This document shows, piece after piece, positions 1 through 64,000 of a stretch of 64,000 bases of DNA (position 1 is its first letter; the number at the start of each line of letters is the position of its first letter). Source of the DNA: Nitrospinota bacterium (GTDB taxonomy: Bacteria; JADFOP01). The stretch covers positions 20,691 through 84,690 of the forward strand of contig JADFOP010000001.1 of the NCBI GenBank assembly GCA_022562795.1, in the 5' to 3' direction. The notes below the pieces were generated by a model. That model searched no databases. It saw only the letters and a program-made list of their open reading frames with translations, and was not told where the DNA came from. The translations under genes and the position numbers were made by a program.

Positions 1-171
1 CACGTACCCTACCGGGGGACTATTGACTGGGCGGCCTTCGCCCGTGCCGTCGAGGAATTGGAACTCGCCGCATGCCCGTTCACCCTGGAGCTTCGTCGCC
101 GCGGGCCCTACATGGACGACCTGAAATCCGCCCTTCTAACCGTGGAGCGGATGTTCCGGGGGCTTGGGTGA
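1..171 (+). CDS. 3' end of an upstream gene (partial; C-terminus ...MDDLKSALLTVERMFRGLG*); function unclear
   Basis: Open frame 1 from window edge to TGA at 169-171; overlaps GTG start of next gene by 4 nt (GTGA). Confidence 0.3.
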   Translation, partial: HVPYRGTIDWAAFARAVEELELAACPFTLELRRRGPYMDDLKSALLTVERMFRGLG

Positions 172-1199
172 GTTCCCTGGAAGCCCTCCGAACCCCCATT
201 TCCTCCCAGCTTGCGCTGATCGAGCGCCGGCCCGTGGAGGCCTTCGACCTGGAGAGTCTTCCGGGCGACGCTTCAGACCGCGACTACGTTCGGGTCCGCT
301 ACCGTATCGGGGGGGCGCCGAGAAGCTACATCATCATGGTCATGGCCGAGCCGTTTGACCCGGCCACTCACCCCTTCCTCGATGTGGCCTCGCACCTGGA
401 GTCGAGCGGCGTTCCGGTTCCCGCCATCATTGGCGCAAACCCGGCTTTGGGGCTCTTGGTTTTGGAAGATGTCGGAGATGAGACGCTGGAGGCCTTCGTA
501 GAGCGTCGGGGCCTTGAGGCGGCTCTCCCTCTCTACGACGAGGCCCTGGACCTGCTGGTGCAGATGCAGGTCTCGGCGACCGAGGGCTCTCCGGAGCGAT
601 GCGTTGCGCTACGGAGGGCCTTCGATGTGGAGCGCTACGTTTGGGAGCTGGAGTTCTTCGTCGAGTACATGATCGAGGGGCTTCGGGAGAGGGCCATCGA
701 GCCAGACCACCGCAGTGCCCTACAAGAGGAGTTCACCCGCTTGAGCCGCTTCTGCGTGGAGCAGCCCCAGGTCTTCGCCCACCGCGACTACCACAGCCGG
801 AACCTCATGGTGCAAGACGGTAGGTTGCGCGTGCTCGACTTCCAGGACGCTCGCCTGGGCTGTAGGGCCTATGATTTATCAAGCCTCCTTCGGGACTCCT
901 ACGTTACACTGCCCGAGGAGGTGTTCGAGGGGCTCTTCGCCTCCTACCTGGCCAGGTGGGCCGAGGCCTCGGGCCGGCCCGAAGACCCGGAGGCCTTCCG
1001 GGTGCTCTTCGATCACATGGCGCTCCAGCGCAACCTCAAGGCCGTGGGGACCTTCGCCTCCCAGTGGCGCCTATACGGGCGTGACTACCGACGCTACATC
1101 GCCCCGACGCTCGCCTACGTTCGGGCCAACCTGGCCAAGTACGACGACCTCGCCCGGCTCCGTGGCCTGTTGAGCGAGTATCTGGAAGAGGTTGCGTAG
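168..1199 (+). CDS. APH-fold phosphotransferase, AmgK/MurNAc-GlcNAc kinase-like
   Basis: HRDYHSRNLMV catalytic loop and VLDFQDA Mg-binding motif; N-lobe DASDRDYVRVRY...IIMVMAEPFDP...LLVLEDVGD resembles AmgK; ORF-track start (72) overlaps the upstream gene, GTG at 168 gives AmgK-like length (344 aa). Confidence 0.65.
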   Translation: MSSLEALRTPISSQLALIERRPVEAFDLESLPGDASDRDYVRVRYRIGGAPRSYIIMVMAEPFDPATHPFLDVASHLESSGVPVPAIIGANPALGLLVLEDVGDETLEAFVERRGLEAALPLYDEALDLLVQMQVSATEGSPERCVALRRAFDVERYVWELEFFVEYMIEGLRERAIEPDHRSALQEEFTRLSRFCVEQPQVFAHRDYHSRNLMVQDGRLRVLDFQDARLGCRAYDLSSLLRDSYVTLPEEVFEGLFASYLARWAEASGRPEDPEAFRVLFDHMALQRNLKAVGTFASQWRLYGRDYRRYIAPTLAYVRANLAKYDDLARLRGLLSEYLEEVA

Positions 1200-1350
1200 G
1201 AAGGACTATCATAAGGGCGCCTAGGAAGCCCCGGCCCGGCTCTTGAAAATTGGCCCTCGAGCTACAGACCCTAAATTGTACGCTGCCGGCGGCTAGGACG
1301 ACTTGCGTCGGGGGCGGCCGCCGGGATACTATCTGGCGTGGAGAGAGCTT

Positions 1351-4164
1351 ATGGCGCGCCAGCGAGCTCGAAGCCCCCGCCTCCGCCTGAGGCGGACCTC
1401 AGGCGGATCGGCAATCCTCATCGAGGGGGCCCGGACCCAAAATCTCAAGAACATCTCCTGCCGCATCCCCCACGGACGGCTTACCGTCATTACCGGAGTC
1501 TCTGGGGCGGGCAAATCGAGCCTCGCCTTCGATACCCTCTATGCCGAGGGCCAGCGACGCTACGTCGAGAGCCTCTCGACCTACGCCCGGCTCTTTCTGG
1601 AGCGGATGGAGAGGCCGGATGTCGACCGAATCGAGAACATCCCCCCGGCCATCCCCCTAAAGCAGAAAAACGCCGTCAAGGACGCCCGCTCCACCGTGGG
1701 GACCATTACGGAGATCAACGACTCCCTAAGGCTGCTTTATGCCAAGGTGGGGACTCTCGTCTGCCCCGAGTGCGAGGAGCCCGTCCGCCGGGAATCGCCT
1801 GAGTCGGCCGCCTCCATCGTGGACGACCGCTTCGGCCCGCGGGAACGGCTGGTCGTCGTAGCCCCGGTCCCTTCGGGCCGAAGCCGTCGCAGGACTCTCC
1901 AGGAGCTCGTCCGCCGGGGCTTCTACCGCCTCTGGCTGGACGGTCGGCTGGAGGACTGCACGGCGGGGCCACCGGAGGCCCTGCCGCCTAGGGGCCCGCT
2001 GCCGGTGGTGGTGGACCGCCTCGCCCTAGGCGAATGCTCCGACGGTCGGGTGCGTGAAGCTCTTGATGAGGCCTTTCGCCTGGGAGCCGGCCAGGCCTGG
2101 GTCGAGCCCATCAAAGGCGAGCGCCTCGTCATCTACCAGGGCCTTCGCTGCAACGGGTGTGCACGGGCCTTCGAGGAACCCGTCGCCCAGCTCTTCAGCT
2201 TCAACAGCCCTCTGGGGGCCTGCTCGGAGTGCGAGGGCTTCGGTCGGGTAATAATAATCGACCGCGACAAGGTCATCCCCGACCCCGCCCTCCCCCTGGA
2301 CGAGGGAGCCGTGGCTCCCTGGCGCACGCCGGGCTACGCCGAATGGCAGGAATGGATGCTGGAGTCCTGCGCGGAAAGGGGCATCCCGACCGATGTGCCG
2401 TACCGGAACCTTCCGGCACGCGACAGGCGAGCGCTTTGGCGGGGCTGGGAGGGCTTTCACGGGATAGAGGGTTTCTTCGACTGGATGGGGGGTCGCCGCT
2501 ACAGGGCCCACGTTAGAATTCAGCTCTCCAGGTACCGCGGTTACGTGGAGTGCCGCCGCTGTTGTGGGAGGCGACTCAAGGAAGAGGCCCAAGCAGTGCG
2601 CCTCGAGGGCCGCCCCATCACCGACATCTGGGCGATGAGTCTCTCGGATGCGGCTCGCTTCTTTGAGACCTTAAAGCTTGAGCCCGCCCAGGCCGAGGCG
2701 GCCCGTAACCTCCTTAGGGAGGTGCGCTCGCGCTTGAGCTACCTCCTTGCTGTGGGGCTCGACTACCTGACCCTGGGCCGCCAGGCTCGAACCCTGAGCG
2801 GTGGCGAGGCCCAGCGCATCCACCTGGCCTCGGCCCTGGGGAGCTCCTTGACCGATACACTCTACGTTTTAGACGAACCCACAATCGGGCTCCACGCCCG
2901 CGACAGCCGCAAGCTCCTCAGGGTTCTCACGCGCCTGACCCGAATGGGCAACACCGTGGTTGTGGTCGAGCACGACCCGACGATCATCGAGGGGGCCCAC
3001 CACGTCATCGACCTCGGCCCCGGCGGAGGGGCCCTCGGTGGGGAGGTCCTCTTCGAAGGAACTGTCGCGGGCCTCAGGCGGGCCTCTACCCGAACGGGCC
3101 GGCTGCTTCGCAAGCCCAAGCCGCTTCGCCTGGCTGTTGGAGAGCCGGACGGCGTAGGCCCGGCCATCACCCTCGTGGGCGCCCGGGAGAACAATCTGTG
3201 CGATCTGACCGTACGGGTGCCCCTCGGCCGGCTCGTCTGTGTGACGGGAGTATCAGGGGCGGGGAAATCGTCCCTCGTGGAGCAGGTCCTCTACAACGGG
3301 TATCTCCGTATGCGGGGGAAGACGGGGGTGGATGCCGGGAAGGTGGAGCGCATCGAGGGGCTGGAAAAGATCGAGGAGATGGTGCTCATGAGCCAGGCAC
3401 ACTCGGGCCGCTCCACCCGCAGCCTGCCGGTGACCTACTGCAAGGCCTGGGAAAAGATCCGCCGTCTCTTCGCCGCCACCCGTGAGGCCAGCCGGTTGGG
3501 CATCACGGGGAGCCACTTCTCGTTCAACACCGTCGCCGGACGCTGCTCGGCCTGCCGGGGGACCGGCACTGTGACGGTGGAGATGCACTTTATGGCCGAT
3601 CTCGTCCTACGATGCGAGGTCTGCGGCGGCAGGCGATTCAGGCCCGAAGTCCTGGAGGTTCGCTACAAGGGTCGGAACATTGACGAAGTTTTGGAGATGA
3701 CGGTGAGCGAGGCCCAGAGCTTCTTCGCCGAGAGCCCGGATGTCGTCGGCAAGCTCGCTTCCCTGGCGGCGGTGGGGCTGGGCTACCTGAGGCTGGGCCA
3801 GACGACGACGAGCCTCAGCGGGGGCGAGGCCCAGCGCCTGAAGCTGGCCTCCTATATGGAGCTGAAGGGGGCCCGAGGGGACCGGCTCTTCCTCTTCGAC
3901 GAGCCCACCACGGGGCTCCATCGCTTCGACATCCAGAAGCTCCTCGGGGCCATGGAGCGTCTATTGAAGCAGGGCAACAGCCTCGTCGTGGTGGAGCACA
4001 ACCTGGACTTCATCAGCCAGGCCCATCACATCATAGACTTAGGGCCGGGCGGTGGAGAGCAGGGTGGCCAGATCGTGGTCGAGGGCCCGCCGGAGGCCGT
4101 CATGCGGTCGAGGAGATCGGTGACAGGCCGATGGCTCCGCCGCCACCTTAAGAGGGGGGGCTAG
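1351..4164 (+). CDS. uvrA: excinuclease ABC subunit A (UvrA)
   Basis: Two ABC ATPase modules (GVSGAGKSSLAFDTLYAEGQRRYVESLSTYAR; LSGGEAQR signatures x2; Walker B DEPT), zinc-finger CxxC pairs, full-length ~935 aa architecture. Confidence 0.85.
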   Translation: MARQRARSPRLRLRRTSGGSAILIEGARTQNLKNISCRIPHGRLTVITGVSGAGKSSLAFDTLYAEGQRRYVESLSTYARLFLERMERPDVDRIENIPPAIPLKQKNAVKDARSTVGTITEINDSLRLLYAKVGTLVCPECEEPVRRESPESAASIVDDRFGPRERLVVVAPVPSGRSRRRTLQELVRRGFYRLWLDGRLEDCTAGPPEALPPRGPLPVVVDRLALGECSDGRVREALDEAFRLGAGQAWVEPIKGERLVIYQGLRCNGCARAFEEPVAQLFSFNSPLGACSECEGFGRVIIIDRDKVIPDPALPLDEGAVAPWRTPGYAEWQEWMLESCAERGIPTDVPYRNLPARDRRALWRGWEGFHGIEGFFDWMGGRRYRAHVRIQLSRYRGYVECRRCCGRRLKEEAQAVRLEGRPITDIWAMSLSDAARFFETLKLEPAQAEAARNLLREVRSRLSYLLAVGLDYLTLGRQARTLSGGEAQRIHLASALGSSLTDTLYVLDEPTIGLHARDSRKLLRVLTRLTRMGNTVVVVEHDPTIIEGAHHVIDLGPGGGALGGEVLFEGTVAGLRRASTRTGRLLRKPKPLRLAVGEPDGVGPAITLVGARENNLCDLTVRVPLGRLVCVTGVSGAGKSSLVEQVLYNGYLRMRGKTGVDAGKVERIEGLEKIEEMVLMSQAHSGRSTRSLPVTYCKAWEKIRRLFAATREASRLGITGSHFSFNTVAGRCSACRGTGTVTVEMHFMADLVLRCEVCGGRRFRPEVLEVRYKGRNIDEVLEMTVSEAQSFFAESPDVVGKLASLAAVGLGYLRLGQTTTSLSGGEAQRLKLASYMELKGARGDRLFLFDEPTTGLHRFDIQKLLGAMERLLKQGNSLVVVEHNLDFISQAHHIIDLGPGGGEQGGQIVVEGPPEAVMRSRRSVTGRWLRRHLKRGG

Positions 4165-4171
4165 CTTCGCT

Positions 4172-4648
4172 CTAATCCACGAGATCGATCACGGCCTCCA
4201 TGATGTCGCCGAGAGCGTCGTCGGGGTATATGGACATGGGGCTGTCGGCGCGGGTCAGGAAGATGGAGCCGTCTTGAACTGTGGCGCGGAAGGTGAGTGT
4301 GCGTGTCTCCTCAGGGGGGTCGCCCTTGGTGATGGTTGCGTCGATGTAGCCCTCCTTAAGCTCCACGTTGGCCTGAACCGCATCCACGGTGATGATGAAG
4401 CTCTCATCACTGGTGCGCTCATAGGACTTACTCCTGCCGACGAGCTTGCTCTCGATGGTGAAGGCGATCCCGGCAGCGTTTTGCTTAAGGAGGTTGAAGA
4501 TGTCGTTGAAGGCCATCTGGGAAAAGTGCTTCTTGACGAAGGTATCGCCGGCGGCTAGCTCGGCTTCCCTCTGCTCCTGGGGCATGGTGTAGAGCTTCTT
4601 ATCAAGAATCTGCTTGAGCCGGTCGAGAAATTTCTCACTCATGGGCAA
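4172..4648 (-). CDS. hypothetical protein (lower-GC islet)
   Basis: 158-aa ORF with a clean stop, no recognisable motif; GC lower than flanks. Confidence 0.45.
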   Translation of the reverse strand: MPMSEKFLDRLKQILDKKLYTMPQEQREAELAAGDTFVKKHFSQMAFNDIFNLLKQNAAGIAFTIESKLVGRSKSYERTSDESFIITVDAVQANVELKEGYIDATITKGDPPEETRTLTFRATVQDGSIFLTRADSPMSIYPDDALGDIMEAVIDLVD

Positions 4649-4797
4649 TGTATCTTTTTAAGTGGACGAGAAGTGGGCGATGGCGCCCTTATACCACAAA
4701 AAGGACGCCAGGCGAAGGAAATCTTGGGACTCTTACCTCTCTTCTCGTCGGTTGACGGGGCATCGTCGGCGAGCCACCTTTCAAGCAGGAGGTTTCA

Positions 4798-5124
4798 ATG
4801 AGCCACGTTGAATACGATCTTCCAGAGACACTGCTTTCCATAGTTAGGGCCAACGGGGATTACAGTATCTTCCTGCTGGAGGGCGAGAGCCTCATCGTCT
4901 TTCCCGCCTGACCGGCTGGCGAGTGGAACATCGGCGAGTCTCGCCGATCGGCCCGGCACCGGCGGCTCACCGAGCAAGAGCTGGCCCACTACATGGCTCT
5001 TCTCGCCCCTGACCTATCCCCCGAAATTGCAGCCCACAACCTCTGGCGGAGCGTGGATGGTCTTGGCGAAGAGGGGTCGCGCAAAAAGGAGCGGGCCATC
5101 GCGCGCGCCATTCTCTCTTCGTAG
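4798..5124 (+). pseudogene. ORF interrupted by in-frame TGA (pseudogene or recoded small gene)
   Basis: ATG at 4798 reads 37 codons to TGA (4909-4911), then the same frame continues 70 codons to TAG at 5122-5124. Confidence 0.2.
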
Positions 5125-5280
5125 GCAGGAAGCCCTCTCTCCAAGCGTCAAAATATTGACACAGGGGAAGATAAGCTAGAATGGAGGGGTTGGGTTCTCA
5201 GTGACGGTAACGTAGGAGGGAAATGTTTTAGTGAGCGAAGCGAACAGCACACACATGCACTTTTCTTACACTTGGACATT

Positions 5281-6222
5281 TCACTCACGCAAAGACTGAA
5301 TATGGGGTTTTATAGCTTTTGAGAAGCGTTCCATAGTATCAATCATCGCATCCTGAATAGACACCCAACTGGTTTCGTCGTCTTTCAGGCCACCCTTTAG
5401 AATGAATGCCCGAATTCGCGAAGCACGCCTCTCGTCAAGGCGTTCCCAAAGGAGGGGACTACCAAAGTCTGCTTCTATCTCTTCCTTCTTAGAATGAAAG
5501 CGGTCAAAGATGCGTTTGTTCTGGTCGTTATCTCCCGTATCAATGTATAATTCGACAGCCGTCTTTTCCTTGAGCCAAACCCCATAGATAAAACTTAACC
5601 CGGCCTTGCCCGCCCCAGCGCTAATCCAATTGCCCGTACCCGGAGAAATGCTGGCATGAAGCGTAACACCCTTTTCTATTGCCCGGTCCAGGAGTTGTTT
5701 CCAAAATTGCTTGCGAAGTTTATGCCTTTCTGCGAGTTCCTTCTTATCTCCCCCTATTTCCTTTGCCTCTTCACTGGGAGCGACGATGACTGTGAAGAAA
5801 GGCGCTGGGAGGGAATCGCCAATACTATAAGCCGCCAAACGGACGAGGTAAAAAGCAATGTCTACTGGGGTCGCCTCGTTGAGCCATGCAACAGACCTAA
5901 TGTGCTCAGGACGTGGTTCACTCGTTATCCAGATGGCGGTCTTCGCTTCAAGGTTAGTAAGATAGGTCAGCACCTTTCCGAGATGGTCGTGATCTGTTCT
6001 TTCGAGTTGGTTCTCTATAATAACGAGATTTCCGTCACCATCCTCGGCGACGAGATCAACCTGAAACGGTCCAGCTTTCTTTCCTCGCTGCACTGCGGTG
6101 AGGGATATGTCCAGAACATCTTCTAGTGCATCAATATTGTTCTCTAGCCAAGCAGAAAAGTCGCGCTCCTCGTGCTTCCATAATTCACGTAGTTGAATAC
6201 TTTCGAGTTTGCCTATAGACAT
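5281..6222 (-). CDS. PD-(D/E)xK (NucS-like) endonuclease-fold domain + DUF4268 protein
   Basis: N-terminal VDLVAEDGDGNLVIIENQLERTD (D...E-x-Q/K nuclease-fold core); C-terminal W...ELYIDTGDNDQNKRIFD typical of DUF4268; low GC. Confidence 0.55.
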   Translation of the reverse strand: MSIGKLESIQLRELWKHEERDFSAWLENNIDALEDVLDISLTAVQRGKKAGPFQVDLVAEDGDGNLVIIENQLERTDHDHLGKVLTYLTNLEAKTAIWITSEPRPEHIRSVAWLNEATPVDIAFYLVRLAAYSIGDSLPAPFFTVIVAPSEEAKEIGGDKKELAERHKLRKQFWKQLLDRAIEKGVTLHASISPGTGNWISAGAGKAGLSFIYGVWLKEKTAVELYIDTGDNDQNKRIFDRFHSKKEEIEADFGSPLLWERLDERRASRIRAFILKGGLKDDETSWVSIQDAMIDTMERFSKAIKPHIQSLRE

Positions 6223-6414
6223 GACGGTTTACCCTTTACGAAGTCAAATAAATTATAACATATTGGTGTTAAAAACCCTGTGTTTCAATAACTGAACATC
6301 AGTTTGCATAATGCAGAATCTCGCATCAAGCTAAACCATATCGGAAGCACCTCGGCGTGCAGGGCTGAGGAAGGCCGATTTTTCTCTCGATGCCGCTGGA
6401 GGTTTTCGGCTGCC

Positions 6415-7029
6415 TCAGAAGGCGCTCGAGGTGGTGATTATGTAGTAGAAGAACATGAGGAAGGCCGGCAGGGCCGAGAAGGTGGCGAAGTCCAGGTCGC
6501 TGAAGCGCACCTGCTCACCCAGGTCGAGCTCCACCTGTGTGGAGGTCGGCTCGGCTCCCTCTTTCGCAGAGGCCACGGTCACCTCAAGGCTCTTCAAAGA
6601 CTCCTGGTCGGTCTCGGGCAGCTTGAAGGTATAGACCTTGAAGCCCTGCTCCTTCAGAACCTTCCCTGGGGCCGCCTTGACGTAAGCCACGGGGTAGGAG
6701 GAGCCATTGAGGTGCTTAAGAGCCGCCTGGCTCACCGTAGCGGGGCTCTCCCCACGGTGGGCCCGCATCGTGACTTTCACGATGGTGGTATCGTCCTCAA
6801 AGGGATGGCTCTCAATGGTCGCGTCGAGGACGGTCAGCTTCGCGCCGTCAACCTGGACCTCCACCGGCTCGAAGGGGGGCCGCTCGTAGTTGACCCACTC
6901 GTGCATTTGAGATGTCATTTCATTGGCCGGGTCGGTTGCAGAGGCCCCCGCGGCCGGATCGGTTGCAGATGCCCCCGCTGGAGCAAGGGTCAGGAGTACG
7001 AATGCCGCGATGGACGCGAGCGTGCGCAT
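6415..7029 (-). CDS. secreted protein with C-terminal hydrophobic anchor (hypothetical)
   Basis: Signal peptide MRTLASIAAFVLLTLAPAGASA; duplicated ATDPAAGASATDPA; C-terminal PAFLMFFYYIITTSSAF hydrophobic tail. Confidence 0.5.
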   Translation of the reverse strand: MRTLASIAAFVLLTLAPAGASATDPAAGASATDPANEMTSQMHEWVNYERPPFEPVEVQVDGAKLTVLDATIESHPFEDDTTIVKVTMRAHRGESPATVSQAALKHLNGSSYPVAYVKAAPGKVLKEQGFKVYTFKLPETDQESLKSLEVTVASAKEGAEPTSTQVELDLGEQVRFSDLDFATFSALPAFLMFFYYIITTSSAF

Positions 7030-7135
7030 GGTGGCCCTCCTTTCGCGTTTTTCCTGGTGAGATGACAGATTCACTGTCTACGTAAAAAGATACGTCCCAA
7101 CGGGGTGGTTTGCAAGGAGAGAGGCTTAGGGGGCT

Positions 7136-8143
7136 TTACACTTCTACGGGAGCGGAGGGCAGCAGGGCTCTAATAGCTGGGTGGGTCAGGTAGGGCCCGA
7201 AAGCCGACTCGCCGCCGATGGCGTCCCTCCGAGAGGGTTGCAGGCGGCAGGCCCGCTCGAGCGCCTCGGCCACCTCGATAGCTCCCGCCTCTGGGTCGGC
7301 GGCACGGCACAATGCCGCCAGCCACCAGGCTTCGGCGTCCCGTCCGTGAGTTGCGAGGTGGGGAGCGAGGATCGCCTCGGCCTCGGCTGGACGGCCAATC
7401 CTAACCAGGGCCACGGCGGCGTTTTTTAAGGCATCACCGTTGGTCCCATCGGAGGCCAGCACCTGCCGGAAGACCTCTAGGGCCTCTGCGTGACGGCCCA
7501 GCCGCCCTAGGGCCGCCCCCAGGTTCACCCTGGCGACGACCGAGGTCGGTCTCAGGATGGCAGCCCTGCGGTAAGTCTCGACGGCCGTCTCGAGCCGTCC
7601 CTCCTCGAAAGCGGAGTTAGCCTCGGCGAGCCACTGGTAGAACGTGTCGAGGCGGGCCTGGGTGGGATCGAAAAGCCGCGCCAGCCGCCGGATAATCCAC
7701 CCCTGGGGCTCCTCTCCAACGAGGGCGGCCTGCCCGTGTTTCTGCCAGAGGGACCAGCGCCACCGAAACAAGCGCCGCTGGATGGTTCCATCCCGGTAGA
7801 TGGCCAGGAGCATGATGAGCCCGGAGATGAACAACCCTAAGAGGTAGTGGAGGACCATCGTCCCCCAGCTGAGCTCTTCGTTGTAGGTGAGGGTTTCGGG
7901 CGTGGGTTGGGGTGGCGGAGGCGGCTGGAGGGGGCTAAAGAAGGCGTCCGCCACAAAGACGATGATGACCATCACGGCCAGGGCGGAGTAAACGAAACGG
8001 ATGAAGCCCCGATCGCCGGTCATCACAACCCCGAAAACGCCGTGGTAGCCAGCGTAGCCCCTGCGGGGATAGGTCATGGGAGCTCCCTTCTGCCTTGGCC
8101 GTGTGGACGCCTCCATCATAGTGGTCCGATGGACGAAAGGCAA
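7136..8143 (-). CDS. membrane-anchored TPR-repeat protein
   Basis: Two N-terminal TM helices, poly-Pro linker, C-terminal TPR-like Ala/Leu repeats (AEALEVFRQVLASDG...); start may be the internal MTYPRR. Confidence 0.5.
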   Translation of the reverse strand: MPFVHRTTMMEASTRPRQKGAPMTYPRRGYAGYHGVFGVVMTGDRGFIRFVYSALAVMVIIVFVADAFFSPLQPPPPPQPTPETLTYNEELSWGTMVLHYLLGLFISGLIMLLAIYRDGTIQRRLFRWRWSLWQKHGQAALVGEEPQGWIIRRLARLFDPTQARLDTFYQWLAEANSAFEEGRLETAVETYRRAAILRPTSVVARVNLGAALGRLGRHAEALEVFRQVLASDGTNGDALKNAAVALVRIGRPAEAEAILAPHLATHGRDAEAWWLAALCRAADPEAGAIEVAEALERACRLQPSRRDAIGGESAFGPYLTHPAIRALLPSAPVEV

Positions 8144-8238
8144 GGTCGGCTATTGGTCGCTCCAGGCAAAACCCCTTGACCTGCCCGGACGAGTGGGGTA
8201 GGCTTTGGCCCGTTGGCGCGGTAGCCTTACGCCCGTGC

Positions 8239-8311
8239 CACGGGGGAGGCCGGGGTAGCTCAGTCGGTAGAGCAGGGGACTGAAAATCCCCGTGTCGGCG
8301 GTTCGATTCCG
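8239..8311 (+). tRNA. tRNA-Phe (anticodon GAA)
   Basis: 73-nt cloverleaf: acceptor GCCGGGG/CCCCGGC, D-arm TAGCTCAGTCGGTAGAGCA, anticodon stem GGGGA/TCCCC with loop CTGAAAA, T-arm GGCGGTTCGATTCCGTC. Confidence 0.9.
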
Positions 8312-8449
8312 TCCCCCGGCACCTCGCTTATTTCCGGGATTACCTCTTGGGCAAAAATATTTTTGAAGCGGCGTCTCCGTCTAGCGGCGACCCGCCCCTG
8401 CCTCCGGCAATGGTTAACCCCATGAGGCATTTGTTTAAGTTAACATCGA

Positions 8450-9550
8450 ATGAGTTCCAGCATGGTGAAGAATAAACCCATCACTTACGAAGACGCAGGG
8501 GTCACAAGCGCTGATGCCTTGGCTCTTCTCCTGAAATCCCTCGATAAAGTCAGCGGATTGGGAGCGCCGCAGCGGTTGGATATAGGAACCTTCGCCAATG
8601 TTGTGGAGATCGGCCCGAATCTTGGGGTCGCGCTTGCCACCGACGGCGTTGGAACGAAAATCCTGATAGCGCAAATGATGGATAAATACGATACCATCGG
8701 GATCGACTGTGTCGCCATGAATGTCAACGACCTACTCTGTGTAGGCGCAACGCCTATCACCATGGTCGATTACCTGGCCGTTCAGGTTCCCCATGAAAGG
8801 CTATTGGAGGAGATAGGAATTGGTTTGGCCGAGGGCGCCAGACAAGCGAACATCAATATCTGCGGCGGCGAATTGGCGCAAATCAAGCCCATGATTGACG
8901 GTGTGAGGCCTGATTGGGGCTTCGACCTCGTTGGGACGGCTATTGGCCTCGTAAAGCTTGACGAAATAATCGCGGGCCATGCCATCCAAGATGGTGACAT
9001 TGTCCTCGGGATATCGAGCAACGGCTTACACTGCAACGGGTACTCGCTGGCCAGAAAGGTATTGCTCGAACGGCGGGGCTTGAAAGTAGACTCGTATGTT
9101 CCTGAATTGGGCGTCTCCCTTGGAGAGGAATTGTTGAAGGAGACGTTCATCTACGTGAGCGAAGTGGTCGAGGTTCTCCAATCGGATATACCCGTCAAAG
9201 GGCTCGCACATATTACAGGCGATGGATTCGGAAATCTTTCACGGTCAGCGACATCTATGGGGTTCGTTATTGATAATCTACCGGAAGAGCAGACCCACCC
9301 AATATTCCATGTAATCCGAGAAAGCGGCCCTGTGGAGCTTCATGAAATGTTTCAGGTCTTCAATATGGGTATTGGGTTTTGCGTCATCGTCTCTAAAGAT
9401 GACGTGTCTCGGGCTAAAACGATCCTCGCCATGTCAGGCCGTAATATCTCAGAGATCGGATACGTTGATAGCTCCTTATCCAAGGAAGTGAAAATAGAGC
9501 CCTTCGAAATAAAGTGGGATCATTCAAGCAAACGATTCTCCCCATTTTGA
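8450..9550 (+). CDS. purM: AIR synthase (PurM)-like protein
   Basis: YEDAGV...ATDGVGTKILIA...DTIGIDCVAMNVNDL...GLAHITGDGFGNL...FNMGIGFCVIV match PurM-superfamily N- and C-domains; lower GC than flanks. Confidence 0.65.
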   Translation: MSSSMVKNKPITYEDAGVTSADALALLLKSLDKVSGLGAPQRLDIGTFANVVEIGPNLGVALATDGVGTKILIAQMMDKYDTIGIDCVAMNVNDLLCVGATPITMVDYLAVQVPHERLLEEIGIGLAEGARQANINICGGELAQIKPMIDGVRPDWGFDLVGTAIGLVKLDEIIAGHAIQDGDIVLGISSNGLHCNGYSLARKVLLERRGLKVDSYVPELGVSLGEELLKETFIYVSEVVEVLQSDIPVKGLAHITGDGFGNLSRSATSMGFVIDNLPEEQTHPIFHVIRESGPVELHEMFQVFNMGIGFCVIVSKDDVSRAKTILAMSGRNISEIGYVDSSLSKEVKIEPFEIKWDHSSKRFSPF

Positions 9551-9603
9551 CACGTAGGATGAAACCATAGTAGCAGTAGGAACGAGGGTCGGTAGCGACT
9601 ATA

Positions 9604-9966
9604 ATGGTCGCCGATATGCCGAAGCCCCTTGGTCGCTGGTTGGTCGTTGCCCTCTACTGTGGGCTCATATTCTATCTCTCCTCCCTCCCTTCGGAGGAAC
9701 TTCCACTCCCTCCCCTATTTTGGTGGTCGGACAAGGTGCTTCACGCCCTGGAGTACGCCGTCTTGAGTTTCTTGCTCGGACGGGCGTTGGGAATTGAAGG
9801 AAGGAAGGGAGTGCTCATCGCAGTCGTCATAGCGTCCCTCTACGGACTCACCGACGAGTTTCATCAATCGTTCGTCCCCGGCCGCGACGCGACCGCAGGG
9901 GATTGGCTCGCCGATACTGTGGGGGCTGCGCTGGTTCACTGGCGGGGGGCCTGGAGGCGGGATTGA
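9604..9966 (+). CDS. VanZ-like family membrane protein
   Basis: KVLHALEYAVLSFLL...DEFHQSFVPGRDATAGDWLADTVGAALV typical VanZ core; 3 TM helices. Confidence 0.6.
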   Translation: MVADMPKPLGRWLVVALYCGLIFYLSSLPSEELPLPPLFWWSDKVLHALEYAVLSFLLGRALGIEGRKGVLIAVVIASLYGLTDEFHQSFVPGRDATAGDWLADTVGAALVHWRGAWRRD

Positions 9967-9994
9967 TGCTCGAGCAGAACTCCTCTCCTGCCTC

Positions 9995-10795
9995 TCAACC
10001 CTCTTCCGAGGGCCTTCGGCCGAGGCTGAGGACCTCCATCATGGCTTCGTGCAGCAGGTCGTTGGACGCCAAAATCTCTGATTTGTAGATGTCGAGGGGC
10101 TCGCCGTTGAAGGTGCTCACCCGGCCGCCTGCCTCCTCAACGAGGAGGGCTCCCGCAGCCACGTCCCAGGGCTTGAGCTTCAGCTCCCAGAAGCCGTCGT
10201 AGCGGCCGCTGGCCGTGTGGGCCAGATCGATGGCAGCTGCACCGGGCCGGCGGATTGCCAGCGCCCGCCGGGCGAAGTGCTCGAAGTGGTCGAGGTTGGT
10301 GACCGAGGCGGTGTGGATGTCGTAGGGAAATCCGGTCGCCAGGAACGCCTCGGCGAGCTCTGTCACATCGGAGACGCGGATCGCCTCGCCGTTCAAGAAA
10401 GCCCCGCCGCCGGAGGTGGCGGTGAAGGTCTCGCCGTGGACGGGATCCTCGATCACGCCGACAACGAGGGCCCCGTCCACCTCGAGGGCGATCGAGACGG
10501 CAAAGATGGGAATAGCGTGGGCGTAGTTGGTCGTCCCGTCGAGAGGATCGATTATCCAGCGCCTTGGGCGCTCGAGATGCTCAGGCGGGGCCTCTTCGGA
10601 GAGCAACCCATCGTCGCCGAATGCGCCCTGGAGGGCCTCGAAGATGAGCCGCTCCGAGGCGGTGTCCATCTCCGTGACGAGGTCGATTGCCCCCTTGTGG
10701 GTGGTGCGGACGGGTTGGCCGAAGTGCTTCATGAGAAGCCGGCCGGCGGCCTGGGCGGCCTCGACGGTCACCGCGAGCTCGCGCTGATATGGCAC
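9995..10795 (-). CDS. suhB: inositol monophosphatase family protein (SuhB)
   Basis: VTEMDTASE, WIIDPLDGTTNYAH, AAIDLAHTASGRYDGFWE, WDVAAGALLVEEAGG motifs. Confidence 0.85.
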   Translation of the reverse strand: MPYQRELAVTVEAAQAAGRLLMKHFGQPVRTTHKGAIDLVTEMDTASERLIFEALQGAFGDDGLLSEEAPPEHLERPRRWIIDPLDGTTNYAHAIPIFAVSIALEVDGALVVGVIEDPVHGETFTATSGGGAFLNGEAIRVSDVTELAEAFLATGFPYDIHTASVTNLDHFEHFARRALAIRRPGAAAIDLAHTASGRYDGFWELKLKPWDVAAGALLVEEAGGRVSTFNGEPLDIYKSEILASNDLLHEAMMEVLSLGRRPSEEG

Positions 10796-11045
10796 GGGGT
10801 CCTCCGGAGTGGTTTACGGGGAGGTACAACGGGCGGCATTCTAGCCGAGGCCGCCGGGCGGCGCAAGGCGACAGCCAGCTCGGGGCTACCTGCCGGAGTC
10901 GCCGATGGTCGCCTGAACGGCCGCCGTGCCCTGGGTGGGCGATGGCGCGGCAGGGGCCCCGGAGGACTTCCAGCCTCGGCAGGAGGCGAGCGCCAGGCAG
11001 AGGGCGGCGGCAATGAGGACTCTCTTCATAACGGGGACCTCCAGC

Positions 11046-11843
11046 TTAAGGCCCTGGGAGACGGGCCAAAAACTCCTTGGCGACGTTTATGGGCACGGCG
11101 AAGCCGATTCCTTGGGCCCTGGCCGCAATCGCGGTGTTAATTCCGATGACCCTCCCTCCTAAATCGACCAGCGGCCCGCCGGAGTTGCCCGGGTTGATGG
11201 AGGCGTCGGTCTGAAGGAGGTCGTAGGAGCGCTGGGCCTTCTCGTCAATAATGCGCCCCTTGGCGCTGATGATGCCCGTCGTGACTGTGTGGGAAAGCCC
11301 CAGAGGGTTGCCCACAGCCATCACGAGCTCTCCGATTGCGATCCGATCGCTGTCACCCAGGGCGAGGGTCGGCAGGGGTTCGGGGGAGGTGACCTTAAGG
11401 AGGGCCACCTCCCGGCTCGGGTCGCGGGCCACGACTCGGGCCTCCCTCGGCTTCTGGTCGTCCTTGAGCATCACGTGGACGGCCTCGGCGTCGGCCACCA
11501 CATGGTCGCTCGTTAGGATGTAGCCGCTGGGATGGATGAGAAACCCGCTTCCCAGGCTCTTGCCGTGGGAGGTAGCCGGCACCCGGAGGCGAAAGGGGAT
11601 GAGGGGAAGCCCGATGTTGCGCTCGCCTCGGCGTAGCTGGGTGGTTAAAATGCTCACCACCGCCGGGTTGACCTGCCGGGCGAGCCTGGAGAAATGGTGG
11701 CTGGTAAGAACCGTTGGCCCCTTCGGCGGTGTGGCTTCCCGCCATAGGCGGTCGGCTCCCAGCGCGGGCCCGACGGCCGCCACAGATGCTATCAGACAAA
11801 AAAGCGGCCCGAATAAGATGGGCCTAAGCCTGCACGGTCGCAT
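11046..11843 (-). CDS. trypsin-like serine protease (S1C, no PDZ)
   Basis: Catalytic triad context TSDHVV...D...GNSGGPL; signal peptide; GGAAGGAG RBS 8 nt before ATG(MRPCRL). Confidence 0.75.
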   Translation of the reverse strand: MRPCRLRPILFGPLFCLIASVAAVGPALGADRLWREATPPKGPTVLTSHHFSRLARQVNPAVVSILTTQLRRGERNIGLPLIPFRLRVPATSHGKSLGSGFLIHPSGYILTSDHVVADAEAVHVMLKDDQKPREARVVARDPSREVALLKVTSPEPLPTLALGDSDRIAIGELVMAVGNPLGLSHTVTTGIISAKGRIIDEKAQRSYDLLQTDASINPGNSGGPLVDLGGRVIGINTAIAARAQGIGFAVPINVAKEFLARLPGP

Positions 11844-12052
11844 TACGCGGGCTCCTTCCGGCATCGATTAAATCACACCGCATGGGGGGTGGCAAGGGGC
11901 GTTGGGGGTCGAGGCTTCCGGTAACATCCTGTTTTGAGGATGGTTATATAGCACTGTTGTGCTTACTCATTGTCTCCCCCGCTTCTCCCCTCGTTGCCTG
12001 GACGCGGCCCTTTGTGCTACCATCGCTCCACCGAGAGAGGCGGAGGTGTCGA

Positions 12053-12907
12053 GTGCCAACTATCACAATCGGCCTCGGTCAGATTCAACCCACCCTGGGA
12101 GATGTGGAGAAGAATCGGGCCATCGTGCGCGATGTAATCGAGCGGGCGCGCGCCGCTGGGGTCGACCTCCTCGTGTTTCCCGAGCTGGCCCTGACCGGCT
12201 ACTTTCTAAAGGATATTGTCCCATACGCCGCCTGCACGAGGGATAGCCCCGCCCTGGCCGAGATCGCCGAGGCGAGCAACTCGATGGCCATCATCCTCGG
12301 CTACGTCGAAGAGGGCCCCCAGCACCTCTACTACAACGCCGCATCGCTGTTCGACGGCGGCCTCCCCGTCCACCACCATCGAAAGGTCTACCTGCCCACG
12401 TACGGTATGTTCGAAGAGCAGCGCTACTTCGCTCAGGGCGACCGCTTCCGTGCTGCCGATACCCGCTTCGGTCGCATGGGGCTTGCGCTGTGCGAAGACC
12501 TCTGGCACACCTCGGCGGCATATTGCCTCTGGCAGGACGGCGCCGACCTGCTGGTTATCCTAGCTTCTAGCCCGGGCCGGGGCATTACCGAGGCCGACCG
12601 CCTCACTATCACCGAGACCTGGGAGCGGCTCACCGCCAATTACGCTCAGATGTATTCCCAGGTCGTCATCTTCGTCAACCGAGTGGGCTACGAAGACGGC
12701 GTCAATTTCTGGGGCGGCTCGGAGGTTCTGGGGCCCGACGGCCGTCGGCTGCTCAAGGCTCCCTACTTCGAGGAGGCCTTTGTAACCTGCAAGGTGGACT
12801 TGGCAGAAATCCGCCGCCGCCGAATTATCGACACGACCCTGCGCGACGAGGACCTCTCCATTACCCTCCGAGAGCTTCAGCGAATCTTAGAGGCCCGCCA
12901 GCAATGA
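12053..12907 (+). CDS. carbon-nitrogen hydrolase (nitrilase-superfamily; likely glutaminase partner of NadE)
   Basis: [20 protein letters not shown] (Cys nucleophile) and E-K-C triad context; GTG start with GGAGG RBS; overlaps nadE start by 4 nt. Confidence 0.7.
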
Positions 12908-13752
12908 AGTCTACCTTTCAGACCCCGGCCTTGGAGTGGCTGAAGATCAACCCAGCCCTGGCCGAGACGATGCTCAACGGTTTTATCCGAGATGAGGTCA
13001 CCAAGATGAGCTTCTCCCGGGTGGTACTGGGGCTCTCGGGCGGGGTGGATTCGAGCCTCTGTGCCCTGCTCGCCGCCCGGGCCCTGGGCCCTGAGAACGT
13101 AACCGCCATCATGATGCCGTACAAGTCCTCGGCCCCAGAGAGCGTGGAGCACGCCCGGCAGGTCGTAAGCCAGTCGGGCATCCACTCCCTCCACATTGAG
13201 ATTACCCCCATGATCGATGCCTACTTCGAGAGCTGTCCCGATGCCGACCAGAACCGGCGGGGGAACAAAATGGCCCGCGAGCGCATGACCATCCTCTACG
13301 ACCACTCAGCCCTCCTGAAGGCTCTCGTTCTTGGCACCAGCAACAAGAGCGAGCTCCTGCTCGGCTACGGTACCCTTTACGGCGATATGGCCAGCGCCCT
13401 AAACCCCATCGGTGATCTTTACAAGAGCCAGGTCTGGCAGCTCGCCGAGTGGATGGGAGTGCCCGCCGAGGTCATCGGCAAGGCCCCCTCGGCCGACCTA
13501 TGGGTGGGCCAGACCGACGAGGGTGAGCTGGGCTTCGGCTACCCCGACGTGGACCAGCTTCTCTACTACCTGGTGGATAGACGCCACAGCCCCGAGGAGT
13601 GCGTGGAGGCAGGATTCCCTGATGACTTCGTCCGCCGCGTGGTGGGGATGGTCCAGGGTAGTCAGTTCAAGCGGCGCCCGCCCGTAATCGCTAAAATATC
13701 CGACCGGACAATCGAGGCCGACTTCCGCTACGCCCGCGACTGGGGGCGGTAG
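12904..13752 (+). CDS. nadE: NH3-dependent NAD+ synthetase
   Basis: PP-loop [33 protein letters not shown] motifs. Confidence 0.85.
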
Positions 13753-13850
13753 GGAGGCATAGCCGGCAAGTGGGGTATCGAAGAGCCTAAGGTCTAAAGC
13801 CGTTAAGCGCCCGTGTCTCCCTTTTTCCCATCATACATCGCCATTTTTTC

Positions 13851-13877
13851 CTTGAACAATATACTACATTGTAGTAT
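13851..13877 (+). promoter_or_regulatory. putative promoter/operator of the brnTA-like module (palindrome ATACTACATTGTAGTAT)
   Basis: TTGAAC then a perfect 7+7 palindrome overlapping a TAGTAT -10-like hexamer ~90 bp upstream of the toxin ATG. Confidence 0.25.
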
Positions 13878-13966
13878 CTTCTGAAAGTAGCTGAGCCCCA
13901 TCTCCGTCTAAGAGAGAGTCTAGTTATGATTCGACAAAGGTTGCGGATAACTCAGGAGTTGGGGAC

Positions 13967-14239
13967 ATGTTTATTGACTACCTCGAGTGGGACGAGGCGG
14001 TAGTAGGGAAGATAATCGCAGAACATCAAGTCGATCCAGAGGAGGTAGAAGAAGTCATCTGGGACAGCGATTTTCTGACAAGGCGTGTTGGGAAAAATAG
14101 GTTCATGATTTTGGGAAAGACCCTATCTGGTCGGCATTTGGTTATAATTCTAGATAGATTGAGAAAAGGTGATTTCAAGCCGGTAACGGCTCGAGAAATG
14201 ACCTCCAAAGAAAAGAAGTCATTTCGAAGGGCAAGGTGA
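13967..14239 (+). CDS. BrnT-like ribonuclease toxin (DUF497)
   Basis: EWDE...EEV.EVI.D......R...GKNRFMILGKTLSGRHLVIILDR..KGDFKPVTAREMTSKEKK matches DUF497/BrnT; toxin-first gene order like BrnTA. Confidence 0.65.
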   Translation: MFIDYLEWDEAVVGKIIAEHQVDPEEVEEVIWDSDFLTRRVGKNRFMILGKTLSGRHLVIILDRLRKGDFKPVTAREMTSKEKKSFRRAR

Positions 14240-14277
14240 TATCTTTTCCATAAGTCCAAACCGTGAGGGTACTTGCG

Positions 14278-14931
14278 ATGAGTCCTATAGAAAAAGGGAT
14301 GCCAAAACACCCCAAAGCTAAATTCCCCCCCGGAGAAGATGTAGAGTTTTTCGAGCGCTCGGACTTGTCTGACCTCATTGAGAAGGGTGAAGTAGTCAAC
14401 CTTCGTACAAGGAAAATTATCGAGCCATGTCCTCATTGTTCTGCTAAGCGGCTTAGAAAAAGAATTATAGATGTTCCGCTATACAACGACCAAATCGCCC
14501 TGCGGAAAATACGTGTTGTCTACTGTCCAAACTGCAAACGAAATTTTGTAGAAATTAGGGACTTTCAACGTTTTCTGGATCTTTTTAAGAGTGAGCTGGC
14601 TAAAATTGATGAAAGTTCATTACGAGAGCAACTGGAAGAGGGGATACGGCTTTTTGAGCAGCGGTGGAAAAGCAAGGTAAATCGGCGAAAAGTATTAACG
14701 TTCTATTTTCCATCGAAGACCACGGGAAAGCATAAGAATGCTCACGTATCTATAAGAACAACCGATCCTTTGGCTAAACCACTTGGGGCTGTAAATAGTG
14801 CGATGCTGAGAGATTTGCTAAGTATCCATAATTATGAAGATTTGCAGCGTGCAGCGGCCAAAGAGAATAGAACAATCAGTAAATTTATTAAATCTCGTCT
14901 ATCCTTCCTTGTTCAAGAAGTAGGGAGTTAG
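14278..14931 (+). CDS. BrnA-like antitoxin (COG3514) with inserted zinc-ribbon and C-terminal RHH-like tail
   Basis: N-terminal MPKHPKAKFPPGEDVEFFERSD as in COG3514; CPHC...CPNC zinc ribbon; C-terminal ENRTISKFIKSRL; GAGGGT RBS 7 nt upstream; low GC. Confidence 0.5.
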   Translation: MSPIEKGMPKHPKAKFPPGEDVEFFERSDLSDLIEKGEVVNLRTRKIIEPCPHCSAKRLRKRIIDVPLYNDQIALRKIRVVYCPNCKRNFVEIRDFQRFLDLFKSELAKIDESSLREQLEEGIRLFEQRWKSKVNRRKVLTFYFPSKTTGKHKNAHVSIRTTDPLAKPLGAVNSAMLRDLLSIHNYEDLQRAAAKENRTISKFIKSRLSFLVQEVGS

Positions 14932-14989
14932 TTGATTTCCGCCTCGCCGTCGGTGTGATATATTATTGGGCAAATCGGAGGAGTAGAGT

Positions 14990-15631
14990 TTGAGTAAGCT
15001 CGAGAGGCGCACCAGCACTCAATTTAGGTGGTGGGCGCCCCTATACGATGGCAACCCCCTCCAGTGGTTTCTCTTTCGACCCGCTCACGGCCTGGTGATG
15101 CGGGAGATCGAGTCGCTCGGGCGCTCCGACCTTGCTGTGCTCGATGTGGGTTGCGGCACGGGTGTGCTGCTTAGGAGCCTCAAGGACGCATTCCCAAAAA
15201 GCGTCGTCTGGGGCCTTGACCTTTCTCCCCACATGCTGGCCCGGGCGGTGCCCAAGAGGATCGACCACGACCCCTTTCACGTTACCCGCGGCGATAGCGA
15301 ATTTCTGCCCTTCGCCGAAGGGAGCTTCGATGTCGTGGTCTGCTCCAATTCCTTCCACCATTACCCCCGCCAGGGGAAGGTGGTAAATGAGATGGCTCGC
15401 GTGCTCAAGCCCGGCGGAATTGCGTGCGTCGTTGACGGCTCCATAGACGGACCGCTGGGCAAACTCATCTTCCGCGGAATTGTCGAGACTGTGGAGAGGA
15501 ACGTGCACCACTGCTCGAAGCCCGAATTCGCGGAGCTCTTTCAACGGGCCGGCTTCAGGGGCATCCGCCACACCTCCATCTTCCGGGGTCTGCCCTTAGT
15601 AATGACGATAGGCGTCTCCAACACCCCGTGA
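14990..15631 (+). CDS. class I SAM-dependent methyltransferase
   Basis: VLDVGCGTGVL motif I, LKPGGIACVVD motif. Confidence 0.7.
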   Translation: MSKLERRTSTQFRWWAPLYDGNPLQWFLFRPAHGLVMREIESLGRSDLAVLDVGCGTGVLLRSLKDAFPKSVVWGLDLSPHMLARAVPKRIDHDPFHVTRGDSEFLPFAEGSFDVVVCSNSFHHYPRQGKVVNEMARVLKPGGIACVVDGSIDGPLGKLIFRGIVETVERNVHHCSKPEFAELFQRAGFRGIRHTSIFRGLPLVMTIGVSNTP

Positions 15632-16971
15632 CGCCTCGCTCTCCGATTTCCACCGCGTCCTTGAGCCTGCCCTACGGTGAAGTTTGCCTCGCGGTAGAAC
15701 CGAAAGGCCCGGCCGTAGCCTTGGGCGCCAGGCCCACTCCGCCGGTGGCGGACGTGCTCTCCGCCGTACGGGAGGCCATCTTATGCCCGGTTGAAAGCGC
15801 TCCACTGGAGCAGATGGCCAGGGGCGCCCGAAGCGTGGTTGTGGTGTTGGCCGACGCCACCCGAAGGCTTCCACAGGGCCCCATGCTGGAGGCCGCCCTG
15901 GAGGCCCTTGAGGGACGGGAGGTCACGCTGCTCGTCGGCGGCGGGCTACACGGCCCATCGCCGCTCGATGCGATGGGCCTGCCCGAAGAGATTCTTCGCC
16001 GCTTGCCCATACACCAGCATGATGGCAGGGACCGGCGCTCCCTCGTTGATATGGGTCTCTTGGGTTCGACCCCGGGTCTCGACCTCTCGTGGGTGGCCTC
16101 CCAGGTCGGCTTGGGGTTGAAGGACGCCTGGCGTAGGCCGACGGCCAGGGGTCTCGCCGGGCGCCTATCCCGGGGGCTGCTCGCGATCCGGGCGGCGGCG
16201 CCGAACCGCCTCTCGATCAACCGGCTCTGCGCCGAGGCTGACCTCATCGTCGCCCTGGGACAGATTACGCCCCACTTCCTAACCGGATACTCCGGCGGCA
16301 TCAAGGCCGTCGTGCCCGGTGCCGCGGGCCGCTCGACCATTGTGGGAAACCACCTGAAGATTCTTCACGCCTCTGCCAGAGCGGGCCTCGTGGAGGGCAA
16401 CGTCGTTCGGGCCGAGCTTGAAAGGTCGGTCTCGCTTCTTCCGCCCATCTTCATTGTCAATGTCGTCCCGGCTGCCGATGGGCAGCCGGCCTCCTTCGTA
16501 GCCGGCCACCCCGTGGGCGCCCACCGCGCCGGTGTGGAGATCGCCCGCTCCATCTACGAGGTCGAAACGCCCCGGGCCGAAGCGGTGATCGTCGGAGCCT
16601 CTCACCCGAGGACCATCAATCTCTTCCAGCTTTTGAAGGTTCTTCCGGCGGCGGCGCGCGTCGTGAGGCCCGGCGGAGGGATCTGTGTCGCTGGGCCCTG
16701 CCCGGCTGGCCTCGGGGCCAAAACGCTCCTTCGCCAGATCTTGTTTCCCTGCTATATGGACGCCCTACTTCCGCCGGGCGTGGAGCTTACGTTGTTGTCG
16801 GGCGTTCCCCCGAGGGTGGCTGCGGCCGCCACACCGTTCAGGTCCGTGGCCAGCCTCGACGAGGCTGTGGGCCGCCTCAGGGGCCGGGCCGGGCCCGAGG
16901 GGCTCCTGGCCGTCATGGACGGCTCGGGCCCCATCGTCCCGCTCACTGACGGCGCACGCCGGGAGGGATGA
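15628..16971 (+). CDS. LarA-family (DUF2088, lactate racemase-like) protein
   Basis: LPYGEVCLAVEP, VVVLADATRRLP, LLVGGGLHG, ITPHFLTGYSGGIKAVVPGAAGRSTIVGNH matches LarA nickel-pincer binding core. Confidence 0.6.
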   Translation: MTPRSPISTASLSLPYGEVCLAVEPKGPAVALGARPTPPVADVLSAVREAILCPVESAPLEQMARGARSVVVVLADATRRLPQGPMLEAALEALEGREVTLLVGGGLHGPSPLDAMGLPEEILRRLPIHQHDGRDRRSLVDMGLLGSTPGLDLSWVASQVGLGLKDAWRRPTARGLAGRLSRGLLAIRAAAPNRLSINRLCAEADLIVALGQITPHFLTGYSGGIKAVVPGAAGRSTIVGNHLKILHASARAGLVEGNVVRAELERSVSLLPPIFIVNVVPAADGQPASFVAGHPVGAHRAGVEIARSIYEVETPRAEAVIVGASHPRTINLFQLLKVLPAAARVVRPGGGICVAGPCPAGLGAKTLLRQILFPCYMDALLPPGVELTLLSGVPPRVAAAATPFRSVASLDEAVGRLRGRAGPEGLLAVMDGSGPIVPLTDGARREG

Positions 16972-17085
16972 CTTCACATGACCCTAGATAACCCGTAAGG
17001 TTTTCTTTTAAAAGGGTGGGAATAATGTTTAAGTACTACGTTTTAAATGAAGGATTTCGATAAGTTCGGATCGGTAGGGTATTGC

Positions 17086-17820
17086 CTACTCTATCCTTTC
17101 AGCCAAATGGCAAATGCGATCGATCAATTCCCCTATACCAAGGATTTTTGGGTTTTCGCTAGTTATATCAACCCAATGATACCGGTCGTCTTTTTCTTTG
17201 TAGATAGCGGCTGCGACAAAATTGTTATATTCCGTCATTCCCTCCAACTTGGCAACGATATGTTCTAGACGATCGGCGCTTGCTAGTCGCATCATCCATC
17301 CACTAAAAAATAGTGGGAAGGTTTCCTCGACGAATTCTCCCCACCCGCCCTCGGTTTCTGGGTTTACATACCTTTTCAAGTCGACGGGCGTGTACTTTAC
17401 CTCTTTCACCCTCTTGTCGATATCGATCGATATCGTTCGCTCTGGTTTTAGTTCTTCCCCGCTACGATGTTCTGGGCTTCCAATCATCTTTAATTCCCCC
17501 GCGATTACTACGGCATCGGCGCTTACATTCCGGCCTGCGCGGGCATCGACCGTGAGGGTGATGTCGACCGTATGGATATCCGTTCGACCAGAGACACGAC
17601 GCTCGGTAAGCTGGACGCCACATCTCGACTCTGCCAAAGCTGCTATTGTATCCTTGAAGGCGTTACCCTTTTGTCTGTACTTGCCTTCTGGTACGAGTCC
17701 GCCCTTCCTCAAGCTGTCGAGCTCTTGAATTACCCTCAATAGATCATCCCTCACGTCTTCCCACGAGAGATGCTCAGCGATAATTCTTGCGCTCAGGTTA
17801 TTCCATCTTGTGAAGGGCAT
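17086..17820 (-). CDS. putative Type II restriction endonuclease (PD-(D/E)xK)
   Basis: TDIHTVDITLTV...VVIAGELKMIG gives a D...(D/E)xK core; directly downstream and co-oriented with a DNA MTase; low GC. Confidence 0.45.
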   Translation of the reverse strand: MPFTRWNNLSARIIAEHLSWEDVRDDLLRVIQELDSLRKGGLVPEGKYRQKGNAFKDTIAALAESRCGVQLTERRVSGRTDIHTVDITLTVDARAGRNVSADAVVIAGELKMIGSPEHRSGEELKPERTISIDIDKRVKEVKYTPVDLKRYVNPETEGGWGEFVEETFPLFFSGWMMRLASADRLEHIVAKLEGMTEYNNFVAAAIYKEKDDRYHWVDITSENPKILGIGELIDRICHLAERIE

Positions 17821-17833
17821 TCTAGGTGTTGTT

Positions 17834-18799
17834 CTATGTAGAGGAGACGACCCTGAGGGCCGCAGAGGAGAACAGTCCGCTGGTCTTGGAGCTCAGCCTC
17901 TTGTGCGCATGATCAAGGTAAGAGGGATGAATTTCAAATCCTATGCTGTTTCTGCCCCACTTTGCCGCAGCCAGATTCGTCGTTCCCGTCCCCATGAAGG
18001 GGTCGACCACCGTATCGCCGGCGAAGCTGAACATGCGCACCAATCGCCCAGCTAAATCTAAGGGGAACGGTGCGGGATGATTTCTCGTTGATTCTCCAGG
18101 AATTGTCCAGATTTGCTGAAACCATTCTCGGTGGTTTTCTTCCGAGATGACGCTTAGGAGTCTGGCAGCCACCGAAGGCCTACGGTAACCCCCTGGCTTT
18201 CGCTGCATGAGAATATACTCAATATCATTCTTAATGATCGCGTTGGGCTCGTAAGGTTTCCCGAGAAATCGAGAGCCATTTTCAACCTCGTATTGAGCGT
18301 TCGTGATCTTGTACCATATGATGGGTGCTAGGTTATCGAAGCCCAGGCCTCGACACTGCTCTTGAATTGAGGCGTGAAGTGGAACGACCATATGTCGTCC
18401 GTGTTTGCGGCGGGACAGGCATACATCGCCTACAACGATTACCAAACGTCCTCCTTTGACGAGGATGCGGAAACAATGCTTCCAAATGGGCAGCAACGAT
18501 TCGAGAAACAATTCGTAATCAGTGATAGACCCAAGTTGCCCACGACGAGATGGGTACTCTTTGAGGTTCCAGTAAGGCGGGGACGTTACGACGAGATGGG
18601 TGCTTTCGTTGTCTATAATATCCATTTCTCGGGCGTCACGAAGATACAGTGTATGAGTCGTTGAAAGGTGGGATATTGCAGATTGAATGGATTGGATAGC
18701 TTGGGGGTTTTTGGCTATCTTGGGTATATCCGTTTGGGGATTCTTGAGATTGGCTAGTTCTGGCGAAAGATGCTCACGAAGCAGATCGTCCAGATTCAT
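17834..18799 (-). CDS. DNA methyltransferase, beta class (SPPY motif IV; N4-cytosine or N6-adenine)
   Basis: VVTSPPYWN (motif IV) before DPFMGTGTT (motif I), the beta-class order; low GC. Confidence 0.8.
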   Translation of the reverse strand: MNLDDLLREHLSPELANLKNPQTDIPKIAKNPQAIQSIQSAISHLSTTHTLYLRDAREMDIIDNESTHLVVTSPPYWNLKEYPSRRGQLGSITDYELFLESLLPIWKHCFRILVKGGRLVIVVGDVCLSRRKHGRHMVVPLHASIQEQCRGLGFDNLAPIIWYKITNAQYEVENGSRFLGKPYEPNAIIKNDIEYILMQRKPGGYRRPSVAARLLSVISEENHREWFQQIWTIPGESTRNHPAPFPLDLAGRLVRMFSFAGDTVVDPFMGTGTTNLAAAKWGRNSIGFEIHPSYLDHAHKRLSSKTSGLFSSAALRVVSST

Positions 18800-18999
18800 A
18801 TCTTCATTCTACCATATAATTAGGTGGATAAAACTCCCAAATTTGATTTTTCATGCAGCCGACTCAAGACATATAGATGTGAAAAAGGGTCGGGAGCCAT
18901 TCTACTACCTTTAGACGAATGACCAGTGATAAAAATTACAAGTTCAGCCTTTAGAGGGTCTCCCAATAAAAACCCTCAGAGGATCTAAAATAGCCCGCC

Positions 19000-19836
19000 T
19001 CAAACCTTCGTGTGCTCGGTTTGGGCCTCTTGGGTATCGTCGGGCAGGTCGACCAGGCGGTAGTCGCCGAAGAGGTTCGGGGCCTCTCGCTGCATGATCT
19101 TGAGCATCTGGATGGCCACCTTGCGTATCTCGATGTCGGCGTCGCGGGAGCCGCGCATCTCGATGTAGTGGCGAAGGGCCCGGGCGTTGGCGCTCCAAAA
19201 AAGGTAGGTCTCGGTGGAGTTGGGCATGACGCTCCGGGCAGCGCTCCGGACGGTCTTGACCAGGAGGGTTTTATCGAGATGCTCCCGGAGGTCCTCGGCC
19301 AAAAGCTGCACAAGCTTGTCGTAGGCCCCCTGTGACTGGGCTACCGCCTCCTCCCAGACCCGCTTGGCCTCGGGGTTGGCCTCGATCATGGGCAGCAGCG
19401 CCTGGCCGCTCGCGCTCTCCGAGACGTAGCGTTGGGATCGCTGGCTGATGGCGATGCCCGCCCGGTGGCGGACGTGCTCGTGCGAGAAGACCCGGCTCAC
19501 CCCCGCGATGATGAAGTTCCAAACGGCGTGTTCTAATACGCTTCCGTGCTTCGATTCGATGATGTGGCCCAGGTACTCCCCGGTGTCTGAGCGGCCCTTG
19601 CCGAAGGCGTCGTAGCAGATCTTGCCCGCCGCCATACAGAGCAGCTCGGCGGCGTTGTCCGTGTCGGTCTCCCAGTGGAGCGGGGCCTCCTCGCCCGCCT
19701 GAGGCGGGTCGGTGACCTGCTCTCCCGCAATGGTGACCCCAACCCCTTCATCGTCGAAAAAGGCCTTCCAGCCCTCCTTGACAAGCGAGGGCCGGCCCAT
19801 CAGGTAGACCCTGGGTTCGCGGACGACGGTAATCAC
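19000..19836 (-). CDS. thyX: flavin-dependent thymidylate synthase ThyX
   Basis: ThyX signature HEHVRHRAGIAISQRSQRY (RHRxxxxxxxS...RY). Confidence 0.8.
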   Translation of the reverse strand: MITVVREPRVYLMGRPSLVKEGWKAFFDDEGVGVTIAGEQVTDPPQAGEEAPLHWETDTDNAAELLCMAAGKICYDAFGKGRSDTGEYLGHIIESKHGSVLEHAVWNFIIAGVSRVFSHEHVRHRAGIAISQRSQRYVSESASGQALLPMIEANPEAKRVWEEAVAQSQGAYDKLVQLLAEDLREHLDKTLLVKTVRSAARSVMPNSTETYLFWSANARALRHYIEMRGSRDADIEIRKVAIQMLKIMQREAPNLFGDYRLVDLPDDTQEAQTEHTKV

Positions 19837-20393
19837 GTGAGCCCTCCTTGAAAGAGTTCCGCCTGCGTGGCGGAGCGGTAGCGCCCGGCGTAGGGCTCCT
19901 CAACCGCCTCGAGCATCTTGAAGAAGATTAACTGTATGAGCCGGGCCCCGCGGCGGAGGCGAAAGCCGTGGCGGTTGTGGACCACAAGCAGGGCTTCGCT
20001 GGCCCCCTGGAAGCCCGAGTCCCAAAGCGCCGTCTCGACGGTAGCCCCGCTACGCTGGAGGCTCGATCGCGGCCGTGCGATGGCGAAGACGTCGTTTGGG
20101 ATGTGGACCAGCTCGGTGAATGCGATCCGGTAGGCCCCAGGCGCCAGCGTGACCCAGCCCTCCTCATCGAAGGCCTTGGGACGCCCGCTTGCCAACGAGC
20201 GGTCTCGATTGTCGAATCCGAGGCTTCCGGGCCCAACGAGCGCAACCACGCTCTTGAGCGTAAGCTCAATCCCGTTGGGCTGAAGTTGGGTCTCCGGGTC
20301 TAGGAGGCCTTCGACTAAGGGCGGCTCGCCTCGGAGGGCCTCTCGGAGGTCCTCGCCAGCCAGCACCGCCAGGGGGCGGAAAGCATCTTCCAT
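19833..20393 (-). CDS. dcd: dCTP deaminase (Dcd/dUTPase superfamily)
   Basis: IARPRSSLQRSG...ALWDSGFQG...ARLIQLIFF typical Dcd; overlaps thyX start by 4 nt. Confidence 0.7.
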   Translation of the reverse strand: MEDAFRPLAVLAGEDLREALRGEPPLVEGLLDPETQLQPNGIELTLKSVVALVGPGSLGFDNRDRSLASGRPKAFDEEGWVTLAPGAYRIAFTELVHIPNDVFAIARPRSSLQRSGATVETALWDSGFQGASEALLVVHNRHGFRLRRGARLIQLIFFKMLEAVEEPYAGRYRSATQAELFQGGLT

Positions 20394-20639
20394 GGGCCAG
20401 CCTCGGGGAGGGAGAAAACTAACGGCTGAAAGATATTCTCTAGGATACTTGTATCAGAACCGGCCCCTTGAGACAAGAAGTAATAGGCGGTCGTGTCTAG
20501 TTGAGGCAGTATTGAAGGGGGCCACCGGGAGGCCGGAAGGCTCGCAGTCCACCAGGTGGGAGGGAAATCCGCCGGGAACCTTTTCGCGAACCAATCCGGG
20601 CCGACCCAGCGGCCCCTTGCATCTCTATAGACCCCCTCG

Positions 20640-21110
20640 GACGCTCCTCGGTGGAATCCGCCTTAGGTCCGCCTTAGGCGGATGGGTGTCCGATTTGTCG
20701 TCTCGTACTTCCCTTACTTCCCGCACTTCACGAATGGGAAGCGATTTTTTACTATTTTAGGGTAGTCGGGGTCGCCCCTGACCCCGACACCACTCGAACG
20801 TAATGGGATGACTAACGCATCCACGCGAAGAGGGGGCTTGCTACCACGTAACGAGCACGACCTATAAGAGGCGACCCTTCTTTTGTAACAATAGCTGCGC
20901 CCAAGACCTTAGGGATTAAAAGGAGTCGGGGTCAGGGGGTCGCAAGCGACCTTTGGTCGCCCGACTACCCGGAGGTGCGGACAGGGGTAACCCTGTCCCT
21001 ACAAAGGCACACGACGATGTAGGGACAGCCTTTAGGCTGTCCGGGTTTTCTTTGCGGACAGGGAGTCGCAAGCGACCTTTGGTCGGCCCTGTCCCTACAC
21101 GGGCACAAAA
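20640..21110. repeat. cluster of structured inverted/direct repeats (MITE/REP-like or structured RNA)
   Basis: Hairpin GTCGGGGTC-GCCCCT-GACCCCGAC; GTCGCAAGCGACCTTTGGTCG twice (~20939 and ~21067); GGACAGGG...CCCTGTCC stems x3; conserved CTACA-N14-TGTAG hairpin twice; hairpin+T-run GGACAGCCTTTAGGCTGTCCGGGTTTTCTTT. Confidence 0.5.
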
Positions 21111-21169
21111 CCATGTAGTCAAGGGGCGGCTTGAGAGGCCGGATGGGACGACGGGCAGGATGCGGCGGC

Positions 21170-22111
21170 TTAGAACGAGAAGCCCAGCTCCATGACCCAG
21201 ATGTCGCCCTGGCCGTCGGCCCTGTCGGAGAAGTAGGCTATCCGCATCCCGTCGGGGCTCCAGGAGGGAGACCAGTCCCTCGCCGGGTGGTGGGTAAGCT
21301 GGCGGGGGTTATCGCCGTTGGGCGCCATGATCCAGATGTCGAGGTTGCCGCTTCGGGCGCTGAACCAGGCGATGACGCTCCCGCCGGGCCGGAAGGTGGG
21401 CGCGAGGTCCGCAGCGCGTCCGAAGGTGAGCCGCTCCTTGTTGGAGCCGTCGGCGTCCATTATCCAGATGTCCCGACTCCCGGCTCTGTCGGAGTGAAAG
21501 ACGATCCGGCGGCCGTCGGGGCTCCAGTCCGGGGCGCCGTCCGTCCCTCTCCAGGAGGTGAGCGGCTGGGCGTCTGTGCCGTCGGCGTTCATGACCCAGA
21601 TGTCGGTTTTAGTGCGCCGAATGTGGCGAACCCAGACAATCCTCTTCCCATCAGGGCTCCAGTTGGGAAAGAGGTCTCTGGCCGGGTGATTGGTCAGCTG
21701 CTCCATGTTCGAGCCGTCGGCATCCATTGCCCAGATGTCGAGGTTGCCCGAGCGGGTCGAGTAAAAGAGGATGCGGCGGCCGTCGGGCGAGTATGTCGCT
21801 GATGCGTCGACGACGGCTCCGCGCGTGAGCTCAGTCTTGTTTGAGCCGTCGGCGTCCATGACCCAGATGTGGGTGAAGCGGCCTCGCCTTGAGTCGAAGA
21901 TGATGCGGCGGCCGTCTGGGCTCCAGCCGGGCCGCTCCTCGACCGAGCGCTCGGAGGTCAGCCGCGTTTCCCTCAACACCGTGAAGAAGGAGGGCGGGAC
22001 GGCCGCCCAAGCAGCTGCGTAGAGCAAGACGACAGCGGCCGTGGCGGACGCCGCCGCCCGGAGCCTACCGCCATGTGATGTAGATGCTCGCCCCGGAGTA
22101 GGATATCTCAT
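21170..22111 (-). CDS. TolB-like periplasmic beta-propeller (PD40 repeats)
   Basis: Repeated SPDG(R/K)RI.F.S.R.G..DIW.M.ADGS PD40 units; N-terminal signal peptide. Confidence 0.7.
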   Translation of the reverse strand: MRYPTPGRASTSHGGRLRAAASATAAVVLLYAAAWAAVPPSFFTVLRETRLTSERSVEERPGWSPDGRRIIFDSRRGRFTHIWVMDADGSNKTELTRGAVVDASATYSPDGRRILFYSTRSGNLDIWAMDADGSNMEQLTNHPARDLFPNWSPDGKRIVWVRHIRRTKTDIWVMNADGTDAQPLTSWRGTDGAPDWSPDGRRIVFHSDRAGSRDIWIMDADGSNKERLTFGRAADLAPTFRPGGSVIAWFSARSGNLDIWIMAPNGDNPRQLTHHPARDWSPSWSPDGMRIAYFSDRADGQGDIWVMELGFSF

Positions 22112-22508
22112 CGTCGCTCACCTCGATGTAGGGCCGCTCCTCTTTAGGAAGGGCCGGAGAGACCCACTGGGTGGAGGCCAGGAGGTTGTCCATCGTGGCC
22201 GGCTCGCCGGTGTGGACGAGCACCCAACAGACGTCGGCCCGATGGGCCTCGACCACCTTCGCCGTCACCTCACGAACGATGAGGCGCACCGTCTCGCGGG
22301 GCAGATCCGGCCGCACCGCCACACGGGCCGAGAAGCGCCCGACGCGACCGTGGCTGTAGTCCTGGGTGCCGAGGATGGTGTAGGAGCTCTGGGGCGCCTC
22401 TTGCCCGCAGCCGGCCAGCAACGCGATGACCCAGAGCGCAGAGACGGCTCTTCTTGCGGCAATCCGTTGCCGATCTCGAAACCATCTCTTTGTGCGGTAA
22501 GCCGTCAT
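22065..22508 (-). CDS. putative lipoprotein (hypothetical)
   Basis: Signal peptide with lipobox LLAGC; 3' end overlaps the ORF-track start of the TolB-like gene. Confidence 0.35.
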   Translation of the reverse strand: MTAYRTKRWFRDRQRIAARRAVSALWVIALLAGCGQEAPQSSYTILGTQDYSHGRVGRFSARVAVRPDLPRETVRLIVREVTAKVVEAHRADVCWVLVHTGEPATMDNLLASTQWVSPALPKEERPYIEVSDDEISYSGASIYITWR

Positions 22509-22628
22509 TGCTCCTCCAAGCCCTTAAGTCTACATCTGGCGCCGAAGCGGTGTAAACGAAAAACCTCTCCGTCGGCTTGAGTCTTTCCTCTCCCCAAGAG
22601 CCGCGCTATACTTGAACGTCGGGAGCTG

Positions 22629-23378
22629 TTGAGGGGTCTGATGGCAGAGGGGTCGCTGATGCGCTGGCCGAACATTCTCAGTGTTGTTCTAACTTTCGCT
22701 CTGCTCGCCTCTGCCGCGCTGGCCCAGGGGAGCCGGGAGCCGCCGGCTGAGGCCGTCGGTCACTACGCCGAGGGGCTCCGCCACCTCGATAGGGGAGCGT
22801 TGGAGGCGGCCGAGGAGGAGCTCGAAGAGGCGGTTCGGATCGACCCGGAGTACCTCGAGGCCATTGGGTCGCTGGCTCTGGTCTACCTGAGGCGGGGAAA
22901 GAGAGCCCATTACCGGGCGTTTCTCGAGCGCGCTTCGGAGCTCAAAGCCAGAGAGTCCGCGACGGCTGGGCCGCGAATGCCCAGCCTCGCCCCGCCTCAG
23001 CTCCCAGGCGTCTCGGCGCCTCCCAAGAAGGTCGAACGAGCCCGCGCGGCCCTGCCCGATCAGAGGCGATGGCGCCACGTAGGGCCCGAGCCGAAGGGGG
23101 TCTACGTCGTGGAGCGGGAGGCCATGCGGGGCCCGCTCGGCAACCTCCGCATCGAGGGGAAGGTCAAGAACAACACCTCCGAGACCGTAAGAAGGGTGGT
23201 TGTGGCCCTCGTTGGCTTCAACGCCGAGGGCCGACCCGTCGGCCCTCCTCTCACTTACCGAGGTCCGTGGGAGCTGCCTCCCGGCGAGGAGGCCCGCTTC
23301 AGCCTCGACCTCTCAGATTCCAACGACCATGTAGAGCGCTTCGATCTAAAGGCCTCCTGGGGTGGCCTCGAGGAGTGA
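22629..23378 (+). CDS. secreted hypothetical protein with TPR-like N-terminal region
   Basis: Signal peptide ILSVVLTFALLASAALA; TPR-like helix pairs; beta-rich C-terminal domain. Confidence 0.45.
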   Translation: MRGLMAEGSLMRWPNILSVVLTFALLASAALAQGSREPPAEAVGHYAEGLRHLDRGALEAAEEELEEAVRIDPEYLEAIGSLALVYLRRGKRAHYRAFLERASELKARESATAGPRMPSLAPPQLPGVSAPPKKVERARAALPDQRRWRHVGPEPKGVYVVEREAMRGPLGNLRIEGKVKNNTSETVRRVVVALVGFNAEGRPVGPPLTYRGPWELPPGEEARFSLDLSDSNDHVERFDLKASWGGLEE

Positions 23379-23430
23379 GTGAGCGTAAGGCCAGCCCTAC
23401 GTCATTTAAATATTCTCAAAGGATGCAGGC

Positions 23431-23925
23431 ATGGAAATCTCAGTTGTACACGGAAGCCTTATCGAGGCGGAGGTCGAGGCCATCGTCAACGCCGCCAACA
23501 GCCAGGGCCGGATGGGCGGCGGGGTGGCGGGGTTCTTAAAGAAGGCCGCCGGGGATGAGGTGGAGAGCGAGGCGGTGGCCCAAGCTCCCATACCCGTGGG
23601 CCAGGCCGTCGTCACGGGCGCCGGGGCGCTTGAGCGATACAAGGCCATCGTCCACGCTCCTACCATGGAGCGTCCCGCCATGCGCATCCCATCTCAGAAC
23701 GTCTACCAGGCAACCTCGGGGGCGCTTAAGGCAGCCGATGAGGCGGGTTTCGAAAGCCTCGCCATCCCAGGCATGGGAACGGGGGTCGGCGGCGTGGCTC
23801 ACGACGAGGCGGCCCGCCAGATGGTCCGGGCCATCAGGGAGTTTGAGGCGACGGCGCTCGCCCGCGTGGTGCTTGTGGACATCGACGAGGTGATGGTGGA
23901 GGCCTGGCGCGAGGCGCTGGGGTGA
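23431..23925 (+). CDS. macro domain protein (ADP-ribose binding/processing)
   Basis: VNAANSQGRMGGGVAGFLKKAAG and GAG...IPGMGTGVGG macro-domain motifs. Confidence 0.8.
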   Translation: MEISVVHGSLIEAEVEAIVNAANSQGRMGGGVAGFLKKAAGDEVESEAVAQAPIPVGQAVVTGAGALERYKAIVHAPTMERPAMRIPSQNVYQATSGALKAADEAGFESLAIPGMGTGVGGVAHDEAARQMVRAIREFEATALARVVLVDIDEVMVEAWREALG

Positions 23926-23931
23926 AGTGAC

Positions 23932-24966
23932 CTACCAGAACTCTTCGAAGTGGATGTTGCAGCCGGGGTCTTTTCTCACCGAGGTAAAGTCGGGGTAGCC
24001 CGTCTCCAGAATCTCTATGACACCCTCCGAGTCGGGGTAAACAAACTTTCCCTTGACCCGTTTGGGGGCGCCAACCATGTCCGGGTTCCCGCATAGAAAG
24101 AAGTGCATGCTCGGGTCGATGGGCTTTCCGAGAATGTCCTCGAGGGATCCGTTTTTAATGAAGTCCTGGACGTAGACCTTGGGCACTCCCGGCGGGAGGT
24201 CCCGGGTGGTTAGGACTACGTATCGGTAGTTTGCAAAGCGCTCCTCCAGCTTGCGGTGGATGTCGACGTAGGCTAAGTCTTCGATGTAGCGGGCGCAGTT
24301 GATGGAGACGATTTGCCCTTCGTGGCCGTTTTGGAGGAGCCAGGCGATCATGGGGTTGTGAGGGGCCTCGCCGGTGCCGGTCGCCCCGAAGATGAGGTCG
24401 CTCTCCTTCGGAATGCCGTCGAGGGTATAGAAGCCCGTAATCTTAGGCTGCATGAAGACACGGTCGCCTTCGCCCTTGAGCGCTAGCCTAGGGGTCAAAA
24501 GCGGGGCGGTGTCGCCGTCGTCCCAGCCCCGGATGATGGTGATGTAGAATTCCAGGGAATTTTCCTTCAACGGGTCGGCGAAGGCGCCAGCCTCGTCGAG
24601 GACAGGGTGGCAGATTGAGTAGCTGCGCTTGATGAGCTTTTGGACCAACACATCGTATTCGTTTGTCAGCTTCTCTCGCTCCTCGAGCGGGGCTGGCTGC
24701 TCGTTGTCCTTCAGGGTGGTAATCCTCTCGCCCAACATCATGAGCTTGTCTTTGCCACATCCTTCCGAGCGGTCTTCCCACCACCCGAGACCGAGGCTCA
24801 CGTACTGGCCCGGCTTGTAGGGCGGAAGCGGAAAGTCGGCTTTGACCTGGAAGATGACGAGGGTCTCGTGAATTTCTCGAAAATGTGTGATGGTCGCGTT
24901 GTAATGCTCTTCGCGGAGCTCTTCCTTTGACATGTCCTCAGGAATGGTTACGCTCAAATCTCCCAT
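23932..24966 (-). CDS. ferredoxin-NADP+ reductase-type FAD/NAD(P)-binding oxidoreductase
   Basis: RSYSI flavin motif, GATGTGEAP NADP motif, C-terminal FFLCGNPDM; start at internal MGDLS. Confidence 0.65.
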   Translation of the reverse strand: MGDLSVTIPEDMSKEELREEHYNATITHFREIHETLVIFQVKADFPLPPYKPGQYVSLGLGWWEDRSEGCGKDKLMMLGERITTLKDNEQPAPLEEREKLTNEYDVLVQKLIKRSYSICHPVLDEAGAFADPLKENSLEFYITIIRGWDDGDTAPLLTPRLALKGEGDRVFMQPKITGFYTLDGIPKESDLIFGATGTGEAPHNPMIAWLLQNGHEGQIVSINCARYIEDLAYVDIHRKLEERFANYRYVVLTTRDLPPGVPKVYVQDFIKNGSLEDILGKPIDPSMHFFLCGNPDMVGAPKRVKGKFVYPDSEGVIEILETGYPDFTSVRKDPGCNIHFEEFW

Positions 24967-25371
24967 CGAATCGATCCTCTCGGATTCCAGTCTCCGGATG
25001 CCGGCGCCAAGCGAGGTCGCACTCCCGTCTCGACGGCGCTCCACAATGCACTAATAAGATAGACCATCCGCCGGAAAATGCAAACTCCTCAAGGCGGGAT
25101 TTTTCCCTGTCCGGAAGACGTTTTCTCCGTTGTCTGGTCCCCTAAGTTTTCAAGGAAATCGATGGCGCTATTGTCATGCGCCACCCAGACGCATATCCTG
25201 TGGGCGCTCTGCATCGGACGCGGTCAGTATCTTAGGGGCCTAGAGTCGGATCTGTCAAGTTGATTTGGAGGAATAAGGGGTGAACTTCCTTAAGGGGGCT
25301 TGCGGGTCGGGGTGATGCTCCTTGCCTTTCTCTCCGGACGTACGTAGAATTCAGGCTTTGGAGCCCTGGCT

Positions 25372-26043
25372 ATGAGTCCTTCCTTCTCTCGGATTCCTCT
25401 GACAACTCACGCCATCCGGATCTTGGCGACCGTGGCCGTCTTAGCCGTGTTTCGCTGGCGACGTCTTACGAGGCTCCGGCTCTTCCGTGCCGCCATGGGG
25501 GCCATCTTCGGTCGTCTGGCGCCGCGCTACGAGGCCTTGTGGGGGCGGCTTCCTGGCGGCTGGGAGACTCTGGAGGCACCGCTGCGGCAGGCTCTGGGTG
25601 ACCACCTCATAGGCCCGGCGCCGAGACGTGTTCTCGATATGTGCTGCGGCACCGCTCGGGCTTCCCGATTGCTGCTCGAGCGCTTTCCTGCAACGACCCC
25701 CGTCGCCCTCGATATATCGCCCGCCATGCTTGAACAGGCCAGCGTGCTGTGGGCTGGCCGCCGTCCCGATCTCGCCTGCGTGGCAGGGGATGCCGCCTCG
25801 CCGCCCTTCGCCCCCGGGAGCTTCGATATGGTTGTTGTGATGAACGCCCCGCCGGAGCCTGAGGCCGTCATAGAGCTTCTTGCGCCTCGGGGCCGCGCTA
25901 TATTCGCCTACTCTCTACCCTACACCCCGATGGTCAGGCCCTCCGTACGCCGACGGCTAGCTCTGGCCGGCTTCAACCTGACAGCCGTTCGCCCATCTGG
26001 CCTGGGGGTTCTCATTATCGCTCAACGGGATGAGGGTCCATGA
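25372..26043 (+). CDS. class I SAM-dependent methyltransferase
   Basis: VLDMCCGTARA motif I; DMVVVMNAP. Confidence 0.6.
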   Translation: MSPSFSRIPLTTHAIRILATVAVLAVFRWRRLTRLRLFRAAMGAIFGRLAPRYEALWGRLPGGWETLEAPLRQALGDHLIGPAPRRVLDMCCGTARASRLLLERFPATTPVALDISPAMLEQASVLWAGRRPDLACVAGDAASPPFAPGSFDMVVVMNAPPEPEAVIELLAPRGRAIFAYSLPYTPMVRPSVRRRLALAGFNLTAVRPSGLGVLIIAQRDEGP

Positions 26044-26146
26044 GTCCCAAAGAAGGCAGTAACTCCAATGAACTCCAATGGTTTGACACCACCGAATGGC
26101 TGTGGTATCGTGAGTTCGCCGTGTCGGTTCTGGGCCCTCTACCCAG

Positions 26147-27139
26147 ATGTTGCCCGTTGAACCCTTCCGGCGACTACCCTTCAATCTGCCCATCGCGCCC
26201 ATGCTTATTAATCTCCTGACAATCCTTTTTGTGTCGTGGCTCTTGCTTAACCTGGCAGCGATTGCTGTAGTCTGCTACCTCTTCTTGACGCTCCCGGCCC
26301 CGGAGCGCCCCGCCGACGGCAGGCGCCTGAAGGGTGAGTCGGTCCGATTCACAACGAGGGACGGCACCCTTCTTGCCGGAACCTTCGTTGCGGCTCCTGG
26401 TCGCAAACAGGCCCCATGCGTCATCTTCGGTCACCCCTTTGGGGGTGACCGCCACGCGGCCGCCCGTTCGGCGGATTTCTTGCCCGAGGCGGGCTTTCAC
26501 CTCTTCGCCTTCGACTTTCGCGGCCACGGTGAGAGCCAGTCGGACGACGGCTACCGGCCCGAGCGTTGGGCCACCTGGAGGGAGCGGGATGATTTACTCG
26601 CGGCAGTCTCCTACTGCTCCGATCGCCCAGACGTGGCCAGCGGTTCCATAGGGCTTTTTGGATTATCGCGGGGGGCCAACGCCGCCTTGTGCGGGGCCGC
26701 CGCTCACCCGGCCGTGCGCGCTGTGGCGGCCGAGAGCGCTTTCTCCACCCGCGAGCTCCTCAAGTGGCATGTCATGAAACGCGCGCCCATCTACGTTAAC
26801 CTCCCCTGGCTCTGGCGCCACATTCCCGACCCCCTCTTTGGCTTCACCACCGACCTCTCTTTAGGCGTCATGCGCCTACTCCTGCGCCGCCGATACCTGT
26901 CGGTGGAGCGGGCCGTGGCCACCCTCAACGGGCGGGCATGCCTGTTTATCCACGGCGAGCGGGACACCTACATCGACATTTCGCTGGCCCAGCGGCTCTT
27001 CGCCGTAGCGGGCGAGCCTAAAGCTCTATGGATCGTCCCCGGGGCCCGCCACAACGAGGGGCTCGTAGCCGCCCCAGATGCCTACCAGGAGCGGGTATCA
27101 AGCTTCTTTCGCCGACACCTCGAGGAGGCCTCGTGCTAG
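26147..27139 (+). CDS. membrane-anchored alpha/beta hydrolase
   Basis: N-terminal TM; HPFGGDRHAA; nucleophile elbow GLFGLSRGANAAL; C-terminal His context. Confidence 0.65.
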   Translation: MLPVEPFRRLPFNLPIAPMLINLLTILFVSWLLLNLAAIAVVCYLFLTLPAPERPADGRRLKGESVRFTTRDGTLLAGTFVAAPGRKQAPCVIFGHPFGGDRHAAARSADFLPEAGFHLFAFDFRGHGESQSDDGYRPERWATWRERDDLLAAVSYCSDRPDVASGSIGLFGLSRGANAALCGAAAHPAVRAVAAESAFSTRELLKWHVMKRAPIYVNLPWLWRHIPDPLFGFTTDLSLGVMRLLLRRRYLSVERAVATLNGRACLFIHGERDTYIDISLAQRLFAVAGEPKALWIVPGARHNEGLVAAPDAYQERVSSFFRRHLEEASC

Positions 27140-28833
27140 GCCGAATCGTCACCCGACTCGCTGCGAGGCGGGCCCGGCGGCTGAAAGAGTCCTTCGTCGC
27201 CGCCACGAAGGATCCGTGGGCCAGCCAGCAGCGGCTCCTCTCAGAACTCTTGAGCCGCAACAGGAACACCCTATACGGTCGCCGATACGCCTTCTCTACC
27301 ATCGATGGGCCGGAGGCCTTCCGGCGAGATGTCCCTCTAGTGGTCTTCGAAGACCTGGAGGCGGATGTGAGCCGTATGGCCGCCGGTGAGCAAGATGTCT
27401 TGGTTAGCCGGCGCGACCCGCTTTTGAGTTTTTGCATTACGAGTGGCACGACCGGTCGGCCCAAAACGATTCCGGTGACCGCGAGCTTCCTCCGGGCTTA
27501 CAAGCAAGGCTGGTCGACATGGGCCTGGGCGGCCATTGAGGACTTCCCGATCTTGGTGGAAGAGCTTGCCACCCACAAGCTGCTGGCCCTGGTCTCACCC
27601 TCTGTGAGCGGAAAAACCACCGGAGGTTACCCGATAGGCGCGATCACGGGGCTGACCACAAGCACTCAGGCTCGCTCCCTGTCCCGCGCACTGGCCGCAC
27701 CGCAGGCCTGCGCCTCCGTCGAAGATTTTGCTCAAAGAACCTACGCCCTCGTGCGCTTCTCCCTCGAGGAAGAGGTGGGACACATCTCGACCCCCAACCC
27801 TTCGACCCTTCTGCGTGTGGCCGACCTCATGGAGGAGCGCACCGAGGAGCTGCTTCGGGATGTGCGGGACGGCACGTGTTGGGGCATCGAGGAGATCCCG
27901 GAGCAAACGGCTTCGGCCCTCCGTGGGCGTCTGGCTCCCCGGCCCGAGCGGGCCCGGGTGCTTGAAAAGCGTGCGGCCTCTATTGGCAAGCTCAGGCCCC
28001 GGGAGGTTTGGCCCACCCTTACCTTGCTTTCGTGCTGGACCGGCGGGACCATGCGCCTCTACCTGGAGCGCCTTGAAGAGCCCTACGGACCTGTTGCCTT
28101 GCGCGACCTCGGGCTCATTGCCTCCGAGGGGCGGATGAGTCTGCCGCTTGCCGACGGTGGGGCCGGCGTCCTCGATCTCAGGAGCAACTTCTACGAATTC
28201 ATCCCAGAGGCCGAAGCCGACGGGTCTCGGCCCCAAACCCTCTGGGCGCACGAGGTGGAGGTGGGCGAGCGGTACTTCCTCGTCCTGACCAACCGTGCGG
28301 GACTCTACCGGTATCAGATCCAGGACTGCGTGGAGGTGGTAGGCCACTACGGCTCCACCCCTCTCATCGTTTTCCTTCACAAGGGCCGCTCTATCTCCTC
28401 TCTGGCCGGCGAGAAATTGACCGAACATCAGGTCTTGAGCGCCGCCGAGGCGGTATTCGCGCCCCCCAACCCAAGAGTGGTCCGTTTCATAGCATGTCCC
28501 GCCTGGGCCGATCCTCCGCACTACGTCCTCTGCCTGGAAGAGGGCGATGGCGGCGGGGACGATGAGGCCTGGCGCAAGCGTGTGGCCGACTTCGACCGAA
28601 CCCTCGAGAGGCTTAACGTGGAATATGCCTCCAAGCGCTCATCGGGCCGCCTTGGGCCCCTGGAGCTGCGATGGCTCTCCCCGGGAAGCTTTGCGAAGCT
28701 CGAGGCCGAGCGGATTGCCGCATCGGGTGGCCTGGCCGAGCAAGTCAAGCACCCTTACCTCGTAGCCGACCTCGAGTTCCTCGCCCGGCTCGGACCCCCG
28801 TTGGGGGTTGCAAAGGGCTCTGGCGCTGATTAA
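27133..28833 (+). CDS. GH3 family acyl-acid amido synthetase-like (adenylate-forming)
   Basis: TSGTTGRPKTIPVT P-loop-like motif, YRYQIQDCVEVVG, GH3-like N-terminus; GTG start overlapping upstream stop. Confidence 0.7.
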   Translation: MLGRIVTRLAARRARRLKESFVAATKDPWASQQRLLSELLSRNRNTLYGRRYAFSTIDGPEAFRRDVPLVVFEDLEADVSRMAAGEQDVLVSRRDPLLSFCITSGTTGRPKTIPVTASFLRAYKQGWSTWAWAAIEDFPILVEELATHKLLALVSPSVSGKTTGGYPIGAITGLTTSTQARSLSRALAAPQACASVEDFAQRTYALVRFSLEEEVGHISTPNPSTLLRVADLMEERTEELLRDVRDGTCWGIEEIPEQTASALRGRLAPRPERARVLEKRAASIGKLRPREVWPTLTLLSCWTGGTMRLYLERLEEPYGPVALRDLGLIASEGRMSLPLADGGAGVLDLRSNFYEFIPEAEADGSRPQTLWAHEVEVGERYFLVLTNRAGLYRYQIQDCVEVVGHYGSTPLIVFLHKGRSISSLAGEKLTEHQVLSAAEAVFAPPNPRVVRFIACPAWADPPHYVLCLEEGDGGGDDEAWRKRVADFDRTLERLNVEYASKRSSGRLGPLELRWLSPGSFAKLEAERIAASGGLAEQVKHPYLVADLEFLARLGPPLGVAKGSGAD

Positions 28834-28952
28834 TAATACACCTTCAATACAGGGGTCTGCGCCCCCATCCTGAGGCTGGTCTGGTCAAAAGAGATCCCCG
28901 GTCGGGTCGAGGGAGGGCGTGTGGTCCGTTTAGCCGGCGAGAGGGTCGCCGT

Positions 28953-29765
28953 ATGTCCTACAAAACGTCTGGCCGGTGGCGCCGCCAAAGCCTCGTCGCC
29001 TGCATAGCCGCAATTTGTTTATCAATCTCCCTCGGGCTTTCTGAAGAGACCCGCGCTGGTGAGACCCCCGATCCACACCAGCTCATCCTCTCGGTGCAGG
29101 ACAGCTACGCCTCCGTTAGCGGCTACACGGCGACCTTCATCAAGCAGGAGCGAATAAACGGCACCCTGAAACCCCGCGAGACCATCCAGATGAAGTTTCA
29201 AAAGCCCTTCAAGGTGTATATGAAGTGGGTTGAGGGGGCCAAGGAGGGCCAAGAGATCATCTACGTGAAAGGCAAGAACAACGGCAAGGCTCTGGCCCAC
29301 CTTGGGTTCGGTGGCTTCATCGGGGGGATGCTCAACCTAATACTGCCCACATTCGCTATCACCCCCGACGGGCCGACGGCTATGAATGGTAATCGCCGCC
29401 CTATTACCGACGCGGGCATCGGGATGATGATAGAGAAGATCATCCATTACAACTCTGCGGCTAAGGCCAATGGTGACCTCAAGCTCTCCTTCAAAGGCGA
29501 GGCGGAGGTGGATGGCCGTCCTGCCTTGGTGGTGGAGCGCATCTTGCCCCATAAGGAGGGCTACCCGGCCCATCGCACCACGTACTACATCGACAAGGGG
29601 TACAACCTTCCCGTCATAGTCGTCCTCTACGATTGGGAGGACCAGATGACGGCCTACTACGAGTACTCGAGCCTCGTGCTCAACCCAGGCCTCAAACCCA
29701 TCGACTTCGAGACCCGCAACAAGGAGTATCGCTTCGGCCTGGTACCCCCGATCATCAAGGATTGA
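28953..29765 (+). CDS. secreted LolA-fold/DUF1571-like protein (hypothetical)
   Basis: Signal peptide; beta-rich pattern YTATFIKQERINGTLKPRETIQMKFQKPFKVYMKW typical of LolA-like lipid-binding folds. Confidence 0.4.
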   Translation: MSYKTSGRWRRQSLVACIAAICLSISLGLSEETRAGETPDPHQLILSVQDSYASVSGYTATFIKQERINGTLKPRETIQMKFQKPFKVYMKWVEGAKEGQEIIYVKGKNNGKALAHLGFGGFIGGMLNLILPTFAITPDGPTAMNGNRRPITDAGIGMMIEKIIHYNSAAKANGDLKLSFKGEAEVDGRPALVVERILPHKEGYPAHRTTYYIDKGYNLPVIVVLYDWEDQMTAYYEYSSLVLNPGLKPIDFETRNKEYRFGLVPPIIKD

Positions 29766-29777
29766 CCCCCACGGCCC

Positions 29778-30944
29778 ATGGCCATCGCACGCATCGAAGT
29801 CTTCCACGTCCGCCTTCCTTTGCGGTGGTCCGTCGGTCACGCCGCCGCCAGGCGCCAGGTCAGCGAGAACCTCTTCGCCGTTGTAGAGCTGGCCGATGGT
29901 ACGACGGGGTTAGGAGAGGGTTTGCCCCGGCCCTACGTCACCGGGGAGACCATGGCCGGGTGCTGGCGGAGCCTGGAGAGGTTTGACCTTGAGGCCCTTG
30001 TTGCCGCCTGGCCGTCTCTTGGCGAGATCGATCGGTTGCTTGATGTCCTGGTGGCGGGCGAGAAGGCGGCGCCCTCAGCTCGGGCCGCCTTGGAGCTTGC
30101 CATGCTCGACGCTCTGGGCAGGACGACCGGCGTCTCGGCCGCCGCCCTGGTCGCTGATCTCCTGGACATGGATGCTCCGGGCGGTCGAGAGATATCCTAC
30201 AGCGCTGTGTTGCCCTTCGCCCGCCCCGCCATTCTTCGGCTGTTATGCTGGGGGGCGCGGGCCTATGGCTTCACCTCGGCCAAACTCAAGGTCGGCGGCC
30301 CGAACGTTGAGGAGGACTGTAGGCTGCTCGAGGAGGTCAGGGGCTGGCTGGGCCCTGATGTGGAGCTTAGGGCCGACGCCAACGGCGCCTGGTCGCCTGG
30401 GGATGCCCTCACCTTTATGGAGGTCTGCCCTCGGGTCCGTCTCGCCAGCCTCGAGCAGCCCGTCGCCCCGACTGCGTGGGGCGGGTTGGCCGAGAGGCTC
30501 GCCGACCCTCCGCCCGTCTCTCTCATGGCCGACGAGGGCGTCTGCACGATGGAGGACCTCGCTCGTCTGACGGCCTCGAAGTCGATCCAGGGCCTAAACT
30601 GCCGCATCGCCAAGATGGGGGGTCTTCTTCCGGCGGCTCGAATCGGACGGGCGGCGGCGGGGCTCGACCTCCTCGTGGGGTGTCACGTGGGCGAATCGAC
30701 GGTGCTCTCTGCGGCGGGCCGCCATCTGGCGGCGTTACTGCCCGAAGCCCGCTGGTTCGAAGGCTCCTACGACCGGTGGCTCCTCTCCGCCTCCATAGCT
30801 CGGAAGCCCCTGGGCTTCGGCAGAGGGGGTCGGGCTTCCGTGGAGCTTTCCCCCGGCCTTGGGACCGAGCTCCGGCGAGACGTACTAGAACGGCTTACCC
30901 TGAGGCGTATGGTTCTCTGGCCGCCGAGAGGAGGTGGGGGATGA
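29778..30944 (+). CDS. enolase-superfamily enzyme (mandelate racemase/muconate lactonizing/dipeptide epimerase-like)
   Basis: KLKVGG, ELRADANGAWS, SLEQPV, LMADE metal ligands/catalytic Lys pattern. Confidence 0.75.
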   Translation: MAIARIEVFHVRLPLRWSVGHAAARRQVSENLFAVVELADGTTGLGEGLPRPYVTGETMAGCWRSLERFDLEALVAAWPSLGEIDRLLDVLVAGEKAAPSARAALELAMLDALGRTTGVSAAALVADLLDMDAPGGREISYSAVLPFARPAILRLLCWGARAYGFTSAKLKVGGPNVEEDCRLLEEVRGWLGPDVELRADANGAWSPGDALTFMEVCPRVRLASLEQPVAPTAWGGLAERLADPPPVSLMADEGVCTMEDLARLTASKSIQGLNCRIAKMGGLLPAARIGRAAAGLDLLVGCHVGESTVLSAAGRHLAALLPEARWFEGSYDRWLLSASIARKPLGFGRGGRASVELSPGLGTELRRDVLERLTLRRMVLWPPRGGGG

Positions 30945-31795
30945 AGGCCACGGGTCAGCGGCATAGCCTCGCGGCGGCCGACGGCGTTGACTTGGCCCTC
31001 TACGCTTACGGGCCCGAGACGGCGGAGCGGGCGGCCATCGTCCTGCACGGCATCCAAAGCCACGCGGGTTGGTTCACGGCGAGCTGCGAGGCCCTCGCGA
31101 ACGCAGGCCTCCGGGTCATCTGCCCCGACCGGCGAGGCTCCGGCGCGAGCGGCGGAAAGCGGGGCCACACCGCATCGCCGGATGTGCTCCTGGACGACCT
31201 CGGGCGGATCGTCTCATGGGTTCGGGCAGAGCGGCCCGGCCGCCCCCTTCAGGCGGTCGCGCACTCCTGGGGGGCCGTCTACGCCCTGGCCTACCAGGGG
31301 CGTGAGCCTTCGGCCTTCGAGCGCTTAAGCCTCGTGAGCCCGGGCCTCTTGCCCCGGGTCGACCTGAGCCCCACTCAGAAGGCTGCCGTCGCTCTCGGCT
31401 CCCTCATCTCACCCGAGCGCGTCTTGCCAATCCCAATAAGTGGCCCGGAGGCCTTCACGGCCAACCAGGCCAAGCGGGACGCCATCGGAGCCGATGAGGC
31501 CCGCCTCAAGTACGCCACGCTCCGCTTCTTTTCCTCTGCCTGGCGGCTTCGCCGTCGGGCCTCAGCCGCCGCACGCCGCACCGAGGCCCCCATGACCGTC
31601 TTTTTGGCAGGCACCGATACCATCATCGACACCGAGGCGACCCGGAGGTTTTTCTACGGGTGCGGCGAGGGAGTCCGGGTGGAAACCTTCGATACGGCCC
31701 ACCATACCCTGGAGTTCGAGGACGACCCGGTCGCCTTTCTCGACTCCCTGGTTCTGTGGTGCCTGGCCCCGCCGGGCCGAGAGGTGTCCCTGTGA
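30941..31795 (+). CDS. alpha/beta hydrolase (lysophospholipase/monoglyceride lipase-like)
   Basis: IVLHGIQSHAGWF, nucleophile elbow AHSWGAVYAL, C-terminal DTAHHTLEFE; ATG overlaps upstream stop (ATGA), GAGGAGGTGGGGG RBS. Confidence 0.7.
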   Translation: MKATGQRHSLAAADGVDLALYAYGPETAERAAIVLHGIQSHAGWFTASCEALANAGLRVICPDRRGSGASGGKRGHTASPDVLLDDLGRIVSWVRAERPGRPLQAVAHSWGAVYALAYQGREPSAFERLSLVSPGLLPRVDLSPTQKAAVALGSLISPERVLPIPISGPEAFTANQAKRDAIGADEARLKYATLRFFSSAWRLRRRASAAARRTEAPMTVFLAGTDTIIDTEATRRFFYGCGEGVRVETFDTAHHTLEFEDDPVAFLDSLVLWCLAPPGREVSL

Positions 31796-32721
31796 TCTGC
31801 ATCACCGGTGCGGCGGGCTACATTGGCAGCCACGCCGCTTTGGTCCTTGCCGATCGCGGCGCGGCTCTGCGTGCCTTCGTTAGACCCACGGCGGCGGCCG
31901 GGGAGAGAGCCTTTCTTCAATCGCACGGCGCCGAGATTGTCCTGGGGGAGGCGGCCGACCCCCAGGCCATGGAGCGGGCGTGCGCGGGATGCCGGGCAGT
32001 CCTCCACTGTGTGGGGGGCATGCATCCGCCCAGAGACGGCGGCTTCCGCTCCCTCCACGAGGGGCCCGCCGAGGCCCTGGCGGAGGCCGCACAACGGACA
32101 GGCGTAGAGAGCATCGTCTTGGTCTCGGTCGTCGGCACCGCGTTAGAGGCCGACACCGCCTACCACCGGACCAAGGCTCGCGCCGAGGAGATCCTTCGCT
32201 CCGGTGCTTGGGAGACAACCGTAGTGCGGCCATCCCTCGTCTACGGCCGGGGCGGAGGGCTTAGGGATAGCAGGTTCATGGTGCGCTTGGCTGCCCACCT
32301 GCATAGCGGTCGTCCCTTTCCGCTGCCGGGCGGCGGCCAGAGCCTCATCCAGCCCATCTTTATGGATGACTTGAGCCGGGCTTTGGCCCTAAGCGCCGCC
32401 GAGGGTGTGGGGGCGGGTCGCACCGTCGAATTGGGTGGACCCGAGCGGATGACCCTTAGGGCTTGGGTGGAGCGGCTGGCGGCGGTCCTCGGCGTTCGTC
32501 CCAGGCTGCTTCCTCTGCCCCAGGCTATTGGGTTGGCCCTTGCCGCCTGCGCGGAACGCCTATTCTCCACTCCACCCATTACGGTTGACCAGGTTCGTCT
32601 CATGGGCCACAATTTCATAGCACCTCTCGACGGCATCGAGGCGACCTACGGATTCGCCCCAACGAAGCCTGCCGAGGGGCTGGAGAAATCCTACAGGGCG
32701 ATTGCCGACGAGGACTCATAG
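31792..32721 (+). CDS. NAD(P)-binding epimerase/dehydratase (atypical SDR, NmrA-like)
   Basis: ITGAAGYIGSH Rossmann motif; GTG overlaps upstream stop (GTGA). Confidence 0.7.
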   Translation: MICITGAAGYIGSHAALVLADRGAALRAFVRPTAAAGERAFLQSHGAEIVLGEAADPQAMERACAGCRAVLHCVGGMHPPRDGGFRSLHEGPAEALAEAAQRTGVESIVLVSVVGTALEADTAYHRTKARAEEILRSGAWETTVVRPSLVYGRGGGLRDSRFMVRLAAHLHSGRPFPLPGGGQSLIQPIFMDDLSRALALSAAEGVGAGRTVELGGPERMTLRAWVERLAAVLGVRPRLLPLPQAIGLALAACAERLFSTPPITVDQVRLMGHNFIAPLDGIEATYGFAPTKPAEGLEKSYRAIADEDS

Positions 32722-32732
32722 AGGGAGACGCC

Positions 32733-33926
32733 GTGCGACGGCCCAGTACGCTTCCACCGTTGTCCCCATGGACCCTCCTGCTCTGTGGGCTCACCCTACT
32801 TATGGGTGGCTGCCAGGGAATCCCCAGCTATCTGTCGCCCACGGGGCGTTTCTCCAAGCCTCCGCGCATCATCGAGGCCCACTCAACGGAGACCGATGAC
32901 GGCTGGACCCTGGCGCTCAAGCGGTACCGGCGGGCGGGAAACACTGGGCTCCTCGGGCCCGTGGTGCTATGCCACGGCTTCTCCACGAACGGGTTCTTTT
33001 GGGACCTCGACGAGGCCCATAGCCTTGCCCGCTACCTGGCCGACCGCGACTTCGACGTATGGGTAGTGTCCCTCCGGGGAGCGGGCGCCAGCACGAAGCC
33101 TGGGTTCAGCGCCATCAAAGGCATAATCACCACGCGTCTGGCCGATCTGCCGGCCACCATCTCGCGGTCCACCCTCGACCCCAAAAAGTTCAACTGGACG
33201 GTGGACGACTATATCGACCACGATGTGCCCGCCATCATCTCCTACGTGACCGGGGCCACAGGCCGGCCGAAGCTATGGTGGGTCGGCCACTCGATGGGGG
33301 GGATGATCCTCTTCGCCCACCTTGAGCGGGTGGACGAGGCCCGTGTGGCGGGCTTCGTGGCTGTGGCCAGCCCTATGGCCATACCCCAGCCGCCCAACGA
33401 CATCCTTCAGGGCATCCTCAAGCAGTCCTGGTTGCTGAAGCTCTCGGCCTTGGCTGTTAATGCAACGCTCCCCGCGAAGCTCGCCTCGCCCCTGGGCGGA
33501 GCGGTGCAGACGCCCCTTGACGCCCTCTTCTACAACCGCGACAACATGGATCGGGCCACCATCACCAGGCAATTCTTTATCGGGGTGGAAGATATCTCGA
33601 CGGCCGTCCTCGACCAGTTCAACCAAATGATTCGAACGGGCGAGTTCAAGCGGGCCGACGGCTCCTACAACTACACGAGGAACCTCGGCAAGGTCACGGT
33701 TCCGGTGCTGCTGGTGTCGGGCCAGGTGGACAACCTCGCTCCGCCCGAGGTCGTCCGCTTCGCTTACGATCAGGTGTCGAGCACGGATAAGACCTACCGA
33801 ATGTTCGGCCGCATCAACGGCTACCGGGCCAACTACGGCCACAACGACCTCGTGCTCGGCATACGCGCCCGAGACGAGGTCTTCCCCCTCATCGCCGACT
33901 GGCTCACCGAGAGGGCCGGCCCCTAG
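32733..33926 (+). CDS. alpha/beta hydrolase lipoprotein
   Basis: Lipobox LLMGGCQG; nucleophile elbow GHSMGGMI; C-terminal YGHNDLV. Confidence 0.7.
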   Translation: MRRPSTLPPLSPWTLLLCGLTLLMGGCQGIPSYLSPTGRFSKPPRIIEAHSTETDDGWTLALKRYRRAGNTGLLGPVVLCHGFSTNGFFWDLDEAHSLARYLADRDFDVWVVSLRGAGASTKPGFSAIKGIITTRLADLPATISRSTLDPKKFNWTVDDYIDHDVPAIISYVTGATGRPKLWWVGHSMGGMILFAHLERVDEARVAGFVAVASPMAIPQPPNDILQGILKQSWLLKLSALAVNATLPAKLASPLGGAVQTPLDALFYNRDNMDRATITRQFFIGVEDISTAVLDQFNQMIRTGEFKRADGSYNYTRNLGKVTVPVLLVSGQVDNLAPPEVVRFAYDQVSSTDKTYRMFGRINGYRANYGHNDLVLGIRARDEVFPLIADWLTERAGP

Positions 33927-34027
33927 ACGGCCGTAGCGGGATCTTTAAGTACCACGGGCAATGATGTAGATTGGGAATCTCGCAGGTTATAGGGCGGAAC
34001 TAACCTTCATTAATAGGAGGGCGGAAA

Positions 34028-34204
34028 ATGGCGTTGGTAGTCAATTGCAGGGACGTTGGGGCGGATTGTGATTTTGAGGCCCGCGCGGATACTGAAGAAG
34101 AGCTTTTTAAAATTCTCACTGAACACGCCAAAAGTGGCCATGGGATGGAGGACATTCCGCCGGAGCTCGTCGAAAGAGTACGGGCTGTCATCCGCGTGGA
34201 ATAG
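34028..34204 (+). CDS. DUF1059 small metal-binding protein (58 aa)
   Basis: MALVVNCRDVGADCDFEARADTEEELFKILTEHAKSGHGMEDIPPELVERVRAVIRVE matches DUF1059 consensus; AGGAGG RBS 9 nt upstream; below the 60-aa ORF-track cutoff. Confidence 0.65.
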   Translation: MALVVNCRDVGADCDFEARADTEEELFKILTEHAKSGHGMEDIPPELVERVRAVIRVE

Positions 34205-34272
34205 CGTTAGCTAGTCTGGCTTCCAGCTCCCTGGAGGCTTAATTCGGGTGAGCTGGGGCCGCGTCCGCCCCT

Positions 34273-34659
34273 TCATCCAACCGCTACGGCCTGGGCCACT
34301 GCCATGTCGCCCTCGTGGGCCAATGAGACCAGGACGGTTTGGCCGCCGAGGCCCTCGAGATGGGCCTGGGCGGCGCCCCTAAGCGTGCAGACCGGTCGTC
34401 CGTAGTCGTCGGCGGTGACTTCGACGTCGCGCCAGCCGACCCCCCGGGCCCACCCGGTCCCGAGAGCCTTGAAGACCGCTTCCTTCGCGGCGAAGCGGGC
34501 CGCGAGGTGCCGGGCAGGGTCGGCCCGCCCGGAGCACTCGTTCCTCTCACGGTGGGTGAATACACGCTTTAAGAAGCGCTCGCCGTGGCGGTCTATAGCC
34601 CTTCGGAATCGCTCGATCCCCACCATATCGATCCCGGTGCCCACCACGGCTCCTCGCAT
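34273..34659 (-). CDS. acpS: holo-[acyl-carrier-protein] synthase
   Basis: GIDMVGIERF...HLAARFAAKEAVFKALG AcpS motifs; ATG overlaps GT2 stop (TGATG). Confidence 0.8.
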   Translation of the reverse strand: MRGAVVGTGIDMVGIERFRRAIDRHGERFLKRVFTHRERNECSGRADPARHLAARFAAKEAVFKALGTGWARGVGWRDVEVTADDYGRPVCTLRGAAQAHLEGLGGQTVLVSLAHEGDMAVAQAVAVG

Positions 34660-35798
34660 CAGCCCGCCTCCGGCCGGTAGAGGCGGCCACGCCATACTAC
34701 CGCCCCACCCATGGCGCAAACCCAGGCCACGTTGGCCATCAGGCCAACCAACACTAGGCTCGCCAGTGGGCTTGCCAGTGAGGCGTAGGGACTCATCCCC
34801 TGAAGCCGGTAGCTTCGCCAAAGGGTGGCCGAAAGAAGCCCGCAGGTGGTGGCGGCGACGACCCACGTGAGGCCACCTCCCGCCACGAGCCAGACGAAGG
34901 GCCACAAGCCCCCGAAGAAAGCCTGAAGTAAGCCGCTGATAGCCGGTTGCGCCCTGCGCTCGAAGAGGTGTACGAAGATGCGGAGCCAGCCGGCCCAGAG
35001 ATCGCCAAGGGAGGTGTACATGCGCGTTGTCACCATGGCCGTGCCATAACCTAGGAAGAACCGCCGCTGGCTCTTCTTCAATGCTCTGGCCATGGCGATG
35101 TCCTCCAGGAGGGCTCCGCGGCACTCGTTGTGGCCCCCGATAGCTAAATAGGCCTCACGCCGGACGAGGAAATACTGGCCGCTGGCGAAGACGGTCGGGT
35201 CGGAGGGGTCGTTGACTCGGAGGGCCGGGTACCAGAGCACGCAGACCCCGCCCAGCATGGGCTGCACCACCTGCTCCCAGAAGGAGCGGGCTTCGAGCCT
35301 GGGTAGGAGGCTCAAGGCGTCGAGCTTGTGCTCCTCGGCGAAGGCCAGCGCTGAGGCGAGGCTTCCGGGGGCGTGGGTGGAGTCGGCGTCGGTGAAGAGC
35401 AGCCAGGGTTGGGTTGACGCCTCGTAGCCCACGCGGCAGGCGTTGTTCTTGCCCGTCCAGCCCTCCGGGAGCCCTTCTGTGGCTAGGAGCCGCAAGCGGG
35501 GTTCTTCTGAGGCCAGGGCTCTCACCACCCTGGCGGTCCCGTCGGTCGAGCGGTCGTCCACGACAAGAATCTCCGCCGGGGGGGCGGATTGAGCGAGCAG
35601 GGAGGTGAGGCAGTGAGCGATGTTGGCCTCCTCGTCTCTCGCCGGGACAATGACGCTTACGGGCAGTTCGCCCTCAGAATCCGGGTCGGGGGTGAGGAAC
35701 GGGTCGCGGCGAGGGGCGACGAAAGTCTCTCGAAGCCTGCTCATCCAGACGAGCCCGACAAAGGCGAGAGAGAGAAAGACGAAGAGAGCCCAGAGCAC
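34659..35798 (-). CDS. family 2 glycosyltransferase (membrane)
   Basis: VSVIVPARDEE...ILVVDDRSTDGT GT-A DxD context; N-terminal TM and C-terminal TM helices. Confidence 0.75.
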   Translation of the reverse strand: MLWALFVFLSLAFVGLVWMSRLRETFVAPRRDPFLTPDPDSEGELPVSVIVPARDEEANIAHCLTSLLAQSAPPAEILVVDDRSTDGTARVVRALASEEPRLRLLATEGLPEGWTGKNNACRVGYEASTQPWLLFTDADSTHAPGSLASALAFAEEHKLDALSLLPRLEARSFWEQVVQPMLGGVCVLWYPALRVNDPSDPTVFASGQYFLVRREAYLAIGGHNECRGALLEDIAMARALKKSQRRFFLGYGTAMVTTRMYTSLGDLWAGWLRIFVHLFERRAQPAISGLLQAFFGGLWPFVWLVAGGGLTWVVAATTCGLLSATLWRSYRLQGMSPYASLASPLASLVLVGLMANVAWVCAMGGAVVWRGRLYRPEAG

Positions 35799-37106
35799 CT
35801 AGGAGTCCTCGGCGGCCGCCAGGGCCAAAACAACGCAGTGGCCTCCAAGGCCCCGGGAGATGGACAGGGCGAGGTCGAAGGGGTGGGGCCGGGCGGCGCC
35901 TGCCACCACATCGAGGTCGCAGGCCGGATCGGACTCGGTGTAGTTGATGGTGGGCGGGACGGTCTGGTCGCTCAGTGCCGCGAGGGAGATGACCGCCTCG
36001 ATTGTGCCGCTGGCGGCCATTGTGTGACCCATCATGCTCTTGGTAGAGCTGACCGGCACCCGGCCGACGCATGCCCCGAGAGCCAGCGTGATGCCTGCCG
36101 CTTCGGTGGCGTCGCTGGCGACGGTTGCGTTGCCGTGGGCGTTAATGTAGCCGACCTCCTCGGGCTGGCGGCCTGCATCGGCGAGGGCCTGACCGATGGC
36201 CCGTGCTACCTCGGCTCCGTCTGCTCCGAGCTCGATGAGCCCCGTATCGGCGGTGGCACATCCGTAGCCCACCACTTCGCCGTAGATGCGCGCCCGGCGG
36301 GCGCGGGCGTGCTCCCATTCTTCGAGGACGAGGGCGCCCGCCCCCTCGGCTGCAACCGTTCCTCGGCGGCGGGCGTCGAAAGGCCGGCAAACGGTCTCCG
36401 GAGGCTCGTCATTGCTCGGGGCAAGCAGCCCCAGCCGCCAGTAGTCGAGCATCTCCTTGCCGTGGATGAGGGAATCGTAGGCCCCGGCAACTGCCACGAT
36501 ACACCGGCCGGTCTCAATAGCCTTGGCCGCCTCGCCGACGCTTTGAGCGCCTGAGACCCCGGCGTTGACGATGTTCATGTTCGGCCCCTGAGCGTTGACT
36601 GCGATGGAAGTGAACGACAGCGCGTTGTTGGGCAGCACCGTAAGAAGCCACAGCGGGTTTATTTTCTCCAGCACCTTATCCCCGAAGGCCTTGATGTCCA
36701 CCTCTCCTTCGGGCCCCAGGGTATCGGACACGGCGGGGAAGAAGTCCTCGGTGTCGGTCATCTTCCCCCCGCCGGCGCCGATGTATACCCCGGTCCGAAC
36801 CGGGTCGACCTCACCAACATCAAGGCCGCTGTCGGCCCAGGCCAAGGATGTGGAGGCGACGCCTAACTGGACTGAACGGCGCATCAGCTTAAGCGCCTTG
36901 CGGTCGATGTGCTGCCGGGGGTTGAAGTCCTTGACCTCCGCTCCTATGCGCACCGGGAAGGTCGAGGCGTCGTAGCTAGAGACCTCGGCGACACCCGAGA
37001 CGCCCTCGCAGCAGGCGGACCAGACGGCGTCGAGGCCAGTGCCTATGGGGGTGATGAGCCCCACGCCGGTTACGGCCACCCGTCGAGCGCTTCGGCCCCT
37101 AGCCAC
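35799..37106 (-). CDS. beta-ketoacyl-ACP synthase (KAS I/II)
   Basis: VAVTGVGLITPIG N-terminus, active-site Cys and His/His motifs (AHGNAT...GHTMAASG). Confidence 0.85.
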   Translation of the reverse strand: MARGRSARRVAVTGVGLITPIGTGLDAVWSACCEGVSGVAEVSSYDASTFPVRIGAEVKDFNPRQHIDRKALKLMRRSVQLGVASTSLAWADSGLDVGEVDPVRTGVYIGAGGGKMTDTEDFFPAVSDTLGPEGEVDIKAFGDKVLEKINPLWLLTVLPNNALSFTSIAVNAQGPNMNIVNAGVSGAQSVGEAAKAIETGRCIVAVAGAYDSLIHGKEMLDYWRLGLLAPSNDEPPETVCRPFDARRRGTVAAEGAGALVLEEWEHARARRARIYGEVVGYGCATADTGLIELGADGAEVARAIGQALADAGRQPEEVGYINAHGNATVASDATEAAGITLALGACVGRVPVSSTKSMMGHTMAASGTIEAVISLAALSDQTVPPTINYTESDPACDLDVVAGAARPHPFDLALSISRGLGGHCVVLALAAAEDS

Positions 37107-38088
37107 TTGCTGTTACCTCCTCGGCTTCGAAGCGGGCCCGCCAGAGGGCCTCCCGCGCCTCGGCAAGGACAGGGGGGACTGTGGCCGGCTCGAGCCTGTA
37201 TAGCGCCAGGCAGCTAACAGCCTTCTCGCCTTCTACGGTTCCTGCGAGGGCGAGTTCCGCCTCCTCCTCGTCCCAGCGGCGGACCTTCGCTTCCATTCGA
37301 AGGAGGTCGCCCGGCTGGAGGAAACGGCGAAATTGGATGCTTCTGACCTCCCGTAGTGTCGCTCGCCGGGGCGGATCGGGCGATTCCGACCGACCCCGCT
37401 CAAGCAGGCATAGTCCCACTTGGCTCAGGGCTTCAGCCATGATGGTTCCCGGCATCACCGGTCGCTTGGGGAAGTGGTCGTCCAGGATCGACTCTATACG
37501 CGTTACGGCCTTGACGGCCACAAGCCGCGTCCCCGGCTCCCAGGCCACGACCCGGTCCACCAGGGGGTAAGGCCAAAGCTGCCCCGCCAGGAAGGGCCAG
37601 CGCTCCTCCAACCCATCGGCGCTCCAGACGGCGTCGGCATCAGGTTCCTCGCCGCAAAGGAACCGGTATCGGGCTCTGACGAGGGCCTCGTCCTCCAGCG
37701 CCTCGATGGGGACGTAGGCGCAGGTGCCGTTCTCGAGGGTGGCGATGACTCGGCCGTCTACGAGGGCCCGGCCGCTACAGAGAGCGCCTTCCTCGTTCAT
37801 GGAGTGGATGTCGGCCTCGATCCGAAGCTGGTCGCCCGGGCGGGCCCAGCCGTCGAAGGACATCTTGCCGGTTGTGACGGCGATTGGCTTGACCCGAAAC
37901 TCCATAGAGACGATGACGAGCCAGGAGATGCAGTGGGCGATGGACTCGGCAGCATGGGCCAGGGGCAGGAGTGGACAGCCCGGGGTTAGCTCGACTAAAC
38001 CCGGCTCGCTCATCGCGACGTTCTTCACCCCAACGGCCCGTTTGCCCGGGACCACCTCGAGAAGGCGATCGACGAAGAGAAAGGGCAT
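37099..38088 (-). CDS. tandem hot-dog fold (FabA/FabZ-like) 3-hydroxyacyl-ACP dehydratase
   Basis: Two hot-dog domains (MPFLFVDRLLEV... and ...DHFPKRPVMPGTIMAEALSQV). Confidence 0.6.
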   Translation of the reverse strand: MPFLFVDRLLEVVPGKRAVGVKNVAMSEPGLVELTPGCPLLPLAHAAESIAHCISWLVIVSMEFRVKPIAVTTGKMSFDGWARPGDQLRIEADIHSMNEEGALCSGRALVDGRVIATLENGTCAYVPIEALEDEALVRARYRFLCGEEPDADAVWSADGLEERWPFLAGQLWPYPLVDRVVAWEPGTRLVAVKAVTRIESILDDHFPKRPVMPGTIMAEALSQVGLCLLERGRSESPDPPRRATLREVRSIQFRRFLQPGDLLRMEAKVRRWDEEEAELALAGTVEGEKAVSCLALYRLEPATVPPVLAEAREALWRARFEAEEVTASG

Positions 38089-38093
38089 GGTCC

Positions 38094-38558
38094 TTAGCGG
38101 AGAATGGTGGGTGGCTCGCCTGAGAGCACCCCTCTGAGAAGCCCGCGCCAGCCAGAGGCGAGCGGATCGTCAACCACCCCGTCAAAGCGGTACTTAAGGC
38201 GCGCCCGGACGGCCGTCTCCCCCTGGAGAGTCGCTTCGGCCTCGATGACGGCGGCGTCCCGACTGGCTTCCACGACGACGACCGAGTAGTTCAGCACTTG
38301 GCCGGGGCGTGCTGTCTTTAAGAAGGTCGCCTCCCCCACCGCCTCGAGGATCGGGTGGCGTGCTCCCGCCTCCGCCAGCACCATCTCGGCCAAGGTGCAT
38401 AGTCCGTGGAGGGCGATGGGGCCCGGCAGGGCCGGATCGGTGGGCGAGCCCTCCGGCACCGGGCAGTCTGCGGCGCTCACCGCCTTGAGGCCCGTTCCTC
38501 CACGACCCGGCTCTATGCTTATCACGCGATCGAGCACCCTGAGGATCCCTCCTCCCAC
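38094..38558 (-). CDS. hot-dog fold dehydratase/thioesterase-like protein
   Basis: VLDRVISIEPG...ALHGLCTLAEMV hot-dog core. Confidence 0.5.
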   Translation of the reverse strand: MGGGILRVLDRVISIEPGRGGTGLKAVSAADCPVPEGSPTDPALPGPIALHGLCTLAEMVLAEAGARHPILEAVGEATFLKTARPGQVLNYSVVVVEASRDAAVIEAEATLQGETAVRARLKYRFDGVVDDPLASGWRGLLRGVLSGEPPTILR

Positions 38559-38696
38559 GGGAATTCAAGTATAGCCCACCGTTCGGGCCCTAGCAACCGC
38601 CCTCCTCCCTCGGTTTAAGCAGGGGGAGGATGAGGAGGCCCTTGAGTGGGGGGTGCAATCCTGTGTGGAGGTTCGATGGGTCGTCCGTCGCGAGGG

Positions 38697-39287
38697 TCAT
38701 TGAGGCTTTTCGGCCTTACCTCCCCGTTCCATCTCATCCAGGATCTCTTCGATCCTGGCCTGCAGCGCCTCAGCCTCCACCTGAATTTCAGGGCCGGCCT
38801 GCGCCCTAAGAGCCCCCAGCGTTATGTACGTGAGTCTGAGGCTACGGGACAATTCGTTTTGGCGGGCGTCCTCAGCCCGGCGATTCAAAGACCCCATCTG
38901 GCCCGAGAGCTGCTCGAGCGTCGCCCGGGTCTGCGTCTGCCCCTCATTCAGAGCTCGCAGCTCGGCCTCGGGCTTCGGCGGGCGAAAAAATAAGAAGGCA
39001 AAGGCCAGCAGCGCTATGAGGGATAATCCGATCGATAAATAGCCAAGGGTGTTGAATTCGAGACGAAGGGCGGGGCTGACATCTTCCAGGCTCGGGACCC
39101 GAGGCTTCGTGGCCGCGGGGTTTTCAGCGGGAGGGGCCTGGCGGGCCCTTTGGTAGAAAGCCCCCAGGCGCTCGGCCCGACGCTCTCGTTCCTCGGCGCT
39201 TTCCTCATCGGACTCATCACCAGGCAGATGTTTGAGCGCTTTGGCCATCGCTGCTACCCTCTCAGGCCCTGCCCGCAAGTCTATCAT
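38697..39287 (-). CDS. membrane protein with coiled-coil (hypothetical)
   Basis: Single TM (LGYLSIGLSLIALLAFAFLFF) then Q/E/R-rich helix; start uncertain (ORF track to 39401 would overlap the divergent Cys-rich gene). Confidence 0.35.
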   Translation of the reverse strand: MIDLRAGPERVAAMAKALKHLPGDESDEESAEERERRAERLGAFYQRARQAPPAENPAATKPRVPSLEDVSPALRLEFNTLGYLSIGLSLIALLAFAFLFFRPPKPEAELRALNEGQTQTRATLEQLSGQMGSLNRRAEDARQNELSRSLRLTYITLGALRAQAGPEIQVEAEALQARIEEILDEMERGGKAEKPQ

Positions 39288-39358
39288 GCCACCGGGCCAT
39301 GTGGAAGCTGCTTCCGAGCACCGCTTGACAGAGCCGAAGGGCCGCGATACCGTACGCG

Positions 39359-40009
39359 ATGATGACGCCCAAGGACGAGCCCCCAATGGCATACCATCCA
39401 TTTGAACAACCAGGTCGGCCCATTACGCTGGGCGCACATCTGGAGAGCGCGCCTCACCTGGCCGAGGGTCCTCCTGCCTGCCCCCTTTGTAGGACGGTCA
39501 TTGACCTTGAGGCGCTCGAGCACTCCGTAAAGGCCAGGCGTAGTCGAGCCTCTCCCGATGAACCGATCACCTACCACCTCTCTTGCTCAATGCCCTGCTT
39601 CAACGAGGGCTGCCCGGTCTACGTTACGCTGGAGGTCACCCTCTCCGATGAGGAATACGACGCCTGGGGCCAGCTGCAAAACAAGCGGCTAGACTACACT
39701 CTCTTTCGCGACGGCCGCCCCATTACCATCGAAGCCGAAGCCGACGCATCGACAACGGCTCCGCCTCCCTGCCGCTGCCCGGCCTGTAAGTGCGAGCTCG
39801 ATCTTGCGAGCCTCATCCCGCAGTCGGAGATCCTCATCTCAGGCGCCCCCATACCGCAATCGGAAGGGCCCCCTCAAAACCGGGTGACAGCCTACACGCG
39901 CTGCCCCCAGTGTGGCATAAACTTGACGTGCGCCTGCTTCGTCCCTAACGAGGAGCTCGGCGACCTGCGGCCCCCCGGCTCACCCGGTCCGGGAGATCAC
40001 TCTCAGTAG
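39359..40009 (+). CDS. cysteine-rich hypothetical protein (multiple CxxC)
   Basis: CPLC, CSMPC...C, CRCPACKC, CPQCGINLTCAC clusters. Confidence 0.4.
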   Translation: MMTPKDEPPMAYHPFEQPGRPITLGAHLESAPHLAEGPPACPLCRTVIDLEALEHSVKARRSRASPDEPITYHLSCSMPCFNEGCPVYVTLEVTLSDEEYDAWGQLQNKRLDYTLFRDGRPITIEAEADASTTAPPPCRCPACKCELDLASLIPQSEILISGAPIPQSEGPPQNRVTAYTRCPQCGINLTCACFVPNEELGDLRPPGSPGPGDHSQ

Positions 40010-40818
40010 ACCTCGCAGGCCACCCCTGTGCTCTCTTGACACCAACCGGCTATGGCGTCGAGACGGTCCCTAGGGACTATCTTTAGTTGAGTGTCGGCGG
40101 GAATACGGTCCAGCGTGTAAAGCTGGACGGCGAGGGGACGAATCTGCTCCACCTTATCAATCCAGGCGGCAACAATATCGTCGGTGGTGTTGTCGACCCG
40201 CCCCTGGACGAACATGCTCTGCACTATGCAGTCGGTCAGGCCGGAAATGTGGGCGATCATCCGTTGGAGGTCGAAGGGACGGTGGGGTAGATTGACAGCT
40301 TGGATGGTCTCCGGGTCGCCGGCGTCAAGCTTCACCTGCCTTTCATCCAGGCGATTGAGCGCCTCGAGGACTTCGGGGCGATGGATGGTCGAGGCACTGG
40401 TGAGTATCGAGAGCTTTACCTCCGGCGCCAGGCGGTCTCGGACGGCGGCCACAACGTCAACGAGCTCGGAGAACTCGGGGTGGAGGGTCGGCTCGCCGTT
40501 GCCCGCAAAGGTGAGGCTGTCGATGCGCGTTCCGTCGGCCGCCAGCCCCTCGAGGGCGTCTTCCAGGGCCGCACCGACCGCCTCGACGGTCGGGAAGAGC
40601 TCGGCCGGAGCCTCACCGACATCGCCCACGTAGAATCCTGTCCAGCCAAACTGGCAGTAGGGACAATTAAAGGAGCATAGTTTGACGTCGAGCGGCAGGG
40701 GGTTAATGCCCAGCGAGGCCCCCAAGCGCCGGGAACGCACGGGCCCGTAGATCAAGGTGGGAAAGAGGTTCCTCTGAATTAGAGAGGAGCCCTGTTGGGC
40801 CGGAAACCTTGGGTCCAT
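40003..40818 (-). CDS. radical SAM protein (COG0731-like)
   Basis: CSFNCPYC (Cx3Cx2C) preceded by YGPVRSRRLGASLGINPLP. Confidence 0.7.
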   Translation of the reverse strand: MDPRFPAQQGSSLIQRNLFPTLIYGPVRSRRLGASLGINPLPLDVKLCSFNCPYCQFGWTGFYVGDVGEAPAELFPTVEAVGAALEDALEGLAADGTRIDSLTFAGNGEPTLHPEFSELVDVVAAVRDRLAPEVKLSILTSASTIHRPEVLEALNRLDERQVKLDAGDPETIQAVNLPHRPFDLQRMIAHISGLTDCIVQSMFVQGRVDNTTDDIVAAWIDKVEQIRPLAVQLYTLDRIPADTQLKIVPRDRLDAIAGWCQESTGVACEVY

Positions 40819-41365
40819 AGGTGCCTACTCCCATTCCACGCAGATAGTGCCATCCATCTTACACGACTGGCATCTGATTCAAAGGGTAATTATCCCACCA
40901 AAATAATCAAGATGAGAAGGGCTTTTTCCTCTCGATCCTTGATTTTTCCAATTAGGCTCCCATATTGGAATAGAATACATAACGTTGTTTTAGCAGCAAA
41001 CCAATAAGGTGTTAAGTTATGAAGAGTTACGAGGAATGTTTTGGTACGCAGACCCCACATGCGCTCCGCTTCTCTGATGGGGCCTGCATCGTGGTCTGGG
41101 CTCCCAATGACGAGCTCAGCGACCTGTCGAGCCTTGATAAGCTGGGCCAAAAGTGTCTCATGTGCAAAGATGAATACTTGTGTTTCGAGCTCTCGCGTTG
41201 CCGAGACTTCATGACGCGGCAAGAAGTGCAGGTAGCTTAAGACGTACCGCAACTTTTCTCTCTCCATAGCTCCTTTTCCTTCAATTCCATCGCAGTAAAG
41301 CACAGATTTTGGTATAATACTCTCATTCTCATCAGCCGCTCTAACTGTCAGGTCTTCCCAGGCAT

Positions 41366-41941
41366 GTGTCGCGGGGACCAACGATGGCCTCTATTTTGGG
41401 TTCAGTGCTTTTCTATCTTATTGTTACCGTGGCTCTGCTGATCATGATCCTGTACGTCCTCCCCGTGGCAGGCGCCTTCTTCTTCACCGGCGGGAGCACC
41501 TTCGTTCCTACAAGCAAGCAAAAGATTGAGAAGGTCCTGGACCTTGTTCCCATGGCCCCAGGGGCGTTGGTGATTGATTTGGGATGTGGCGACGGGCGAT
41601 TTCTCTTGGCAGCCGAGCGGCGCTACGATGTGGAGGCCGTAGGGTATGATATTAATTTGACGGCCTACCTCCTCGCCCGGCTGAACATCCTGTTGCATCG
41701 AGCTCGGGCGCGTGTTTACCTCAAGAACTTTCGAAAAGTAGACCTGGGCCAGGCTGATTACATCTTCTGCTACCTCTTTCCCGACGTGCTTCCAGCCCTG
41801 AAGCGTAAATTTGACGCAGAGCTGAAGGCCGGTTGTGTGGTGGTCTCTTGTGACTACCTAATTGAGGAATGGAGGGAGCCGGAGGTCGTCTCCTACCCGG
41901 TGAATAACAAAGAGGAAAAGATATACATCTATCGCGTTTGA
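41366..41941 (+). CDS. membrane-anchored class I SAM-dependent methyltransferase
   Basis: N-terminal TM helix; VIDLGCGDGRF motif I. Confidence 0.55.
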   Translation: MSRGPTMASILGSVLFYLIVTVALLIMILYVLPVAGAFFFTGGSTFVPTSKQKIEKVLDLVPMAPGALVIDLGCGDGRFLLAAERRYDVEAVGYDINLTAYLLARLNILLHRARARVYLKNFRKVDLGQADYIFCYLFPDVLPALKRKFDAELKAGCVVVSCDYLIEEWREPEVVSYPVNNKEEKIYIYRV

Positions 41942-42219
41942 GAGTCCGAGCTGGAGTTGGCGAGGGTGGAATTGGGAGGCTCACGGACCTCAAGAAGCTT
42001 GTTAGGAGGGCCGTAACTCATTGGTCCAGGTGGTGGGAAACCCTTCCGAGTTTCCCCTCATGCCAACGCCTCCATGCGTAATTCGTCGTATTCGTCCAGT
42101 AATAAAATAGTAATCTGGGTGGTCGGAGGCAGCCCCAAAGCGCCGGATACTTTATAATCCATTGAATATCTTAACGTTAGAAAGAGTACGAAACATAAAA
42201 CAACTTTTTATAATTTCCC

Positions 42220-42249
42220 TTGACACAATCCTGAAACCGGTGGTATTAT
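42220..42249 (+). promoter_or_regulatory. sigma70-like promoter (TTGACA-18-TATTAT) ahead of a ~320-nt leader of the OFA transporter gene
   Basis: Consensus -35 at 42220-42225, -10 at 42244-42249, in an AT-rich intergenic region. Confidence 0.35.
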
Positions 42250-42564
42250 TGGAGCCCTAAGCATCCGATGCATAATCTATCCAAACTTGTGTGCCAAGTC
42301 TACGGCTAGCACCTTTAGAATGGGGTTTTTAGCTACACCAATATAGGGGGGGGTGATAAATAGTTTGTATTGGAGGAAGCCCCCCACAGCCTATTGTGAG
42401 GTTTGGTGGGCTTCGTAGCTCATAAGGGATACTCGAGTTGAAAGGGGGTGAAGAAGCAACAGAAGAAGCAACAAAGGAGAGAATAGTAGTTCAGAAGTGC
42501 TTTTTATGTAGTAGATGAAGTATTCCATGCACTCCACGAAAGAAGTTCTAGAAGGAGCGTCATA

Positions 42565-43821
42565 ATGAATCGTTGGATGATCATGTTTACCGGAACTGCG
42601 ATTAATATCATGCTGGGAGTACTTTACTCCTGGAGCATTTTCGTGGTTCCACTTTCCAAGAAGTTTGGATGGACGCGGGCCCAGCTGAGCTGGCCGTTCA
42701 CCATGTCAATCTTCACCTTCGCTCTAGTGATGGTGGCGGCCGGGAAGTGGCAGGATAAAGTCGGACCCCGGATCGTCTGCGTGACGGGCGGTATCATCAT
42801 GGGGATCGGCTTCATCCTGACGAGCTTCGTCACGTCGTTTCCCGCCCTCGTGGTGACCTTCGGGGTCATCGGCGGGGCCGGGGTGGCCTGTAGCTACGTG
42901 ACGCCCGTGGTTACATCCATGAAATGGTTCCCAGACAAGAAGGGGTTGGCCGCCGGCATCACAGTCTTTGGATTCGGATTCGGCGCCTTCGTCTTCACGC
43001 CAATCGCGGTGGTCCTCATCAAGAATGTGGGCATCATGAACTCCTTCTTGTACCTGGGCTTCATCTGGATAATCGGCGTCGGCGGTTTGGGCATGCTCCT
43101 GCGAGTCCCTCCCCCGGGCTATAAGCCTGAGGGCTGGGATCCTCCGGCCCCGGCGGTCGGAGTCACGGACGCGGTTGCGGTGGACTGGGAGACTAGGGAT
43201 ATGATTAAGACCCCGACCTTCTGGTTGCTGTGGCTTGCCTTCCTCGGCAACGCCAGCGTGGGCATCATGGTGATTTCGATGATCGCGCCCTACGCCAAGA
43301 CGTTGGGAATCAGCGCGGAGACGGCGGCCTTCTTCATCGGCTACCTCTCCATCACCAACGGCTTCGGACGCATCATCGCCGGGTGGCTCTCCGACGCCAT
43401 CGGGCGGACCAGGGCCATGGTGCTCATCTTCTCCATCACGACGGTGAACGTATTCCTGCTGCCGATTATGGCGAAGACAGCCGCCGGATATGCAGTCGGC
43501 CTGATGATCTGCGGCGCTTCCTACGGGGCGAACTTCGCCCTCTTCCCCGCGGCCACGGGGGCGTTCTTTGGCTCGAAGAACCTCGGGGGTAACTACGCCG
43601 CCGTCTTCACCGCATGGGGTGTCGGAGGCGTCATTGGACCGCAGTCCAAGGCCGCGATGTTGCGGAAGTACTCCGCCGGCCTCTCAGGCGAGGAGCTTGT
43701 GAGCGCGAGGCTCCAGGCTTACAAGATTGCCTTCTACATTGGGACGGCCATGGGAATTCTGGCCGTGGTCACGGCGGTCCTCTGCAAGCCTCCAGGGGCG
43801 CCACCGGAGCCGGCTAAGTAA
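42565..43821 (+). CDS. MFS transporter, oxalate/formate antiporter (OFA) family
   Basis: 12-TM topology; OFA-like N-terminus MNRWMIMFTGTAINIMLGVLYSWSIF; AAGGAG RBS. Confidence 0.8.
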   Translation: MNRWMIMFTGTAINIMLGVLYSWSIFVVPLSKKFGWTRAQLSWPFTMSIFTFALVMVAAGKWQDKVGPRIVCVTGGIIMGIGFILTSFVTSFPALVVTFGVIGGAGVACSYVTPVVTSMKWFPDKKGLAAGITVFGFGFGAFVFTPIAVVLIKNVGIMNSFLYLGFIWIIGVGGLGMLLRVPPPGYKPEGWDPPAPAVGVTDAVAVDWETRDMIKTPTFWLLWLAFLGNASVGIMVISMIAPYAKTLGISAETAAFFIGYLSITNGFGRIIAGWLSDAIGRTRAMVLIFSITTVNVFLLPIMAKTAAGYAVGLMICGASYGANFALFPAATGAFFGSKNLGGNYAAVFTAWGVGGVIGPQSKAAMLRKYSAGLSGEELVSARLQAYKIAFYIGTAMGILAVVTAVLCKPPGAPPEPAK

Positions 43822-43858
43822 GCCAGACGCCACAACGGTGGTTTGTTCAGCAGTACCA

Positions 43859-43898
43859 CGAGGAGGGGTTTCCGGTGGGGACCCCTCCTCGTCTTTTA
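43859..43898 (+). terminator. rho-independent terminator after the MFS gene
   Basis: CGAGGAGGGG...CCCCTCCTCG 10-bp stem followed by TCTTTTAT. Confidence 0.55.
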
Positions 43899-43954
43899 TG
43901 TGACGTGTCCGCGGGTTTATTCGGAATAACTACAAGCCCTGCAATGTTTTTCAG

Positions 43955-43983
43955 TTGAAGCTCTCGCCGTGACTTTGTATATT
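43955..43983 (+). promoter_or_regulatory. sigma70-like promoter of the E2-JAB-E1-Ubl operon (TTGAAG-17-TATATT)
   Basis: -35 at 43955-43960, 17-nt spacer, -10 at 43978-43983, ~35 nt upstream of ATG 44017. Confidence 0.4.
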
Positions 43984-44016
43984 GGTAGATACCTTTAACC
44001 TTAGGGCGCGGGACGA

Positions 44017-45156
44017 ATGAAGTCTTCCAGCCCACTTCTTAAGCGAGGTGAGCGCCATCCCCCACCGGAGGTGGCGGATGTGATGGGAGAATACGCCGAC
44101 GCCCTCGGAATGGAGGCCGGCTTCGACGATCCACCGAAGGGGTGGCGCATCTCCCCGCGCGACGGCCGCCTCTGGTGTCTCAACGATGCGGCTCCAATCC
44201 CTCCCACCATCTTTGGCCGCCTACCCGTTTTGCCTCGCGTGCAGCGGGGCGTTATTTTCGGCCATTCTTTGGCCAAGGACGCCTGCACCGCCATTGGCGA
44301 GACCCGCCGCCCAGGCAGGGGGATGCTCATCCGGGATGACGACCGCCTGGCGGTGGCCGAAGTTAAGCGGACGGCCTGTTACCTCTCCTTCGATCTGCTC
44401 TCGTGGCCTGGCCCCATAGCAGCCATCGTGTTACGCAAGGTGCTCGACGCCGCATTGGCCGCCTGCGGAGATAAGCTTGTGGCCAGCAGTCCCCTATCGA
44501 CCGATGCCCGGCAGCTAGCGATTAAGGAGCTTGCCCATCGAACCATGTCGGCCGACGCCGACTGGGCCCGACTGCAGGAGAGGGAGGCCCGTCAAGCCCT
44601 CATGGAGGCCGGCACAAACCACGCTTCCAGCCGCCGTATCCATCTAGAGGAAGAGATCTCCTCTCTGGAAGACAACCTGGCCGAGTTCTCCCGACGCATC
44701 ACGGTTGACAGCCGCCGTCTGTTCAAGTACCAGCGGGAGTTGGTGTCCCTCGAAGGCGAAGAGGGGGGCGATCCGGTTGATTTCGCCGAAGAATACGACC
44801 GGATTCGGGCCCATCCCCTCGTCGAGGAGCTTACAGCCCAAGACGACCGGCTCACGGTCACCACCCTTCCCCTGACCGCAACATTTGAGGACGAGCTCAT
44901 CAACCTCGGACGGTTTGAAATCAAAATGCACCTCAACGGAGACCTCAGGATCACCAACCTCACACGGCGGATGTGGACCTACGATCACCCTCACATTCGC
45001 GAAGGGGTCCCGTGCCTCGGGAACATCCAGGAGGGTGTGGCGAAGCTCATCGGCACCTATCAGCTTGCCGTCGTAATTCAGGTTCTCATCGACTTTCTAC
45101 AGCTCGTCAACCCCAAGGAGTGGATCGTCTCTGCCCAGTACTGGCGGGATCCCTAA
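44017..45156 (+). CDS. E2 (UBC)-like ubiquitin-conjugating enzyme homolog with large N-terminal extension
   Basis: C-terminal YDHPHIREGVPCLGNI matches the UBC HPN...Cys active-site signature; alternative start ATG 44083 after GGAGGTGG. Confidence 0.55.
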   Translation: MKSSSPLLKRGERHPPPEVADVMGEYADALGMEAGFDDPPKGWRISPRDGRLWCLNDAAPIPPTIFGRLPVLPRVQRGVIFGHSLAKDACTAIGETRRPGRGMLIRDDDRLAVAEVKRTACYLSFDLLSWPGPIAAIVLRKVLDAALAACGDKLVASSPLSTDARQLAIKELAHRTMSADADWARLQEREARQALMEAGTNHASSRRIHLEEEISSLEDNLAEFSRRITVDSRRLFKYQRELVSLEGEEGGDPVDFAEEYDRIRAHPLVEELTAQDDRLTVTTLPLTATFEDELINLGRFEIKMHLNGDLRITNLTRRMWTYDHPHIREGVPCLGNIQEGVAKLIGTYQLAVVIQVLIDFLQLVNPKEWIVSAQYWRDP

Positions 45157-45170
45157 GGGGGGCCTCTCAC

Positions 45171-45830
45171 ATGATTGAGCGTGTTCGCGTAAGCCCCGAT
45201 GCCTGGAGCCGGATGCGGCTCTACGTCGAGTGCTGTGACACCGAAATTGGGGGCCTTGGGCTTGGGACCTTGGAAGGTTCAATATTCCACCTCGAAGAGG
45301 TGGTCCTCATCGAGCAGGATGTCACGGAAATGGATACCCTCCTTTCGCCCGACGGGCTTGCCCGCTTCCTCCACGAGCTCGTGGAGGGAGGCGGGAGCCC
45401 GGCTCGGGTCAAAGTCTGGTGGCACAGCCACGTCAACCACGCGCTTAAGTGGAGCAGGCAGGACGAGGAGACCATCCGCCAGCTCAATCACGACTATCTA
45501 CTCTCCCTGATAGGCAATAAGAGCGGCCAATGGCTATGCCGACTCGACCTCGTCGGGCCTCCAGCCCGAACCGTCGAGCCGGTGCCTCTGGGGCCGACCG
45601 AGGTGGCCGGAGCGGTCGATCCGGCCTTGCGGGCCTCCATCGAGCGGGAGGTCGCCGAAAAAGTAAAGTCGTGGGAGCTAGTGCGCATTCCGGGTCAGGG
45701 AGGGTTTTTTTTCGGCACCGAGATCGTGACGAGCGACTATTCCTACGCCCTTGAAAGCTACGGCTCCTTTCTTCTTCCGTGGGAGGGAAGCCACGGCGAC
45801 CCCGCCTCCGGGCCCGAAACGGAGGAATAG
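45171..45830 (+). CDS. JAB/MPN (JAMM) metallopeptidase, deubiquitinase-like
   Basis: Exact JAMM motif WWHSHVNHALKWSRQD (HxHx7Sx2D) with upstream Glu (CCDTEIGGLG). Confidence 0.7.
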   Translation: MIERVRVSPDAWSRMRLYVECCDTEIGGLGLGTLEGSIFHLEEVVLIEQDVTEMDTLLSPDGLARFLHELVEGGGSPARVKVWWHSHVNHALKWSRQDEETIRQLNHDYLLSLIGNKSGQWLCRLDLVGPPARTVEPVPLGPTEVAGAVDPALRASIEREVAEKVKSWELVRIPGQGGFFFGTEIVTSDYSYALESYGSFLLPWEGSHGDPASGPETEE

Positions 45831-45839
45831 GCGGCGGCA

Positions 45840-46487
45840 ATGGATTACTTCCGGCAGATGGACCTCGTTGATCAGGAGGCCCTCGACATCCCGATGGTGG
45901 TTATCGGGTGCGGGGGGATTGGATCGCTGACCACGCTTGCGCTCGCCAAGATGGGCTGTCACAATCTGACGGTCTACGACGACGACATCATTGAGCCTCA
46001 CAACCTCCCAAACCAGGTCTACCGGATGGAGGACACGGGGAAGAAGAAGGTGGATGCCATCGGAGACATCCTGCACTCGTACACCGGAGCACGGATAACC
46101 GTCCGGCCCGAGCGAATAGCCGGCCAAAAGCTTCGGGGCGTCGTCATAAGTGGTGTGGACACCATGGCCGACCGGGTCCGGATCTGGCTCGATTCGGTCA
46201 AGTTAAATCCGGCCGTGCCCCTTTACATCGACGCCCGGATGGGGGGCGAGGTGACCCGGATATATTCCGTTCGCCCCGTCGACCCGTTCCATATCCAGTC
46301 GTACGAGGCGACGCTCTACAGCGACACCGAGGCCGATCCGCTGACCTGCACCGGACGGACAATTATCTACAACACCTTCGCGATTGCTGGTATCATAACC
46401 AGCCAGGTGAAGAAATTTCTCATGGGGGAGCCGTATCACCGGGAGATTCTCTTTGATCTCCACACTTTGACGCTCAACCACAATTGA
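45840..46487 (+). CDS. E1-like ThiF/MoeB-family adenylyltransferase (Ubl-activating)
   Basis: VVIGCGGIGS Rossmann motif, DDDIIEPHNLPNQ, RMGGE, catalytic Cys candidate in LTCTGRT. Confidence 0.75.
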   Translation: MDYFRQMDLVDQEALDIPMVVIGCGGIGSLTTLALAKMGCHNLTVYDDDIIEPHNLPNQVYRMEDTGKKKVDAIGDILHSYTGARITVRPERIAGQKLRGVVISGVDTMADRVRIWLDSVKLNPAVPLYIDARMGGEVTRIYSVRPVDPFHIQSYEATLYSDTEADPLTCTGRTIIYNTFAIAGIITSQVKKFLMGEPYHREILFDLHTLTLNHN

Positions 46488-46515
46488 CCCACCACCAGCA
46501 GAAAGGGGGTTCCTT

Positions 46516-46746
46516 ATGAAGCGGTTGACTGTCGACGAGACTAACATCGAGGTTCGGATGGTCTCGATGGGCCGGGGCGTCCAGAAGTTCGTCCGGGAGA
46601 AGGGTATCAACGTTGGTGATTTCCTCGACCAGATGGGTGTCGACCAAACCATGGACTTCCGTGTCAACGGCGCCCTGTCGGAACGGTCCCGGCCGCTGGA
46701 GCACGGCGACCAGGTGCTCATCGTCCCGAAAATCAAGGGCGGTTGA
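46516..46746 (+). CDS. ubiquitin-like beta-grasp protein ending in Gly-Gly (ThiS/MoaD/Ub-like)
   Basis: 76 aa, C-terminus ...LIVPKIKGG*; beta-grasp-like hydrophobic pattern; AAAGGGGG RBS; last gene of the operon. Confidence 0.65.
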   Translation: MKRLTVDETNIEVRMVSMGRGVQKFVREKGINVGDFLDQMGVDQTMDFRVNGALSERSRPLEHGDQVLIVPKIKGG

Positions 46747-46773
46747 TTAACTTCCAGCCCACACACCCATCAG

Positions 46774-46810
46774 CAGAGGCGGTCTGAACGAGAAGGTTGG
46801 GCCGCCTCTG
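46774..46810. terminator. possible bidirectional terminator hairpin between convergent Ubl and yjbQ genes
   Basis: CAGAGGCGG...CCGCCTCTG 9-bp stem (19-nt loop) then TCCTTCGTC. Confidence 0.3.
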
Positions 46811-46847
46811 TCCTTCGTCGGATTTGGTTGGAGACCTTGCGGCTCCG

Positions 46848-47273
46848 TCAACCCCCAAGCACCTTGATCACGACCCGCTTGCGTCGCCGTCCGTCGAATT
46901 CGGCGTAGTAGACCTGCTGCCACGGGCCCAGGTCGAGGTGGCCGTCGGTCACAGGTACCAGGACTTGATGATGGACCAGGATGCTCTTTAGGTGCGCGTC
47001 GCCGTTGTCTTCACCGGTTCGGTGGTGGGCGTAGTCCCGGCCGAAAGGGGCGAGTGACTCGAGCATTTCATCGAGGTCTTGGATGAAGCCGGACTCGGCA
47101 TCGTTCACGTAGACGGCCGCAGTAATGTGCATTGCGCTCACAAACACGAGCCCCTCCTGGATGCCACTCGCGGCCACAGCAGCCTCGACCTGATCGGTTA
47201 TATTTACGTAATCCCGCCTTTTGTCGATCTCAAACCAGAGATATTCCGTATGGGCGCGCATAGCTCCCTCCAC
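46848..47273 (-). CDS. YjbQ/UPF0047 family protein
   Basis: [22 protein letters not shown] and [15 protein letters not shown] motifs. Confidence 0.75.
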
Positions 47274-47349
47274 GCAGGTTTCCCGTCATGGATTGAAGGG
47301 TTACGACGGGGGGGTAAGACCGCCTGGGCCGCAGGCGGCCTCGGACCCG

Positions 47350-47559
47350 TCACTCGTTCAAACCTAACTTCTGGTCGCTTTTGGTAATGTATCCCTCTGG
47401 GGAGGTGAATCCGTCGCAGGTCTTCAGACTGGTGGGCGAGAGGATCCGTTCCAAAGCCGTTCCATCGCATGAGGGGCAATGGGCCTCGTCGCTTGGGCGG
47501 AGGAAAAGCTTCTCGAACTGGATTTCACACCCGAGACACTGGTACTCATAGATGGGCAT
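47350..47559 (-). CDS. FmdB-family zinc-ribbon putative regulatory protein
   Basis: MPIYEYQCLGCEIQFE...CPSCDG CxxC...CxxC. Confidence 0.65.
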   Translation of the reverse strand: MPIYEYQCLGCEIQFEKLFLRPSDEAHCPSCDGTALERILSPTSLKTCDGFTSPEGYITKSDQKLGLNE

Positions 47560-47595
47560 GGTCTGGTCTCCCCGGGGTGTCGCAGACTCCCCGTG

Positions 47596-49326
47596 CTACT
47601 GGCTATATATTACGTAGGCCCTGCCTGAAATCTTCCTGGTCAGAAGACTCGGAGCTCGGGGGGCTCCGATCAGGAGGTCGCCTTTCCCGTCGCCATTGAT
47701 GTCGGCCACCCCAACGGCGGCGCCCGTTCGGTATCCGCTTCTGTGGCCGTAGAGGACGAAGTCCGTGTGGCGGGCGAGGCCAAAGGTGCCGGCGAGGCCC
47801 TTTGAGCCGTAGAACCCATAGACGCGACCGACCTGTTCGGTCGCCGTGACCTGAGCTGCCCCGAAGGGCGCACCGACGAGAACGTCATCGATGCCGTCGC
47901 CATTGATGTCCCCAGCGGCCACGGCGAATCCTGCATCTTCGCCGACCCCTATAAAATTGGTATCGCCGGAAAAATCCTCATCGTACTGGTTGCCGTAGAG
48001 GGTTATGTGCGCCTGGCTCAGCAGGTCAATGACGGCCGGGGCGCTCTTGCCGCCGAATACTACGTAGACCTCGCCCTCAGCCCCTCCGTCGGCGCCTTTG
48101 TTAAAGGCTGCTTGTCCGAGTTGATCGGACTCACTTCGGCCCAATACGTCTTTGAGGTCTTCTCGCCGTATGACGTTTAGGTGGCGGGCCGTAGGGGCGC
48201 CTAGAATCACATCGTCGATGCCGTCTCCGTTTATATCTCCCATGGCTACGCTGTAGCCTACGCCGTCATCCCGCTCGGAGCCTAAGAATCGGACGTTGGC
48301 GTCGCTTTTCAGGTCAATATCCCGAGGCATTTGAACTTGACCGTAGAGGAGATAAGCCGTACCGGCCTCTTTGCGGGGATACCCGTCCACCTCGGGGGTA
48401 GACATCGGGGCGCCGATAAGGAGGTCCGCGTGCCCGTCGCCGTTGAAGTCGCCCGTCGCCAACGCGGTGCCTGCTCGCTCGCCGGCATCGACGCCGAAGA
48501 TAATCGAGTCGGCGGATTCTTTGAGGTCGATTCGGGCCGGAAAGTTCTTTTGTCCGTTGACGATGTAAATGGCTCCCGCCTGTCTGCGGCTCCATTCCGG
48601 GCCAAAGGAGCTGATGGGCACACCGATAATTAGCTCATCCAGCCCATCGCCGGTGAGGTCCCCCATCGCCAGGGAGGCTCCCGCAAATTCGAGGGTGTCA
48701 GCGCCCGAGATGATGAAGTCGGCATCCCTCCCGATGTCCAGGTGGCCGACGAGCTTATTGCCGCCCAAAAATACATAGACCAGCCCTTCTTTATTTTTCC
48801 GGAACTTGACAAACCCATCGGCGTATGGAGCGCCAATGGCCAGATCATCCAATCCGTCGCCGTTGAGGTCCCCCATCGCCAAGGAATAGCCTCCACCCTG
48901 GCCTCTGCCGGTGATGATGAGGTCCGCCTGCGTCGCCAGGTCGCGCCTTCGCATAACGGCTTTGCTGCCGTAAATTACGTACACCCCGCCGGTGCCTTTG
49001 GCCACACCAGTATAGGCCGATGAATAAGACGCCCCGAGCGCGATGTCGGCCAACCCATCCCCGTTAAGGTCTCCTGAGACGATGCTCCGGGGGAAGATGC
49101 CGCCCAGGTAGTCGATCTGTTTATCGTCGAGCCCAAGCAGGGCATAGCCTCGGTTGACGGTGCCTAAATCTATGGCCCGCTCTTGGGCCATGCGCGTACG
49201 ACGGCTGTCCGGGGGCACTGGCTTCGGGTCCGGGATGGCCACTCTCGCAAGGTTCCGGCATGCGCCCACGGCGAATATAAGAAGTCCAATCGCCACAATC
49301 GTTCTTGTACGAAATACAGGTCTCAT
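47596..49326 (-). CDS. FG-GAP/integrin-alpha-like beta-propeller repeat protein (secreted)
   Basis: Seven units of GD(L/F/I)NGDG.(A/D)D...GAP; signal peptide. Confidence 0.75.
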   Translation of the reverse strand: MRPVFRTRTIVAIGLLIFAVGACRNLARVAIPDPKPVPPDSRRTRMAQERAIDLGTVNRGYALLGLDDKQIDYLGGIFPRSIVSGDLNGDGLADIALGASYSSAYTGVAKGTGGVYVIYGSKAVMRRRDLATQADLIITGRGQGGGYSLAMGDLNGDGLDDLAIGAPYADGFVKFRKNKEGLVYVFLGGNKLVGHLDIGRDADFIISGADTLEFAGASLAMGDLTGDGLDELIIGVPISSFGPEWSRRQAGAIYIVNGQKNFPARIDLKESADSIIFGVDAGERAGTALATGDFNGDGHADLLIGAPMSTPEVDGYPRKEAGTAYLLYGQVQMPRDIDLKSDANVRFLGSERDDGVGYSVAMGDINGDGIDDVILGAPTARHLNVIRREDLKDVLGRSESDQLGQAAFNKGADGGAEGEVYVVFGGKSAPAVIDLLSQAHITLYGNQYDEDFSGDTNFIGVGEDAGFAVAAGDINGDGIDDVLVGAPFGAAQVTATEQVGRVYGFYGSKGLAGTFGLARHTDFVLYGHRSGYRTGAAVGVADINGDGKGDLLIGAPRAPSLLTRKISGRAYVIYSQ

Positions 49327-49577
49327 CTCCGCTCCTCGTCCTTAAGCTCCAAGAGGCCTCGCCGTAAAGAAAGGCCCCGGGGCCCAAGAAGTAAGGACAA
49401 CATTCCTTAGGGCTTCAGTATCCCAATGCCTATAAATCCTTATGGCACTTGATGATAATCCTGTCGGGGAGCGGTGTCAACGGATTTCTCACCCCTCTCA
49501 GGCGCATTTCTCTTATTCTTCCTGTATGATATACACGATAAACGATCAATTTTTTCCCAGCCAGAGGGCCCCGAGCC

Positions 49578-50840
49578 GTGTTAAACCGCGAGGAATATGA
49601 ACGGCTAGAAGCCGACCGACTGGCGCCCTATGCGATGAAAAGCGCCGCCTCCCGGGGGCGCCGCTATGAAGAAGCGGAGCACCCCGTGCGCAGCGTCTAC
49701 CAGCGCGACCGGGATCGAATCATACATAGCGCGGCCTTCCGCCGCCTGGAGTACAAGACCCAGGTTTTCGTCAACCACGAGGGTGATTACTACCGGACCC
49801 GTCTTACCCACACCCTGGAGGTCGCCCAAATCACCCGCACCATAGCCCGCATCTTGAGGCTCAACGAAGACCTGGCCGAGACAATCGCCATCGCTCACGA
49901 CCTCGGCCACACCCCCTTCGGGCACTCGGGCGAGGTGGTCATGAACGAGCTCATGGCCGACCACGGCGGGTTCGAGCACAACCGCCAAAGCCTGCGCGTC
50001 ATCGAGGAATTGGAGACGCGATACCCTGACTTTCCGGGGCTCAACCTAACCTACGAGGTCCGAGAGGGTATCGCTAAGCACAGCTCTGAGTACGACGACA
50101 GCCAGCCTGGAGGATACGACCCCGACTGCCTCGCTACGCTGGAGGCGCGGATCGTCGACCTGGCCGATGAGATAGCCTACAACAACCACGACATCGACGA
50201 CGGGCTGACTTCACGTATGCTTGAGCCGGAGCCGCTCGAGGCCGTCACCCTCTGGAGGGAGCATTTCGCGCGCATCCGCCAGCGTTACCCTGGACATCCG
50301 TTCGGCCTCTGGAAGCACCAGACGGTCCGCCATATCATTAACGAGCAGGTGACCGACCTGGTAGAGACCCTTCACCAGCGCCTGGCCGACGAACAGATCG
50401 GCTCCGTGGAGCAGGCCCGCGACCCCCGCCATGCCGACCTCGTCTCCTTCAGCCCGGAGATGTCCAAGAAGAACCGAGAGCTGAAGGACTTCCTCATGGC
50501 CCATCTCTACCAGCACTCCCGGGTGATCCGGATGGAGGCCAAGGCCCGAAGAATTCTCACCGACCTCTTTACCGCATACACCGAAAACCCCCGCCAATTG
50601 CCTCCCCCGTCCTACGCCGTCATTGAAGATGCCTGGGAAGAAAACCAGCGTGTGTCGGCCGAGCACGCCGCCCAAGGCCTTACCGGAGAGGTTCTCGCAA
50701 GGGCGTTACAAGCCGTCCAGACTTACTGGGCTAACGAGGGAAGAATAAAGCGGGCCATCTGCGACTACATCGCCGGCATGACGGACCGCTTCGCCTTGGA
50801 CGAGCACAAAAAGCTCTTCGACCCTCACGAGCGGGTTTAA
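49578..50840 (+). CDS. dgt: dGTPase-family HD-domain triphosphohydrolase (Dgt-like)
   Basis: RDRDRIIHSAAFRRLEYKTQVF, HTLEVAQI, HDLGHTPFGH motifs. Confidence 0.85.
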   Translation: MLNREEYERLEADRLAPYAMKSAASRGRRYEEAEHPVRSVYQRDRDRIIHSAAFRRLEYKTQVFVNHEGDYYRTRLTHTLEVAQITRTIARILRLNEDLAETIAIAHDLGHTPFGHSGEVVMNELMADHGGFEHNRQSLRVIEELETRYPDFPGLNLTYEVREGIAKHSSEYDDSQPGGYDPDCLATLEARIVDLADEIAYNNHDIDDGLTSRMLEPEPLEAVTLWREHFARIRQRYPGHPFGLWKHQTVRHIINEQVTDLVETLHQRLADEQIGSVEQARDPRHADLVSFSPEMSKKNRELKDFLMAHLYQHSRVIRMEAKARRILTDLFTAYTENPRQLPPPSYAVIEDAWEENQRVSAEHAAQGLTGEVLARALQAVQTYWANEGRIKRAICDYIAGMTDRFALDEHKKLFDPHERV

Positions 50841-50845
50841 GCCTC

Positions 50846-51290
50846 TTAGGGCTCCAGGGCCGTCTCGTCCTGCCCCGACCGTCGTTTGCGGAACGCCAGC
50901 CAGTCGCCGTCATCCACCTCCTGGCCCTCTCGCAAAGACTCCTCCCGCAGGGCAGGGCCTACGATGTAACACCACGCCTCTTTCGACGCTCCCCCTTCCG
51001 GCTCCACCTGCTTGGCGACCCGGATAAACAGGCTGGATTCCTCATCGTCCGGTTGATAGCCTTCAATCCGGTCGCACACGTCCAGGACCTTCTCCATAGG
51101 CTCGTTGAATCGCAAGAGTTCCCCTTGGACCCAGCCCTCCTCGGTCTCCATTAAGGCCGGGTATCCTTACGGGAGATGGAAGAGGCGGCCGCGGGTTCTG
51201 GCGGCCTCCCTGCCGGCTACCATTTGGGCAATCAAACGAAAGCGCTCCTGTCCAGGAAGGAGGGTTCCGTAGACGAAGATTTCTTTCGGC
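50846..51290 (-). pseudogene. GGCT/AIG2-like gamma-glutamylcyclotransferase gene split by a frameshift
   Basis: N-terminal EIFVYGTLLPGQ (ORF 51167-51403) and C-terminal GGCT-like part (50846-51151) lie in different frames. Confidence 0.35.
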
Positions 51291-51300
51291 CCTTGGCCCG

Positions 51301-52557
51301 TCACGACTCGCCTCGGGGTGTCTCGACTATCTGCAGTGCAGAGGCGGCGAAGATGGCCACCCGGGCCGAGGCAGGATGGCGCTCTTCCAGAAAGGACCGG
51401 CACGCCGGCCAGTCGGCGAACAGGGCCGTGGATGGAGGAAAGATGAGGTTCAGCTCCCGCCTGGTGATGGTTGGGCAGACGACCGCGACGGCCCGTCCCT
51501 CGAAGAGACGGGCAAATCCCGCCCGTTCCGCCAGCGGAAGGTAGAGCGGCCCGCCGGGGCCGAGCAGCCCGTGGGTCCCAAACCCCTCGCTAGCCGCCGT
51601 CAGGACGACGACCGTGCCGCCTGGCGCCACAAGGGGCTTGTCTCGGTCTGCCCAGACGTTGAAGGCGTTCGCCACCTGTAGGAACTCGGTGTCTTTGGGA
51701 TATGCGTTCAAGCAAGCGATATCGACGGGGCCGGGTGGCGCCGGGACGGTGAATAACCTCCTAGCCTCGGCGCAGGCTGCCCGGTGTGATTCCACGAGGT
51801 GGCCGGCGACAACGGCGGCCACAACTCCTACTGCGGGGCAGACTACGTTGATGCTGAAGTCCACGCCCACCCTGGCCGCCGCCTCCTCCACATCCGCCCG
51901 CAGGACGTTACCCTCAATCTGTCCCACCGGGCCGGCCGCCTCTTTAACGGCCGGTCCGTGATTGCACTCCAAGGCTTCGAGGCTGCCCAGGCCCGGCAGC
52001 ACGATTTTCGCCCCCCCGCCGAATCCGGCCGTCGGGTGGGGCAAGACCGCTCCCAGGGTTATCTTAAGGCCCGCCTCTGCAAACCACCGGTTGATCGTGA
52101 TGGGTGTTCCGCGCCTGGTGGCGCCGTATTCCACAAGGCCGTCGTAGGGGGAGTGGTTGAAGACGGCCACCCTGCCCACCACCTCGGGCCCCAGTTTTTT
52201 CAGCAGATCGCTTCGCTGGAGGGAACGGTGAGCCCCGGTGGCGACCACCACCGCGATGTCCTCGGGGCTGAAGCCCGCCTCCTCGACGGTATCCAGAACC
52301 CAGGGTAGAAAGCGACCCGCCGGCGTCGGCCTGGTTAGATCGTCCACGGCCACCGCTACGCCGGACTGAGTCCTGGCGGCGAGCTCCGCAAGGGTCGGGG
52401 AGCCCACGGGGCTCTCAAGAGCTTTACGGATCTCCTCGGCGCCGAGGTCCGGGCCCGCCGAGAAGGGCGGGACGAAAAGCTCGAAGCGGTCAGGAAATGA
52501 AAGGCGGCGGGGTTTGGTCTCATACCACGCGCCCCAGGGAATTTCGATTGTGCCCAC
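51301..52557 (-). CDS. LarA-family (DUF2088) protein, second paralog
   Basis: VAVAVDDLTRPTP, VVVATGAHR, ITLGAVLPHPTAGFGGGAKIVLPGLGSLEALECNH. Confidence 0.6.
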   Translation of the reverse strand: MGTIEIPWGAWYETKPRRLSFPDRFELFVPPFSAGPDLGAEEIRKALESPVGSPTLAELAARTQSGVAVAVDDLTRPTPAGRFLPWVLDTVEEAGFSPEDIAVVVATGAHRSLQRSDLLKKLGPEVVGRVAVFNHSPYDGLVEYGATRRGTPITINRWFAEAGLKITLGAVLPHPTAGFGGGAKIVLPGLGSLEALECNHGPAVKEAAGPVGQIEGNVLRADVEEAAARVGVDFSINVVCPAVGVVAAVVAGHLVESHRAACAEARRLFTVPAPPGPVDIACLNAYPKDTEFLQVANAFNVWADRDKPLVAPGGTVVVLTAASEGFGTHGLLGPGGPLYLPLAERAGFARLFEGRAVAVVCPTITRRELNLIFPPSTALFADWPACRSFLEERHPASARVAIFAASALQIVETPRGES

Positions 52558-52597
52558 GAGGAGGCTCCTAGGGTTGGAGAGGGAGGGCCTGGCCGCT

Positions 52598-53059
52598 TCA
52601 GTCGAAGAGGCGGGCCCTCAGCAAGGCAAGATTTTCTACGTCCTCGCGGTTGTACTGCAGGAGCATCGCCAGTGCCTCTTCCTCGCCCCTCTCCATGTAG
52701 GCAGCCCACAGGCGCATGGCGTCCAGTCCGTTGAGGTCGGGAAGGGAGCGGCGAATCCCGAGCTTGCGTTCCACCGCTTTGAGGCCTCCGTATAGGTCAC
52801 GACGCCAGCATTCGTACATGAGGTCGCGGCACGGCACCAGTCGCCGCAGATTGAGCCCAAGGCGTCGATGAATGAAGGGCAGGTCGAAACGGTGGCCATT
52901 GTAGGTGTAGAGAGCCTGGGCGCCTGAGAGCGACTCCAGCAGCTCCGCGGGATTTATGGCAGGGTTTACCCATTGGGCCAGACCGCCGGACGGCCGTAAC
53001 AGGCCGATGACTGTTATCACCCCCTCGTAGGAGGTCTCAATGTCCAGGTAGGCTGGCAT
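52598..53059 (-). CDS. RNase H-like 3'-5' exonuclease domain protein (YprB/PF13482-like)
   Basis: YLDIETS, YNGHRFDLPFI, QYNREDVENL DEDDy-type motifs. Confidence 0.6.
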   Translation of the reverse strand: MPAYLDIETSYEGVITVIGLLRPSGGLAQWVNPAINPAELLESLSGAQALYTYNGHRFDLPFIHRRLGLNLRRLVPCRDLMYECWRRDLYGGLKAVERKLGIRRSLPDLNGLDAMRLWAAYMERGEEEALAMLLQYNREDVENLALLRARLFD

Positions 53060-53063
53060 GGGC

Positions 53064-53672
53064 CTACTTTTTCTTTTTCGGCTTCTTCGGCGGTTCTATT
53101 TGACGAACTTGTTCGTTGGCCTCGATGAGCCGCTCCATGGTTTCATGAGAAGCGGCTCTTAAACCGTCGCGGATGGCCAAAAGCACCAGACGGCCAGCCA
53201 CCGTCTGCACCCCAGGGATATTAGGCAACGATGAGAGCTCATTCTCGTCCATGGCAGCTGATTGCTCGACAATGGCCTTCGTCTCGTAGAGTTCGGAGTC
53301 CTCGTAGCGATACTTGAGCTTAACGTAGTCGCGCTCCTTCACCTCATCGTCGCCCACCTCACGAACGATGTTTTCCTTGTCGATGGCGAACGGCTTCTTC
53401 CCCCGCCGCCCCATGAGCTTTTTGACTTCCTTGAAGTAAGCGTCGAGCGTCATCGCACCCGACAGCTCATCTTGAGGAATCTTGGAGCTAATCTCGAATT
53501 CGATCTCGCCTTGCCCGACACTGGGAGGACCGATTTCGTACGTTATGCCCTTGTAGTTGAAACGGTCGCCCTTTTTAACTTGAAACTTGCTTCGAAACGT
53601 AGCGATCGTCTCGTTGACCCCCATCAGGGCGTACTCTTTAAAGACCTGGTCTCGTAGCGTTGCCATCGTCAC
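53064..53672 (-). CDS. hypothetical protein with poly-Lys C-terminal tail (lower GC)
   Basis: 202-aa ORF ending PPKKPKKKK; no catalytic motif recognised. Confidence 0.45.
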   Translation of the reverse strand: MTMATLRDQVFKEYALMGVNETIATFRSKFQVKKGDRFNYKGITYEIGPPSVGQGEIEFEISSKIPQDELSGAMTLDAYFKEVKKLMGRRGKKPFAIDKENIVREVGDDEVKERDYVKLKYRYEDSELYETKAIVEQSAAMDENELSSLPNIPGVQTVAGRLVLLAIRDGLRAASHETMERLIEANEQVRQIEPPKKPKKKK

Positions 53673-54208
53673 CCTTTCTTGTGAGAAGGTGGTTCGTCCA
53701 CCGGGAGAGAGATGTCAGTGTGTTGGGGTTCCATAAGGCGCTAAAATTGTATAGAAGGAGGTCGGTGATGTCAAACTACCCGGCAGGGCAGGGCTAAATG
53801 ACTACGAGCGCTTTTCACGCCGAACAGGCGAAGCCCGCCTCCTCCGCTTCGCTGCTCCAATAGCCCCACTCGTCAGGCCCGAAGGCTTTCAACCATGTTT
53901 ATATAGTCAGGCTTATCTTTGCCTCCCAGGTGGATATTTCCATCCCCTGTCCCCCGGTACACAATGCTCTCAGAGACTCAAGAATGTGACGATTTAAAAA
54001 CAAATATTCAAAAAGGGTTGACTTTACCCCTGAAATCATGTAAGATAGGGTTATATTGAGGTTAAGAAAATGTAAACACGGACAGACGACGGGGGTCGGG
54101 CAGTTGAGGGAACTATGGAAGCCCTATCCTCGTCAAAGGGTGCGTAATCTGCCAGCAAAGGCGTAATTTGTTATAACCTCGCGGACATCGAATAGGGAGT
54201 GACGATCT

Positions 54209-54793
54209 ATGACTCGGTCTGTGAAAGAAGAGATTCTGGCTCTTAATATCGGCTCAAAAATTAAACACCTGCGGAAGGACCGGCAGTTCACGCTACAAGA
54301 CCTCTCGGGTAAGACGGGGTTGTCCAAACCGCTGCTTTCCCAAGTAGAGAATAGCCTGGTCATTCCTCCATTGCCTACCCTTCTTAAGATTTCCACCGCT
54401 CTCAGGGTTCCGATGACGCACTTCATCAAAGATGATGAAGAGAGGATTATTGTGACCCGTGGTAACGATGTGAACTCGGCCCCCAAGCGGCTCGTCGAGG
54501 GGCGCGACCCCACCAACTGCATCTACTCAAGCCTGGTCAAAGGCAAGGCAAACAAAAAGATGGAGCCGCTATATGTGGAATTTTCTCAAGTGGCTAAAGC
54601 TAAAGTGGCCCCCCTTTCCCACCACGGGGACGAGTTCGTCCATGTGCTTGAAGGCAAGCTCGAAGTGACCTACGAGGGCGAGGTGGTGGTGCTGGACGCA
54701 GGCGACAGTCTCTACCTGGACGCGCGCATTCCGCACTCCTACCGGTCTTTGACCAAGAAGCGGACCCGGGCCATAATGGTCGTTACCGAATAA
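54209..54793 (+). CDS. XRE-family HTH transcriptional regulator with C-terminal cupin domain
   Basis: HTH QDLSGKTGLSKPLLSQVENS; cupin motif HHGDEFVHVLEGKL...GDSLYLDARIPH. Confidence 0.8.
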   Translation: MTRSVKEEILALNIGSKIKHLRKDRQFTLQDLSGKTGLSKPLLSQVENSLVIPPLPTLLKISTALRVPMTHFIKDDEERIIVTRGNDVNSAPKRLVEGRDPTNCIYSSLVKGKANKKMEPLYVEFSQVAKAKVAPLSHHGDEFVHVLEGKLEVTYEGEVVVLDAGDSLYLDARIPHSYRSLTKKRTRAIMVVTE

Positions 54794-54867
54794 CCACGGC
54801 GCTCTGGGGTTGCCTCATGGGGGGCGGAAGGGATCCCGCCTAACTCCAATTTTCGAGCAAGTAAGCA

Positions 54868-54934
54868 CATTTTCCGCGATTTTCCATCGGTGGGCCATCA
54901 ATCGCATTTTCCGCGATTTTCCGCGATTTTCCGA
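54868..54934. repeat. tandem/dispersed copies of (C)ATTTTCCGCGATTTTCC downstream of the XRE-cupin regulator
   Basis: cattttccgcgattttcc at 54868-54885 and 54905-54922, plus a third gcgattttcc at 54923-54932. Confidence 0.6.
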
Positions 54935-54966
54935 ATAACTGATTTCCTTTTACGCCGATCGGCGCG

Positions 54967-56136
54967 CTAGGGCAGCGTCGGGTCGGCGAGAAGGCGGGCC
55001 AGGGTCGCCGCCAGCAGGGCCGAACGCTCGGCGAGCGAGGCAACCCCGCAGTACTCATCGGGCGTGTGATCTTTCCCGCCCATCGGGCCGAGGCCGTCGA
55101 GCACCGCTAATCCCAGCTCGGCGAGATTGTTGGCGTCCGAGACGCCCCAGCGGTGCTCTGCCCCGACAGGTCGCCCCAGGGCCCGGCCCGCTTTCTGGAC
55201 GACATCGAGCAGACGCTCGGTCGGCGGACCGGCAGACTCCCAGGCGGGTCGGCCTCCTGTGGCGCGCAGGGTCGAGCGACACCCCTCGACGTGGGGGAGC
55301 GCCACAAGGGCCTCTATCTCGGACCGGAGAGCGGCGCCGTCCTCTTCGTCCAAGTATCGAACGTCGACCCAGGCCTCGGCCAGGGCGGCCAGCGTGTTTG
55401 CGCCGATGCCGCCTTTGAGTAGGCCGACGTTCACCGAGCGGCCTCGGTCGAGTTCGGTCAGTGCTTCCAGGGCGACGATCTGGTTGGCCAGCTCGCCGAT
55501 GGCGTTGGCCCGAAAGGGGTCGCGGGAGCCGGCGTGTCGGGCACGGCCCTCCACCTGAAGGTGAAGGGTGAACTGGCCTCGCCGGGCGGCGACCACCTCG
55601 CCTCCTTTCCCGCCACACTCCAGGACAAGCGCACAGCGGGCCTGACGGCCGAGGGCGTCCCGAAGGGGCCCCGAGTCGGGCGAGCCGACCTCCTCATCGC
55701 TGTTGAGGAAAACGACGACGGCGCCGTCTGCCCAGGATGCCGTCGCCTCCAAGGCCCGTAAAGCCGTGACCATGCAGGCAAGCCCGCCTTTCATGTCGAC
55801 GACGCCTTGTCCCAGACACCGGTCGCCCTCAATCCGGAAAGGGGGCATATTCTCCTGCTGCGGGTAGACCGTATCGGTGTGGCCGACGAGCAGGACCGCG
55901 GGGACCCCTTCGGGCCCCCTCCGGGCGACCAGGTTATCGCCGAAGCCCTCCCGCCCGTGGCGCTCCACGACGAAGCCTACGGCCTCGAGCTCGCCAGACA
56001 TGAGTGTAGCGACCTCGTCGACCCCCGCCTTGTTGGAGGTTCCGCTCTGGATGTTGACCAGACGCTCGAGCAGGGCAAGGGTCTCCCCTGCCTGGTCTAG
56101 GCTGAAGGCTTCGATCTGACGGTCTAGAGCCGTCAT
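54967..56136 (-). CDS. M20-family metallopeptidase (ArgE/DapE/carboxypeptidase G2-like)
   Basis: LLVGHTDTVYP, GQGVVDMKGG, SDEEVGS metal-ligand motifs. Confidence 0.8.
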   Translation of the reverse strand: MTALDRQIEAFSLDQAGETLALLERLVNIQSGTSNKAGVDEVATLMSGELEAVGFVVERHGREGFGDNLVARRGPEGVPAVLLVGHTDTVYPQQENMPPFRIEGDRCLGQGVVDMKGGLACMVTALRALEATASWADGAVVVFLNSDEEVGSPDSGPLRDALGRQARCALVLECGGKGGEVVAARRGQFTLHLQVEGRARHAGSRDPFRANAIGELANQIVALEALTELDRGRSVNVGLLKGGIGANTLAALAEAWVDVRYLDEEDGAALRSEIEALVALPHVEGCRSTLRATGGRPAWESAGPPTERLLDVVQKAGRALGRPVGAEHRWGVSDANNLAELGLAVLDGLGPMGGKDHTPDEYCGVASLAERSALLAATLARLLADPTLP

Positions 56137-57074
56137 CGCTTGTAGAGCCGGCGGCCGAGAAGGGTGTGCCAGGAGGTGAAAGGCCCCTCGGTGGTGTCCT
56201 CCGCGAGGTGGCGCTGCATGATGTTTAGCTTGGCATCGAGGTTGTCGACGAAATGGAGAACGAGCGCCTCGAGCGTCATAGGGACTTTCGGGGCGCCGAA
56301 CTCCGGCTCGCCCTGGTGGCTGACGATGAGGTGCTCCAGCTTCAGGAGCAGCTCCTCTGGAAAGCCGTCGATCGTCCGGGCGACATCGCGGACCATGTCG
56401 CGGCCGAGCAGGATGTGGCCGATGAGGTGCCCCGCCTCGGTGTAGCTGAAGGTCGGTAGGATGGTCAGCTCCTTAAGCTTCCCGATGTCGTGGCAGACGG
56501 CCCCCGCCACAAGTAGGCCGCTGTCGAGGCCGGGGTATTTACCGGCGAAGTAGAGGCAGCTCTTGACGACCGAGAGGGTGTGCTCGAGAAAACCACCCAG
56601 GACGGAGTGGTGAATCTTCATCGCCCCGGGGAAGGTCTTAATAGCCTCTCCGTGCTCCTCGCACAGACGCTCAAGCAGGGTGCGGAGCTCTGGGTGGTCC
56701 ACCTCGGCAATGTGGTCCAAGAGCTCGCGCCACATCGCCTCCACGTCGTGCTCCGTCTCGGGAAAAAACCGGGACGGCTCCAGGCCTTCGGCCTGATCGC
56801 GCTCCTCGATGGGGCGGAGCCTATGGATGGTGAGCTGGAGCTCCTCGTTGTAGGTGCCCACCATCCCCTCGACCTTGATGATCTCCCCCGCCGAAAAGGC
56901 TCCTTTAAAAGCCTCCACCTCGTCCCAACAGACGGCGTTGAGCATGCCGGTTCGGTCCTGGAGGACCAGGCTGAGGAACTCCTCCCCCGATTTCTTGAGC
57001 CGGACCTGTTTGTCTCGGACGAGGAAAAATTCGACGACCTTTTGGCCGTCAGCCAAATCCGCAATCCACGGCAT
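56133..57074 (-). CDS. YhaM-like 3'-5' exonuclease (OB-fold + HD domain)
   Basis: N-terminal OB fold (FLVRDKQVRLKKSGEEFLSLVLQDRTG) and HD motif HHSVLGGFLEHTL...HDIGK. Confidence 0.7.
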   Translation of the reverse strand: MPWIADLADGQKVVEFFLVRDKQVRLKKSGEEFLSLVLQDRTGMLNAVCWDEVEAFKGAFSAGEIIKVEGMVGTYNEELQLTIHRLRPIEERDQAEGLEPSRFFPETEHDVEAMWRELLDHIAEVDHPELRTLLERLCEEHGEAIKTFPGAMKIHHSVLGGFLEHTLSVVKSCLYFAGKYPGLDSGLLVAGAVCHDIGKLKELTILPTFSYTEAGHLIGHILLGRDMVRDVARTIDGFPEELLLKLEHLIVSHQGEPEFGAPKVPMTLEALVLHFVDNLDAKLNIMQRHLAEDTTEGPFTSWHTLLGRRLYKR

Positions 57075-57178
57075 GTGACCCCTCCTTGTGAACCTTGAAC
57101 GGTTTCACAACCCCTGGTTTCATAGGAGCTCGTCGGTCTCCGGCGAGGTCGGCCATCGAGCCCATCCCTTACGGGAGC

Positions 57179-57604
57179 CTAGCGGATAAAGAAGGTGCCC
57201 GAGGATTCAGCCACCACCGTCCCGTCATCCAGCCGGGCGGTGGCCTCGGCCGTGGCGAATCGGCCGCCAAATCGCTCAACGATCCGAGCTTCGATGTGGA
57301 GAGGCTTTCCCGTGGGGCACGGCTGCTTGAATCGCACCTCCATCCTAACGGTGTAGGCGGTCTCGCCTCGCTGGTAAAAACAGTTCGCCATGAGGTCATC
57401 GAGGATGGCCCCGATTAGGCCGCCGTGGGTGATGCCGTCATAGCCTTGGTGGTAGGGTTGGGGAGTAAAAGTGGAGCGGATGACATCGCCATCCACCGTT
57501 AGGGGGATGCGCAGGCCATCGGAATTATCGGGGCCGCAGACCCAGCAGCGGGCGGCTTCATGCTGGTCGCGATTGGGAGGCCGTCCGGTCATGGGACCCT
57601 CCAT
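57179..57604 (-). CDS. PaaI-family hot-dog thioesterase
   Basis: HGGLIGAILDDLM motif. Confidence 0.7.
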   Translation of the reverse strand: MEGPMTGRPPNRDQHEAARCWVCGPDNSDGLRIPLTVDGDVIRSTFTPQPYHQGYDGITHGGLIGAILDDLMANCFYQRGETAYTVRMEVRFKQPCPTGKPLHIEARIVERFGGRFATAEATARLDDGTVVAESSGTFFIR

Positions 57605-57687
57605 CTCAGTTGGAGGCTTAACTTCCCAGGCCGCCGGTGTTATACGATTAAGGCGTCCTCTTAGCCCGCCGCTCGGGGTTCGCCGGC

Positions 57688-58140
57688 TCAGGCGCCCCCG
57701 GCCTCTTTCTTCCTCGTAAGTCCCGCCAGACGCTTCTTGACCTTCTCGCCGGTGCCGCCCTTCTCGGCCCCTCGGGGCAAGACAGGCGTGTCGACGAGCT
57801 CGATGACAGCCATCTCGGCGTTATCGCCCCGTCGAGGGCCTATTCGGACGATCCTTGTGTACCCACCGGGGCGGGTGGCGTAGCGCTCCGCGAGGGGACC
57901 AAAGAGGTTTGCCATGGCTGCCTTGGTTTTGACTACCCGGAGGGCCTGGCGCCGGGCATGGAGCGTGCCCCGCTTTCCGAGGGTGATGAGGCGCTCGGCA
58001 ACGGGCCGGAGTTCTTTAGCCTTTGCGGTGGTCGTCTGAATCCTTTCGCGGGCGAGGAGCTCCGTTGCGAGGTTGCGCATGAGGGCCTTACGGTGGGCGC
58101 TCGTTCGGTTGAGCCTGCGACCGGCTTTGAGGTGTCGCAT
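57688..58140 (-). CDS. rplQ: 50S ribosomal protein L17
   Basis: [25 protein letters not shown]. Confidence 0.9.
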
Positions 58141-58150
58141 GAGAGGGGTC

Positions 58151-59176
58151 TCACTCCTCTTCAGTCAACGGGGCCAGTGGCGCCAGCTCATCTGCTTCGA
58201 GGTCGACATCCAGGTCCTCCAGTTTCATACTGAGAGAGAGCCCCATGTCGGTCAGAATATCCTTAATTTCGTTGAGGGATTTGCGCCCGAAGTTGCGGGT
58301 CTTGAGCATCTCGGAGTCGGTCTTTTGGACGAGCTCGGCGATGGTTCTGATATCAGCGTTCTTCAGACAGTTGTACGACCGGACCGAGAGTTCCAACTCC
58401 TCAACACTCTTGCGTAGATTGGTCAGCAAGCGATGGCGCTCTTCGTCGATCGGGGTGGCCACCTCCTCGGGCCCTTCGTCGAAGTTGATGAAAATCTGAA
58501 AGTGGTCCTTGAGAATCTTCGCCGCCTGGGCGATGGCGTCCTCAGGCGTAATCGAGCCGTCAGTCTTCACATCCATGATGAGCTTGTCGTAGTCCGTGTC
58601 GTATCCCACCCGGGTCTTTTCCACGGTGAAGTTGACCTTGAGGACGGGAGAGAAGATGGCATCAATGGGGATGAGCATCGGGTCGCCGTTCTCTTCGACG
58701 TTGCGATCAGCAGGCACGTAGCCACGCCCGATTTTGACCGTCATCTCGATGTTGAGACGACCCTCCTTGTTGAGGGTGGCGATATGGAGGTCGGGATTGA
58801 GAATATCCACGTGGCCCCCGGTATCTATATCCTTGGCCGTCACCTCGCCCTCACCCTTGGCATCGATAACTATAGTATGCGGTTCATCGCCGTGGAGCCT
58901 GACCTTCAGGCTCTTGAGGTTGAGGATGAGGTCGGTCGTGTCCTCCAAGACCCCTGGAATGGTGGAGAACTCGTGGTAGACCCCATCGATCTTCACCGCT
59001 GTGACCGCAGCGCCCTGTATGGAAGAAAGGAGCGCGCGGCGCAAAGAGTTTCCGATAGTGGTCCCGAAGCCCCGCTCGAAGGGCTCTGCCACGAACTGTC
59101 CACTCGTCGGAGTTAGGGTCGCCCGGTCGCTCTCTAACCTTTTGGGCCGATGGAAGCCTTTCCAGAAATTTTTCAT
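58151..59176 (-). CDS. rpoA: DNA-directed RNA polymerase subunit alpha
   Basis: [31 protein letters not shown]; C-terminal domain [20 protein letters not shown]. Confidence 0.95.
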
Positions 59177-59237
59177 GGGCTAGCGCCTCCCGTTGGTCGG
59201 TCGGAGCCGAGCGAGCAGCGGCTCCAGGGCCGACTTC

Positions 59238-59864
59238 CTACTTAGAATAAAGCTCGATGATGAGCTGCTCCTGGATATCTTGGTCAATGTCTTCGCGTGC
59301 GGGCAGGCTTAAGACCACCCCGCGTGCCTGCTCCCGGTCGATCTCAAGCCACGCCGGCACCCCCCTGGCATCGACCCGTTCCAAGGCGGTAAGGAAGGCC
59401 TCGAGCCGCCGGCTCTTCTCCTTGACGGCCACCTTGTCGCCCTTGTCGACAATATATGAAGGGATGTTAACCCTGCGGCCGTTGACCAGAAGGTGGTTGT
59501 GGCGCACGAGTTGCCGGGCCTGCTTGCGCGAGTGAGCGAGGCCCAGGCGATATACGACGTTATCGAGCCGCCGTTCAAGGAGGCGCAGCAGGTTCTCGCC
59601 GGTGATCCCCTTTTGGCGGGCAGCTTGATGGTAGTAGTTGCGGAACTGTTTTTCCAGAAGGCCGTATAGGCGCTTGACCTTCTGCTTCTCCCGAAGCCTG
59701 AGTCCGTATTCCGACTGTTTCCGTTGACGCTGGCCGTGCTGGCCCGGCCCATAGCTGCGTCGCTCGAACGCACACTTGTCCGACAAACAGCGCTCCCCTT
59801 TGAGGAAGAGCTTCATTCCCTCCCGCCTGCACAACTTGCAGACACTGTCGATGTAGCGCGCCAC
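59238..59864 (-). CDS. rpsD: 30S ribosomal protein S4
   Basis: [26 protein letters not shown]. Confidence 0.95.
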
Positions 59865-59888
59865 ATTCCCTCCGTTTTGTGAGGCCTT

Positions 59889-60284
59889 CTAGACCCGGCG
59901 TCGCTTTGGTGGTCGGCAGCCGTTGTGGGGAATGGGGGTGACGTCCTTTATGAACTCCACCTCCAAGCCCTGGGCCTGGAGACTTCGAATAGCGGCCTCC
60001 CGACCGGAGCCGGGTCCTTTGACGAAGACCTGAATTTTCTTCATCCCTTGGTCTTTGGCCTTCTTGGCGGCAGCTTCGCCGGCCATCTGGGCGGCGAAGG
60101 GGGTGGATTTCCTCGAGCCCTTGAAACCCTGAGTCCCGGCCGAGGCCCAAGCCACCACATTTCCACTCGGGTCGGTGATAGTAACGATGGTGTTGTTGAA
60201 GGTGGATCTGATGTGTGCGACGCCTTCGTAGATAATCTTCTTCTCGCGACGCTTGCGTCCACCTTTACGTTTTGGACTCGCCAT
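59889..60284 (-). CDS. rpsK: 30S ribosomal protein S11
   Basis: [30 protein letters not shown]. Confidence 0.95.
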
Positions 60285-60298
60285 AGCTCAGCTCACTT

Positions 60299-60670
60299 TC
60301 ACTTTTTCCGCTTCGCCCCAACGGTCCGTCGGGGACCCTTGCACGTTCGGGCGTTGGTGGAGGTCCGCTGCCCCCGAACGGGGAGGCCGCGTCGGTGGCG
60401 CAGCCCTCGGTAAGAGCCGATGTCCATGAGGCGCTTGATATTCATGGAGACCTCACGCCTGAGGTCGCCCTCGACGTGATGCTGCGCAGCAATGATGTCC
60501 CGCAACTTGGTGACTTCCTCGTCGGTGAGATCCTTCGCCCGGGTGTCTGGGTTGACCTCAGCTTGAGCGATAATCTTATTGCTTACCGTGCGCCCGATGC
60601 CGTAGATGTAGGTGAGCGCAATCTCTATACGCTTGTTGCTCGGGACGTCGACTCCTGCAATTCGTGCCAA
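60299..60670 (-). CDS. rpsM: 30S ribosomal protein S13
   Basis: [26 protein letters not shown]. Confidence 0.95.
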
Positions 60671-60694
60671 GGCGACACCTCCCCCCTTAGGCCT

Positions 60695-60808
60695 TTAGCC
60701 TTGCCTCTGCTTATGTCTCGGATTCGGGCAATCGATCCGCACGACTTTCCCCCGCCGAATGACCTTGCACTGGCGACAAATGGGCTTAACTGATGCCTTT
60801 ACCTTCAC
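60695..60808 (-). CDS. rpmJ: 50S ribosomal protein L36 (37 aa, GTG start)
   Basis: Hand translation of the minus strand: [37 protein letters not shown]; below ORF-track size cutoff. Confidence 0.85.
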
Positions 60809-60840
60809 CGCGTCTCACCTTCGAAGCTCGGGGCCTCTAC

Positions 60841-61062
60841 CTACTTATACCGATATGTGATACGGCCCCGGGTTAGGTCATAGGGCGAAAGCTCCACCTT
60901 GACCCGGTCGCCGGGCAGGATGCGTATATAATGCATCCGCATCTTTCCAGAGATATGGGCCAGCACACGATGGCCGTTGTCGAGCTCAACCCGAAACATG
61001 GCGTTCGGCAGCGGTTCGATGACCGTTGCCTCAGCCTCGATGGCCTTCTCTTTCTGGCTCAT
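60841..61062 (-). CDS. infA: translation initiation factor IF-1
   Basis: [42 protein letters not shown]...; ORF-track N-terminal extension rejected. Confidence 0.9.
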
Positions 61063-61070
61063 AGCAGTCT

Positions 61071-61835
61071 TTATCCCCCCCCGTCCATCTGGGTGAGAAT
61101 TTCCGTACCGTTGTTCGTAATGGCGACGGTGTGCTCGAAGTGGGCAGATAGGCTCCGGTCCGCCGTCACCACTGTCCACTTGTCGTCCAGCGTGCGAACG
61201 TCGTGCGTCCCGGCGTTGACCATCGGCTCGATAGCCAAGACCATGCCCGGCCGCAACGTGGGCCCTTGGCCCGGAGGGCCGAAGTTCGGCACCTGGGGGG
61301 CCTCGTGGAGGTGGGCCCCGATCCCATGGCCCACAAACGCCCGGACGACGAAGTAGCCCGCTCCTTCTGCGTGTTGCTGGATGGCGTGGGAGATGTCGCC
61401 CAAATGGGCTCCCTCCTTAGCCTGAGCTATCCCATTGTATAGGCTCTCGCGGGCTATGCGCAACAGACGTTGTGCCTCGTCGCTCACCTCTCCCACCGGC
61501 ACGGTTAGGGCCCCATCCCCGTAGTAGCCGTCCTTCAAGACACCAAAGTCGAGGCTGACGATGTCGCCTTCCTCAAGGCGTCGGGATGACGATGGGATGC
61601 CGTGGACGACCTCTTCGTTGATCGAGACGCAGACGCTGGCCGGAAACCCTCGGTATCCCTTAAAAGCCGCCACTGCCCCGTGCTTTGTAACACAGGACTC
61701 GGCCAGCCGATCGAGCTCGATGGTTGTCCTGCCGGGCTGTATAGCCTCGGAGAGTCGCTGAAGGGTCTCGGCCACCAAGCGAGAGCTTGCCCGGATCTTC
61801 TCGATCTCGGCCTTAGACTTATATACGATATTCAT
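61071..61835 (-). CDS. map: type I methionine aminopeptidase
   Basis: Metal-ligand pattern D..D..H..E..E ([12 protein letters not shown]). Confidence 0.9.
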
Positions 61836-62491
61836 TAACGTCCTTCCACGACTCCGAGGATTGAATAAAAAATTTCCTCGATATCGCCTGTGCCGGCGAT
61901 GTTTCTCAGCAAACCCCGCTTTTCGTAATAGGCAATAAGAGGGGCCGTCTGCTCCCTGTAGACCTTCAGTCGCGTTCTGACGGTCTCTTCCTGGTCGTCC
62001 TTGCGCTGGATAATCTCACCACCGCATTTATCGCACACCCCTTGGACGTTCGGGGGGCTGAAGGTCACGTGGTAGGGCTCCTGGCAATCCTTACAGGTCC
62101 TTCTCCCGGCGAGGCGGCGAATGAGCTCGTCGTCGCCCACCTCAATATTCACGACATGGTCGATCGCGCTTCCCAGCTGCTCCAAGGTCTCGGCGAGGGC
62201 GTTGGCCTGGACCTCTGTGCGCGGAAAGCCGTCTAGGATGTAGCCCGCCTGACTATCGGGCTGCTGGAGCCGCTCTTCGATAATGCCGATGACGACCTGG
62301 TTGGGAACGAGGTCACCTCGCTCCATGTAGCCCTGAGCCTCCTTGCCTAATGGCGTGACATCCTTGACTGCCTGCCGGAGGATATCCCCGGTGGAAATTT
62401 GTGGGATGCTGCACTTATCCGCCACCAGCTTGGCCTGGGTGCCTTTGCCCGCGCCTGGCGGGCCCAAAAAAATCAGGTTCATGTGCTCCAC
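61835..62491 (-). CDS. adk: adenylate kinase (with zinc-finger LID)
   Basis: P-loop GPPGAGKGTQ; LID CKDC...CDKC. Confidence 0.9.
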   Translation of the reverse strand: MEHMNLIFLGPPGAGKGTQAKLVADKCSIPQISTGDILRQAVKDVTPLGKEAQGYMERGDLVPNQVVIGIIEERLQQPDSQAGYILDGFPRTEVQANALAETLEQLGSAIDHVVNIEVGDDELIRRLAGRRTCKDCQEPYHVTFSPPNVQGVCDKCGGEIIQRKDDQEETVRTRLKVYREQTAPLIAYYEKRGLLRNIAGTGDIEEIFYSILGVVEGR

Positions 62492-62507
62492 GTCGCTTCC
62501 CTGCGCC

Positions 62508-63812
62508 TCATCGTCGACCCTTCATGCGCCCTTTGCGCATTAGCCCCTCGTAGTGCCGCATTACGAGGTGGGACTCTATCTGCGCCATCGTGTCCATCGC
62601 TACCCCGACAACGATGAGCAGCCCCGTCCCTCCGAAGAAAAACGGGACGTTCATGTAGGCCCGCAGGTAGTCTGGCAGCAGAACGATGGCCGTTAAATAA
62701 ATGGCGCCGACGAAGGTCAGGCGGGTTAGTAGCCGGTCGATGTGCTCGGCGGTGCGCCTCCCTGGTCGGATGCCGGGCACGAACCCTCCGTACTTCTTAA
62801 AGTTATCAGCCACCTCGACGGGGTTGAAGATAATTGCCGTGTAAAAGTAACAGAAAAAGAAGATTAGACCCGCCGTCAAGAGTGTGTATGACAGGGTGGC
62901 GGGGGTCAGGAATCCAGAGATCGACTGGAGCCACTCCGAGTTGGAGAACTGGAGGATGGAGGCCGGGAAGAGCAGGACGCTCGAGGCGAAAATTGGCGGG
63001 ATGACGCCGGAGGTGTTGACTTTCAGGGGCAGGTGGGTCGAGGTCCCGCCGTACATTCGGCGGCCCACCACGCGCTTGGCATACTGGATGGGGACACGCC
63101 TCTGGCCCGACTCGAAAAACACGATGATCGCAACGACCGCAAGCATTATAGCCACGAGCGCCACGATGAGCATGGGCGATAGGATGCCCTCGGAGGCGAG
63201 TGTGGCCGTGGTGCCTATGGCTGAGGGCATTTGAGCCACGATGCCGGCAAAGATGATGAGGCTGATGCCGTTTCCGATCCCGCGCTCGGTAATCTGCTCG
63301 CCGAGCCACATGATGAATGCCGTGCCCGCCGTTAGAGTGGTCATGGTCATCAGACGGAATCCCCAGCCGGGATTGGGAACCACGGAGGTCCCGCCCACGG
63401 AGAACTGCTCAAGCCCGACGGAGATTCCTAAGCTCTGGACTAAGGCTAGCAGGACTGTTCCGTACCGGGTGTATTGGGTGATCTTTTTTCGGCCGGCATC
63501 GCCCTCTTTCTTGAGCTGCTCCAGATGCGGGATCACGACCGTAAGCAGCTCTAGAATAATGGAGGCGCTGATGTACGGCATGATCCCCAGGGCGAAGACG
63601 CTGAAGCGGCTTAGCGCGCCGCCGGTAAACATGTCAAAGAACGCGAGGATGTTGGCCTGCTGCTGTTCGAAGAAGGAGGCCAGTAGAGACCCGTCGACCC
63701 CGGGAGTGGGCACATGCGTTCCGATCCGAAAGACGGTTAGCAGTGCGAAGGTGAAGAGCAACCGGTTCCTCAGCTCCGGAATCTTGAAGATGTTTTGAAA
63801 GCTCTCGCGCAC
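62508..63812 (-). CDS. secY: preprotein translocase subunit SecY (GTG start)
   Basis: 10-TM SecY with conserved N-terminus IPELRNRLLFTFALLTVFRIG. Confidence 0.95.
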   Translation of the reverse strand: MRESFQNIFKIPELRNRLLFTFALLTVFRIGTHVPTPGVDGSLLASFFEQQQANILAFFDMFTGGALSRFSVFALGIMPYISASIILELLTVVIPHLEQLKKEGDAGRKKITQYTRYGTVLLALVQSLGISVGLEQFSVGGTSVVPNPGWGFRLMTMTTLTAGTAFIMWLGEQITERGIGNGISLIIFAGIVAQMPSAIGTTATLASEGILSPMLIVALVAIMLAVVAIIVFFESGQRRVPIQYAKRVVGRRMYGGTSTHLPLKVNTSGVIPPIFASSVLLFPASILQFSNSEWLQSISGFLTPATLSYTLLTAGLIFFFCYFYTAIIFNPVEVADNFKKYGGFVPGIRPGRRTAEHIDRLLTRLTFVGAIYLTAIVLLPDYLRAYMNVPFFFGGTGLLIVVGVAMDTMAQIESHLVMRHYEGLMRKGRMKGRR

Positions 63813-63813
63813 G

Positions 63814-64000
63814 TTACAGCCTTACCACATCGCCGCCAGCGGCGGTGATCTTCTCCGCTGCGGTCTTGGTAAACTTATGGGCATGGACGGTCAGCCGCTT
63901 TGAGAGCGCTCCGTCGCCCAGAATCTTCACCCCGTCCCGAAGCTTCCTAATGAGTCGCTCCTCCACGAGACGCTCGGGGGTGACCTCTTCGCCGTCGTTG
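63814..64000 (-). CDS. rplO: 50S ribosomal protein L15 (partial, 3' end)
   Basis: C-terminus ...[37 protein letters not shown]; continues past window end. Confidence 0.85.

Follow-up and report, generated by a model that had tools for sequence, protein, structure and literature searches.

Antitoxin families are known to exchange DNA-binding and toxin-binding modules in the course of evolution. The closest described relative of the locus analysed here is the BrnT/BrnA system of Brucella abortus, in which a PF04365 toxin is paired with an antitoxin of the PF12441/BrnA family (Heaton et al. 2012, summarised in PMC5086665). The toxin gene comes first, the RNase activity of BrnT needs D6, E7, K9, R41 and E78 (PMC5086665), and BrnA is a protein of about 90-100 aa, whose N-terminal motif lies directly before a strand and the RHH helices. 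A second point of reference is MqsR/MqsA of E. coli, where the toxin gene likewise precedes the antitoxin gene; MqsA (3ga8, 3gn5, 3hi2; PMC2791442) carries a four-Cys structural zinc domain N-terminal to a DNA-binding domain of the HTH-XRE type. MqsA binds its toxin through this zinc domain (PMC2791442), and the zinc site tunes MqsA proteolysis (PMC8808172).

Elements of both systems appear to be united in a two-gene module at 13753-14989 of a 64,000-nucleotide stretch of Nitrospinota DNA, referred to below as the window. The module is probably (we estimate about 0.75) a chromosomal type II toxin-antitoxin system of the BrnT/BrnA type, in which the toxin gene leads and the product of the second gene, ORF2, would act both as the antitoxin and as the repressor of the operon. 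An earlier note on this DNA had described a low-GC insert between nadE (12904-13752; PF02540, E 8e-81) and a methyltransferase gene, here assigned to the class I SAM methyltransferases (14990-15631), and the GC profile agrees: GC is 0.41-0.47 across about 13750-14950 vs 0.60-0.69 on either side, and by gene it is 0.426 for the two-gene module, 0.629 for nadE and 0.607 for the methyltransferase. A low-GC donor is the probable source of the module in the Nitrospinota genome. The slot after nadE is also occupied by the module in relatives whose antitoxins are only about 57% identical. No relatives were found by tblastn against plasmid and phage collections, so that nothing points to carriage on a plasmid or phage. 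A pair of flanking direct repeats (13720-13734 at the 3' end of nadE and 14934-14948 after the ORF2 stop codon; 15 nt, 80% match) is not claimed as an insertion scar, since the search that gave it returned a dozen chance repeats of equal or better quality. A tRNA attachment site or non-coding RNA was dropped, Rfam giving no match in 13600-15100 and the sole tRNA of the window lying 5 kb from the module. A probable restriction-modification islet is found 2 kb from the module.

Both genes lie on the plus strand, separated by 38 nt, and each is preceded by a Shine-Dalgarno sequence read from the DNA. The toxin gene brnT (13967-14239, 90 aa) has AGGAG (13954-13958, plus strand) 8 nt before its ATG; the antitoxin gene (14278-14931, 217 aa) has GAGGG (14265-14269, plus strand), also 8 nt before its ATG and present as well in the relative L002. 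An alternative GTG start at 14263 would give a protein of 222 aa; the ATG is used by homologues and by the NCBI call. With dN/dS values of 0.07-0.16 for both genes, obtained against relatives with nearly saturated synonymous sites, both are under purifying selection and can be taken as real genes. A minus-strand ORF (14026-14436, 136 aa) was rejected as a mechanical reading frame in AT-rich DNA with neither homologue nor family support; the plus-strand genes account for the conservation.

The locus has the layout of a type II module: two small neighbouring genes in one orientation, and an operator within the promoter of the pair. The low-GC leader of brnT, which follows the nadE stop codon (13753-13966, plus strand), contains a putative -35 hexamer, TTGAAC (13852-13857, plus strand; TTGACA in most relatives, TTGAC[AT] in 19 related loci), and a putative -10 hexamer, TATCTT (13875-13880, plus strand; TATATT or TATCCT in relatives), at a spacing of 17 nt. 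The hexamers are imperfect, their assignment assumes sigma-70-type promoter rules for the Nitrospinota host, and a promoter scanner chose a different, weak hexamer pair. The spacer is filled by the palindrome ATACTACA-T-TGTAGTAT (13861-13877, core CTACA-T-TGTAG), which overlaps the -10 hexamer and occurs once in the 64-kb window, with 0 occurrences expected from shuffles. In an alignment of four related loci, including L001, L004 and L002, it is the only conserved intergenic block, the flanks diverging; in L001 and L004 it is exact and extended to a 21-nt perfect palindrome. The core occupies the same promoter position in L028-L045, following the pattern TTGAC[AT]-N6-CTAC-N3-GTAG-TAxxxT, and some 20 related loci, with proteins roughly 30% identical, keep the palindrome. 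Its position in the promoter spacer and its conservation across the family suggest that it behaves as an operator, in line with its earlier designation as a candidate autoregulatory site. As a widespread signal the palindrome was discarded: an exact scan for the 19-mer in 185,579 GTDB genomes gave 20 matches in many phyla, none of them in the neighbourhood of a relative of BrnT or ORF2. About 4-10 would be expected by chance in 596 Gb (our own estimate), and the matches are treated as such.

The identity of the toxin gene is straightforward. ORF1 matches PF04365 (BrnT_toxin) with 39.4 bits (gathering cutoff 34.5; E 7.4e-10) over profile positions 1-77 of 77, as do all 14 members of its BrnT subfamily, and it is 100% identical to NCBI MCH6567485.1, labelled 'BrnT family toxin'; the prediction of a DUF497/BrnT-like toxin, for which a DUF497 match was the decisive check, is thus borne out. 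By its sequence, ORF1 is a member of the BrnT family with the DUF497/BrnT fold of the Brucella protein, and its product is presumably a toxic ribonuclease. Of the five residues that Brucella BrnT requires to act as an RNase, four are retained (D6/E7/R41/E78 correspond to D9/E10/R45/E82), the mapping having been made with the 3u97 and 7vd7 sequences, which were retrieved with a consensus-like DUF497 bait; PDB searches with the single ORF1 sequence and with the subfamily profile found nothing. Unlike Brucella BrnT, ORF1 has no equivalent of K9: the position is V12, and it is hydrophobic in 14/14 subfamily members. In a distant BrnT clade the equivalent of D6 is replaced by K. Together, these two substitutions indicate that the catalytic mechanism of the subfamily may differ from that of Brucella BrnT.

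The antitoxin is the unusual partner. ORF2 corresponds to NCBI MCH6567484.1, a 'hypothetical protein', reaches no curated family above threshold and, in contrast to canonical BrnA, has no match to PF12441 at E up to 1; sub-threshold PF12441 matches occur in 6/39 relatives, the best at 22.9 bits vs a cutoff of 28 (E 1.5e-4). A kinship with BrnA emerges from profile-profile comparison (hhalign) with 25 canonical PF12441 BrnA proteins. Residues 11-35 (14308-14382, plus strand) align to BrnA 6-30, which holds the 'EEREFWATHDSTDYID' motif, with a probability of 83.2% (E 8.8e-6), and residues 186-214 align to BrnA 58-86, the RHH helices, with 74.6% (E 2.7e-5). The N-terminal motif of the window protein, ..EDVEFFERSDLSDLIE, is a degenerate form of the acidic 'EExEFW..HD.TDY' type known from Brucella BrnA (EFFERSDLSD instead of EFWATHDSTD) and is predicted to be a toxin-contact peptide. 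As both ends align to the BrnA profile, ORF2 is best described, at the level of profiles, as a BrnA homologue in which an insertion of roughly 90 aa separates the motif from the first strand; a further one, of about 20 aa, lies between the strand and the helices. The earlier note had anticipated a BrnA-like N-terminus and an internal insert of ~100 aa with CPHC...CPNC, and both are present; its alternative of an ORF2 unrelated to BrnA and CopG families is at odds with the alignment of the two ends.

The larger insertion accommodates a domain of the MqsA-N type (residues 49-106; 14422-14595, plus strand), with two long strands and a helix. Its four cysteines, at residues 51-54 (CPHC) and 83-86 (CPNC), that is C51, C54, C83 and C86, are invariant or nearly so across the family and all align to C3/C6/C37/C40 of MqsA. 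Searched against PDB sequences, the family profile finds MqsA 3ga8, 3hi2, 3gn5 and 2kz8 at E 3.9e-4 to 1.1e-3, and the best Foldseek match of the domain is 3ga8 (probability 0.94). PF15731 is matched below threshold by 16/39 family members; ORF2 itself scores 14.4 bits (cutoff 30) with PF15731 and 18.3 bits with TIGR03830 (cutoff 61.8), and its MqsA-family matches are limited to profile positions 2-69 of 131. The internal zinc ribbon that had been proposed is accordingly retained as a four-Cys zinc domain, yet profile and, independently, fold suggest an MqsA-N-type domain followed by a long helix and not a generic ribbon. The likeness to MqsA stops there: ORF2 has a BrnA-type peptide ahead of the zinc domain, an RHH-type in place of an HTH-XRE DNA-binding domain, and BrnT instead of MqsR as its partner toxin. 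The connecting helix (residues 112-134; 14611-14679, plus strand) has a pLDDT of about 90 in AlphaFold model 2 and is possibly a dimerisation element. Homology for the three parts of the antitoxin is apparent from profile comparison, the links to BrnA and MqsA being drawn from profiles of the family at E-values between 1e-4 and 1e-5.

The structure models also bear on the C-terminal part. AlphaFold monomer models of the ORF2 family, built from only 5-39 sequences, gave for ORF2 a model 2 with a pLDDT of 83.8, confident from residue 28 (residues 1-27 are below 50). Residues 137-216 (14686-14925, plus strand) are predicted to form a beta-hairpin (137-145, 152-160) followed by four helices, an RHH2-like fold; the model thus has the architecture of the RHH superfamily, an antiparallel ribbon of two strands carried by four helices, with the ribbon formed within one chain. 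The RHH-like C-terminal tail of the earlier note therefore holds as to type but not as to extent: it is an 80-residue module, predicted to be a whole RHH pseudo-dimer in a single chain. The best structural match is pArc (PDB 1u9p), reportedly an engineered permuted single-chain Arc repressor (Tabtiang et al. 2005) of this topology. To our knowledge, a single-chain RHH built as strand-strand-helix x4 exists so far only in engineered pArc. In contrast to man-made pArc, the module of ORF2 is natural; the sequences are 8-9% identical and the fold of the module is predicted, not solved. Natural proteins in which one chain supplies both ribbon strands, as the model suggests for ORF2, include TraY, DndE, MJ0366 and the N-domains of WYL1 and CasDinG (PMC10853773, PMC2954204, PMC10450177), and such an origin of the strands makes recognition of an asymmetric half-site possible (PMC10853773, PMC2954204, PMC10450177). 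These double-RHH proteins are built as strand-helix-helix, linker, strand-helix-helix in tandem, whereas the ORF2 model has adjacent strands in a hairpin and the four helices after it.

It is unlikely, though to be weighed seriously, that the module is an ordinary RHH which homodimerises via strand 152-160, the single-chain fold being an artefact of monomer prediction and strand 137-145 and the two short helices being accessory decorations. RHH_5 matches span only residues 186-205, the operator is symmetric, as for dimers-of-dimers of ordinary RHH proteins, and a weak colinear alignment with canonical BrnA pairs YFP.. with VVFPNL and strand 2 with TKTISLRL, which suggests that the first strand already exists in canonical BrnA, alongside only two helices. 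Direct profile alignment of the module with BrnA is weak (hhalign probability 9%).

The relatives of ORF2 provide a natural dissection of the protein. The family is far rarer than canonical BrnA (41 matches among 1.84 billion representative proteins vs at least 8000 clusters), and a degenerate-pattern scan of representative genomes found no relatives; a search of metagenomes with narrow alignment returned 20 loci, all of one clade with a long form of the antitoxin. Where the DNA upstream of a full-length ORF2-family gene is readable, an intact brnT lies directly before that gene in 20 loci. In four further loci the antitoxin is intact and the toxin broken (deleted in L002, truncated in L025 and L038, split in L046), again as in type II modules, in which the toxin may be lost and the antitoxin retained; these loci were found via the antitoxin, so that antitoxin-less toxin loci could not appear. 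In L002, a 96.5% identical relative, blastn against the window shows the segment 13889-14232 to be absent, which removes brnT except its last 7 nt and leaves the operator and the antitoxin gene. Antitoxins consisting of the N-terminal half only follow directly after BrnT in two cases (P0020, P0022), and these loci have no operator; a third such protein (P0025) has no detectable BrnT upstream. Conversely, two proteins that consist of the C-module only (P0023, P0031) have no BrnT, and their promoters have the layout of the window locus, TTGACA-N2-..CCACA-A-TGTGG..-TATCTA, in which the core CCACA-A-TGTGG is analogous to CTACA-T-TGTAG. The N-terminal half thus co-occurs with BrnT and the C-module with the operator.

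The repeated toxin loss in L002, L025, L038 and L046, together with the missing K9 equivalent, could also mean that the module is a decaying, non-functional remnant with an inactive toxin, in which ORF2 persists only as a transcription factor. This is very improbable: the toxin ORF of the window is intact and identical in 14 contigs, D9/E10/R45/E82 are kept, and purifying selection acts at the dN/dS given above. In the clade with the long-form antitoxin, the protein has an extra domain of about 140 aa and is followed within 20 nt downstream by a conserved gene of about 780 aa encoding a Lon-protease-like (BrxL-C-like) part fused to RNase HIII; orthologues of this fusion are 38-57% identical, some of them in loci with non-aligning flanks. 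The extra domain and the fusion gene, the restriction-modification islet near the window locus and the influence of the MqsA zinc site on proteolysis (PMC8808172) would fit a pair that serves chiefly against phages (abortive infection) or is what is left of a larger defence system, with the zinc domain as a sensor. We regard such a role as improbable, since the window locus has neither the extra domain nor the third gene, no relatives were found in the phage or plasmid collections, and PADLOC, when searched for known defence systems, returned no model matching ORF1 or ORF2; a defence function would in any case be compatible with a toxin-antitoxin mechanism.

A toxin-antitoxin module could operate in the following manner. 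ORF2 would be a BrnA homologue that gained an MqsA-type zinc domain and a long helix between its N-terminal motif and its DNA-binding part, and also about 20 residues (two short helices) within the RHH part. Its N-terminal half, comprising the BrnA motif and the zinc domain (residues ~11-106), would bind and neutralise BrnT, either element being a candidate for the contact with the toxin. The C-module (residues 137-216) would bind DNA through its beta-ribbon, whose two strands would enter the major groove at CTACA and TGTAG, the half-sites. As the palindrome sits in the -35/-10 spacer, a pair of bound modules spaced about 11 bp from each other would block RNA polymerase, and the operon would be autorepressed at its own promoter, a behaviour expected to be shared with Brucella BrnT/BrnA; loss or degradation of the antitoxin would then free BrnT and derepress the operon.

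A more elaborate reading can be put forward tentatively, at somewhat less than even odds. ORF2 would be a natural three-way chimera, in which (i) two different toxin-binding devices follow each other, a peptide of the BrnA type and a zinc domain of the MqsA type, (ii) a non-cyclically rearranged single-chain RHH (strand-strand-helix x4) lets each chain read one asymmetric half-site, (iii) the DNA-binding cassette also circulates alone as an autorepressor of ~80 aa in unrelated operons, and (iv) the whole antitoxin is wired in a sister clade to the Lon-like protease/RNase HIII fusion.

The toxin is an ordinary BrnT; the antitoxin is rare and was previously unannotated. The 'hypothetical' family can now be named as a BrnT-associated antitoxin with the recognisable operator TTGACA-N6-CTAC-N3-GTAG-TAxxxT. 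ORF2 is a clean natural case of parts from three antitoxin types (BrnA, MqsA and RHH repressors) assembled within 217 aa, and functions can already be read off for the parts from natural deletion mutants (N-half only, C-module only and toxin-less loci), so that the domain logic is directly testable with few constructs. If the hairpin and four-helix RHH fold is true, nature has reached the rearrangement that engineers designed in pArc, and the module would read an asymmetric half-site as a compact monomer, which is relevant to fold evolution and repressor design.

Between nadE (12904-13752; PF02540, E 8e-81) and the gene of a class I SAM methyltransferase (14990-15631) lies the low-GC insert described in the earlier note: at window positions 13753-14989, from intergenic to intergenic DNA, GC is 0.41-0.47 versus 0.60-0.69 in the flanks (by gene, 0.426 for ORF1 plus ORF2, 0.629 for nadE and 0.607 for the methyltransferase). 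It holds two co-oriented genes, each with its own Shine-Dalgarno site and 38 nt apart: ORF1 (13967-14239, 90 aa), the toxin gene brnT, and ORF2 (14278-14931, 217 aa), the putative antitoxin gene. Identical proteins from Nitrospinota/Nitrospinae metagenome-assembled genomes are on record as "BrnT family toxin" (ORF1, MCH6567485.1) and "hypothetical protein" (ORF2, MCH6567484.1). The toxin-antitoxin promoter could read through into the methyltransferase gene because the + strand shows no terminator-like site past the antitoxin gene (14932-14989). The methyltransferase starts at a TTG at 14990, with a GGAGG site.

The DUF497/BrnT-like identity of ORF1, proposed from the sequence, is confirmed by PF04365 (BrnT_toxin), which covers the protein over the full profile with 39.4 bits (gathering score 34.5) and also matches all 14 assembled members of the ORF1 subfamily. 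RNase activity of Brucella BrnT requires D6, E7, K9, R41 and E78 (reviewed in PMC5086665). To map these residues, the sequences of the two family members with solved structures (3u97 and 7vd7) were retrieved with a consensus-like bait and aligned to the subfamily: D6, E7, R41 and E78 correspond to D9, E10, R45 and E82 of ORF1, and K9 corresponds to V12, where every member of the subfamily has a hydrophobic residue. Measured against relatives with synonymous sites near saturation, toxin dN/dS is 0.07-0.16; ORF1 is no relic but an intact gene on which selection acts.

ORF2 stays below threshold throughout Pfam, NCBIfam and PADLOC. A word-indexed search of 5.8 billion proteins returned four clusters, and an exhaustive profile search with HMMER over 1.84 billion representatives gave 41 family matches at E <=1e-3, 12 of them at E <=1e-30; for contrast, a canonical BrnA bait yields at least 8000 candidates, PF12441 proteins of 88-100 aa. 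By architecture, the 41 matches divide into four groups: short full-length forms of 215-247 aa, to which the window protein belongs; long forms of about 340-360 aa with an extra C-terminal domain; N-half-only proteins (77-126 aa); and C-module-only proteins (76-136 aa). The extra domain of the long forms (loci L028-L047; proteins P0005, P0008-P0012 and P0015) comprises about 140 aa with the conserved pattern ..LAA.S..F.G.L.YDY..L.L.V.KDD.G.. and has no Pfam match.

The AlphaFold model of ORF2, based on a 39-sequence alignment, has a mean pLDDT of 83.8, with values below 50 for residues 1-27 only. It comprises a short helix (31-36), three strands (60-68, 73-83 and 88-90), two helices (93-106 and 112-134), a hairpin (137-145 and 152-160) and four further helices (166-171, 174-181, 186-195 and 200-216). 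When the first 50 residues of the family are compared, profile against profile, with 25 canonical BrnA proteins, ORF2 residues 11-35 match the "EEREFWATHDSTDYID" motif at BrnA 6-30 (probability 83%, E 8.8e-6). Distant members have a near-canonical motif (e.g. "EEEAAFWDTTDTSELL") and also give sub-threshold PF12441 matches; in the window protein, the motif is degenerate (EDVEFFERSDLSDLIE). CPHC and CPNC, already noticed in the sequence, occupy residues 51-54 and 83-86, with little or no variation in the four cysteines across the family. When the family profile is run against PDB sequences, the four best matches are all to the E. coli MqsA N-terminal zinc domain (E 3.9e-4 to 1.1e-3), and the two CxxC pairs line up with MqsA C3/C6 and C37/C40, which are the structural zinc ligands (PMC2791442). 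A Foldseek search with the ORF2 model independently gave this domain (3ga8) as its best match (probability 0.94), and 16 of 39 family members have sub-threshold matches to PF15731. The alignment of the C-module (137-216), the predicted RHH-type DNA-binding part, with BrnA is colinear but weak (probability 9%); in it, strand 1 corresponds to BrnA "VVFPNL", strand 2 to "TKTISLRL", and the two short helices form a 20-residue insertion ahead of the helix pair. As the earlier note had envisaged with its BrnA-like protein carrying an internal insert, ORF2 is a BrnA homologue; it has two additions, one of ~90 residues (an MqsA-fold zinc domain and a long helix) after the N-terminal motif and one of ~20 residues inside the RHH part.

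A 17-nt palindrome, ATACTACA-T-TGTAGTAT (13861-13877), is unique in the window and was matched in none of 100 shuffles of the sequence. The module again directly follows the nadE stop codon in two related loci, L001 and L004, with antitoxins 57% and 55% identical to ORF2 and toxins 74% identical to ORF1; the intergenic DNA has diverged there save for an invariant block, TATACTACA[T/A]TGTAGTAT, which becomes a perfect 21-mer in both. The palindrome occupies the -35/-10 spacer of a putative promoter read from the sequence (TTGAAC 13852-13857, a 17-nt spacer and TATCTT 13875-13880), overlapping the -10 element, which is TATATT in L001, L002 and L004. Among 20 further metagenome loci, collected via antitoxins only about 30% identical to ORF2, all with a readable promoter have the layout TTGAC[AT]-N6-CTAC-N3-GTAG-TA[TG]xxT. 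These loci usually have another palindrome, TATCCTACA-N-TATAGGATA, that overlaps the first and is absent from the window; upstream of brnT in L028-L045 (e.g. L031, about 2600-2650) there are mostly two palindromes, (T)AACCTACATTGTAG and TATCCTACATTATAGGATA, which overlap and whose centres are separated by 15 bp, and the window, L001 and L004 have the first only. The exact 19-mer TATACTACAWTGTAGTATA also occurs in 20 unrelated GTDB genomes (L005-L024: Chloroflexia, Gemmatimonadota, Cyanobacteria and others); these sites were treated as chance, since no BrnT or antitoxin relative was found near them. The autoregulatory operator suspected in the earlier note is supported by the invariance of the block in related loci and by the spacer position: the palindrome is most probably the operator, which is unusually well defined by comparison alone.

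The half-site centres of the palindrome are about 11 bp apart, a spacing that would match that of the Arc operator. In pArc (Tabtiang et al. 2005), two DNA-contacting strands are reportedly joined by a hairpin and followed by four helices in tandem, and the element order predicted for the C-module is the same. The natural single-chain double-RHH proteins of the literature (DndE, TraY, MJ0366, WYL1 and CasDinG-N) consist of tandem strand-helix-helix repeats, unlike ORF2. The engineered pArc fold may have a natural counterpart in the strand-strand-helix x4 module, a reading that we place somewhat below even odds; the chief structural alternative is an ordinary RHH dimer, formed between two chains, with an accessory strand and accessory helices. 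For the pArc-like fold, the oligomeric state and the closure of the RHH unit within one chain are presumptive.

Both parts of ORF2 also occur separately. N-half-only proteins carry the motif and zinc domain (ORF2 ~11-106) and are devoid of the DNA-binding module; in three loci, L027 (uncalled ORF, 1422-1688), L048 and L049, their gene lies directly behind a BrnT gene that starts ~20-30 nt past the upstream gene, with neither promoter nor palindrome present. One N-half-only protein, P0025 (L050 455-796; L051 126-467), has no detectable BrnT upstream; it has its own TTGACT..TATATT-like promoter. No BrnT accompanies the C-module-only proteins of about 82-89 aa (L026 355-603; L052 2501-2770; L053 156-425; L054 133-402), whose genes precede a radical-SAM-like gene (about 490-534 aa) and then a HATPase_c_3 gene. 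Their promoters, TTGACA-TG-CCCCACAATGTGGTG-TATCTA, hold a palindrome, CCACA-A-TGTGG, at the same -35/-10 spacer position, so that the C-module looks like a portable autorepressor cassette. The operator therefore goes with the C-module, and BrnT goes with the N-half. This polarity, toxin side N-terminal and DNA side C-terminal, is that of MqsA, in which the zinc domain binds the toxin and the C-terminal domain binds DNA (PMC2791442).

Several loci have lost the toxin. L002, 96.5% identical to the window, lacks 13889-14232 and retains only the last 7 nt of brnT, together with the operator and the antitoxin gene (97% identical at the protein level). In L025, only the last ~35 codons of brnT are left behind an operator-like TATACTAtATTGTAGTtAT; the toxin gene is a fragment in L038 and split in L046. 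Among full-length loci with readable upstream DNA, BrnT is intact in 20 and decayed in 4, counts from loci collected via the antitoxin, in which the reverse case is not visible. Loss of the toxin with retention of the antitoxin is the asymmetry predicted for a toxin-antitoxin pair.

Behind the antitoxin gene, the long-form clade has a same-strand gene of about 780 aa; the two overlap by up to 14 nt or lie up to 19 nt apart (L032 4076-6418; L028 2120-4459; L033 1244-3358; L036 2607-3377). The 780-aa gene encodes a fusion of a Lon-protease-like domain (PF05362, E 6.9e-8; BrxL C-terminal region, E 3.5e-7) with an RNase HIII region (TIGR00716, 191.9 bits; cutoff 161.2). Orthologues 57%, 48% and 38% identical keep this position where flanking DNA is no longer alignable; the gene is missing from L038, L040 and the window. 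Long-form loci may be a three-gene system with the fusion gene as third component, of which the window may be the minimal two-gene form.

Acquisition of the module from a low-GC lineage fits its GC of 0.43, which is like that of distant long-form loci (0.42-0.45, whole locus) and unlike that of the host (~0.62-0.65). No relatives were found by pattern scan of GTDB representative genomes or in plasmid and phage collections, and the insertion shows no tRNA, no Rfam element and no convincing repeat at its flanks. A direct repeat of 15 nt with 80% match, GACTTCCGCTACGCC / GATTTCCGCCTCGCC, connects the nadE 3' end (13720-13734) with a site just past the antitoxin stop (14934-14948); it could be a target-site remnant, yet the region has other chance repeats that are at least as good. 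Several other small low-GC islets occur in the window. One, 2 kb downstream (17086-18799, - strand, GC about 0.48-0.50), encodes an N6/N4 DNA methylase (17834-18799, - strand; PF01555, E 8.5e-38) and a 243-aa protein without family match (17086-17820, - strand), probably a small restriction-modification pair. GC is also reduced (0.50-0.57 in 1-kb bins) at 5281-6222 (- strand; a DUF4268 protein), at 8000-10000, where tRNA-Phe (8249-8323) adjoins an AIR-synthase-related gene (8450-9550), at 40800-42000 (a methyltransferase, 41366-41941) and at 53000-54800 (an HTH_3 plus cupin regulator, 54209-54793); several ORFs in these stretches have no family match.

What the data show directly are the homologies, the patterns of co-occurrence, the conservation of the operator and the selection; we infer all activities, the element that contacts the toxin and the following mechanism. 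The N-terminal half of ORF2 would keep BrnT, a small RNase, inactive, and the C-terminal module would read CTACA/TGTAG through its beta-ribbon. Two modules bound at the palindrome would obstruct the -35/-10 spacer and so repress their own operon; once the antitoxin is lost, the toxin would be free and transcription derepressed. The overall interpretation of the earlier note was correct, and the finding is real: the system belongs to the type II toxin-antitoxin modules of the BrnT family and does not represent a new kind, and its antitoxin is a rare, unannotated chimera of BrnA, the MqsA N-terminal domain and an atypical RHH module.

What the first reader, a model, noticed from the sequence alone, without database searches (positions are those of the whole stretch)
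20400..21130. 730-bp non-coding region packed with nested inverted and direct repeats (structured RNA or MITE/REP-like elements)
Several features are visible. (1) A perfect hairpin GTCGGGGTC-GCCCCT-GACCCCGAC. (2) A 21-nt motif GTCGCAAGCGACCTTTGGTCG appears twice, 128 bp apart, each containing its own palindromes GGTCGC..GCGACC and GACC-TTT-GGTC. (3) Three GGACAGGG...CCCTGTCC stems occur. (4) A conserved CTACA-N14-TGTAG hairpin occurs twice. (5) One hairpin is followed by a T-run. (6) GGGTAGTCGGG at 20761 is mirrored by CCCGACTACCC at ~20960. ORF-track ORFs here look spurious. The region separates dcd from the TolB-like gene.
Basis: seen in the sequence. Interest (0 to 1): 0.5.

Follow-up and report, generated by a model that had tools for sequence, protein, structure and literature searches.

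The report
REP repeat cluster plus conserved RNA
The repeat-packed spacer between two genes of an uncultured Nitrospinota bacterium is an ordinary cluster of GTAG-tagged REP elements (small mobile hairpin DNA), but its repeat-free left part holds a conserved, apparently undescribed structured RNA just upstream of the dUTPase/thymidylate synthase operon.

Summary
They fall in 20656-21134. Each hairpin has the REP form: a GTAG tetranucleotide followed by a perfect 8-bp GC-rich stem. The units sit in alternating orientation as head-head and tail-tail dimers. The same units occur in a Mu-like prophage of the same MAG series and on a third contig. They also occur in more than 120 metagenome contigs, where they directly flank REP-associated tyrosine transposase (RAYT) genes. 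A near-identical strain lacks 292 bp of the cluster, and sister species lack the GGACAGGG-type units or the whole cluster. The repeats are therefore a variable REP/BIME cluster, not a conserved RNA gene. No RAYT lies in the 64-kb window, and copy number in this genome is unknown.

The repeat-free part, 20512-20661 on the minus strand, is nearly invariant across relatives and covaries as a hairpin plus a roughly 100-nt rod. Of 45 pairs, 14 show compensatory changes, and none of 500 shuffles reaches that. It has no Rfam match. It always lies upstream of dcd-thyX on the same strand. Its function is not established.

The REP part is a new member of a known kind. The RNA motif is the only possibly new item.

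The parts
20762..20787 (+). REP 'Y-left': GTAG + TCGGGGTC-GCCCCT-GACCCCGA. It is the left member of a head-head dimer; with its flank it forms the 32-nt 'arm' 20760-20791.
   Evidence: (I3, I6). The same unit stands alone at the orthologous site in L161.
20788..20925 (.). Unique spacer of about 137 bp between the two Y REPs. Its origin is unknown; it has no ORF and no homologue in any locus held.
   Evidence: Absent from L001/L005.
20926..20968 (-). REP 'Y-right': GTAG (read as CTAC at 20965-20968) + TCGGG, then the 21-mer in the loop, then CCCCTGACCCCGA. Without the 21-mer it is orthologous to the single Y REP of L160/L161 and to the degenerate copy in L001.
20939..20959 (+). 21-mer GTCGCAAGCGACCTTTGGTCG, copy 1. 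It is a self-complementary loop expansion with two mutually exclusive hairpins, GTCG-CAAG-CGAC and GCGACC-TTT-GGTCGC, sitting inside Y-right.
   Evidence: A covarying version, GCCGAAAGCGGCCTTGGCCG, occurs in L012. Long self-complementary REP loops are documented in PMC3733652.
20979..21002 (-). REP1: GTAG + GGACAGGG-TTAC-CCCTGTCC.
   Evidence: 96% identical, together with its spacer and partner, to tandem units in L012.
21003..21018 (.). Within it, 21004-21017 is the 14-nt core AAGGCACACGACGA.
   Evidence: The 14-nt core AAGGCACACGACGA is identical in L012. A similar 14-nt spacer lies next to the RAYT gene of L125.
21019..21042 (+). REP2: GTAG + GGACAGCC-TTTA-GGCTGTCC, followed by the T-rich spacer 21043-21055 (GGGTTTTCTTTGC).
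   Evidence: GGACAGCC is the commonest head-head partner of GGACAGGG units in metagenomes, and spacers are mostly 12-17 nt.
21056..21098 (-). REP3: GTAG + GGACAGGG, a 23-nt loop that contains 21-mer copy 2 (21065-21085), then CCCTGTCC. It forms a head-head heterodimer with REP2.
   Evidence: An identical 45-mer lies at an unrelated locus, L009.
21115..21134 (+). Degenerate fourth unit: GTAG + TCAAG-GGGCGG-CTTGA with a 5-bp stem. It follows a diverged copy of the 14-nt spacer (21100-21113) and lies 35 nt past the stop codon of the PD40 gene.
   Evidence: D2. This is my reading of the sequence; the stem is below the threshold used.
20656..20683 (.). Hairpin ATCCGCCTTAGG...CCTTAGGCGGAT with an 11-nt tandem duplication of TCCGCCTTAGG (20657-20678). 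It has no GTAG tag. The same kind of hairpin lies next to GGACAGGG REPs in unrelated contigs (L102, L152).
   Evidence: (D4, I5).
20695..20750 (.). Module 'B': three 9-nt direct repeats (20705-20713 GTACTTCCC, 20714-20722 TTACTTCCC, 20723-20731 GCACTTCAC), an inverted GGGAAG and a T-run. It is present in the window and L004 and absent from L001/L005. It is 84% identical to a module in the prophage locus L012.
20512..20661 (-). Conserved structured RNA candidate: a 5' hairpin plus a rod of about 100 nt. The apical sequence GGUUCCC..GG.U.UCCCUCCCACCUGGUG is invariant. It is single-copy and always lies upstream of dcd-thyX on the same strand.
   Evidence: No Rfam match.
20448..20476 (-). Promoter-like motif conserved in all relatives: TTGTCT (20476-20471), a 17-nt spacer, then TG-A-TACAAG (20456-20448). 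It lies between the RNA motif and the dcd start codon. The second hexamer lacks the usual final T.
   Evidence: Alignments. The consensus scan did not call it. This is an inference.

Best explanation
The region is a composite of two unrelated things.

(A) REP cluster, 20656-21134.
This is a cluster of GTAG-tagged repetitive extragenic palindromes (REPs), of the BIME/REPIN type. Each unit is a GTAG tetranucleotide followed by a GC-rich hairpin. Units alternate in orientation and form head-head and tail-tail dimers. Two units carry a 21-23-nt self-complementary loop expansion.

By analogy with characterised REPs, such units are non-autonomous DNA elements. A REP-associated tyrosine (HUH/Y1) transposase recognises the hairpin plus GTAG on single-stranded DNA, cleaves it and rejoins it. 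Clusters then grow, shrink and exchange modules by that activity and by recombination between dispersed clusters.

- Shown here: the anatomy, the dispersal to other loci, the strain-level gain or loss, and the direct flanking of RAYT genes by the same REP type in other organisms.
- Inferred: that a RAYT acts on these copies in this genome, and that the hairpins affect the 3' end or stability of the upstream PD40 mRNA.

(B) RNA motif, 20512-20661, minus strand.
This is a separate, conserved, covarying RNA structure linked to the dcd-thyX operon. It is most likely either a small RNA gene just upstream of the dcd promoter or a leader element. Its function is not established.
For: REP anatomy:
- Four perfect GTAG + 8-bp-stem hairpins lie within 340 bp, against 2.5 expected per 64 kb.
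- Their orientations and spacers match the head-head and tail-tail dimers and clusters described for GTAG REPs, including long self-complementary loops (PMC3733652).

Dispersal:
- L012 is a Mu-like prophage fragment (Portal_Mu 4.9e-117). Its proteins cluster at 90% identity or more with proteins MCH7768891-94, the same accession series as the window's MCH7767346-79. It carries the REP1-spacer-REP2 unit at 96% identity in 2.3 tandem copies, plus B-like and Y-like modules.
- L009 carries the REP3 45-mer at 100% identity in another context.

RAYT link:
- Seven of the 120 loci (680 kb) encode Y1_Tnp ORFs with HUH and Tyr motifs.
- In L056, L120, L125 and L141 the ORF is flanked on both sides by these REPs.
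- The L125 protein passes the NCBIfam equivalog 'REP-associated tyrosine transposase' (119 bits, cut-off 80). It is flanked on both sides by tail-tail dimers like the window's.
- 52 of 145 units have a head-head partner. The commonest partner stem is GGACAGCC, with 12-17-nt spacers. That is the window's REP2-REP3 pair.

Variability:
- L001 and L005 are 99.6-100% identical in the flanks but lack 20668-20959.
- L004 diverges at 20750.
- L157 has unrelated sequence in place of the cluster.
- L160 and L161 have only one Y REP.

RNA motif:
- It is nearly invariant while the neighbouring leader varies.
- A covariance model finds one copy per relative, including two sequences not used to build it (106 and 89 bits).
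- 91.1% of cells are paired, 14 of 45 pairs carry compensatory changes, and 0 of 500 shuffles reach that. The covariation score is 0.298, against at most 0.113 for slid controls.
- Only 77.5% would pair on the opposite strand.
Against: REP cluster:
- No RAYT ORF lies in the 64-kb window.
- None of the top 120 homologues of the L125 RAYT is labelled Nitrospinota.
- No other REP of these types lies in the 64 kb. Only 3 loci are known in this lineage, so copy number may be far below the usual hundred or more.
- The 137-bp spacer and module B have no REP features.
- The 292-bp difference between strains has no clean RAYT-type junction. Recombination with a cluster such as the prophage one, which has the same module order, explains it equally well.

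RNA motif:
- There are only about 6 independent lineages.
- No promoter or transcription start was identified upstream of it.
- In one subclade it lies about 700 nt from dcd.
- No transcription data exist.
Confidence: 0.85

Rival explanations
1. The repeats at 20760-21050 encode a structured non-coding RNA on the + strand. It would start after the AT-rich stretch near 20750 and end at the REP2 hairpin and its T-run.
For: Folding gives z = -5.7. There is an AT-rich TACTAT-like stretch at 20750-20755 and a terminator-like hairpin with a T-run at 21023-21052.
Against: - The left 200 bp are missing in strains with 99.6-100% identical flanks, and the whole cluster is missing in sister species.
- The minus strand folds as well (z = -5.2).
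- No promoter was called and there is no Rfam match.
- The same units occur in unrelated contexts and in very different organisms.
Confidence: 0.04
2. Element 20760-20970 is a classical MITE. It would be a 32-nt terminal inverted repeat flanking about 137 bp, inserted as one unit by a DDE transposase.
For: The arms 20760-20791 and 20922-20970 are inverted repeats (I3 and I6). The left arm and interior are present or absent between strains.
Against: - There is no target-site duplication: the flanks read ...CTATTTTA|GGGTAG and CTACCC|GGAGGT.
- The right arm alone is present at the same site in L001, L160 and L161, so the two arms did not arrive together.
- Both arms are GTAG-tagged hairpins like the other REPs.
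- The segment missing from L001 (20668-20959) does not coincide with the element's ends.
Confidence: 0.06
3. The cluster is functionally selected RNA at the 3' end of the PD40 gene's transcript. It would act as stabiliser or terminator hairpins, or as an insulator ahead of the dcd region, and not as active mobile DNA.
For: REPs elsewhere lie mostly downstream of genes, and many are proposed to act as RNA elements (abstract of PMC3733652). The cluster starts 35 nt after the PD40 stop codon. The hairpins are very stable on the minus strand.
Against: No terminator-like site was called on the minus strand. Sister species do without the cluster. This reading is compatible with the REP identification and is not an alternative to it.
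Confidence: 0.3
4. The conserved block 20512-20661 is a protein-coding remnant or a DNA-level regulatory region, not an RNA structure.
For: It lies within the 122-aa ORF at 20392-20760. It also lies upstream of a promoter-like motif.
Against: - A 1-nt indel within the species breaks the ORF, and the ORF has no Pfam hit.
- Compensatory changes occur in 14 of 45 pairs.
- There is a clear strand asymmetry from 63 G-U cells.
Confidence: 0.12

Closest known systems
GTAG-tagged REPs, BIMEs and REPINs with their RAYT (TnpA-REP) transposases (Nunvar 2010, PMC2817692; Di Nocera 2013, PMC3733652)
   Same: - A GTAG head followed by a GC-rich stem of 6-13 bp (here 8 bp), in an extragenic position.
- Head-head and tail-tail dimers and clusters in alternating orientation.
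- Heterodimers with different stems.
- Optional long self-complementary loops.
- Tandem reiteration of dimers together with flanking DNA (L012).
- RAYT genes flanked by the same REPs, seen in other contigs.
   Different: - The host phylum, Nitrospinota, is not among the phyla the abstract of that survey names (Proteobacteria, Cyanobacteria, Planctomycetes). A literature search for Nitrospina together with REPs found nothing.
- Apparent copy number is low.
- No RAYT was found in the window or the lineage.
- The same 25-nt unit occurs in contigs of 32-70% G+C.
E. coli BIME-2 clusters and RIP/RIB elements
   Same: Regularly spaced REPs in alternating orientation, separated by short conserved linkers, downstream of a gene.
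   Different: The sequences are unrelated. No IHF-type linker motif was identified. Module B, with three 9-nt direct repeats, has no known counterpart.
IS200/IS605-derived palindrome-associated elements and classical MITEs
   Same: Small, non-coding, hairpin-rich and variable between strains.
   Different: There is no target-site duplication, the element was not inserted as one unit, and no TnpA or TnpB lies nearby. The units carry the REP-type GTAG head.
Riboswitch-like leaders and small RNAs with C-rich apical loops (comparison for the 20512-20661 motif only)
   Same: Stems covary while the internal and apical sequence is invariant. The motif has a fixed strand and fixed synteny with one operon. 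Its C-rich loop UCCCUCCCACC resembles anti-Shine-Dalgarno-type sRNA loops (from general knowledge, not tested here).
   Different: It matches none of the 4227 Rfam families. It may lie upstream of the operon's promoter. Its distance to the gene varies from about 110 to about 700 nt. No ligand or target is known.

Membership tests
GTAG-tagged REP | Short (20-40 bp) GC-rich palindrome with a stem of 6-13 bp and a short loop | tested here: met
   Perfect 8-bp stems with 4-6-nt loops at 20762-20787, 20979-21002 and 21019-21042. The unit at 21056-21098 has an 8-bp stem and a 23-nt loop.
GTAG-tagged REP | Unpaired GTAG (GT[A/G]G) tetranucleotide at one end of the palindrome | tested here: met
   All four perfect units, Y-right and the degenerate unit at 21115 begin with GTAG directly at the stem (offset 0).
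GTAG-tagged REP | Extragenic location, often downstream of a gene, as dimers or clusters in alternating orientation | tested here: met
   The cluster is intergenic, 35 nt past the PD40 stop codon. The orientations are + - - + - +. REP1/REP2 form a tail-tail dimer and REP2/REP3 and the two Y units form head-head dimers.
GTAG-tagged REP | Many dispersed copies in the same genome (usually more than 100) | tested here: inconclusive
   Copies lie at three loci of this lineage: the window, the Mu-like prophage L012 and L009. No other copy lies in the 64-kb window. The whole genome was not available.
GTAG-tagged REP | A cognate RAYT gene flanked by the same REPs in inverted orientation (REPtron) | tested here: inconclusive
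   Met in other organisms: L125, L056, L120 and L141. Not found in the window or among Nitrospinota-labelled proteins.
REPIN (REP doublet replicating as a unit) | Two inverted REPs with a short conserved spacer, found as the same unit at several places | tested here: met
   The REP1-spacer-REP2 unit recurs 2.3 times in L012 at 96% identity with an identical spacer. The REP2/REP3-type heterodimer recurs in 15 or more metagenome loci.
Classical MITE | Terminal inverted repeats plus a target-site duplication, with the whole element present or absent as a unit | tested here: not met
   No duplication flanks 20760-20970. The right arm alone is present in L001, L160 and L161.
CRISPR array | Regular repeats separated by unique spacers of similar length | tested here: not met
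   The 'spacers' are identical between units in L012. Units alternate in orientation.
Any Rfam family (for the repeats and for the 20512-20661 motif) | Match to a curated covariance model | tested here: not met
   Only a tRNA at 8249-8321 reaches the gathering score. Nothing meaningful appears at E up to 10 in the region or in six homologous loci.
Riboswitch / cis-regulatory leader (20512-20661 motif) | Conserved, covarying structure in the 5' UTR of the regulated gene, with an expression platform | tested here: inconclusive
   Covariation and strand are met. A position inside the 5' UTR is doubtful. A conserved promoter-like motif lies downstream of the structure, and the distance to dcd is about 110-130 nt in some relatives and about 700 nt in others. 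No expression platform was seen.

The most novel reading that the evidence does not exclude
The minus-strand element 20512-20661 is a previously undescribed structured RNA class of a Nitrospinota clade, functionally tied to the dUTPase(dcd)-thyX operon. It would be either a riboswitch-like sensor of a pyrimidine deoxynucleotide or folate-related metabolite, or a small RNA whose invariant C-rich apical loop (UCCCUCCCACC) targets ribosome-binding sites. That it is a real structured RNA is likely (about 0.75). The probability given here is for a new regulatory RNA class with a specific function linked to dTMP synthesis.
Probability: 0.25. Interest if true: 0.65.

Novelty: new member of a known kind. 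Interest (0 to 1): 0.38.

Why it matters
The repeat cluster itself is ordinary: REPs are well known. Three smaller points still have value.

1. **New host phylum.** REP dimers are documented here in Nitrospinota, including inside a Mu-like prophage. Turnover is visible at the strain level across metagenomes.
2. **Wide distribution of one unit.** The same 25-nt GTAG-GGACAGGG unit, often with the same GGACAGCC partner, occurs next to RAYT genes in contigs of 32% to 70% G+C. This suggests either horizontal spread of REP-RAYT units or a strong constraint from the transposase on its substrate.
3. **A candidate new RNA.** The conserved RNA motif upstream of dcd-thyX may be a new regulatory RNA for thymidylate synthesis. 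No riboswitch or leader RNA for that pathway turned up in the single literature search run here, and I know of none.

Tried and rejected
- **Rfam.** Gathering thresholds on the whole window, and E up to 10 on the region and on six homologous loci, gave nothing relevant.
- **Exact 21-mer scans.** One hit in 185,579 species genomes (L009) and none in IMG/VR. The 21-mer is therefore not a widespread repeat on its own.
- **Y-hairpin scan in IMG/VR.** 22 loci matched, but none is GTAG-tagged and most are unrelated palindromes. The result is uninformative.
- **RAYT in the window.** phmmer with E. coli RayT and an iterated HMM over all six-frame ORFs found none.
- **RAYT in Nitrospinota.** Names among the homologues of the L125 RAYT include no Nitrospinota protein in the top 120.
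- **Sigma-70 promoter scan of the region.** No sites were called.
- **More distant dUTPase homologues.** P0058 (56% identity) sits in a different context, between LexA and UvrD genes, without the RNA motif. P0057 has no upstream DNA on its contig.
- **SRP, 6S, cobalamin and ZTP resemblances for the RNA motif.** I considered these by eye and dropped them. The GGAA loop is not conserved and Rfam gives no hit.
- **CRISPR-like array, decayed gene, MITE.** All rejected (see the membership tests).
Full report
**Setting**

The window comes from an uncultured Nitrospinota MAG. Its thyX product is identical to MCH7767346.1, on a 128-kb contig. Positions 20394-21169 are intergenic. On one side lies a DCD/dUTPase-family gene (19833-20393, minus strand), followed by thyX (19000-19836). 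On the other side lies a PD40/TolB-like beta-propeller gene (21170-22111, minus strand).

- The 21-mer occurs twice, against 0 expected.
- GTAG-tagged perfect hairpins with stems of at least 7 bp number 6 in the 64 kb, and 4 of them lie within 20762-21098. Shuffles give 2.5 per 64 kb.
- The segment 20750-21135 folds far better than shuffles, but on both strands (z = -5.7 and -5.2). That is what DNA palindromes give.
- Rfam finds nothing here.

**What the repeats are**

Read on the correct strand, each hairpin is a GTAG tetranucleotide followed directly by a GC-rich stem:

| Unit | Coordinates | Strand | Sequence |
|---|---|---|---|
| Y-left | 20762-20787 | + | GTAG-TCGGGGTC-GCCCCT-GACCCCGA |
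| REP1 | 20979-21002 | - | GTAG-GGACAGGG-TTAC-CCCTGTCC |
| REP2 | 21019-21042 | + | GTAG-GGACAGCC-TTTA-GGCTGTCC |
| REP3 | 21056-21098 | - | GTAG-GGACAGGG-[23-nt loop]-CCCTGTCC |

Two further units complete the set: a Y-right unit (20926-20968, -) and a degenerate unit at 21115-21134 (+) (and direct reading).

This is the defining anatomy of GTAG-tagged REPs. In the terminology of Di Nocera et al., REP1/REP2 form a tail-tail dimer, with the GTAG tags inside and 16 nt between them. REP2/REP3 form a head-head heterodimer with a 13-nt T-rich spacer. The two Y units form a head-head dimer with a spacer of about 137 bp.

The 21-mer sits in the loop of REP3 and of Y-right, in the same orientation relative to the GTAG tag. 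Long self-complementary loops of up to 27 bp are a known REP variant.

**Dispersal**

- A 1.3-kb contig of another MAG (L009) carries the REP3 45-mer at 100% identity in a different context, next to a further GTAG hairpin.
- An IMG/VR contig (L012) comes from the same metagenome as the strain variant L001. Over 73 nt it carries the REP1-spacer-REP2-T-run unit at 96% identity, reiterated 2.3 times with a 99-nt period.
- L012 also carries a Y-like palindrome whose inner part is a covarying version of the 21-mer (GTCG to GCCG, CGAC to CGGC), and an 84%-identical copy of module B.
- L012 encodes a Mu-type portal and a gpT head protein. These cluster at 90% identity or more with MCH7768891-94, the same accession series as the window's proteins. 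It is therefore very probably another locus of the same genome.

**Link to RAYT**

- In these 680 kb, seven loci encode Y1/HUH transposase-like ORFs. They were found with E. coli RayT as the probe. Three of them were checked against Pfam PF01797 and all three pass.
- In L056, L120, L125 and L141 the ORF is flanked on both sides by GTAG REPs of this type.
- The L125 protein passes the NCBIfam equivalog 'REP-associated tyrosine transposase' (119 bits against a cut-off of 80).
- Both flanks of the L125 gene are tail-tail dimers, CGGACAGGG..CCCTGTCCCTAC-N(14-27)-GTAGGGACAGAC..GTCTGTCC, like the window's.
- Of 145 units, 52 have a head-head partner. The commonest partner stem is GGACAGCC, with spacers of 12-17 nt. 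That is exactly the window's REP2-REP3 pair.

**Variability**

Contigs with an identical dUTPase show four states of the spacer:
- L001 and L005 have flanks 99.6-100% identical to the window but lack 20668-20959. They carry about 20 nt there, including a degenerate Y unit.
- L004 shares the window up to 20750, including module B, and then continues with unrelated sequence.
- Several short contigs end at 20788, the end of the perfect hairpin.
- The window itself is the fourth state.

The related MAG GCA_032840045.1 (L157) has that same unrelated sequence in place of the whole cluster. L160 and L161 have a different upstream gene and a single Y REP.

The repeats are therefore gained, lost and reshuffled on a very short time scale. 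That rules out a conserved RNA gene. It fits REP dynamics, and it fits recombination between dispersed clusters equally well. The prophage cluster has the same module order: hairpin, B, T-run, Y, REP dimers.

**Limits of the REP call**

- No RAYT lies in the window.
- None of the top 120 homologues of the L125 RAYT is labelled Nitrospinota.
- No further copy lies in the 64 kb.
- Copy number in the genome and current activity therefore remain open.
- The 137-bp spacer between the Y units and module B are unexplained. Module B has three 9-nt direct repeats at 20705-20731. Its core, GGAAGTANNGGAAGTA, occurs only upstream of dcd and in L012 among all sequences held.

**A second, different element**

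Aligning the spacer from relatives showed that 20518-20660 is almost invariant, while the sequence between it and the dcd start codon varies. A 1-nt indel within the species excludes coding.

- More distant relatives, whose dUTPase is 77-86% identical, gave diverged copies.
- RNAalifold predicts a 5' hairpin plus a rod of about 100 nt.
- A covariance model built from 7 sequences found exactly one copy per relative. These include L169 (106 bits) and L170 (89 bits), which were not used to build it. It found none elsewhere in the window.
- On 9 sequences, 91.1% of cells pair and 14 of 45 pairs show changes on both sides. None of 500 shuffles reaches the observed values.
- Sliding the partners drops the covariation score from 0.298 to at most 0.113.
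- 63 G-U cells make the opposite strand pair only 77.5%. The RNA therefore runs in the dcd direction.
- The apical sequence GGUUCCC..GG.U.UCCCUCCCACCUGGUG is invariant.
- No Rfam family matches in any homologue.

**How the RNA motif might work**

The upstream neighbour differs between relatives: a PD40 gene, a cupin gene or a cation-efflux gene. The motif stays with dcd-thyX.

A conserved promoter-like motif, TTG(C/T)C-N17-TG.TACAA, lies between the RNA and the dcd start in all relatives. A U-rich tract follows the rod in most of them. In one subclade, about 700 nt separate the RNA from dcd, including another conserved non-coding stretch.

I therefore lean towards a separate small RNA gene over a classical riboswitch, with low confidence. 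No transcription start could be identified.

**Verdict**

That makes them a new member of a known kind, of modest interest. The 'structured RNA' alternative is wrong for the repeats.

Noticed in passing
window 20512-20661 (minus strand): A block of about 150 nt is nearly invariant among relatives and covaries as a hairpin plus a rod. It has no Rfam match and always lies upstream of dcd-thyX. It is a candidate new structured RNA.
   Followed up: yes
window 20448-20476 (minus strand); L164 about 1386-1416: A conserved promoter-like motif, TTG(C/T)C-N17-TG.TACAA, lies about 45-75 nt upstream of the dcd start codon in all relatives. The second hexamer lacks the usual final T, and the consensus scan did not call it.
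   Followed up: partly
window 20705-20731; L012 5434-5449; L164 1333-1348: Direct 9-nt repeats with the core GGAAGTA-NN-GGAAGTA (read in the gene direction) occur only upstream of dcd and upstream of the Mu-like portal gene. They look like a binding site for an unknown DNA-binding protein.
   Followed up: partly
window 16972-18996: A low-GC (0.40-0.50) segment carries an N6_N4 DNA methyltransferase gene (17834-18799) and a 244-aa ORF without a Pfam hit (17086-17820). It is absent from relatives L002, L157 and L160, where thyX is followed directly by the Lar_N gene. It appears to be a strain-specific insertion, possibly a restriction-modification or orphan methylase island.
   Followed up: partly
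L164 983-1315; also L166, L167, L169: In one subclade a second stretch of about 330 nt of conserved non-coding sequence lies between the RNA motif and dcd. About 150 nt of it are invariant and end in a T-run. The only Rfam hit is weak and below threshold (DUF3800-VIII, 23.9 bits against 40.2). The window lacks this stretch.
   Followed up: partly
L012 5340-5900: A REP cluster sits inside a Mu-like prophage, directly upstream of the portal gene, in what is very probably the same Nitrospinota genome. It includes 99-nt tandem reiterations of a tail-tail dimer.
   Followed up: partly
L127 1362-1389; L138 418-446; L075 2949-2977: Fully palindromic GTAG-GGACAGGG-...-CTAC units lie inside RAYT-like ORFs. 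The REPs appear to have inserted into, or to overlap, their own transposase genes.
   Followed up: no
metagenome loci L036-L155: The same 25-27-nt REP sequence occurs in contigs of 32% to 70% G+C, which means very different organisms. The cause is not resolved: either horizontal spread of REP-RAYT units or convergence imposed by the transposase.
   Followed up: partly
window 20657-20678; also L157, L170, L004: There is an 11-nt tandem duplication, TCCGCCTTAGG TCCGCCTTAGG, inside the hairpin immediately 5' of the RNA motif. It is conserved in several relatives but single-copy in L001 and L005.
   Followed up: no

What the first reader, a model, noticed from the sequence alone, without database searches (positions are those of the whole stretch)
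34273..39290. Minus-strand lipid-biosynthesis-like operon: acpS - GT2 - KAS - tandem hot-dog DH - hot-dog - membrane coiled-coil protein
The genes are overlapping or abutting (TGATG at 34659; a 1-nt gap at 35798/35799; an 8-nt overlap at 37099-37106). A FabF/FabB-type KAS, a double hot-dog FabA/FabZ-like dehydratase and a further hot-dog protein are combined with a membrane GT2 and a dedicated AcpS. No ACP or ketoreductase gene is present. This resembles specialised lipid/glycolipid (aryl-polyene-, ladderane- or hopanoid-adjacent) clusters rather than core FAS II.
Basis: partly seen in the sequence, partly recalled or inferred. Interest (0 to 1): 0.5.

Follow-up and report, generated by a model that had tools for sequence, protein, structure and literature searches.

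The report
Cysteine-less ketosynthase glycolipid operon, Nitrospinota
This is a tightly packed five-gene operon built around a ketosynthase that has lost its catalytic cysteine, so it cannot be the cell's fatty-acid synthase; it looks like a stripped-down add-on that probably helps make the lipid tail of a membrane glycolipid.

Summary
The genes are real and sit at the stated coordinates. The true unit is five minus-strand genes: small hot-dog (38094-38537), tandem hot-dog dehydratase (37099-38088), KAS (35799-37106), membrane GT2 (34659-35798) and AcpS (34273-34659). All five are translationally coupled, conserved in order in Nitrospinota relatives, and under purifying selection (dN/dS 0.12-0.26). 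The upstream coiled-coil membrane protein is not conserved and is not part of the unit.

The "FabF/FabB-type KAS" is not a condensing enzyme. Gly183 replaces the catalytic Cys, while His324, Lys356 and His361 are kept. It falls in a monophyletic Cys-less "partner" (KS-beta / chain-length-factor-like) lineage (bootstrap 100/100) and carries that lineage's motif, NPLWLLTVLPNN. Elsewhere these partners sit next to a Cys-bearing KS, a long ACP and hot-dog dehydratases. One example is the Legionella and Acidobacteria clusters that end in a lipid A acyltransferase, which resemble acpXL-lpxXL.

The tandem dehydratase has one composite FabZ-type site (Glu48 + His205). The small hot-dog lacks the catalytic His. 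The GT2 is a catalytically intact CruC/CruG/HpnB-like lipid glycosyltransferase, and its best homologue outside the clade (38%) lies beside a complete cassette.

Best reading: a reduced accessory lipid module, lacking its own KS-alpha and ACP, that depends on core FAS II. It is a new variant of a known kind. The product is unknown.

The parts
38094..38537 (-). HD1: small FabZ-like hot-dog protein (147 aa), catalytically degenerate; first gene of the operon
   Evidence: PF07977 at 24 bits, just above the cut-off. Aligned to FabZ, the catalytic His54 position is Gly and the Glu68 position is His, conserved in the L007 and L009 orthologues. dN/dS 0.26. GGGAGGAGGG lies 8 nt before the GTG at 38537, and public gene calls give 147 aa.
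37099..38088 (-). DH2: tandem (double) hot-dog FabZ-type 3-hydroxyacyl-ACP dehydratase, 329 aa, with one composite active site
   Evidence: Two FabA/FabZ stretches. Glu48 (N domain) and His205-Phe206 (C domain) are invariant across 30 relatives of 23-78% identity, while the N-domain His is lost. AF2 model has pLDDT 88 and pTM 0.86 and shows two hot-dog domains; FabZ structures fit one domain at rmsd 2.2-3.3 A. dN/dS 0.16-0.19.
35799..37106 (-). KS-G: Cys-less ketosynthase of the partner (KS-beta / chain-length-factor-like) lineage, 435 aa; Gly183 replaces the catalytic Cys; His324, Lys356 and His361 are retained
   Evidence: Residue-level alignments to solved FabF structures and to E. coli FabF. 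Gly is present in all ten full-length Nitrospinota-clade orthologue clusters. It shares the motif NPLWLLTVLPNN with all Cys-less partner KASs and with no Cys-bearing KAS. The split between Cys-less and Cys-bearing KASs has 100/100 bootstrap support. dN/dS 0.16-0.19.
34659..35798 (-). Membrane GT2 glycosyltransferase (379 aa) of the CruC/CruG/HpnB/GT21-like lipid-glycosylating group
   Evidence: PF00535, PF13641 and PF13506. Best NCBIfam hits are HpnB (182 bits) and CruG (159 bits), both below cut-off. Homologues at about 40% identity are named chlorobactene glucosyltransferase by JGI. D82, D86, D137-x-D139 and E232-D233 are conserved in 119 homologues; hydrophobic segments at 1-23, 304-322 and 339-369.
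34273..34659 (-). AcpS-type holo-ACP synthase (128 aa); last gene, start overlaps the GT2 stop (TGATG)
   Evidence: PF01648; NF000832 and TIGR00516 above cut-off. Junction read. dN/dS 0.12-0.17. AcpS is also embedded in related cassettes in other phyla.
38568..38596 (-). Sigma-70-like promoter match upstream of HD1 (weak evidence for the operon start)
   Evidence: TTGCTA-17-TATACT, the only match in 33800-39600, against 0.6 expected in shuffles.
28953..29765 (+). DUF1571 protein in the convergent plus-strand operon; possibly associated, not shown
   Evidence: 30% identical to the DUF1571 gene that abuts the GT2 homologue in L095.
26147..27139 (+). Alpha/beta hydrolase in the same plus-strand operon; possibly associated, not shown
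   Evidence: 24% identical (E 1e-17) to the hydrolase next to DUF1571 in L095. Similar hydrolases flank cassettes in L101, L208 and L214.

Best explanation
The operon HD1-DH2-KS-G-GT2-AcpS is a reduced derivative of a widespread specialised type II FAS-like lipid cassette. The full cassette has a dedicated long ACP, hot-dog dehydratase subunits, a Cys-bearing KS-alpha and a Cys-less KS-beta partner. This Nitrospinota clade has kept only the KS-beta partner, a fused tandem dehydratase, one extra degenerate hot-dog subunit, a lipid-type membrane GT2 and the phosphopantetheinyl transferase.

Shown:
- KS-G cannot form the acyl-enzyme intermediate, so it cannot condense by itself.
- It keeps the His-His-Lys set used for malonyl-ACP decarboxylation.
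- It belongs to the partner lineage.
- DH2 has a single FabZ-type His/Glu site built from both halves.
- The GT2 has intact catalytic motifs and transmembrane segments.
- All five genes are co-oriented, translationally coupled and under purifying selection.

Inferred: the module works as an accessory branch of core FAS II. KS-G pairs with, or acts beside, a Cys-bearing KS encoded elsewhere, which could be the housekeeping FabF or an unlinked KS-alpha. It would either decarboxylate malonyl-ACP to prime a chain or act as a chain-length-setting partner. DH2, probably together with HD1, would dehydrate the special, probably long or hydroxylated, 3-hydroxyacyl-ACP intermediates on the housekeeping ACP, which the co-expressed AcpS keeps in the holo form. 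The membrane GT2 would then glycosylate the resulting lipid, or a lipid acceptor that carries it, to give a membrane glycolipid. The product is not identified.
For: Cys to Gly with His/Lys/His retained.

Partner-lineage membership: shared motif, and a 100/100 bootstrap split in which the window clade always joins Cys-less KASs.

In 80 genome loci and 111 metagenome loci, the Cys-less partner sits beside a Cys-bearing KS, a 130-137 aa ACP and hot-dog genes.

The DH2 family is broad, and the Glu48/His205 dyad is invariant.

GT2: lipid-GT family and conserved motifs. Its best non-clade homologue, P0337 (38%), lies in L095 next to KS-alpha, a Gly-type KS-beta carrying the same insertion, two hot-dogs, AcpS, ACP and an SDR. 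L115 and L120 also pair the cassette with this GT2, and L120 adds a fatty-acyl reductase.

AcpS is embedded in cassettes of other phyla.

The same five genes in the same order occur in L007 and L009, whose flanks differ from the window's on the upstream side. dN/dS is 0.12-0.26 for all five genes. Junctions and RBS-like sites were read directly.
Against: No Cys-bearing partner KS, ACP, ketoreductase or enoyl reductase lies in the 64-kb window or within 10 kb in L007 and L009. Dependence on core FAS II is therefore assumed, not shown.

The GT2 link is rare among related cassettes: 2 of 49 metagenome loci with at least 5 kb of flank, and 1 of 3 sampled GT2 homologue contexts.

AcpS could simply be the housekeeping enzyme that happens to sit in this operon.

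Decarboxylase activity of a Gly-type KS is inferred from general KS enzymology and from retained residues, not measured. No lipid product is known. All Nitrospinota examples are close relatives (tandem dehydratase 66-95% identical), so conserved gene order within the clade carries limited weight.
Confidence: 0.45

Rival explanations
1. KS-G is a stand-alone malonyl-ACP decarboxylase. It makes acetyl-ACP to start fatty-acid synthesis, a FabH-independent initiation route analogous in outcome to KS-Q loading domains or MadA. In this reading the operon is a housekeeping FAS-initiation and ACP-activation unit with an unrelated GT2.
For: His324, Lys356 and His361 are retained while only the Cys is lost. 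The gene is under strong purifying selection. AcpS is in the same operon. No partner KS lies nearby. An anammox KS/CLF-like pair was reported to initiate synthesis by decarboxylating malonyl-ACP (preprint 10.64898/2026.05.19.726425).
Against: Every other member of the Cys-less lineage seen here is encoded beside a Cys-bearing KS. This reading does not explain the two dehydratase-type genes or the translational coupling to a lipid GT2. The module is confined to a small clade, which is odd for a core initiation function.
Confidence: 0.15
2. The operon is an anaerobic unsaturated-fatty-acid branch, analogous to FabA/FabB or to the FabZ-like/FabF-like FabN/FabO pair. DH2 would isomerise trans-2 to cis-3 enoyl-ACP and the KAS would elongate it.
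For: A dehydratase and a KAS are adjacent and translationally coupled. FabZ-type enzymes can act as isomerases in some bacteria (established knowledge, not tested here).
Against: The KAS has no catalytic Cys and cannot elongate anything by itself. The dyad is His/Glu (FabZ type), not His/Asp (FabA type). The relatives of both proteins sit in dedicated-ACP cassettes, not in core FAS.
Confidence: 0.04
3. The operon is a decaying remnant of a once complete cassette. KS-G and HD1 are non-functional relics carried along with a functional GT2 and a housekeeping AcpS.
For: KS-alpha and ACP are missing, KS-G has lost its Cys and HD1 has lost its catalytic His.
Against: dN/dS is 0.16-0.19 for KS-G and 0.26 for HD1, similar to AcpS and the GT2, at dS of about 0.5-1.4. 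The reading frames are intact and full length in three diverged genomes. His/Lys/His and the lineage motif are retained. Cys loss is ancestral to the whole partner lineage, not a recent lesion.
Confidence: 0.06
4. The operon is a full member of a named pathway suggested by the first reader: aryl polyene, ladderane or hopanoid-associated.
For: PF22818 (ApeI-like) is on record for DH2. The closest non-clade DH2 (40%) is in Candidatus Anammoxibacter. The closest non-clade KS-G (46%) is in a cluster with four B12-radical SAM genes. The best NCBIfam hit of the GT2 is HpnB.
Against: The window has no ACP, active KS, KR, adenylating enzyme, LolA/MMPL exporter, B12-radical SAM, phytoene-desaturase-like, squalene or hopene cyclase genes near the operon. 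The HpnB and CruG scores are far below cut-off. PF22818 is also on record for ordinary LpxC-FabZ fusions. L010 is not anammox Cluster I.
Confidence: 0.05

Closest known systems
acpXL-fabZXL-fabF2XL-fabF1XL-(adhA2XL)-lpxXL cluster for the very-long-chain fatty acid of lipid A (Rhizobiales; PMC5613085, PMC11901934)
   Same: Relatives of DH2 and of KS-G in Legionella, Acidobacteria and others lie in a cluster with the same gene content and order: ACP, hot-dog dehydratase, two KAS genes, lipid A late acyltransferase. One KAS has Cys-His-His. The other has Ala or Gly with His-His, like KS-G.
   Different: The window has no ACP, only the Cys-less KAS and no LpxXL-type acyltransferase. It has a lipid GT2, an AcpS and an extra degenerate hot-dog instead. 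Homology of DH2 to the rhizobial FabZXL itself was not tested, because no rhizobial sequence was available (a plasmid search found none).
KS / chain-length-factor heterodimers (type II PKS KS-alpha/KS-beta; anammox amxFabF2/amxFabFmut, preprint 10.64898/2026.05.19.726425)
   Same: KS-G has the KS fold without the catalytic Cys. It belongs to a lineage whose members are encoded next to an active KS. The solved anammox pair 9s5h_B/C is among its PDB sequence matches.
   Different: KS-G keeps both His and the Lys. The preprint states that amxFabFmut has Val or Thr at the Cys site and has lost both His, and classical CLFs carry Gln (from memory). No KS-alpha gene is adjacent here. Heterodimer formation is untested.
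FabZ (3-hydroxyacyl-ACP dehydratase)
   Same: The C-terminal domain has the HFPxxPVMPG motif and the His/Glu dyad chemistry. NF000582 scores 130.8 bits, above its cut-off of 113. FabZ structures superpose on one domain at 2.2-3.3 A.
   Different: DH2 is a tandem fusion of two hot-dogs with one composite site (Glu48 from the N half, His205 from the C half) instead of a homodimer with two sites. TIGR01750 scores below its cut-off (133.7 against 155). No solved structure matches the whole chain closely.
CruC / CruG / HpnB / HpnI and GT21 (ceramide glucosyltransferase-like) membrane GT2 enzymes that glycosylate lipid hydroxyls
   Same: Same Pfam families, the same D...D, DxD and ED motifs, and C-terminal transmembrane segments. 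Homologues at about 40% identity are labelled chlorobactene glucosyltransferase.
   Different: Scores are far below every equivalog cut-off (HpnB 182 against 379; CruG 159 against 600). No carotenoid or hopanoid genes are nearby. The acceptor is unknown.
Aryl polyene (APE) gene clusters
   Same: Both combine FAS-like KS/CLF and heteromeric hot-dog dehydratases with a GT2. This comparison rests on recalled knowledge and on the PF22818 ApeI-like hit on record.
   Different: No ACPs, active KS, KR, adenylating or thioesterase genes and no LolA/MMPL export genes are present here.

Membership tests
Core FAS II FabF/FabB (KAS II/I) | Cys-His-His catalytic triad with the acyl-accepting cysteine | tested here: not met
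   Gly183 aligns with the catalytic Cys of solved FabFs and of E. coli FabF. His324 and His361 are present.
Core FAS II FabF/FabB (KAS II/I) | Score at or above the curated FabF equivalog cut-off | tested here: not met
   TIGR03150 scores 362.4 bits against a cut-off of 493.75. NF005589 scores 349.4 against 387.
KS-beta / chain-length-factor-like partner ketosynthases | KS fold lacking the catalytic Cys, and membership of the Cys-less clade | tested here: met
   Gly183. The shared motif P(M/L)(W/F)LLxxLPN occurs only in Cys-less KASs. The Cys-less versus Cys split has 100/100 bootstrap support.
KS-beta / chain-length-factor-like partner ketosynthases | Encoded next to its Cys-bearing KS-alpha | tested here: not met
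   No second KAS lies in the 64-kb window or within 10 kb in L007 and L009. The feature is met in nearly all other loci of the lineage.
KS-beta / chain-length-factor-like partner ketosynthases | Forms a heterodimer with a KS-alpha | not testable with these tools
   Needs co-purification, or a multimer structure prediction against the genome's own FabF.
acpXL-lpxXL lipid A VLCFA cluster | Five genes present: acpXL, fabZXL, fabF1XL, fabF2XL, lpxXL (PMC5613085) | tested here: not met
   Only a dehydratase and one KAS are present. There is no ACP, no second KAS and no Lip_A_acyltrans gene near the operon.
FabZ | His/Glu catalytic dyad in the HFPxxPVMPG...E context | tested here: met
   His205 and Phe206 are invariant. 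Glu48 is invariant and is supplied by the N-terminal hot-dog.
FabZ | Single hot-dog subunit of about 140-150 aa that forms homodimers with two sites | tested here: not met
   The protein is a 329-aa tandem of two hot-dogs, and the N half lacks the His.
FabA-type dehydratase/isomerase | His/Asp dyad | tested here: not met
   The acidic residue is Glu in both halves.
AcpS-type holo-ACP synthase | Score above the curated equivalog cut-offs, and a length of about 125 aa | tested here: met
   NF000832 scores 108.9 against 107. TIGR00516 scores 91.2 against 59.8. The protein is 128 aa.
HpnB / CruG / HpnI named lipid GT2 equivalogs | Score above the curated cut-off | tested here: not met
   HpnB 182 against 379; CruG 159 against 600; HpnI 43.5 against 310.
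GT2 (inverting, DxD) glycosyltransferases | Conserved D, DxD and ED catalytic motifs | tested here: met
   D82, D86, D137-A-D139 and E232-D233 are conserved in at least 95% of 119 homologues and are present here.
Ladderane (anammox Cluster I) genes | amxACP, amxFabZ, amxFabF2 + amxFabFmut, B12-radical SAM, phytoene-dehydrogenase homologue | tested here: not met
   None of these partners is in the window. The nearby radical SAM (40003-40818) has no B12-binding domain and is absent from the relatives' loci. KS-G keeps both His, unlike amxFabFmut.
Aryl polyene cluster | ACPs, active KS, KR, adenylating enzyme, LolA/MMPL export genes | tested here: not met
   These are absent from the Pfam annotation of the operon and of the neighbouring genes scanned between 21170 and 52557 and from the homology scans of the window.

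The most novel reading that the evidence does not exclude
A KS-beta-only module that reprogrammes the cell's own fatty-acid synthase. KS-G would heterodimerise in trans with the housekeeping FabF, displacing one FabF subunit. Together with the HD1/DH2 dehydratase, it would divert AcpP-bound intermediates to a chain of different length or hydroxylation, which the co-translated GT2 turns into a clade-specific membrane glycolipid. That would be a chain-length factor acting on primary metabolism without its own synthase or carrier protein.
Probability: 0.2. Interest if true: 0.7.

Novelty: new variant of a known kind. Interest (0 to 1): 0.45.

Why it matters
Annotation pipelines call this KAS 'beta-ketoacyl-ACP synthase II' and the dehydratase 'FabZ'. 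That would wrongly suggest a second core fatty-acid synthase. The analysis shows a distinct, monophyletic family of cysteine-less partner ketosynthases that retain the decarboxylation residues. Here one survives without its catalytic partner or carrier protein, coupled instead to a lipid glycosyltransferase.

If it acts on the housekeeping FAS, it would be a simple natural example of a chain-length-factor-type protein redirecting primary lipid synthesis. It could also point to an unknown glycolipid in Nitrospinota, a phylum of marine nitrite oxidisers.

[quoted passage not shown] This can be tested directly.

Tried and rejected
It was repeated with six sequences.

2. A search for an ACP in the window, using four ACP queries against all six-frame segments, found nothing. 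A tblastn of the complete L095 cassette against the window found no second KAS, SDR or ACP.

3. An attempt to reach rhizobial FabZXL through the plasmid collection found only Streptomyces and Lactobacillales hot-dogs. Direct homology to the rhizobial proteins therefore stays untested.

4. NCBIfam gave no specific family names for the Legionella-type or L095 cassette proteins.

5. Two of the three GT2 homologue contexts examined (P0338, P0367) showed no lipid genes.

6. L010, the cluster holding the nearest KS-G relative, was tested as a possible anammox Cluster I. The solved amxFabF chains are not its best matches, so it was not filed as ladderane.

8. Literature searches found no description of this operon in Nitrospina and none of a KS/CLF pair in lipid A VLCFA clusters.

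9. The coiled-coil protein was rejected as a member because it has no homologue in L007 or L009. The radical SAM gene at 40003-40818 was rejected because it is absent from the relatives' loci.

Full report
**1. What is there**

| Gene | Coordinates | Size | Key evidence |
|---|---|---|---|
| AcpS | 34273-34659 | 128 aa | PF01648; NF000832 and TIGR00516 above cut-off |
| Membrane GT2 | 34659-35798 | 379 aa | PF00535, PF13641, PF13506 |
| KAS | 35799-37106 | 435 aa | PF00109 + PF02801 |
| Tandem FabA/FabZ-like protein (DH2) | 37099-38088 | 329 aa | Two matched stretches |
| Small FabA/FabZ-like protein (HD1) | 38094-38537 | 147 aa | PF07977 just above cut-off |

I read the junctions directly:
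- The GT2 stop and acpS start form TGATG, sharing one base.
- The KAS stop TAG is followed at once by the GT2 start GTG. The genes abut; there is no 1-nt gap.
- The DH2 stop and KAS start overlap by 8 nt.
- HD1 and DH2 are 5 nt apart.
- GGAGG-type sites precede the HD1, KAS and acpS starts.

Identical proteins occur on at least ten public metagenome contigs. Names attached to proteins that are 76-86% identical point to Nitrospinota, with one labelled Tectimicrobiota.

**2. Extent of the unit**

Two relatives, L009 (Nitrospinae bacterium AH-259-F20) and L007 (a 307-kb JGI contig), carry a tandem dehydratase that is 78% and 71% identical to the window's. Both have the same five genes in the same order. 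They share upstream neighbours with each other (AAA, DUF1015, EngB-like GTPase), but these differ from the window's upstream genes.

The coiled-coil membrane protein at 38697-39248 has no homologue in either locus. It lies about 160 bp upstream of HD1, beyond the only sigma-70-like match in the region. It is therefore a neighbour and not a member of the operon.

Nei-Gojobori dN/dS against L009 and L007 is 0.26 for HD1, 0.16-0.19 for DH2, 0.16-0.19 for the KAS, 0.15-0.25 for the GT2 and 0.12-0.17 for AcpS. All five genes are maintained by selection.

**3. The KAS is not a condensing enzyme**

His324, Lys356 and His361 are kept.

Among the 120 best homologues, all ten full-length Nitrospinota-clade clusters have Gly at this position. 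Only one other protein does, P0067 at 46% identity. The remaining 109 have Cys. The protein scores below the FabF equivalog cut-offs.

It cannot accept an acyl chain, so it cannot be the sole FabF of any organism.

**4. Which lineage the KAS belongs to**

I collected KAS genes from 80 genome loci found through DH2 and typed the triad positions. Almost every locus has a Cys-His-His KAS next to a second KAS that lacks the Cys:
- Ala or Gly with His-His in Legionella, other Gammaproteobacteria and Acidobacteria.
- Tyr/Phe/Ala-Asp-His or Thr/Ser-Glu-His in Thermodesulfobacteriota and Candidatus Anammoxibacter.

All Cys-less proteins, and none of the Cys-bearing ones, carry an insertion ending in the motif P(M/L)(W/F)LLxxLPN. 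The window protein has it as NPLWLLTVLPNN.

In a neighbour-joining analysis of 61 sequences, the split between Cys-less and Cys-bearing KASs had 100/100 bootstrap support. The window clade always joined Cys-less sequences.

The window KAS is therefore a member of a partner lineage, KS-beta or chain-length-factor-like. Two things are unusual about it: it keeps the decarboxylation residues, and it has no Cys-bearing partner gene nearby.

A 2026 preprint on anammox FabF homologues shows that such a pair forms a KS/CLF-like heterodimer that decarboxylates malonyl-ACP. In that case the mutant subunit has also lost both histidines.

**5. The dehydratases**

A full HMMER search of 1.84 billion representatives found about a hundred full-length tandem hot-dog relatives of DH2 at 24-40% identity.

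Across 30 of them, the invariant residues include Glu48 in the N-terminal half and His205-Phe206 in the C-terminal half. The N-half histidine is lost and the C-half glutamate is variable. DH2 is thus a fused pseudo-dimer with one FabZ-type site.

The AlphaFold2 model is confident (pLDDT 88, pTM 0.86) and shows two hot-dog domains. Solved FabZ structures fit one domain at 2.2-3.3 A. Whole-chain matches are only to other double hot-dogs, at high rmsd.

HD1 aligns to FabZ but has Gly at the catalytic His position and His at the Glu position. Both are conserved in the three orthologues. HD1 is probably a non-catalytic or re-purposed subunit.

**6. Context of the relatives**

- **Legionella (L072) and an acidobacterium (L029).** The order is long ACP, DH2, KAS(Cys), KAS(Ala/Gly), lipid A late acyltransferase. 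This is the gene content and order described for the acpXL-fabZXL-fabF2XL-fabF1XL-lpxXL very-long-chain fatty acid cluster of lipid A (PMC5613085 and PMC11901934). I could not test homology to the rhizobial proteins themselves.
- **Candidatus Anammoxibacter.** The closest non-clade DH2 (40%) lies here, in a larger FAS-like cluster with three KAS genes, three small hot-dogs, an ACP, an SDR and a methyltransferase.
- **L010.** The closest non-clade KS-G (P0067) lies in a cluster with KAS(Ser-Glu-His), KAS(Cys), KAS(Gly-His-His), a hot-dog, four B12-radical SAM genes, an SDR and a long ACP. This is not anammox Cluster I.
- **Metagenomes.** A scan for the motif returned 120 loci, and 111 of them carry it in a partner-type KAS. 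The recurrent cassette is hot-dog, ACP of about 132 aa, hot-dog, KS-beta, KS-alpha, often flanked by housekeeping genes.

**7. The GT2 and AcpS links**

The GT2 has the conserved D, DxD and ED motifs of its family and three hydrophobic segments. Its best named relatives are HpnB and CruG, far below cut-off. Homologues at about 40% identity are labelled chlorobactene glucosyltransferase. That places it among GT2 enzymes that glycosylate lipid hydroxyls.

Its best homologue outside the clade is P0337 (38% identity). It sits in L095 beside KS-alpha, a Gly-type KS-beta with the same insertion, two separate hot-dogs that correspond to the two halves of DH2, AcpS, a long ACP, a hexapeptide-repeat transferase and an SDR. 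A DUF1571 gene and an alpha/beta hydrolase follow.

Two metagenome loci (L115, L120) also join the cassette to this GT2, and L120 adds a fatty-acyl reductase. The link is real but uncommon: 2 of 49 cassette loci with enough flank, and 1 of 3 GT2 contexts sampled.

AcpS is embedded in cassettes of Thermodesulfobacteriota (L017, L019, L020, L023, L073) and in L095 and L131. Its presence here is therefore probably inherited with the cassette.

The window's convergent plus-strand operon contains homologues of the L095 DUF1571 gene and hydrolase. This hints at a wider system but does not show one.

**8. What is missing**

No ACP, second KAS or SDR is detectable anywhere in the 64-kb window, nor within 10 kb in L007 and L009.

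**9. Interpretation**

The sequence-level facts are firm: the identity of the five proteins, loss of the Cys, membership of the partner lineage, the single composite dehydratase site, an intact lipid-type GT2, and a compact operon under selection.

The mechanism is inferred. The module is a reduced derivative of a KS-alpha/KS-beta + ACP + dehydratase cassette that now depends on core FAS II. KS-G would act as a decarboxylating and/or chain-length-setting partner of a KS encoded elsewhere. DH2, with HD1, would process special 3-hydroxyacyl-ACPs. The GT2 would make a glycolipid from the product. I put this at 0.45.

Rivals, with my estimates:
- Stand-alone malonyl-ACP decarboxylase for chain initiation: 0.15.
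- Decaying remnant: 0.06. This is contradicted by the dN/dS values.
- Full member of the aryl polyene, ladderane or hopanoid pathways: 0.05. It fails the membership tests.
- FabA/FabB-like unsaturated fatty-acid branch: 0.04. This is nearly excluded by Gly183.

The remaining probability is for functions not considered here.

**10. Verdict**

It is wrong on the key enzyme and on the operon boundary.

It is a new variant of a known kind of system. Interest is moderate: the KS-beta-only arrangement coupled to a GT2 is unusual and testable, but the product and mechanism remain unproven.

Noticed in passing
L028-L093 (Legionella and relatives), L024-L037 (Acidobacteria, other Gammaproteobacteria); e.g. 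L072:7588-12307: The cluster ACP - tandem hot-dog - KAS(Cys-His-His) - KAS(Ala or Gly, His-His) - lipid A late acyltransferase is nearly universal in these loci. The two 'FabF' genes of this acpXL-lpxXL-like cluster look like a KS-alpha/KS-beta pair in which the partner keeps both histidines. I found no paper in the held library that describes this.
   Followed up: partly
L097-L215 (metagenome loci), e.g. L134:2570-6952, L156:897-5174: A five-gene cassette (catalytic hot-dog, ACP of about 132 aa, second hot-dog, Cys-less KS-beta, Cys KS-alpha) recurs in most of 111 metagenome loci. It is often flanked by housekeeping genes (ribosomal protein S1, seryl-tRNA synthetase, MiaA). Its function and host phyla were not determined.
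   Followed up: partly
L010:73-14178 (also L011-L013): This cluster has three KAS genes (Ser-Glu-His, Cys-His-His, Gly-His-His), a hot-dog, four B12-binding radical SAM genes, DUF362, an SDR, a 132-aa ACP and an HGD-D-type dehydratase gene. It resembles a ladderane cluster in style, but its proteins are not closest to the solved anammox FabF homologues.
   Followed up: partly
L072:7588-8001, L014:4246-4656, L010:12844-13242, L095:4630-5028: The ACPs of these cassettes are 130-137 aa long. They share a conserved C-terminal extension after the normal four-helix ACP core, for example ...IPTLFTV... Its role is unknown.
   Followed up: no
window 26147-33926 (+): A convergent plus-strand operon encodes an alpha/beta hydrolase, a GH3-family acyl-acid amido synthetase, DUF1571, an enolase-superfamily (MR_MLE) protein, a hydrolase, an NmrA/epimerase-like protein and another hydrolase. 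Its hydrolase, epimerase-like and MR_MLE genes recur downstream of the operon in L007. Its DUF1571 and hydrolase have homologues beside the GT2 in L095. It may be linked to the lipid module.
   Followed up: partly
window 34028-34204 (+): A small DUF1059 gene (58 aa, as called on the identical public contigs) lies between acpS and the convergent hydrolase gene. A DUF1059 gene also lies near the GT2 homologue in L096.
   Followed up: no
window 39359-46487: Upstream of the operon, the window differs from its relatives. It has a Cys-rich 207-216 aa protein with no family match, a small radical SAM protein (40003-40818, with only weak viperin-like and other rSAM hits), a methyltransferase, an MFS transporter, two proteins with no family match and a ThiF-like protein. 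G+C drops to about 0.55 at 40-44 kb against 0.62-0.66 nearby. This could be an insertion.
   Followed up: no
L120:3057-4154 and L120:1356-2561: In one metagenome locus, a fatty-acyl reductase (NAD_binding_4) follows the KS pair and is followed in turn by the GT2 homologue. This suggests an alkyl or fatty-alcohol glycoside product for that version of the cassette.
   Followed up: no
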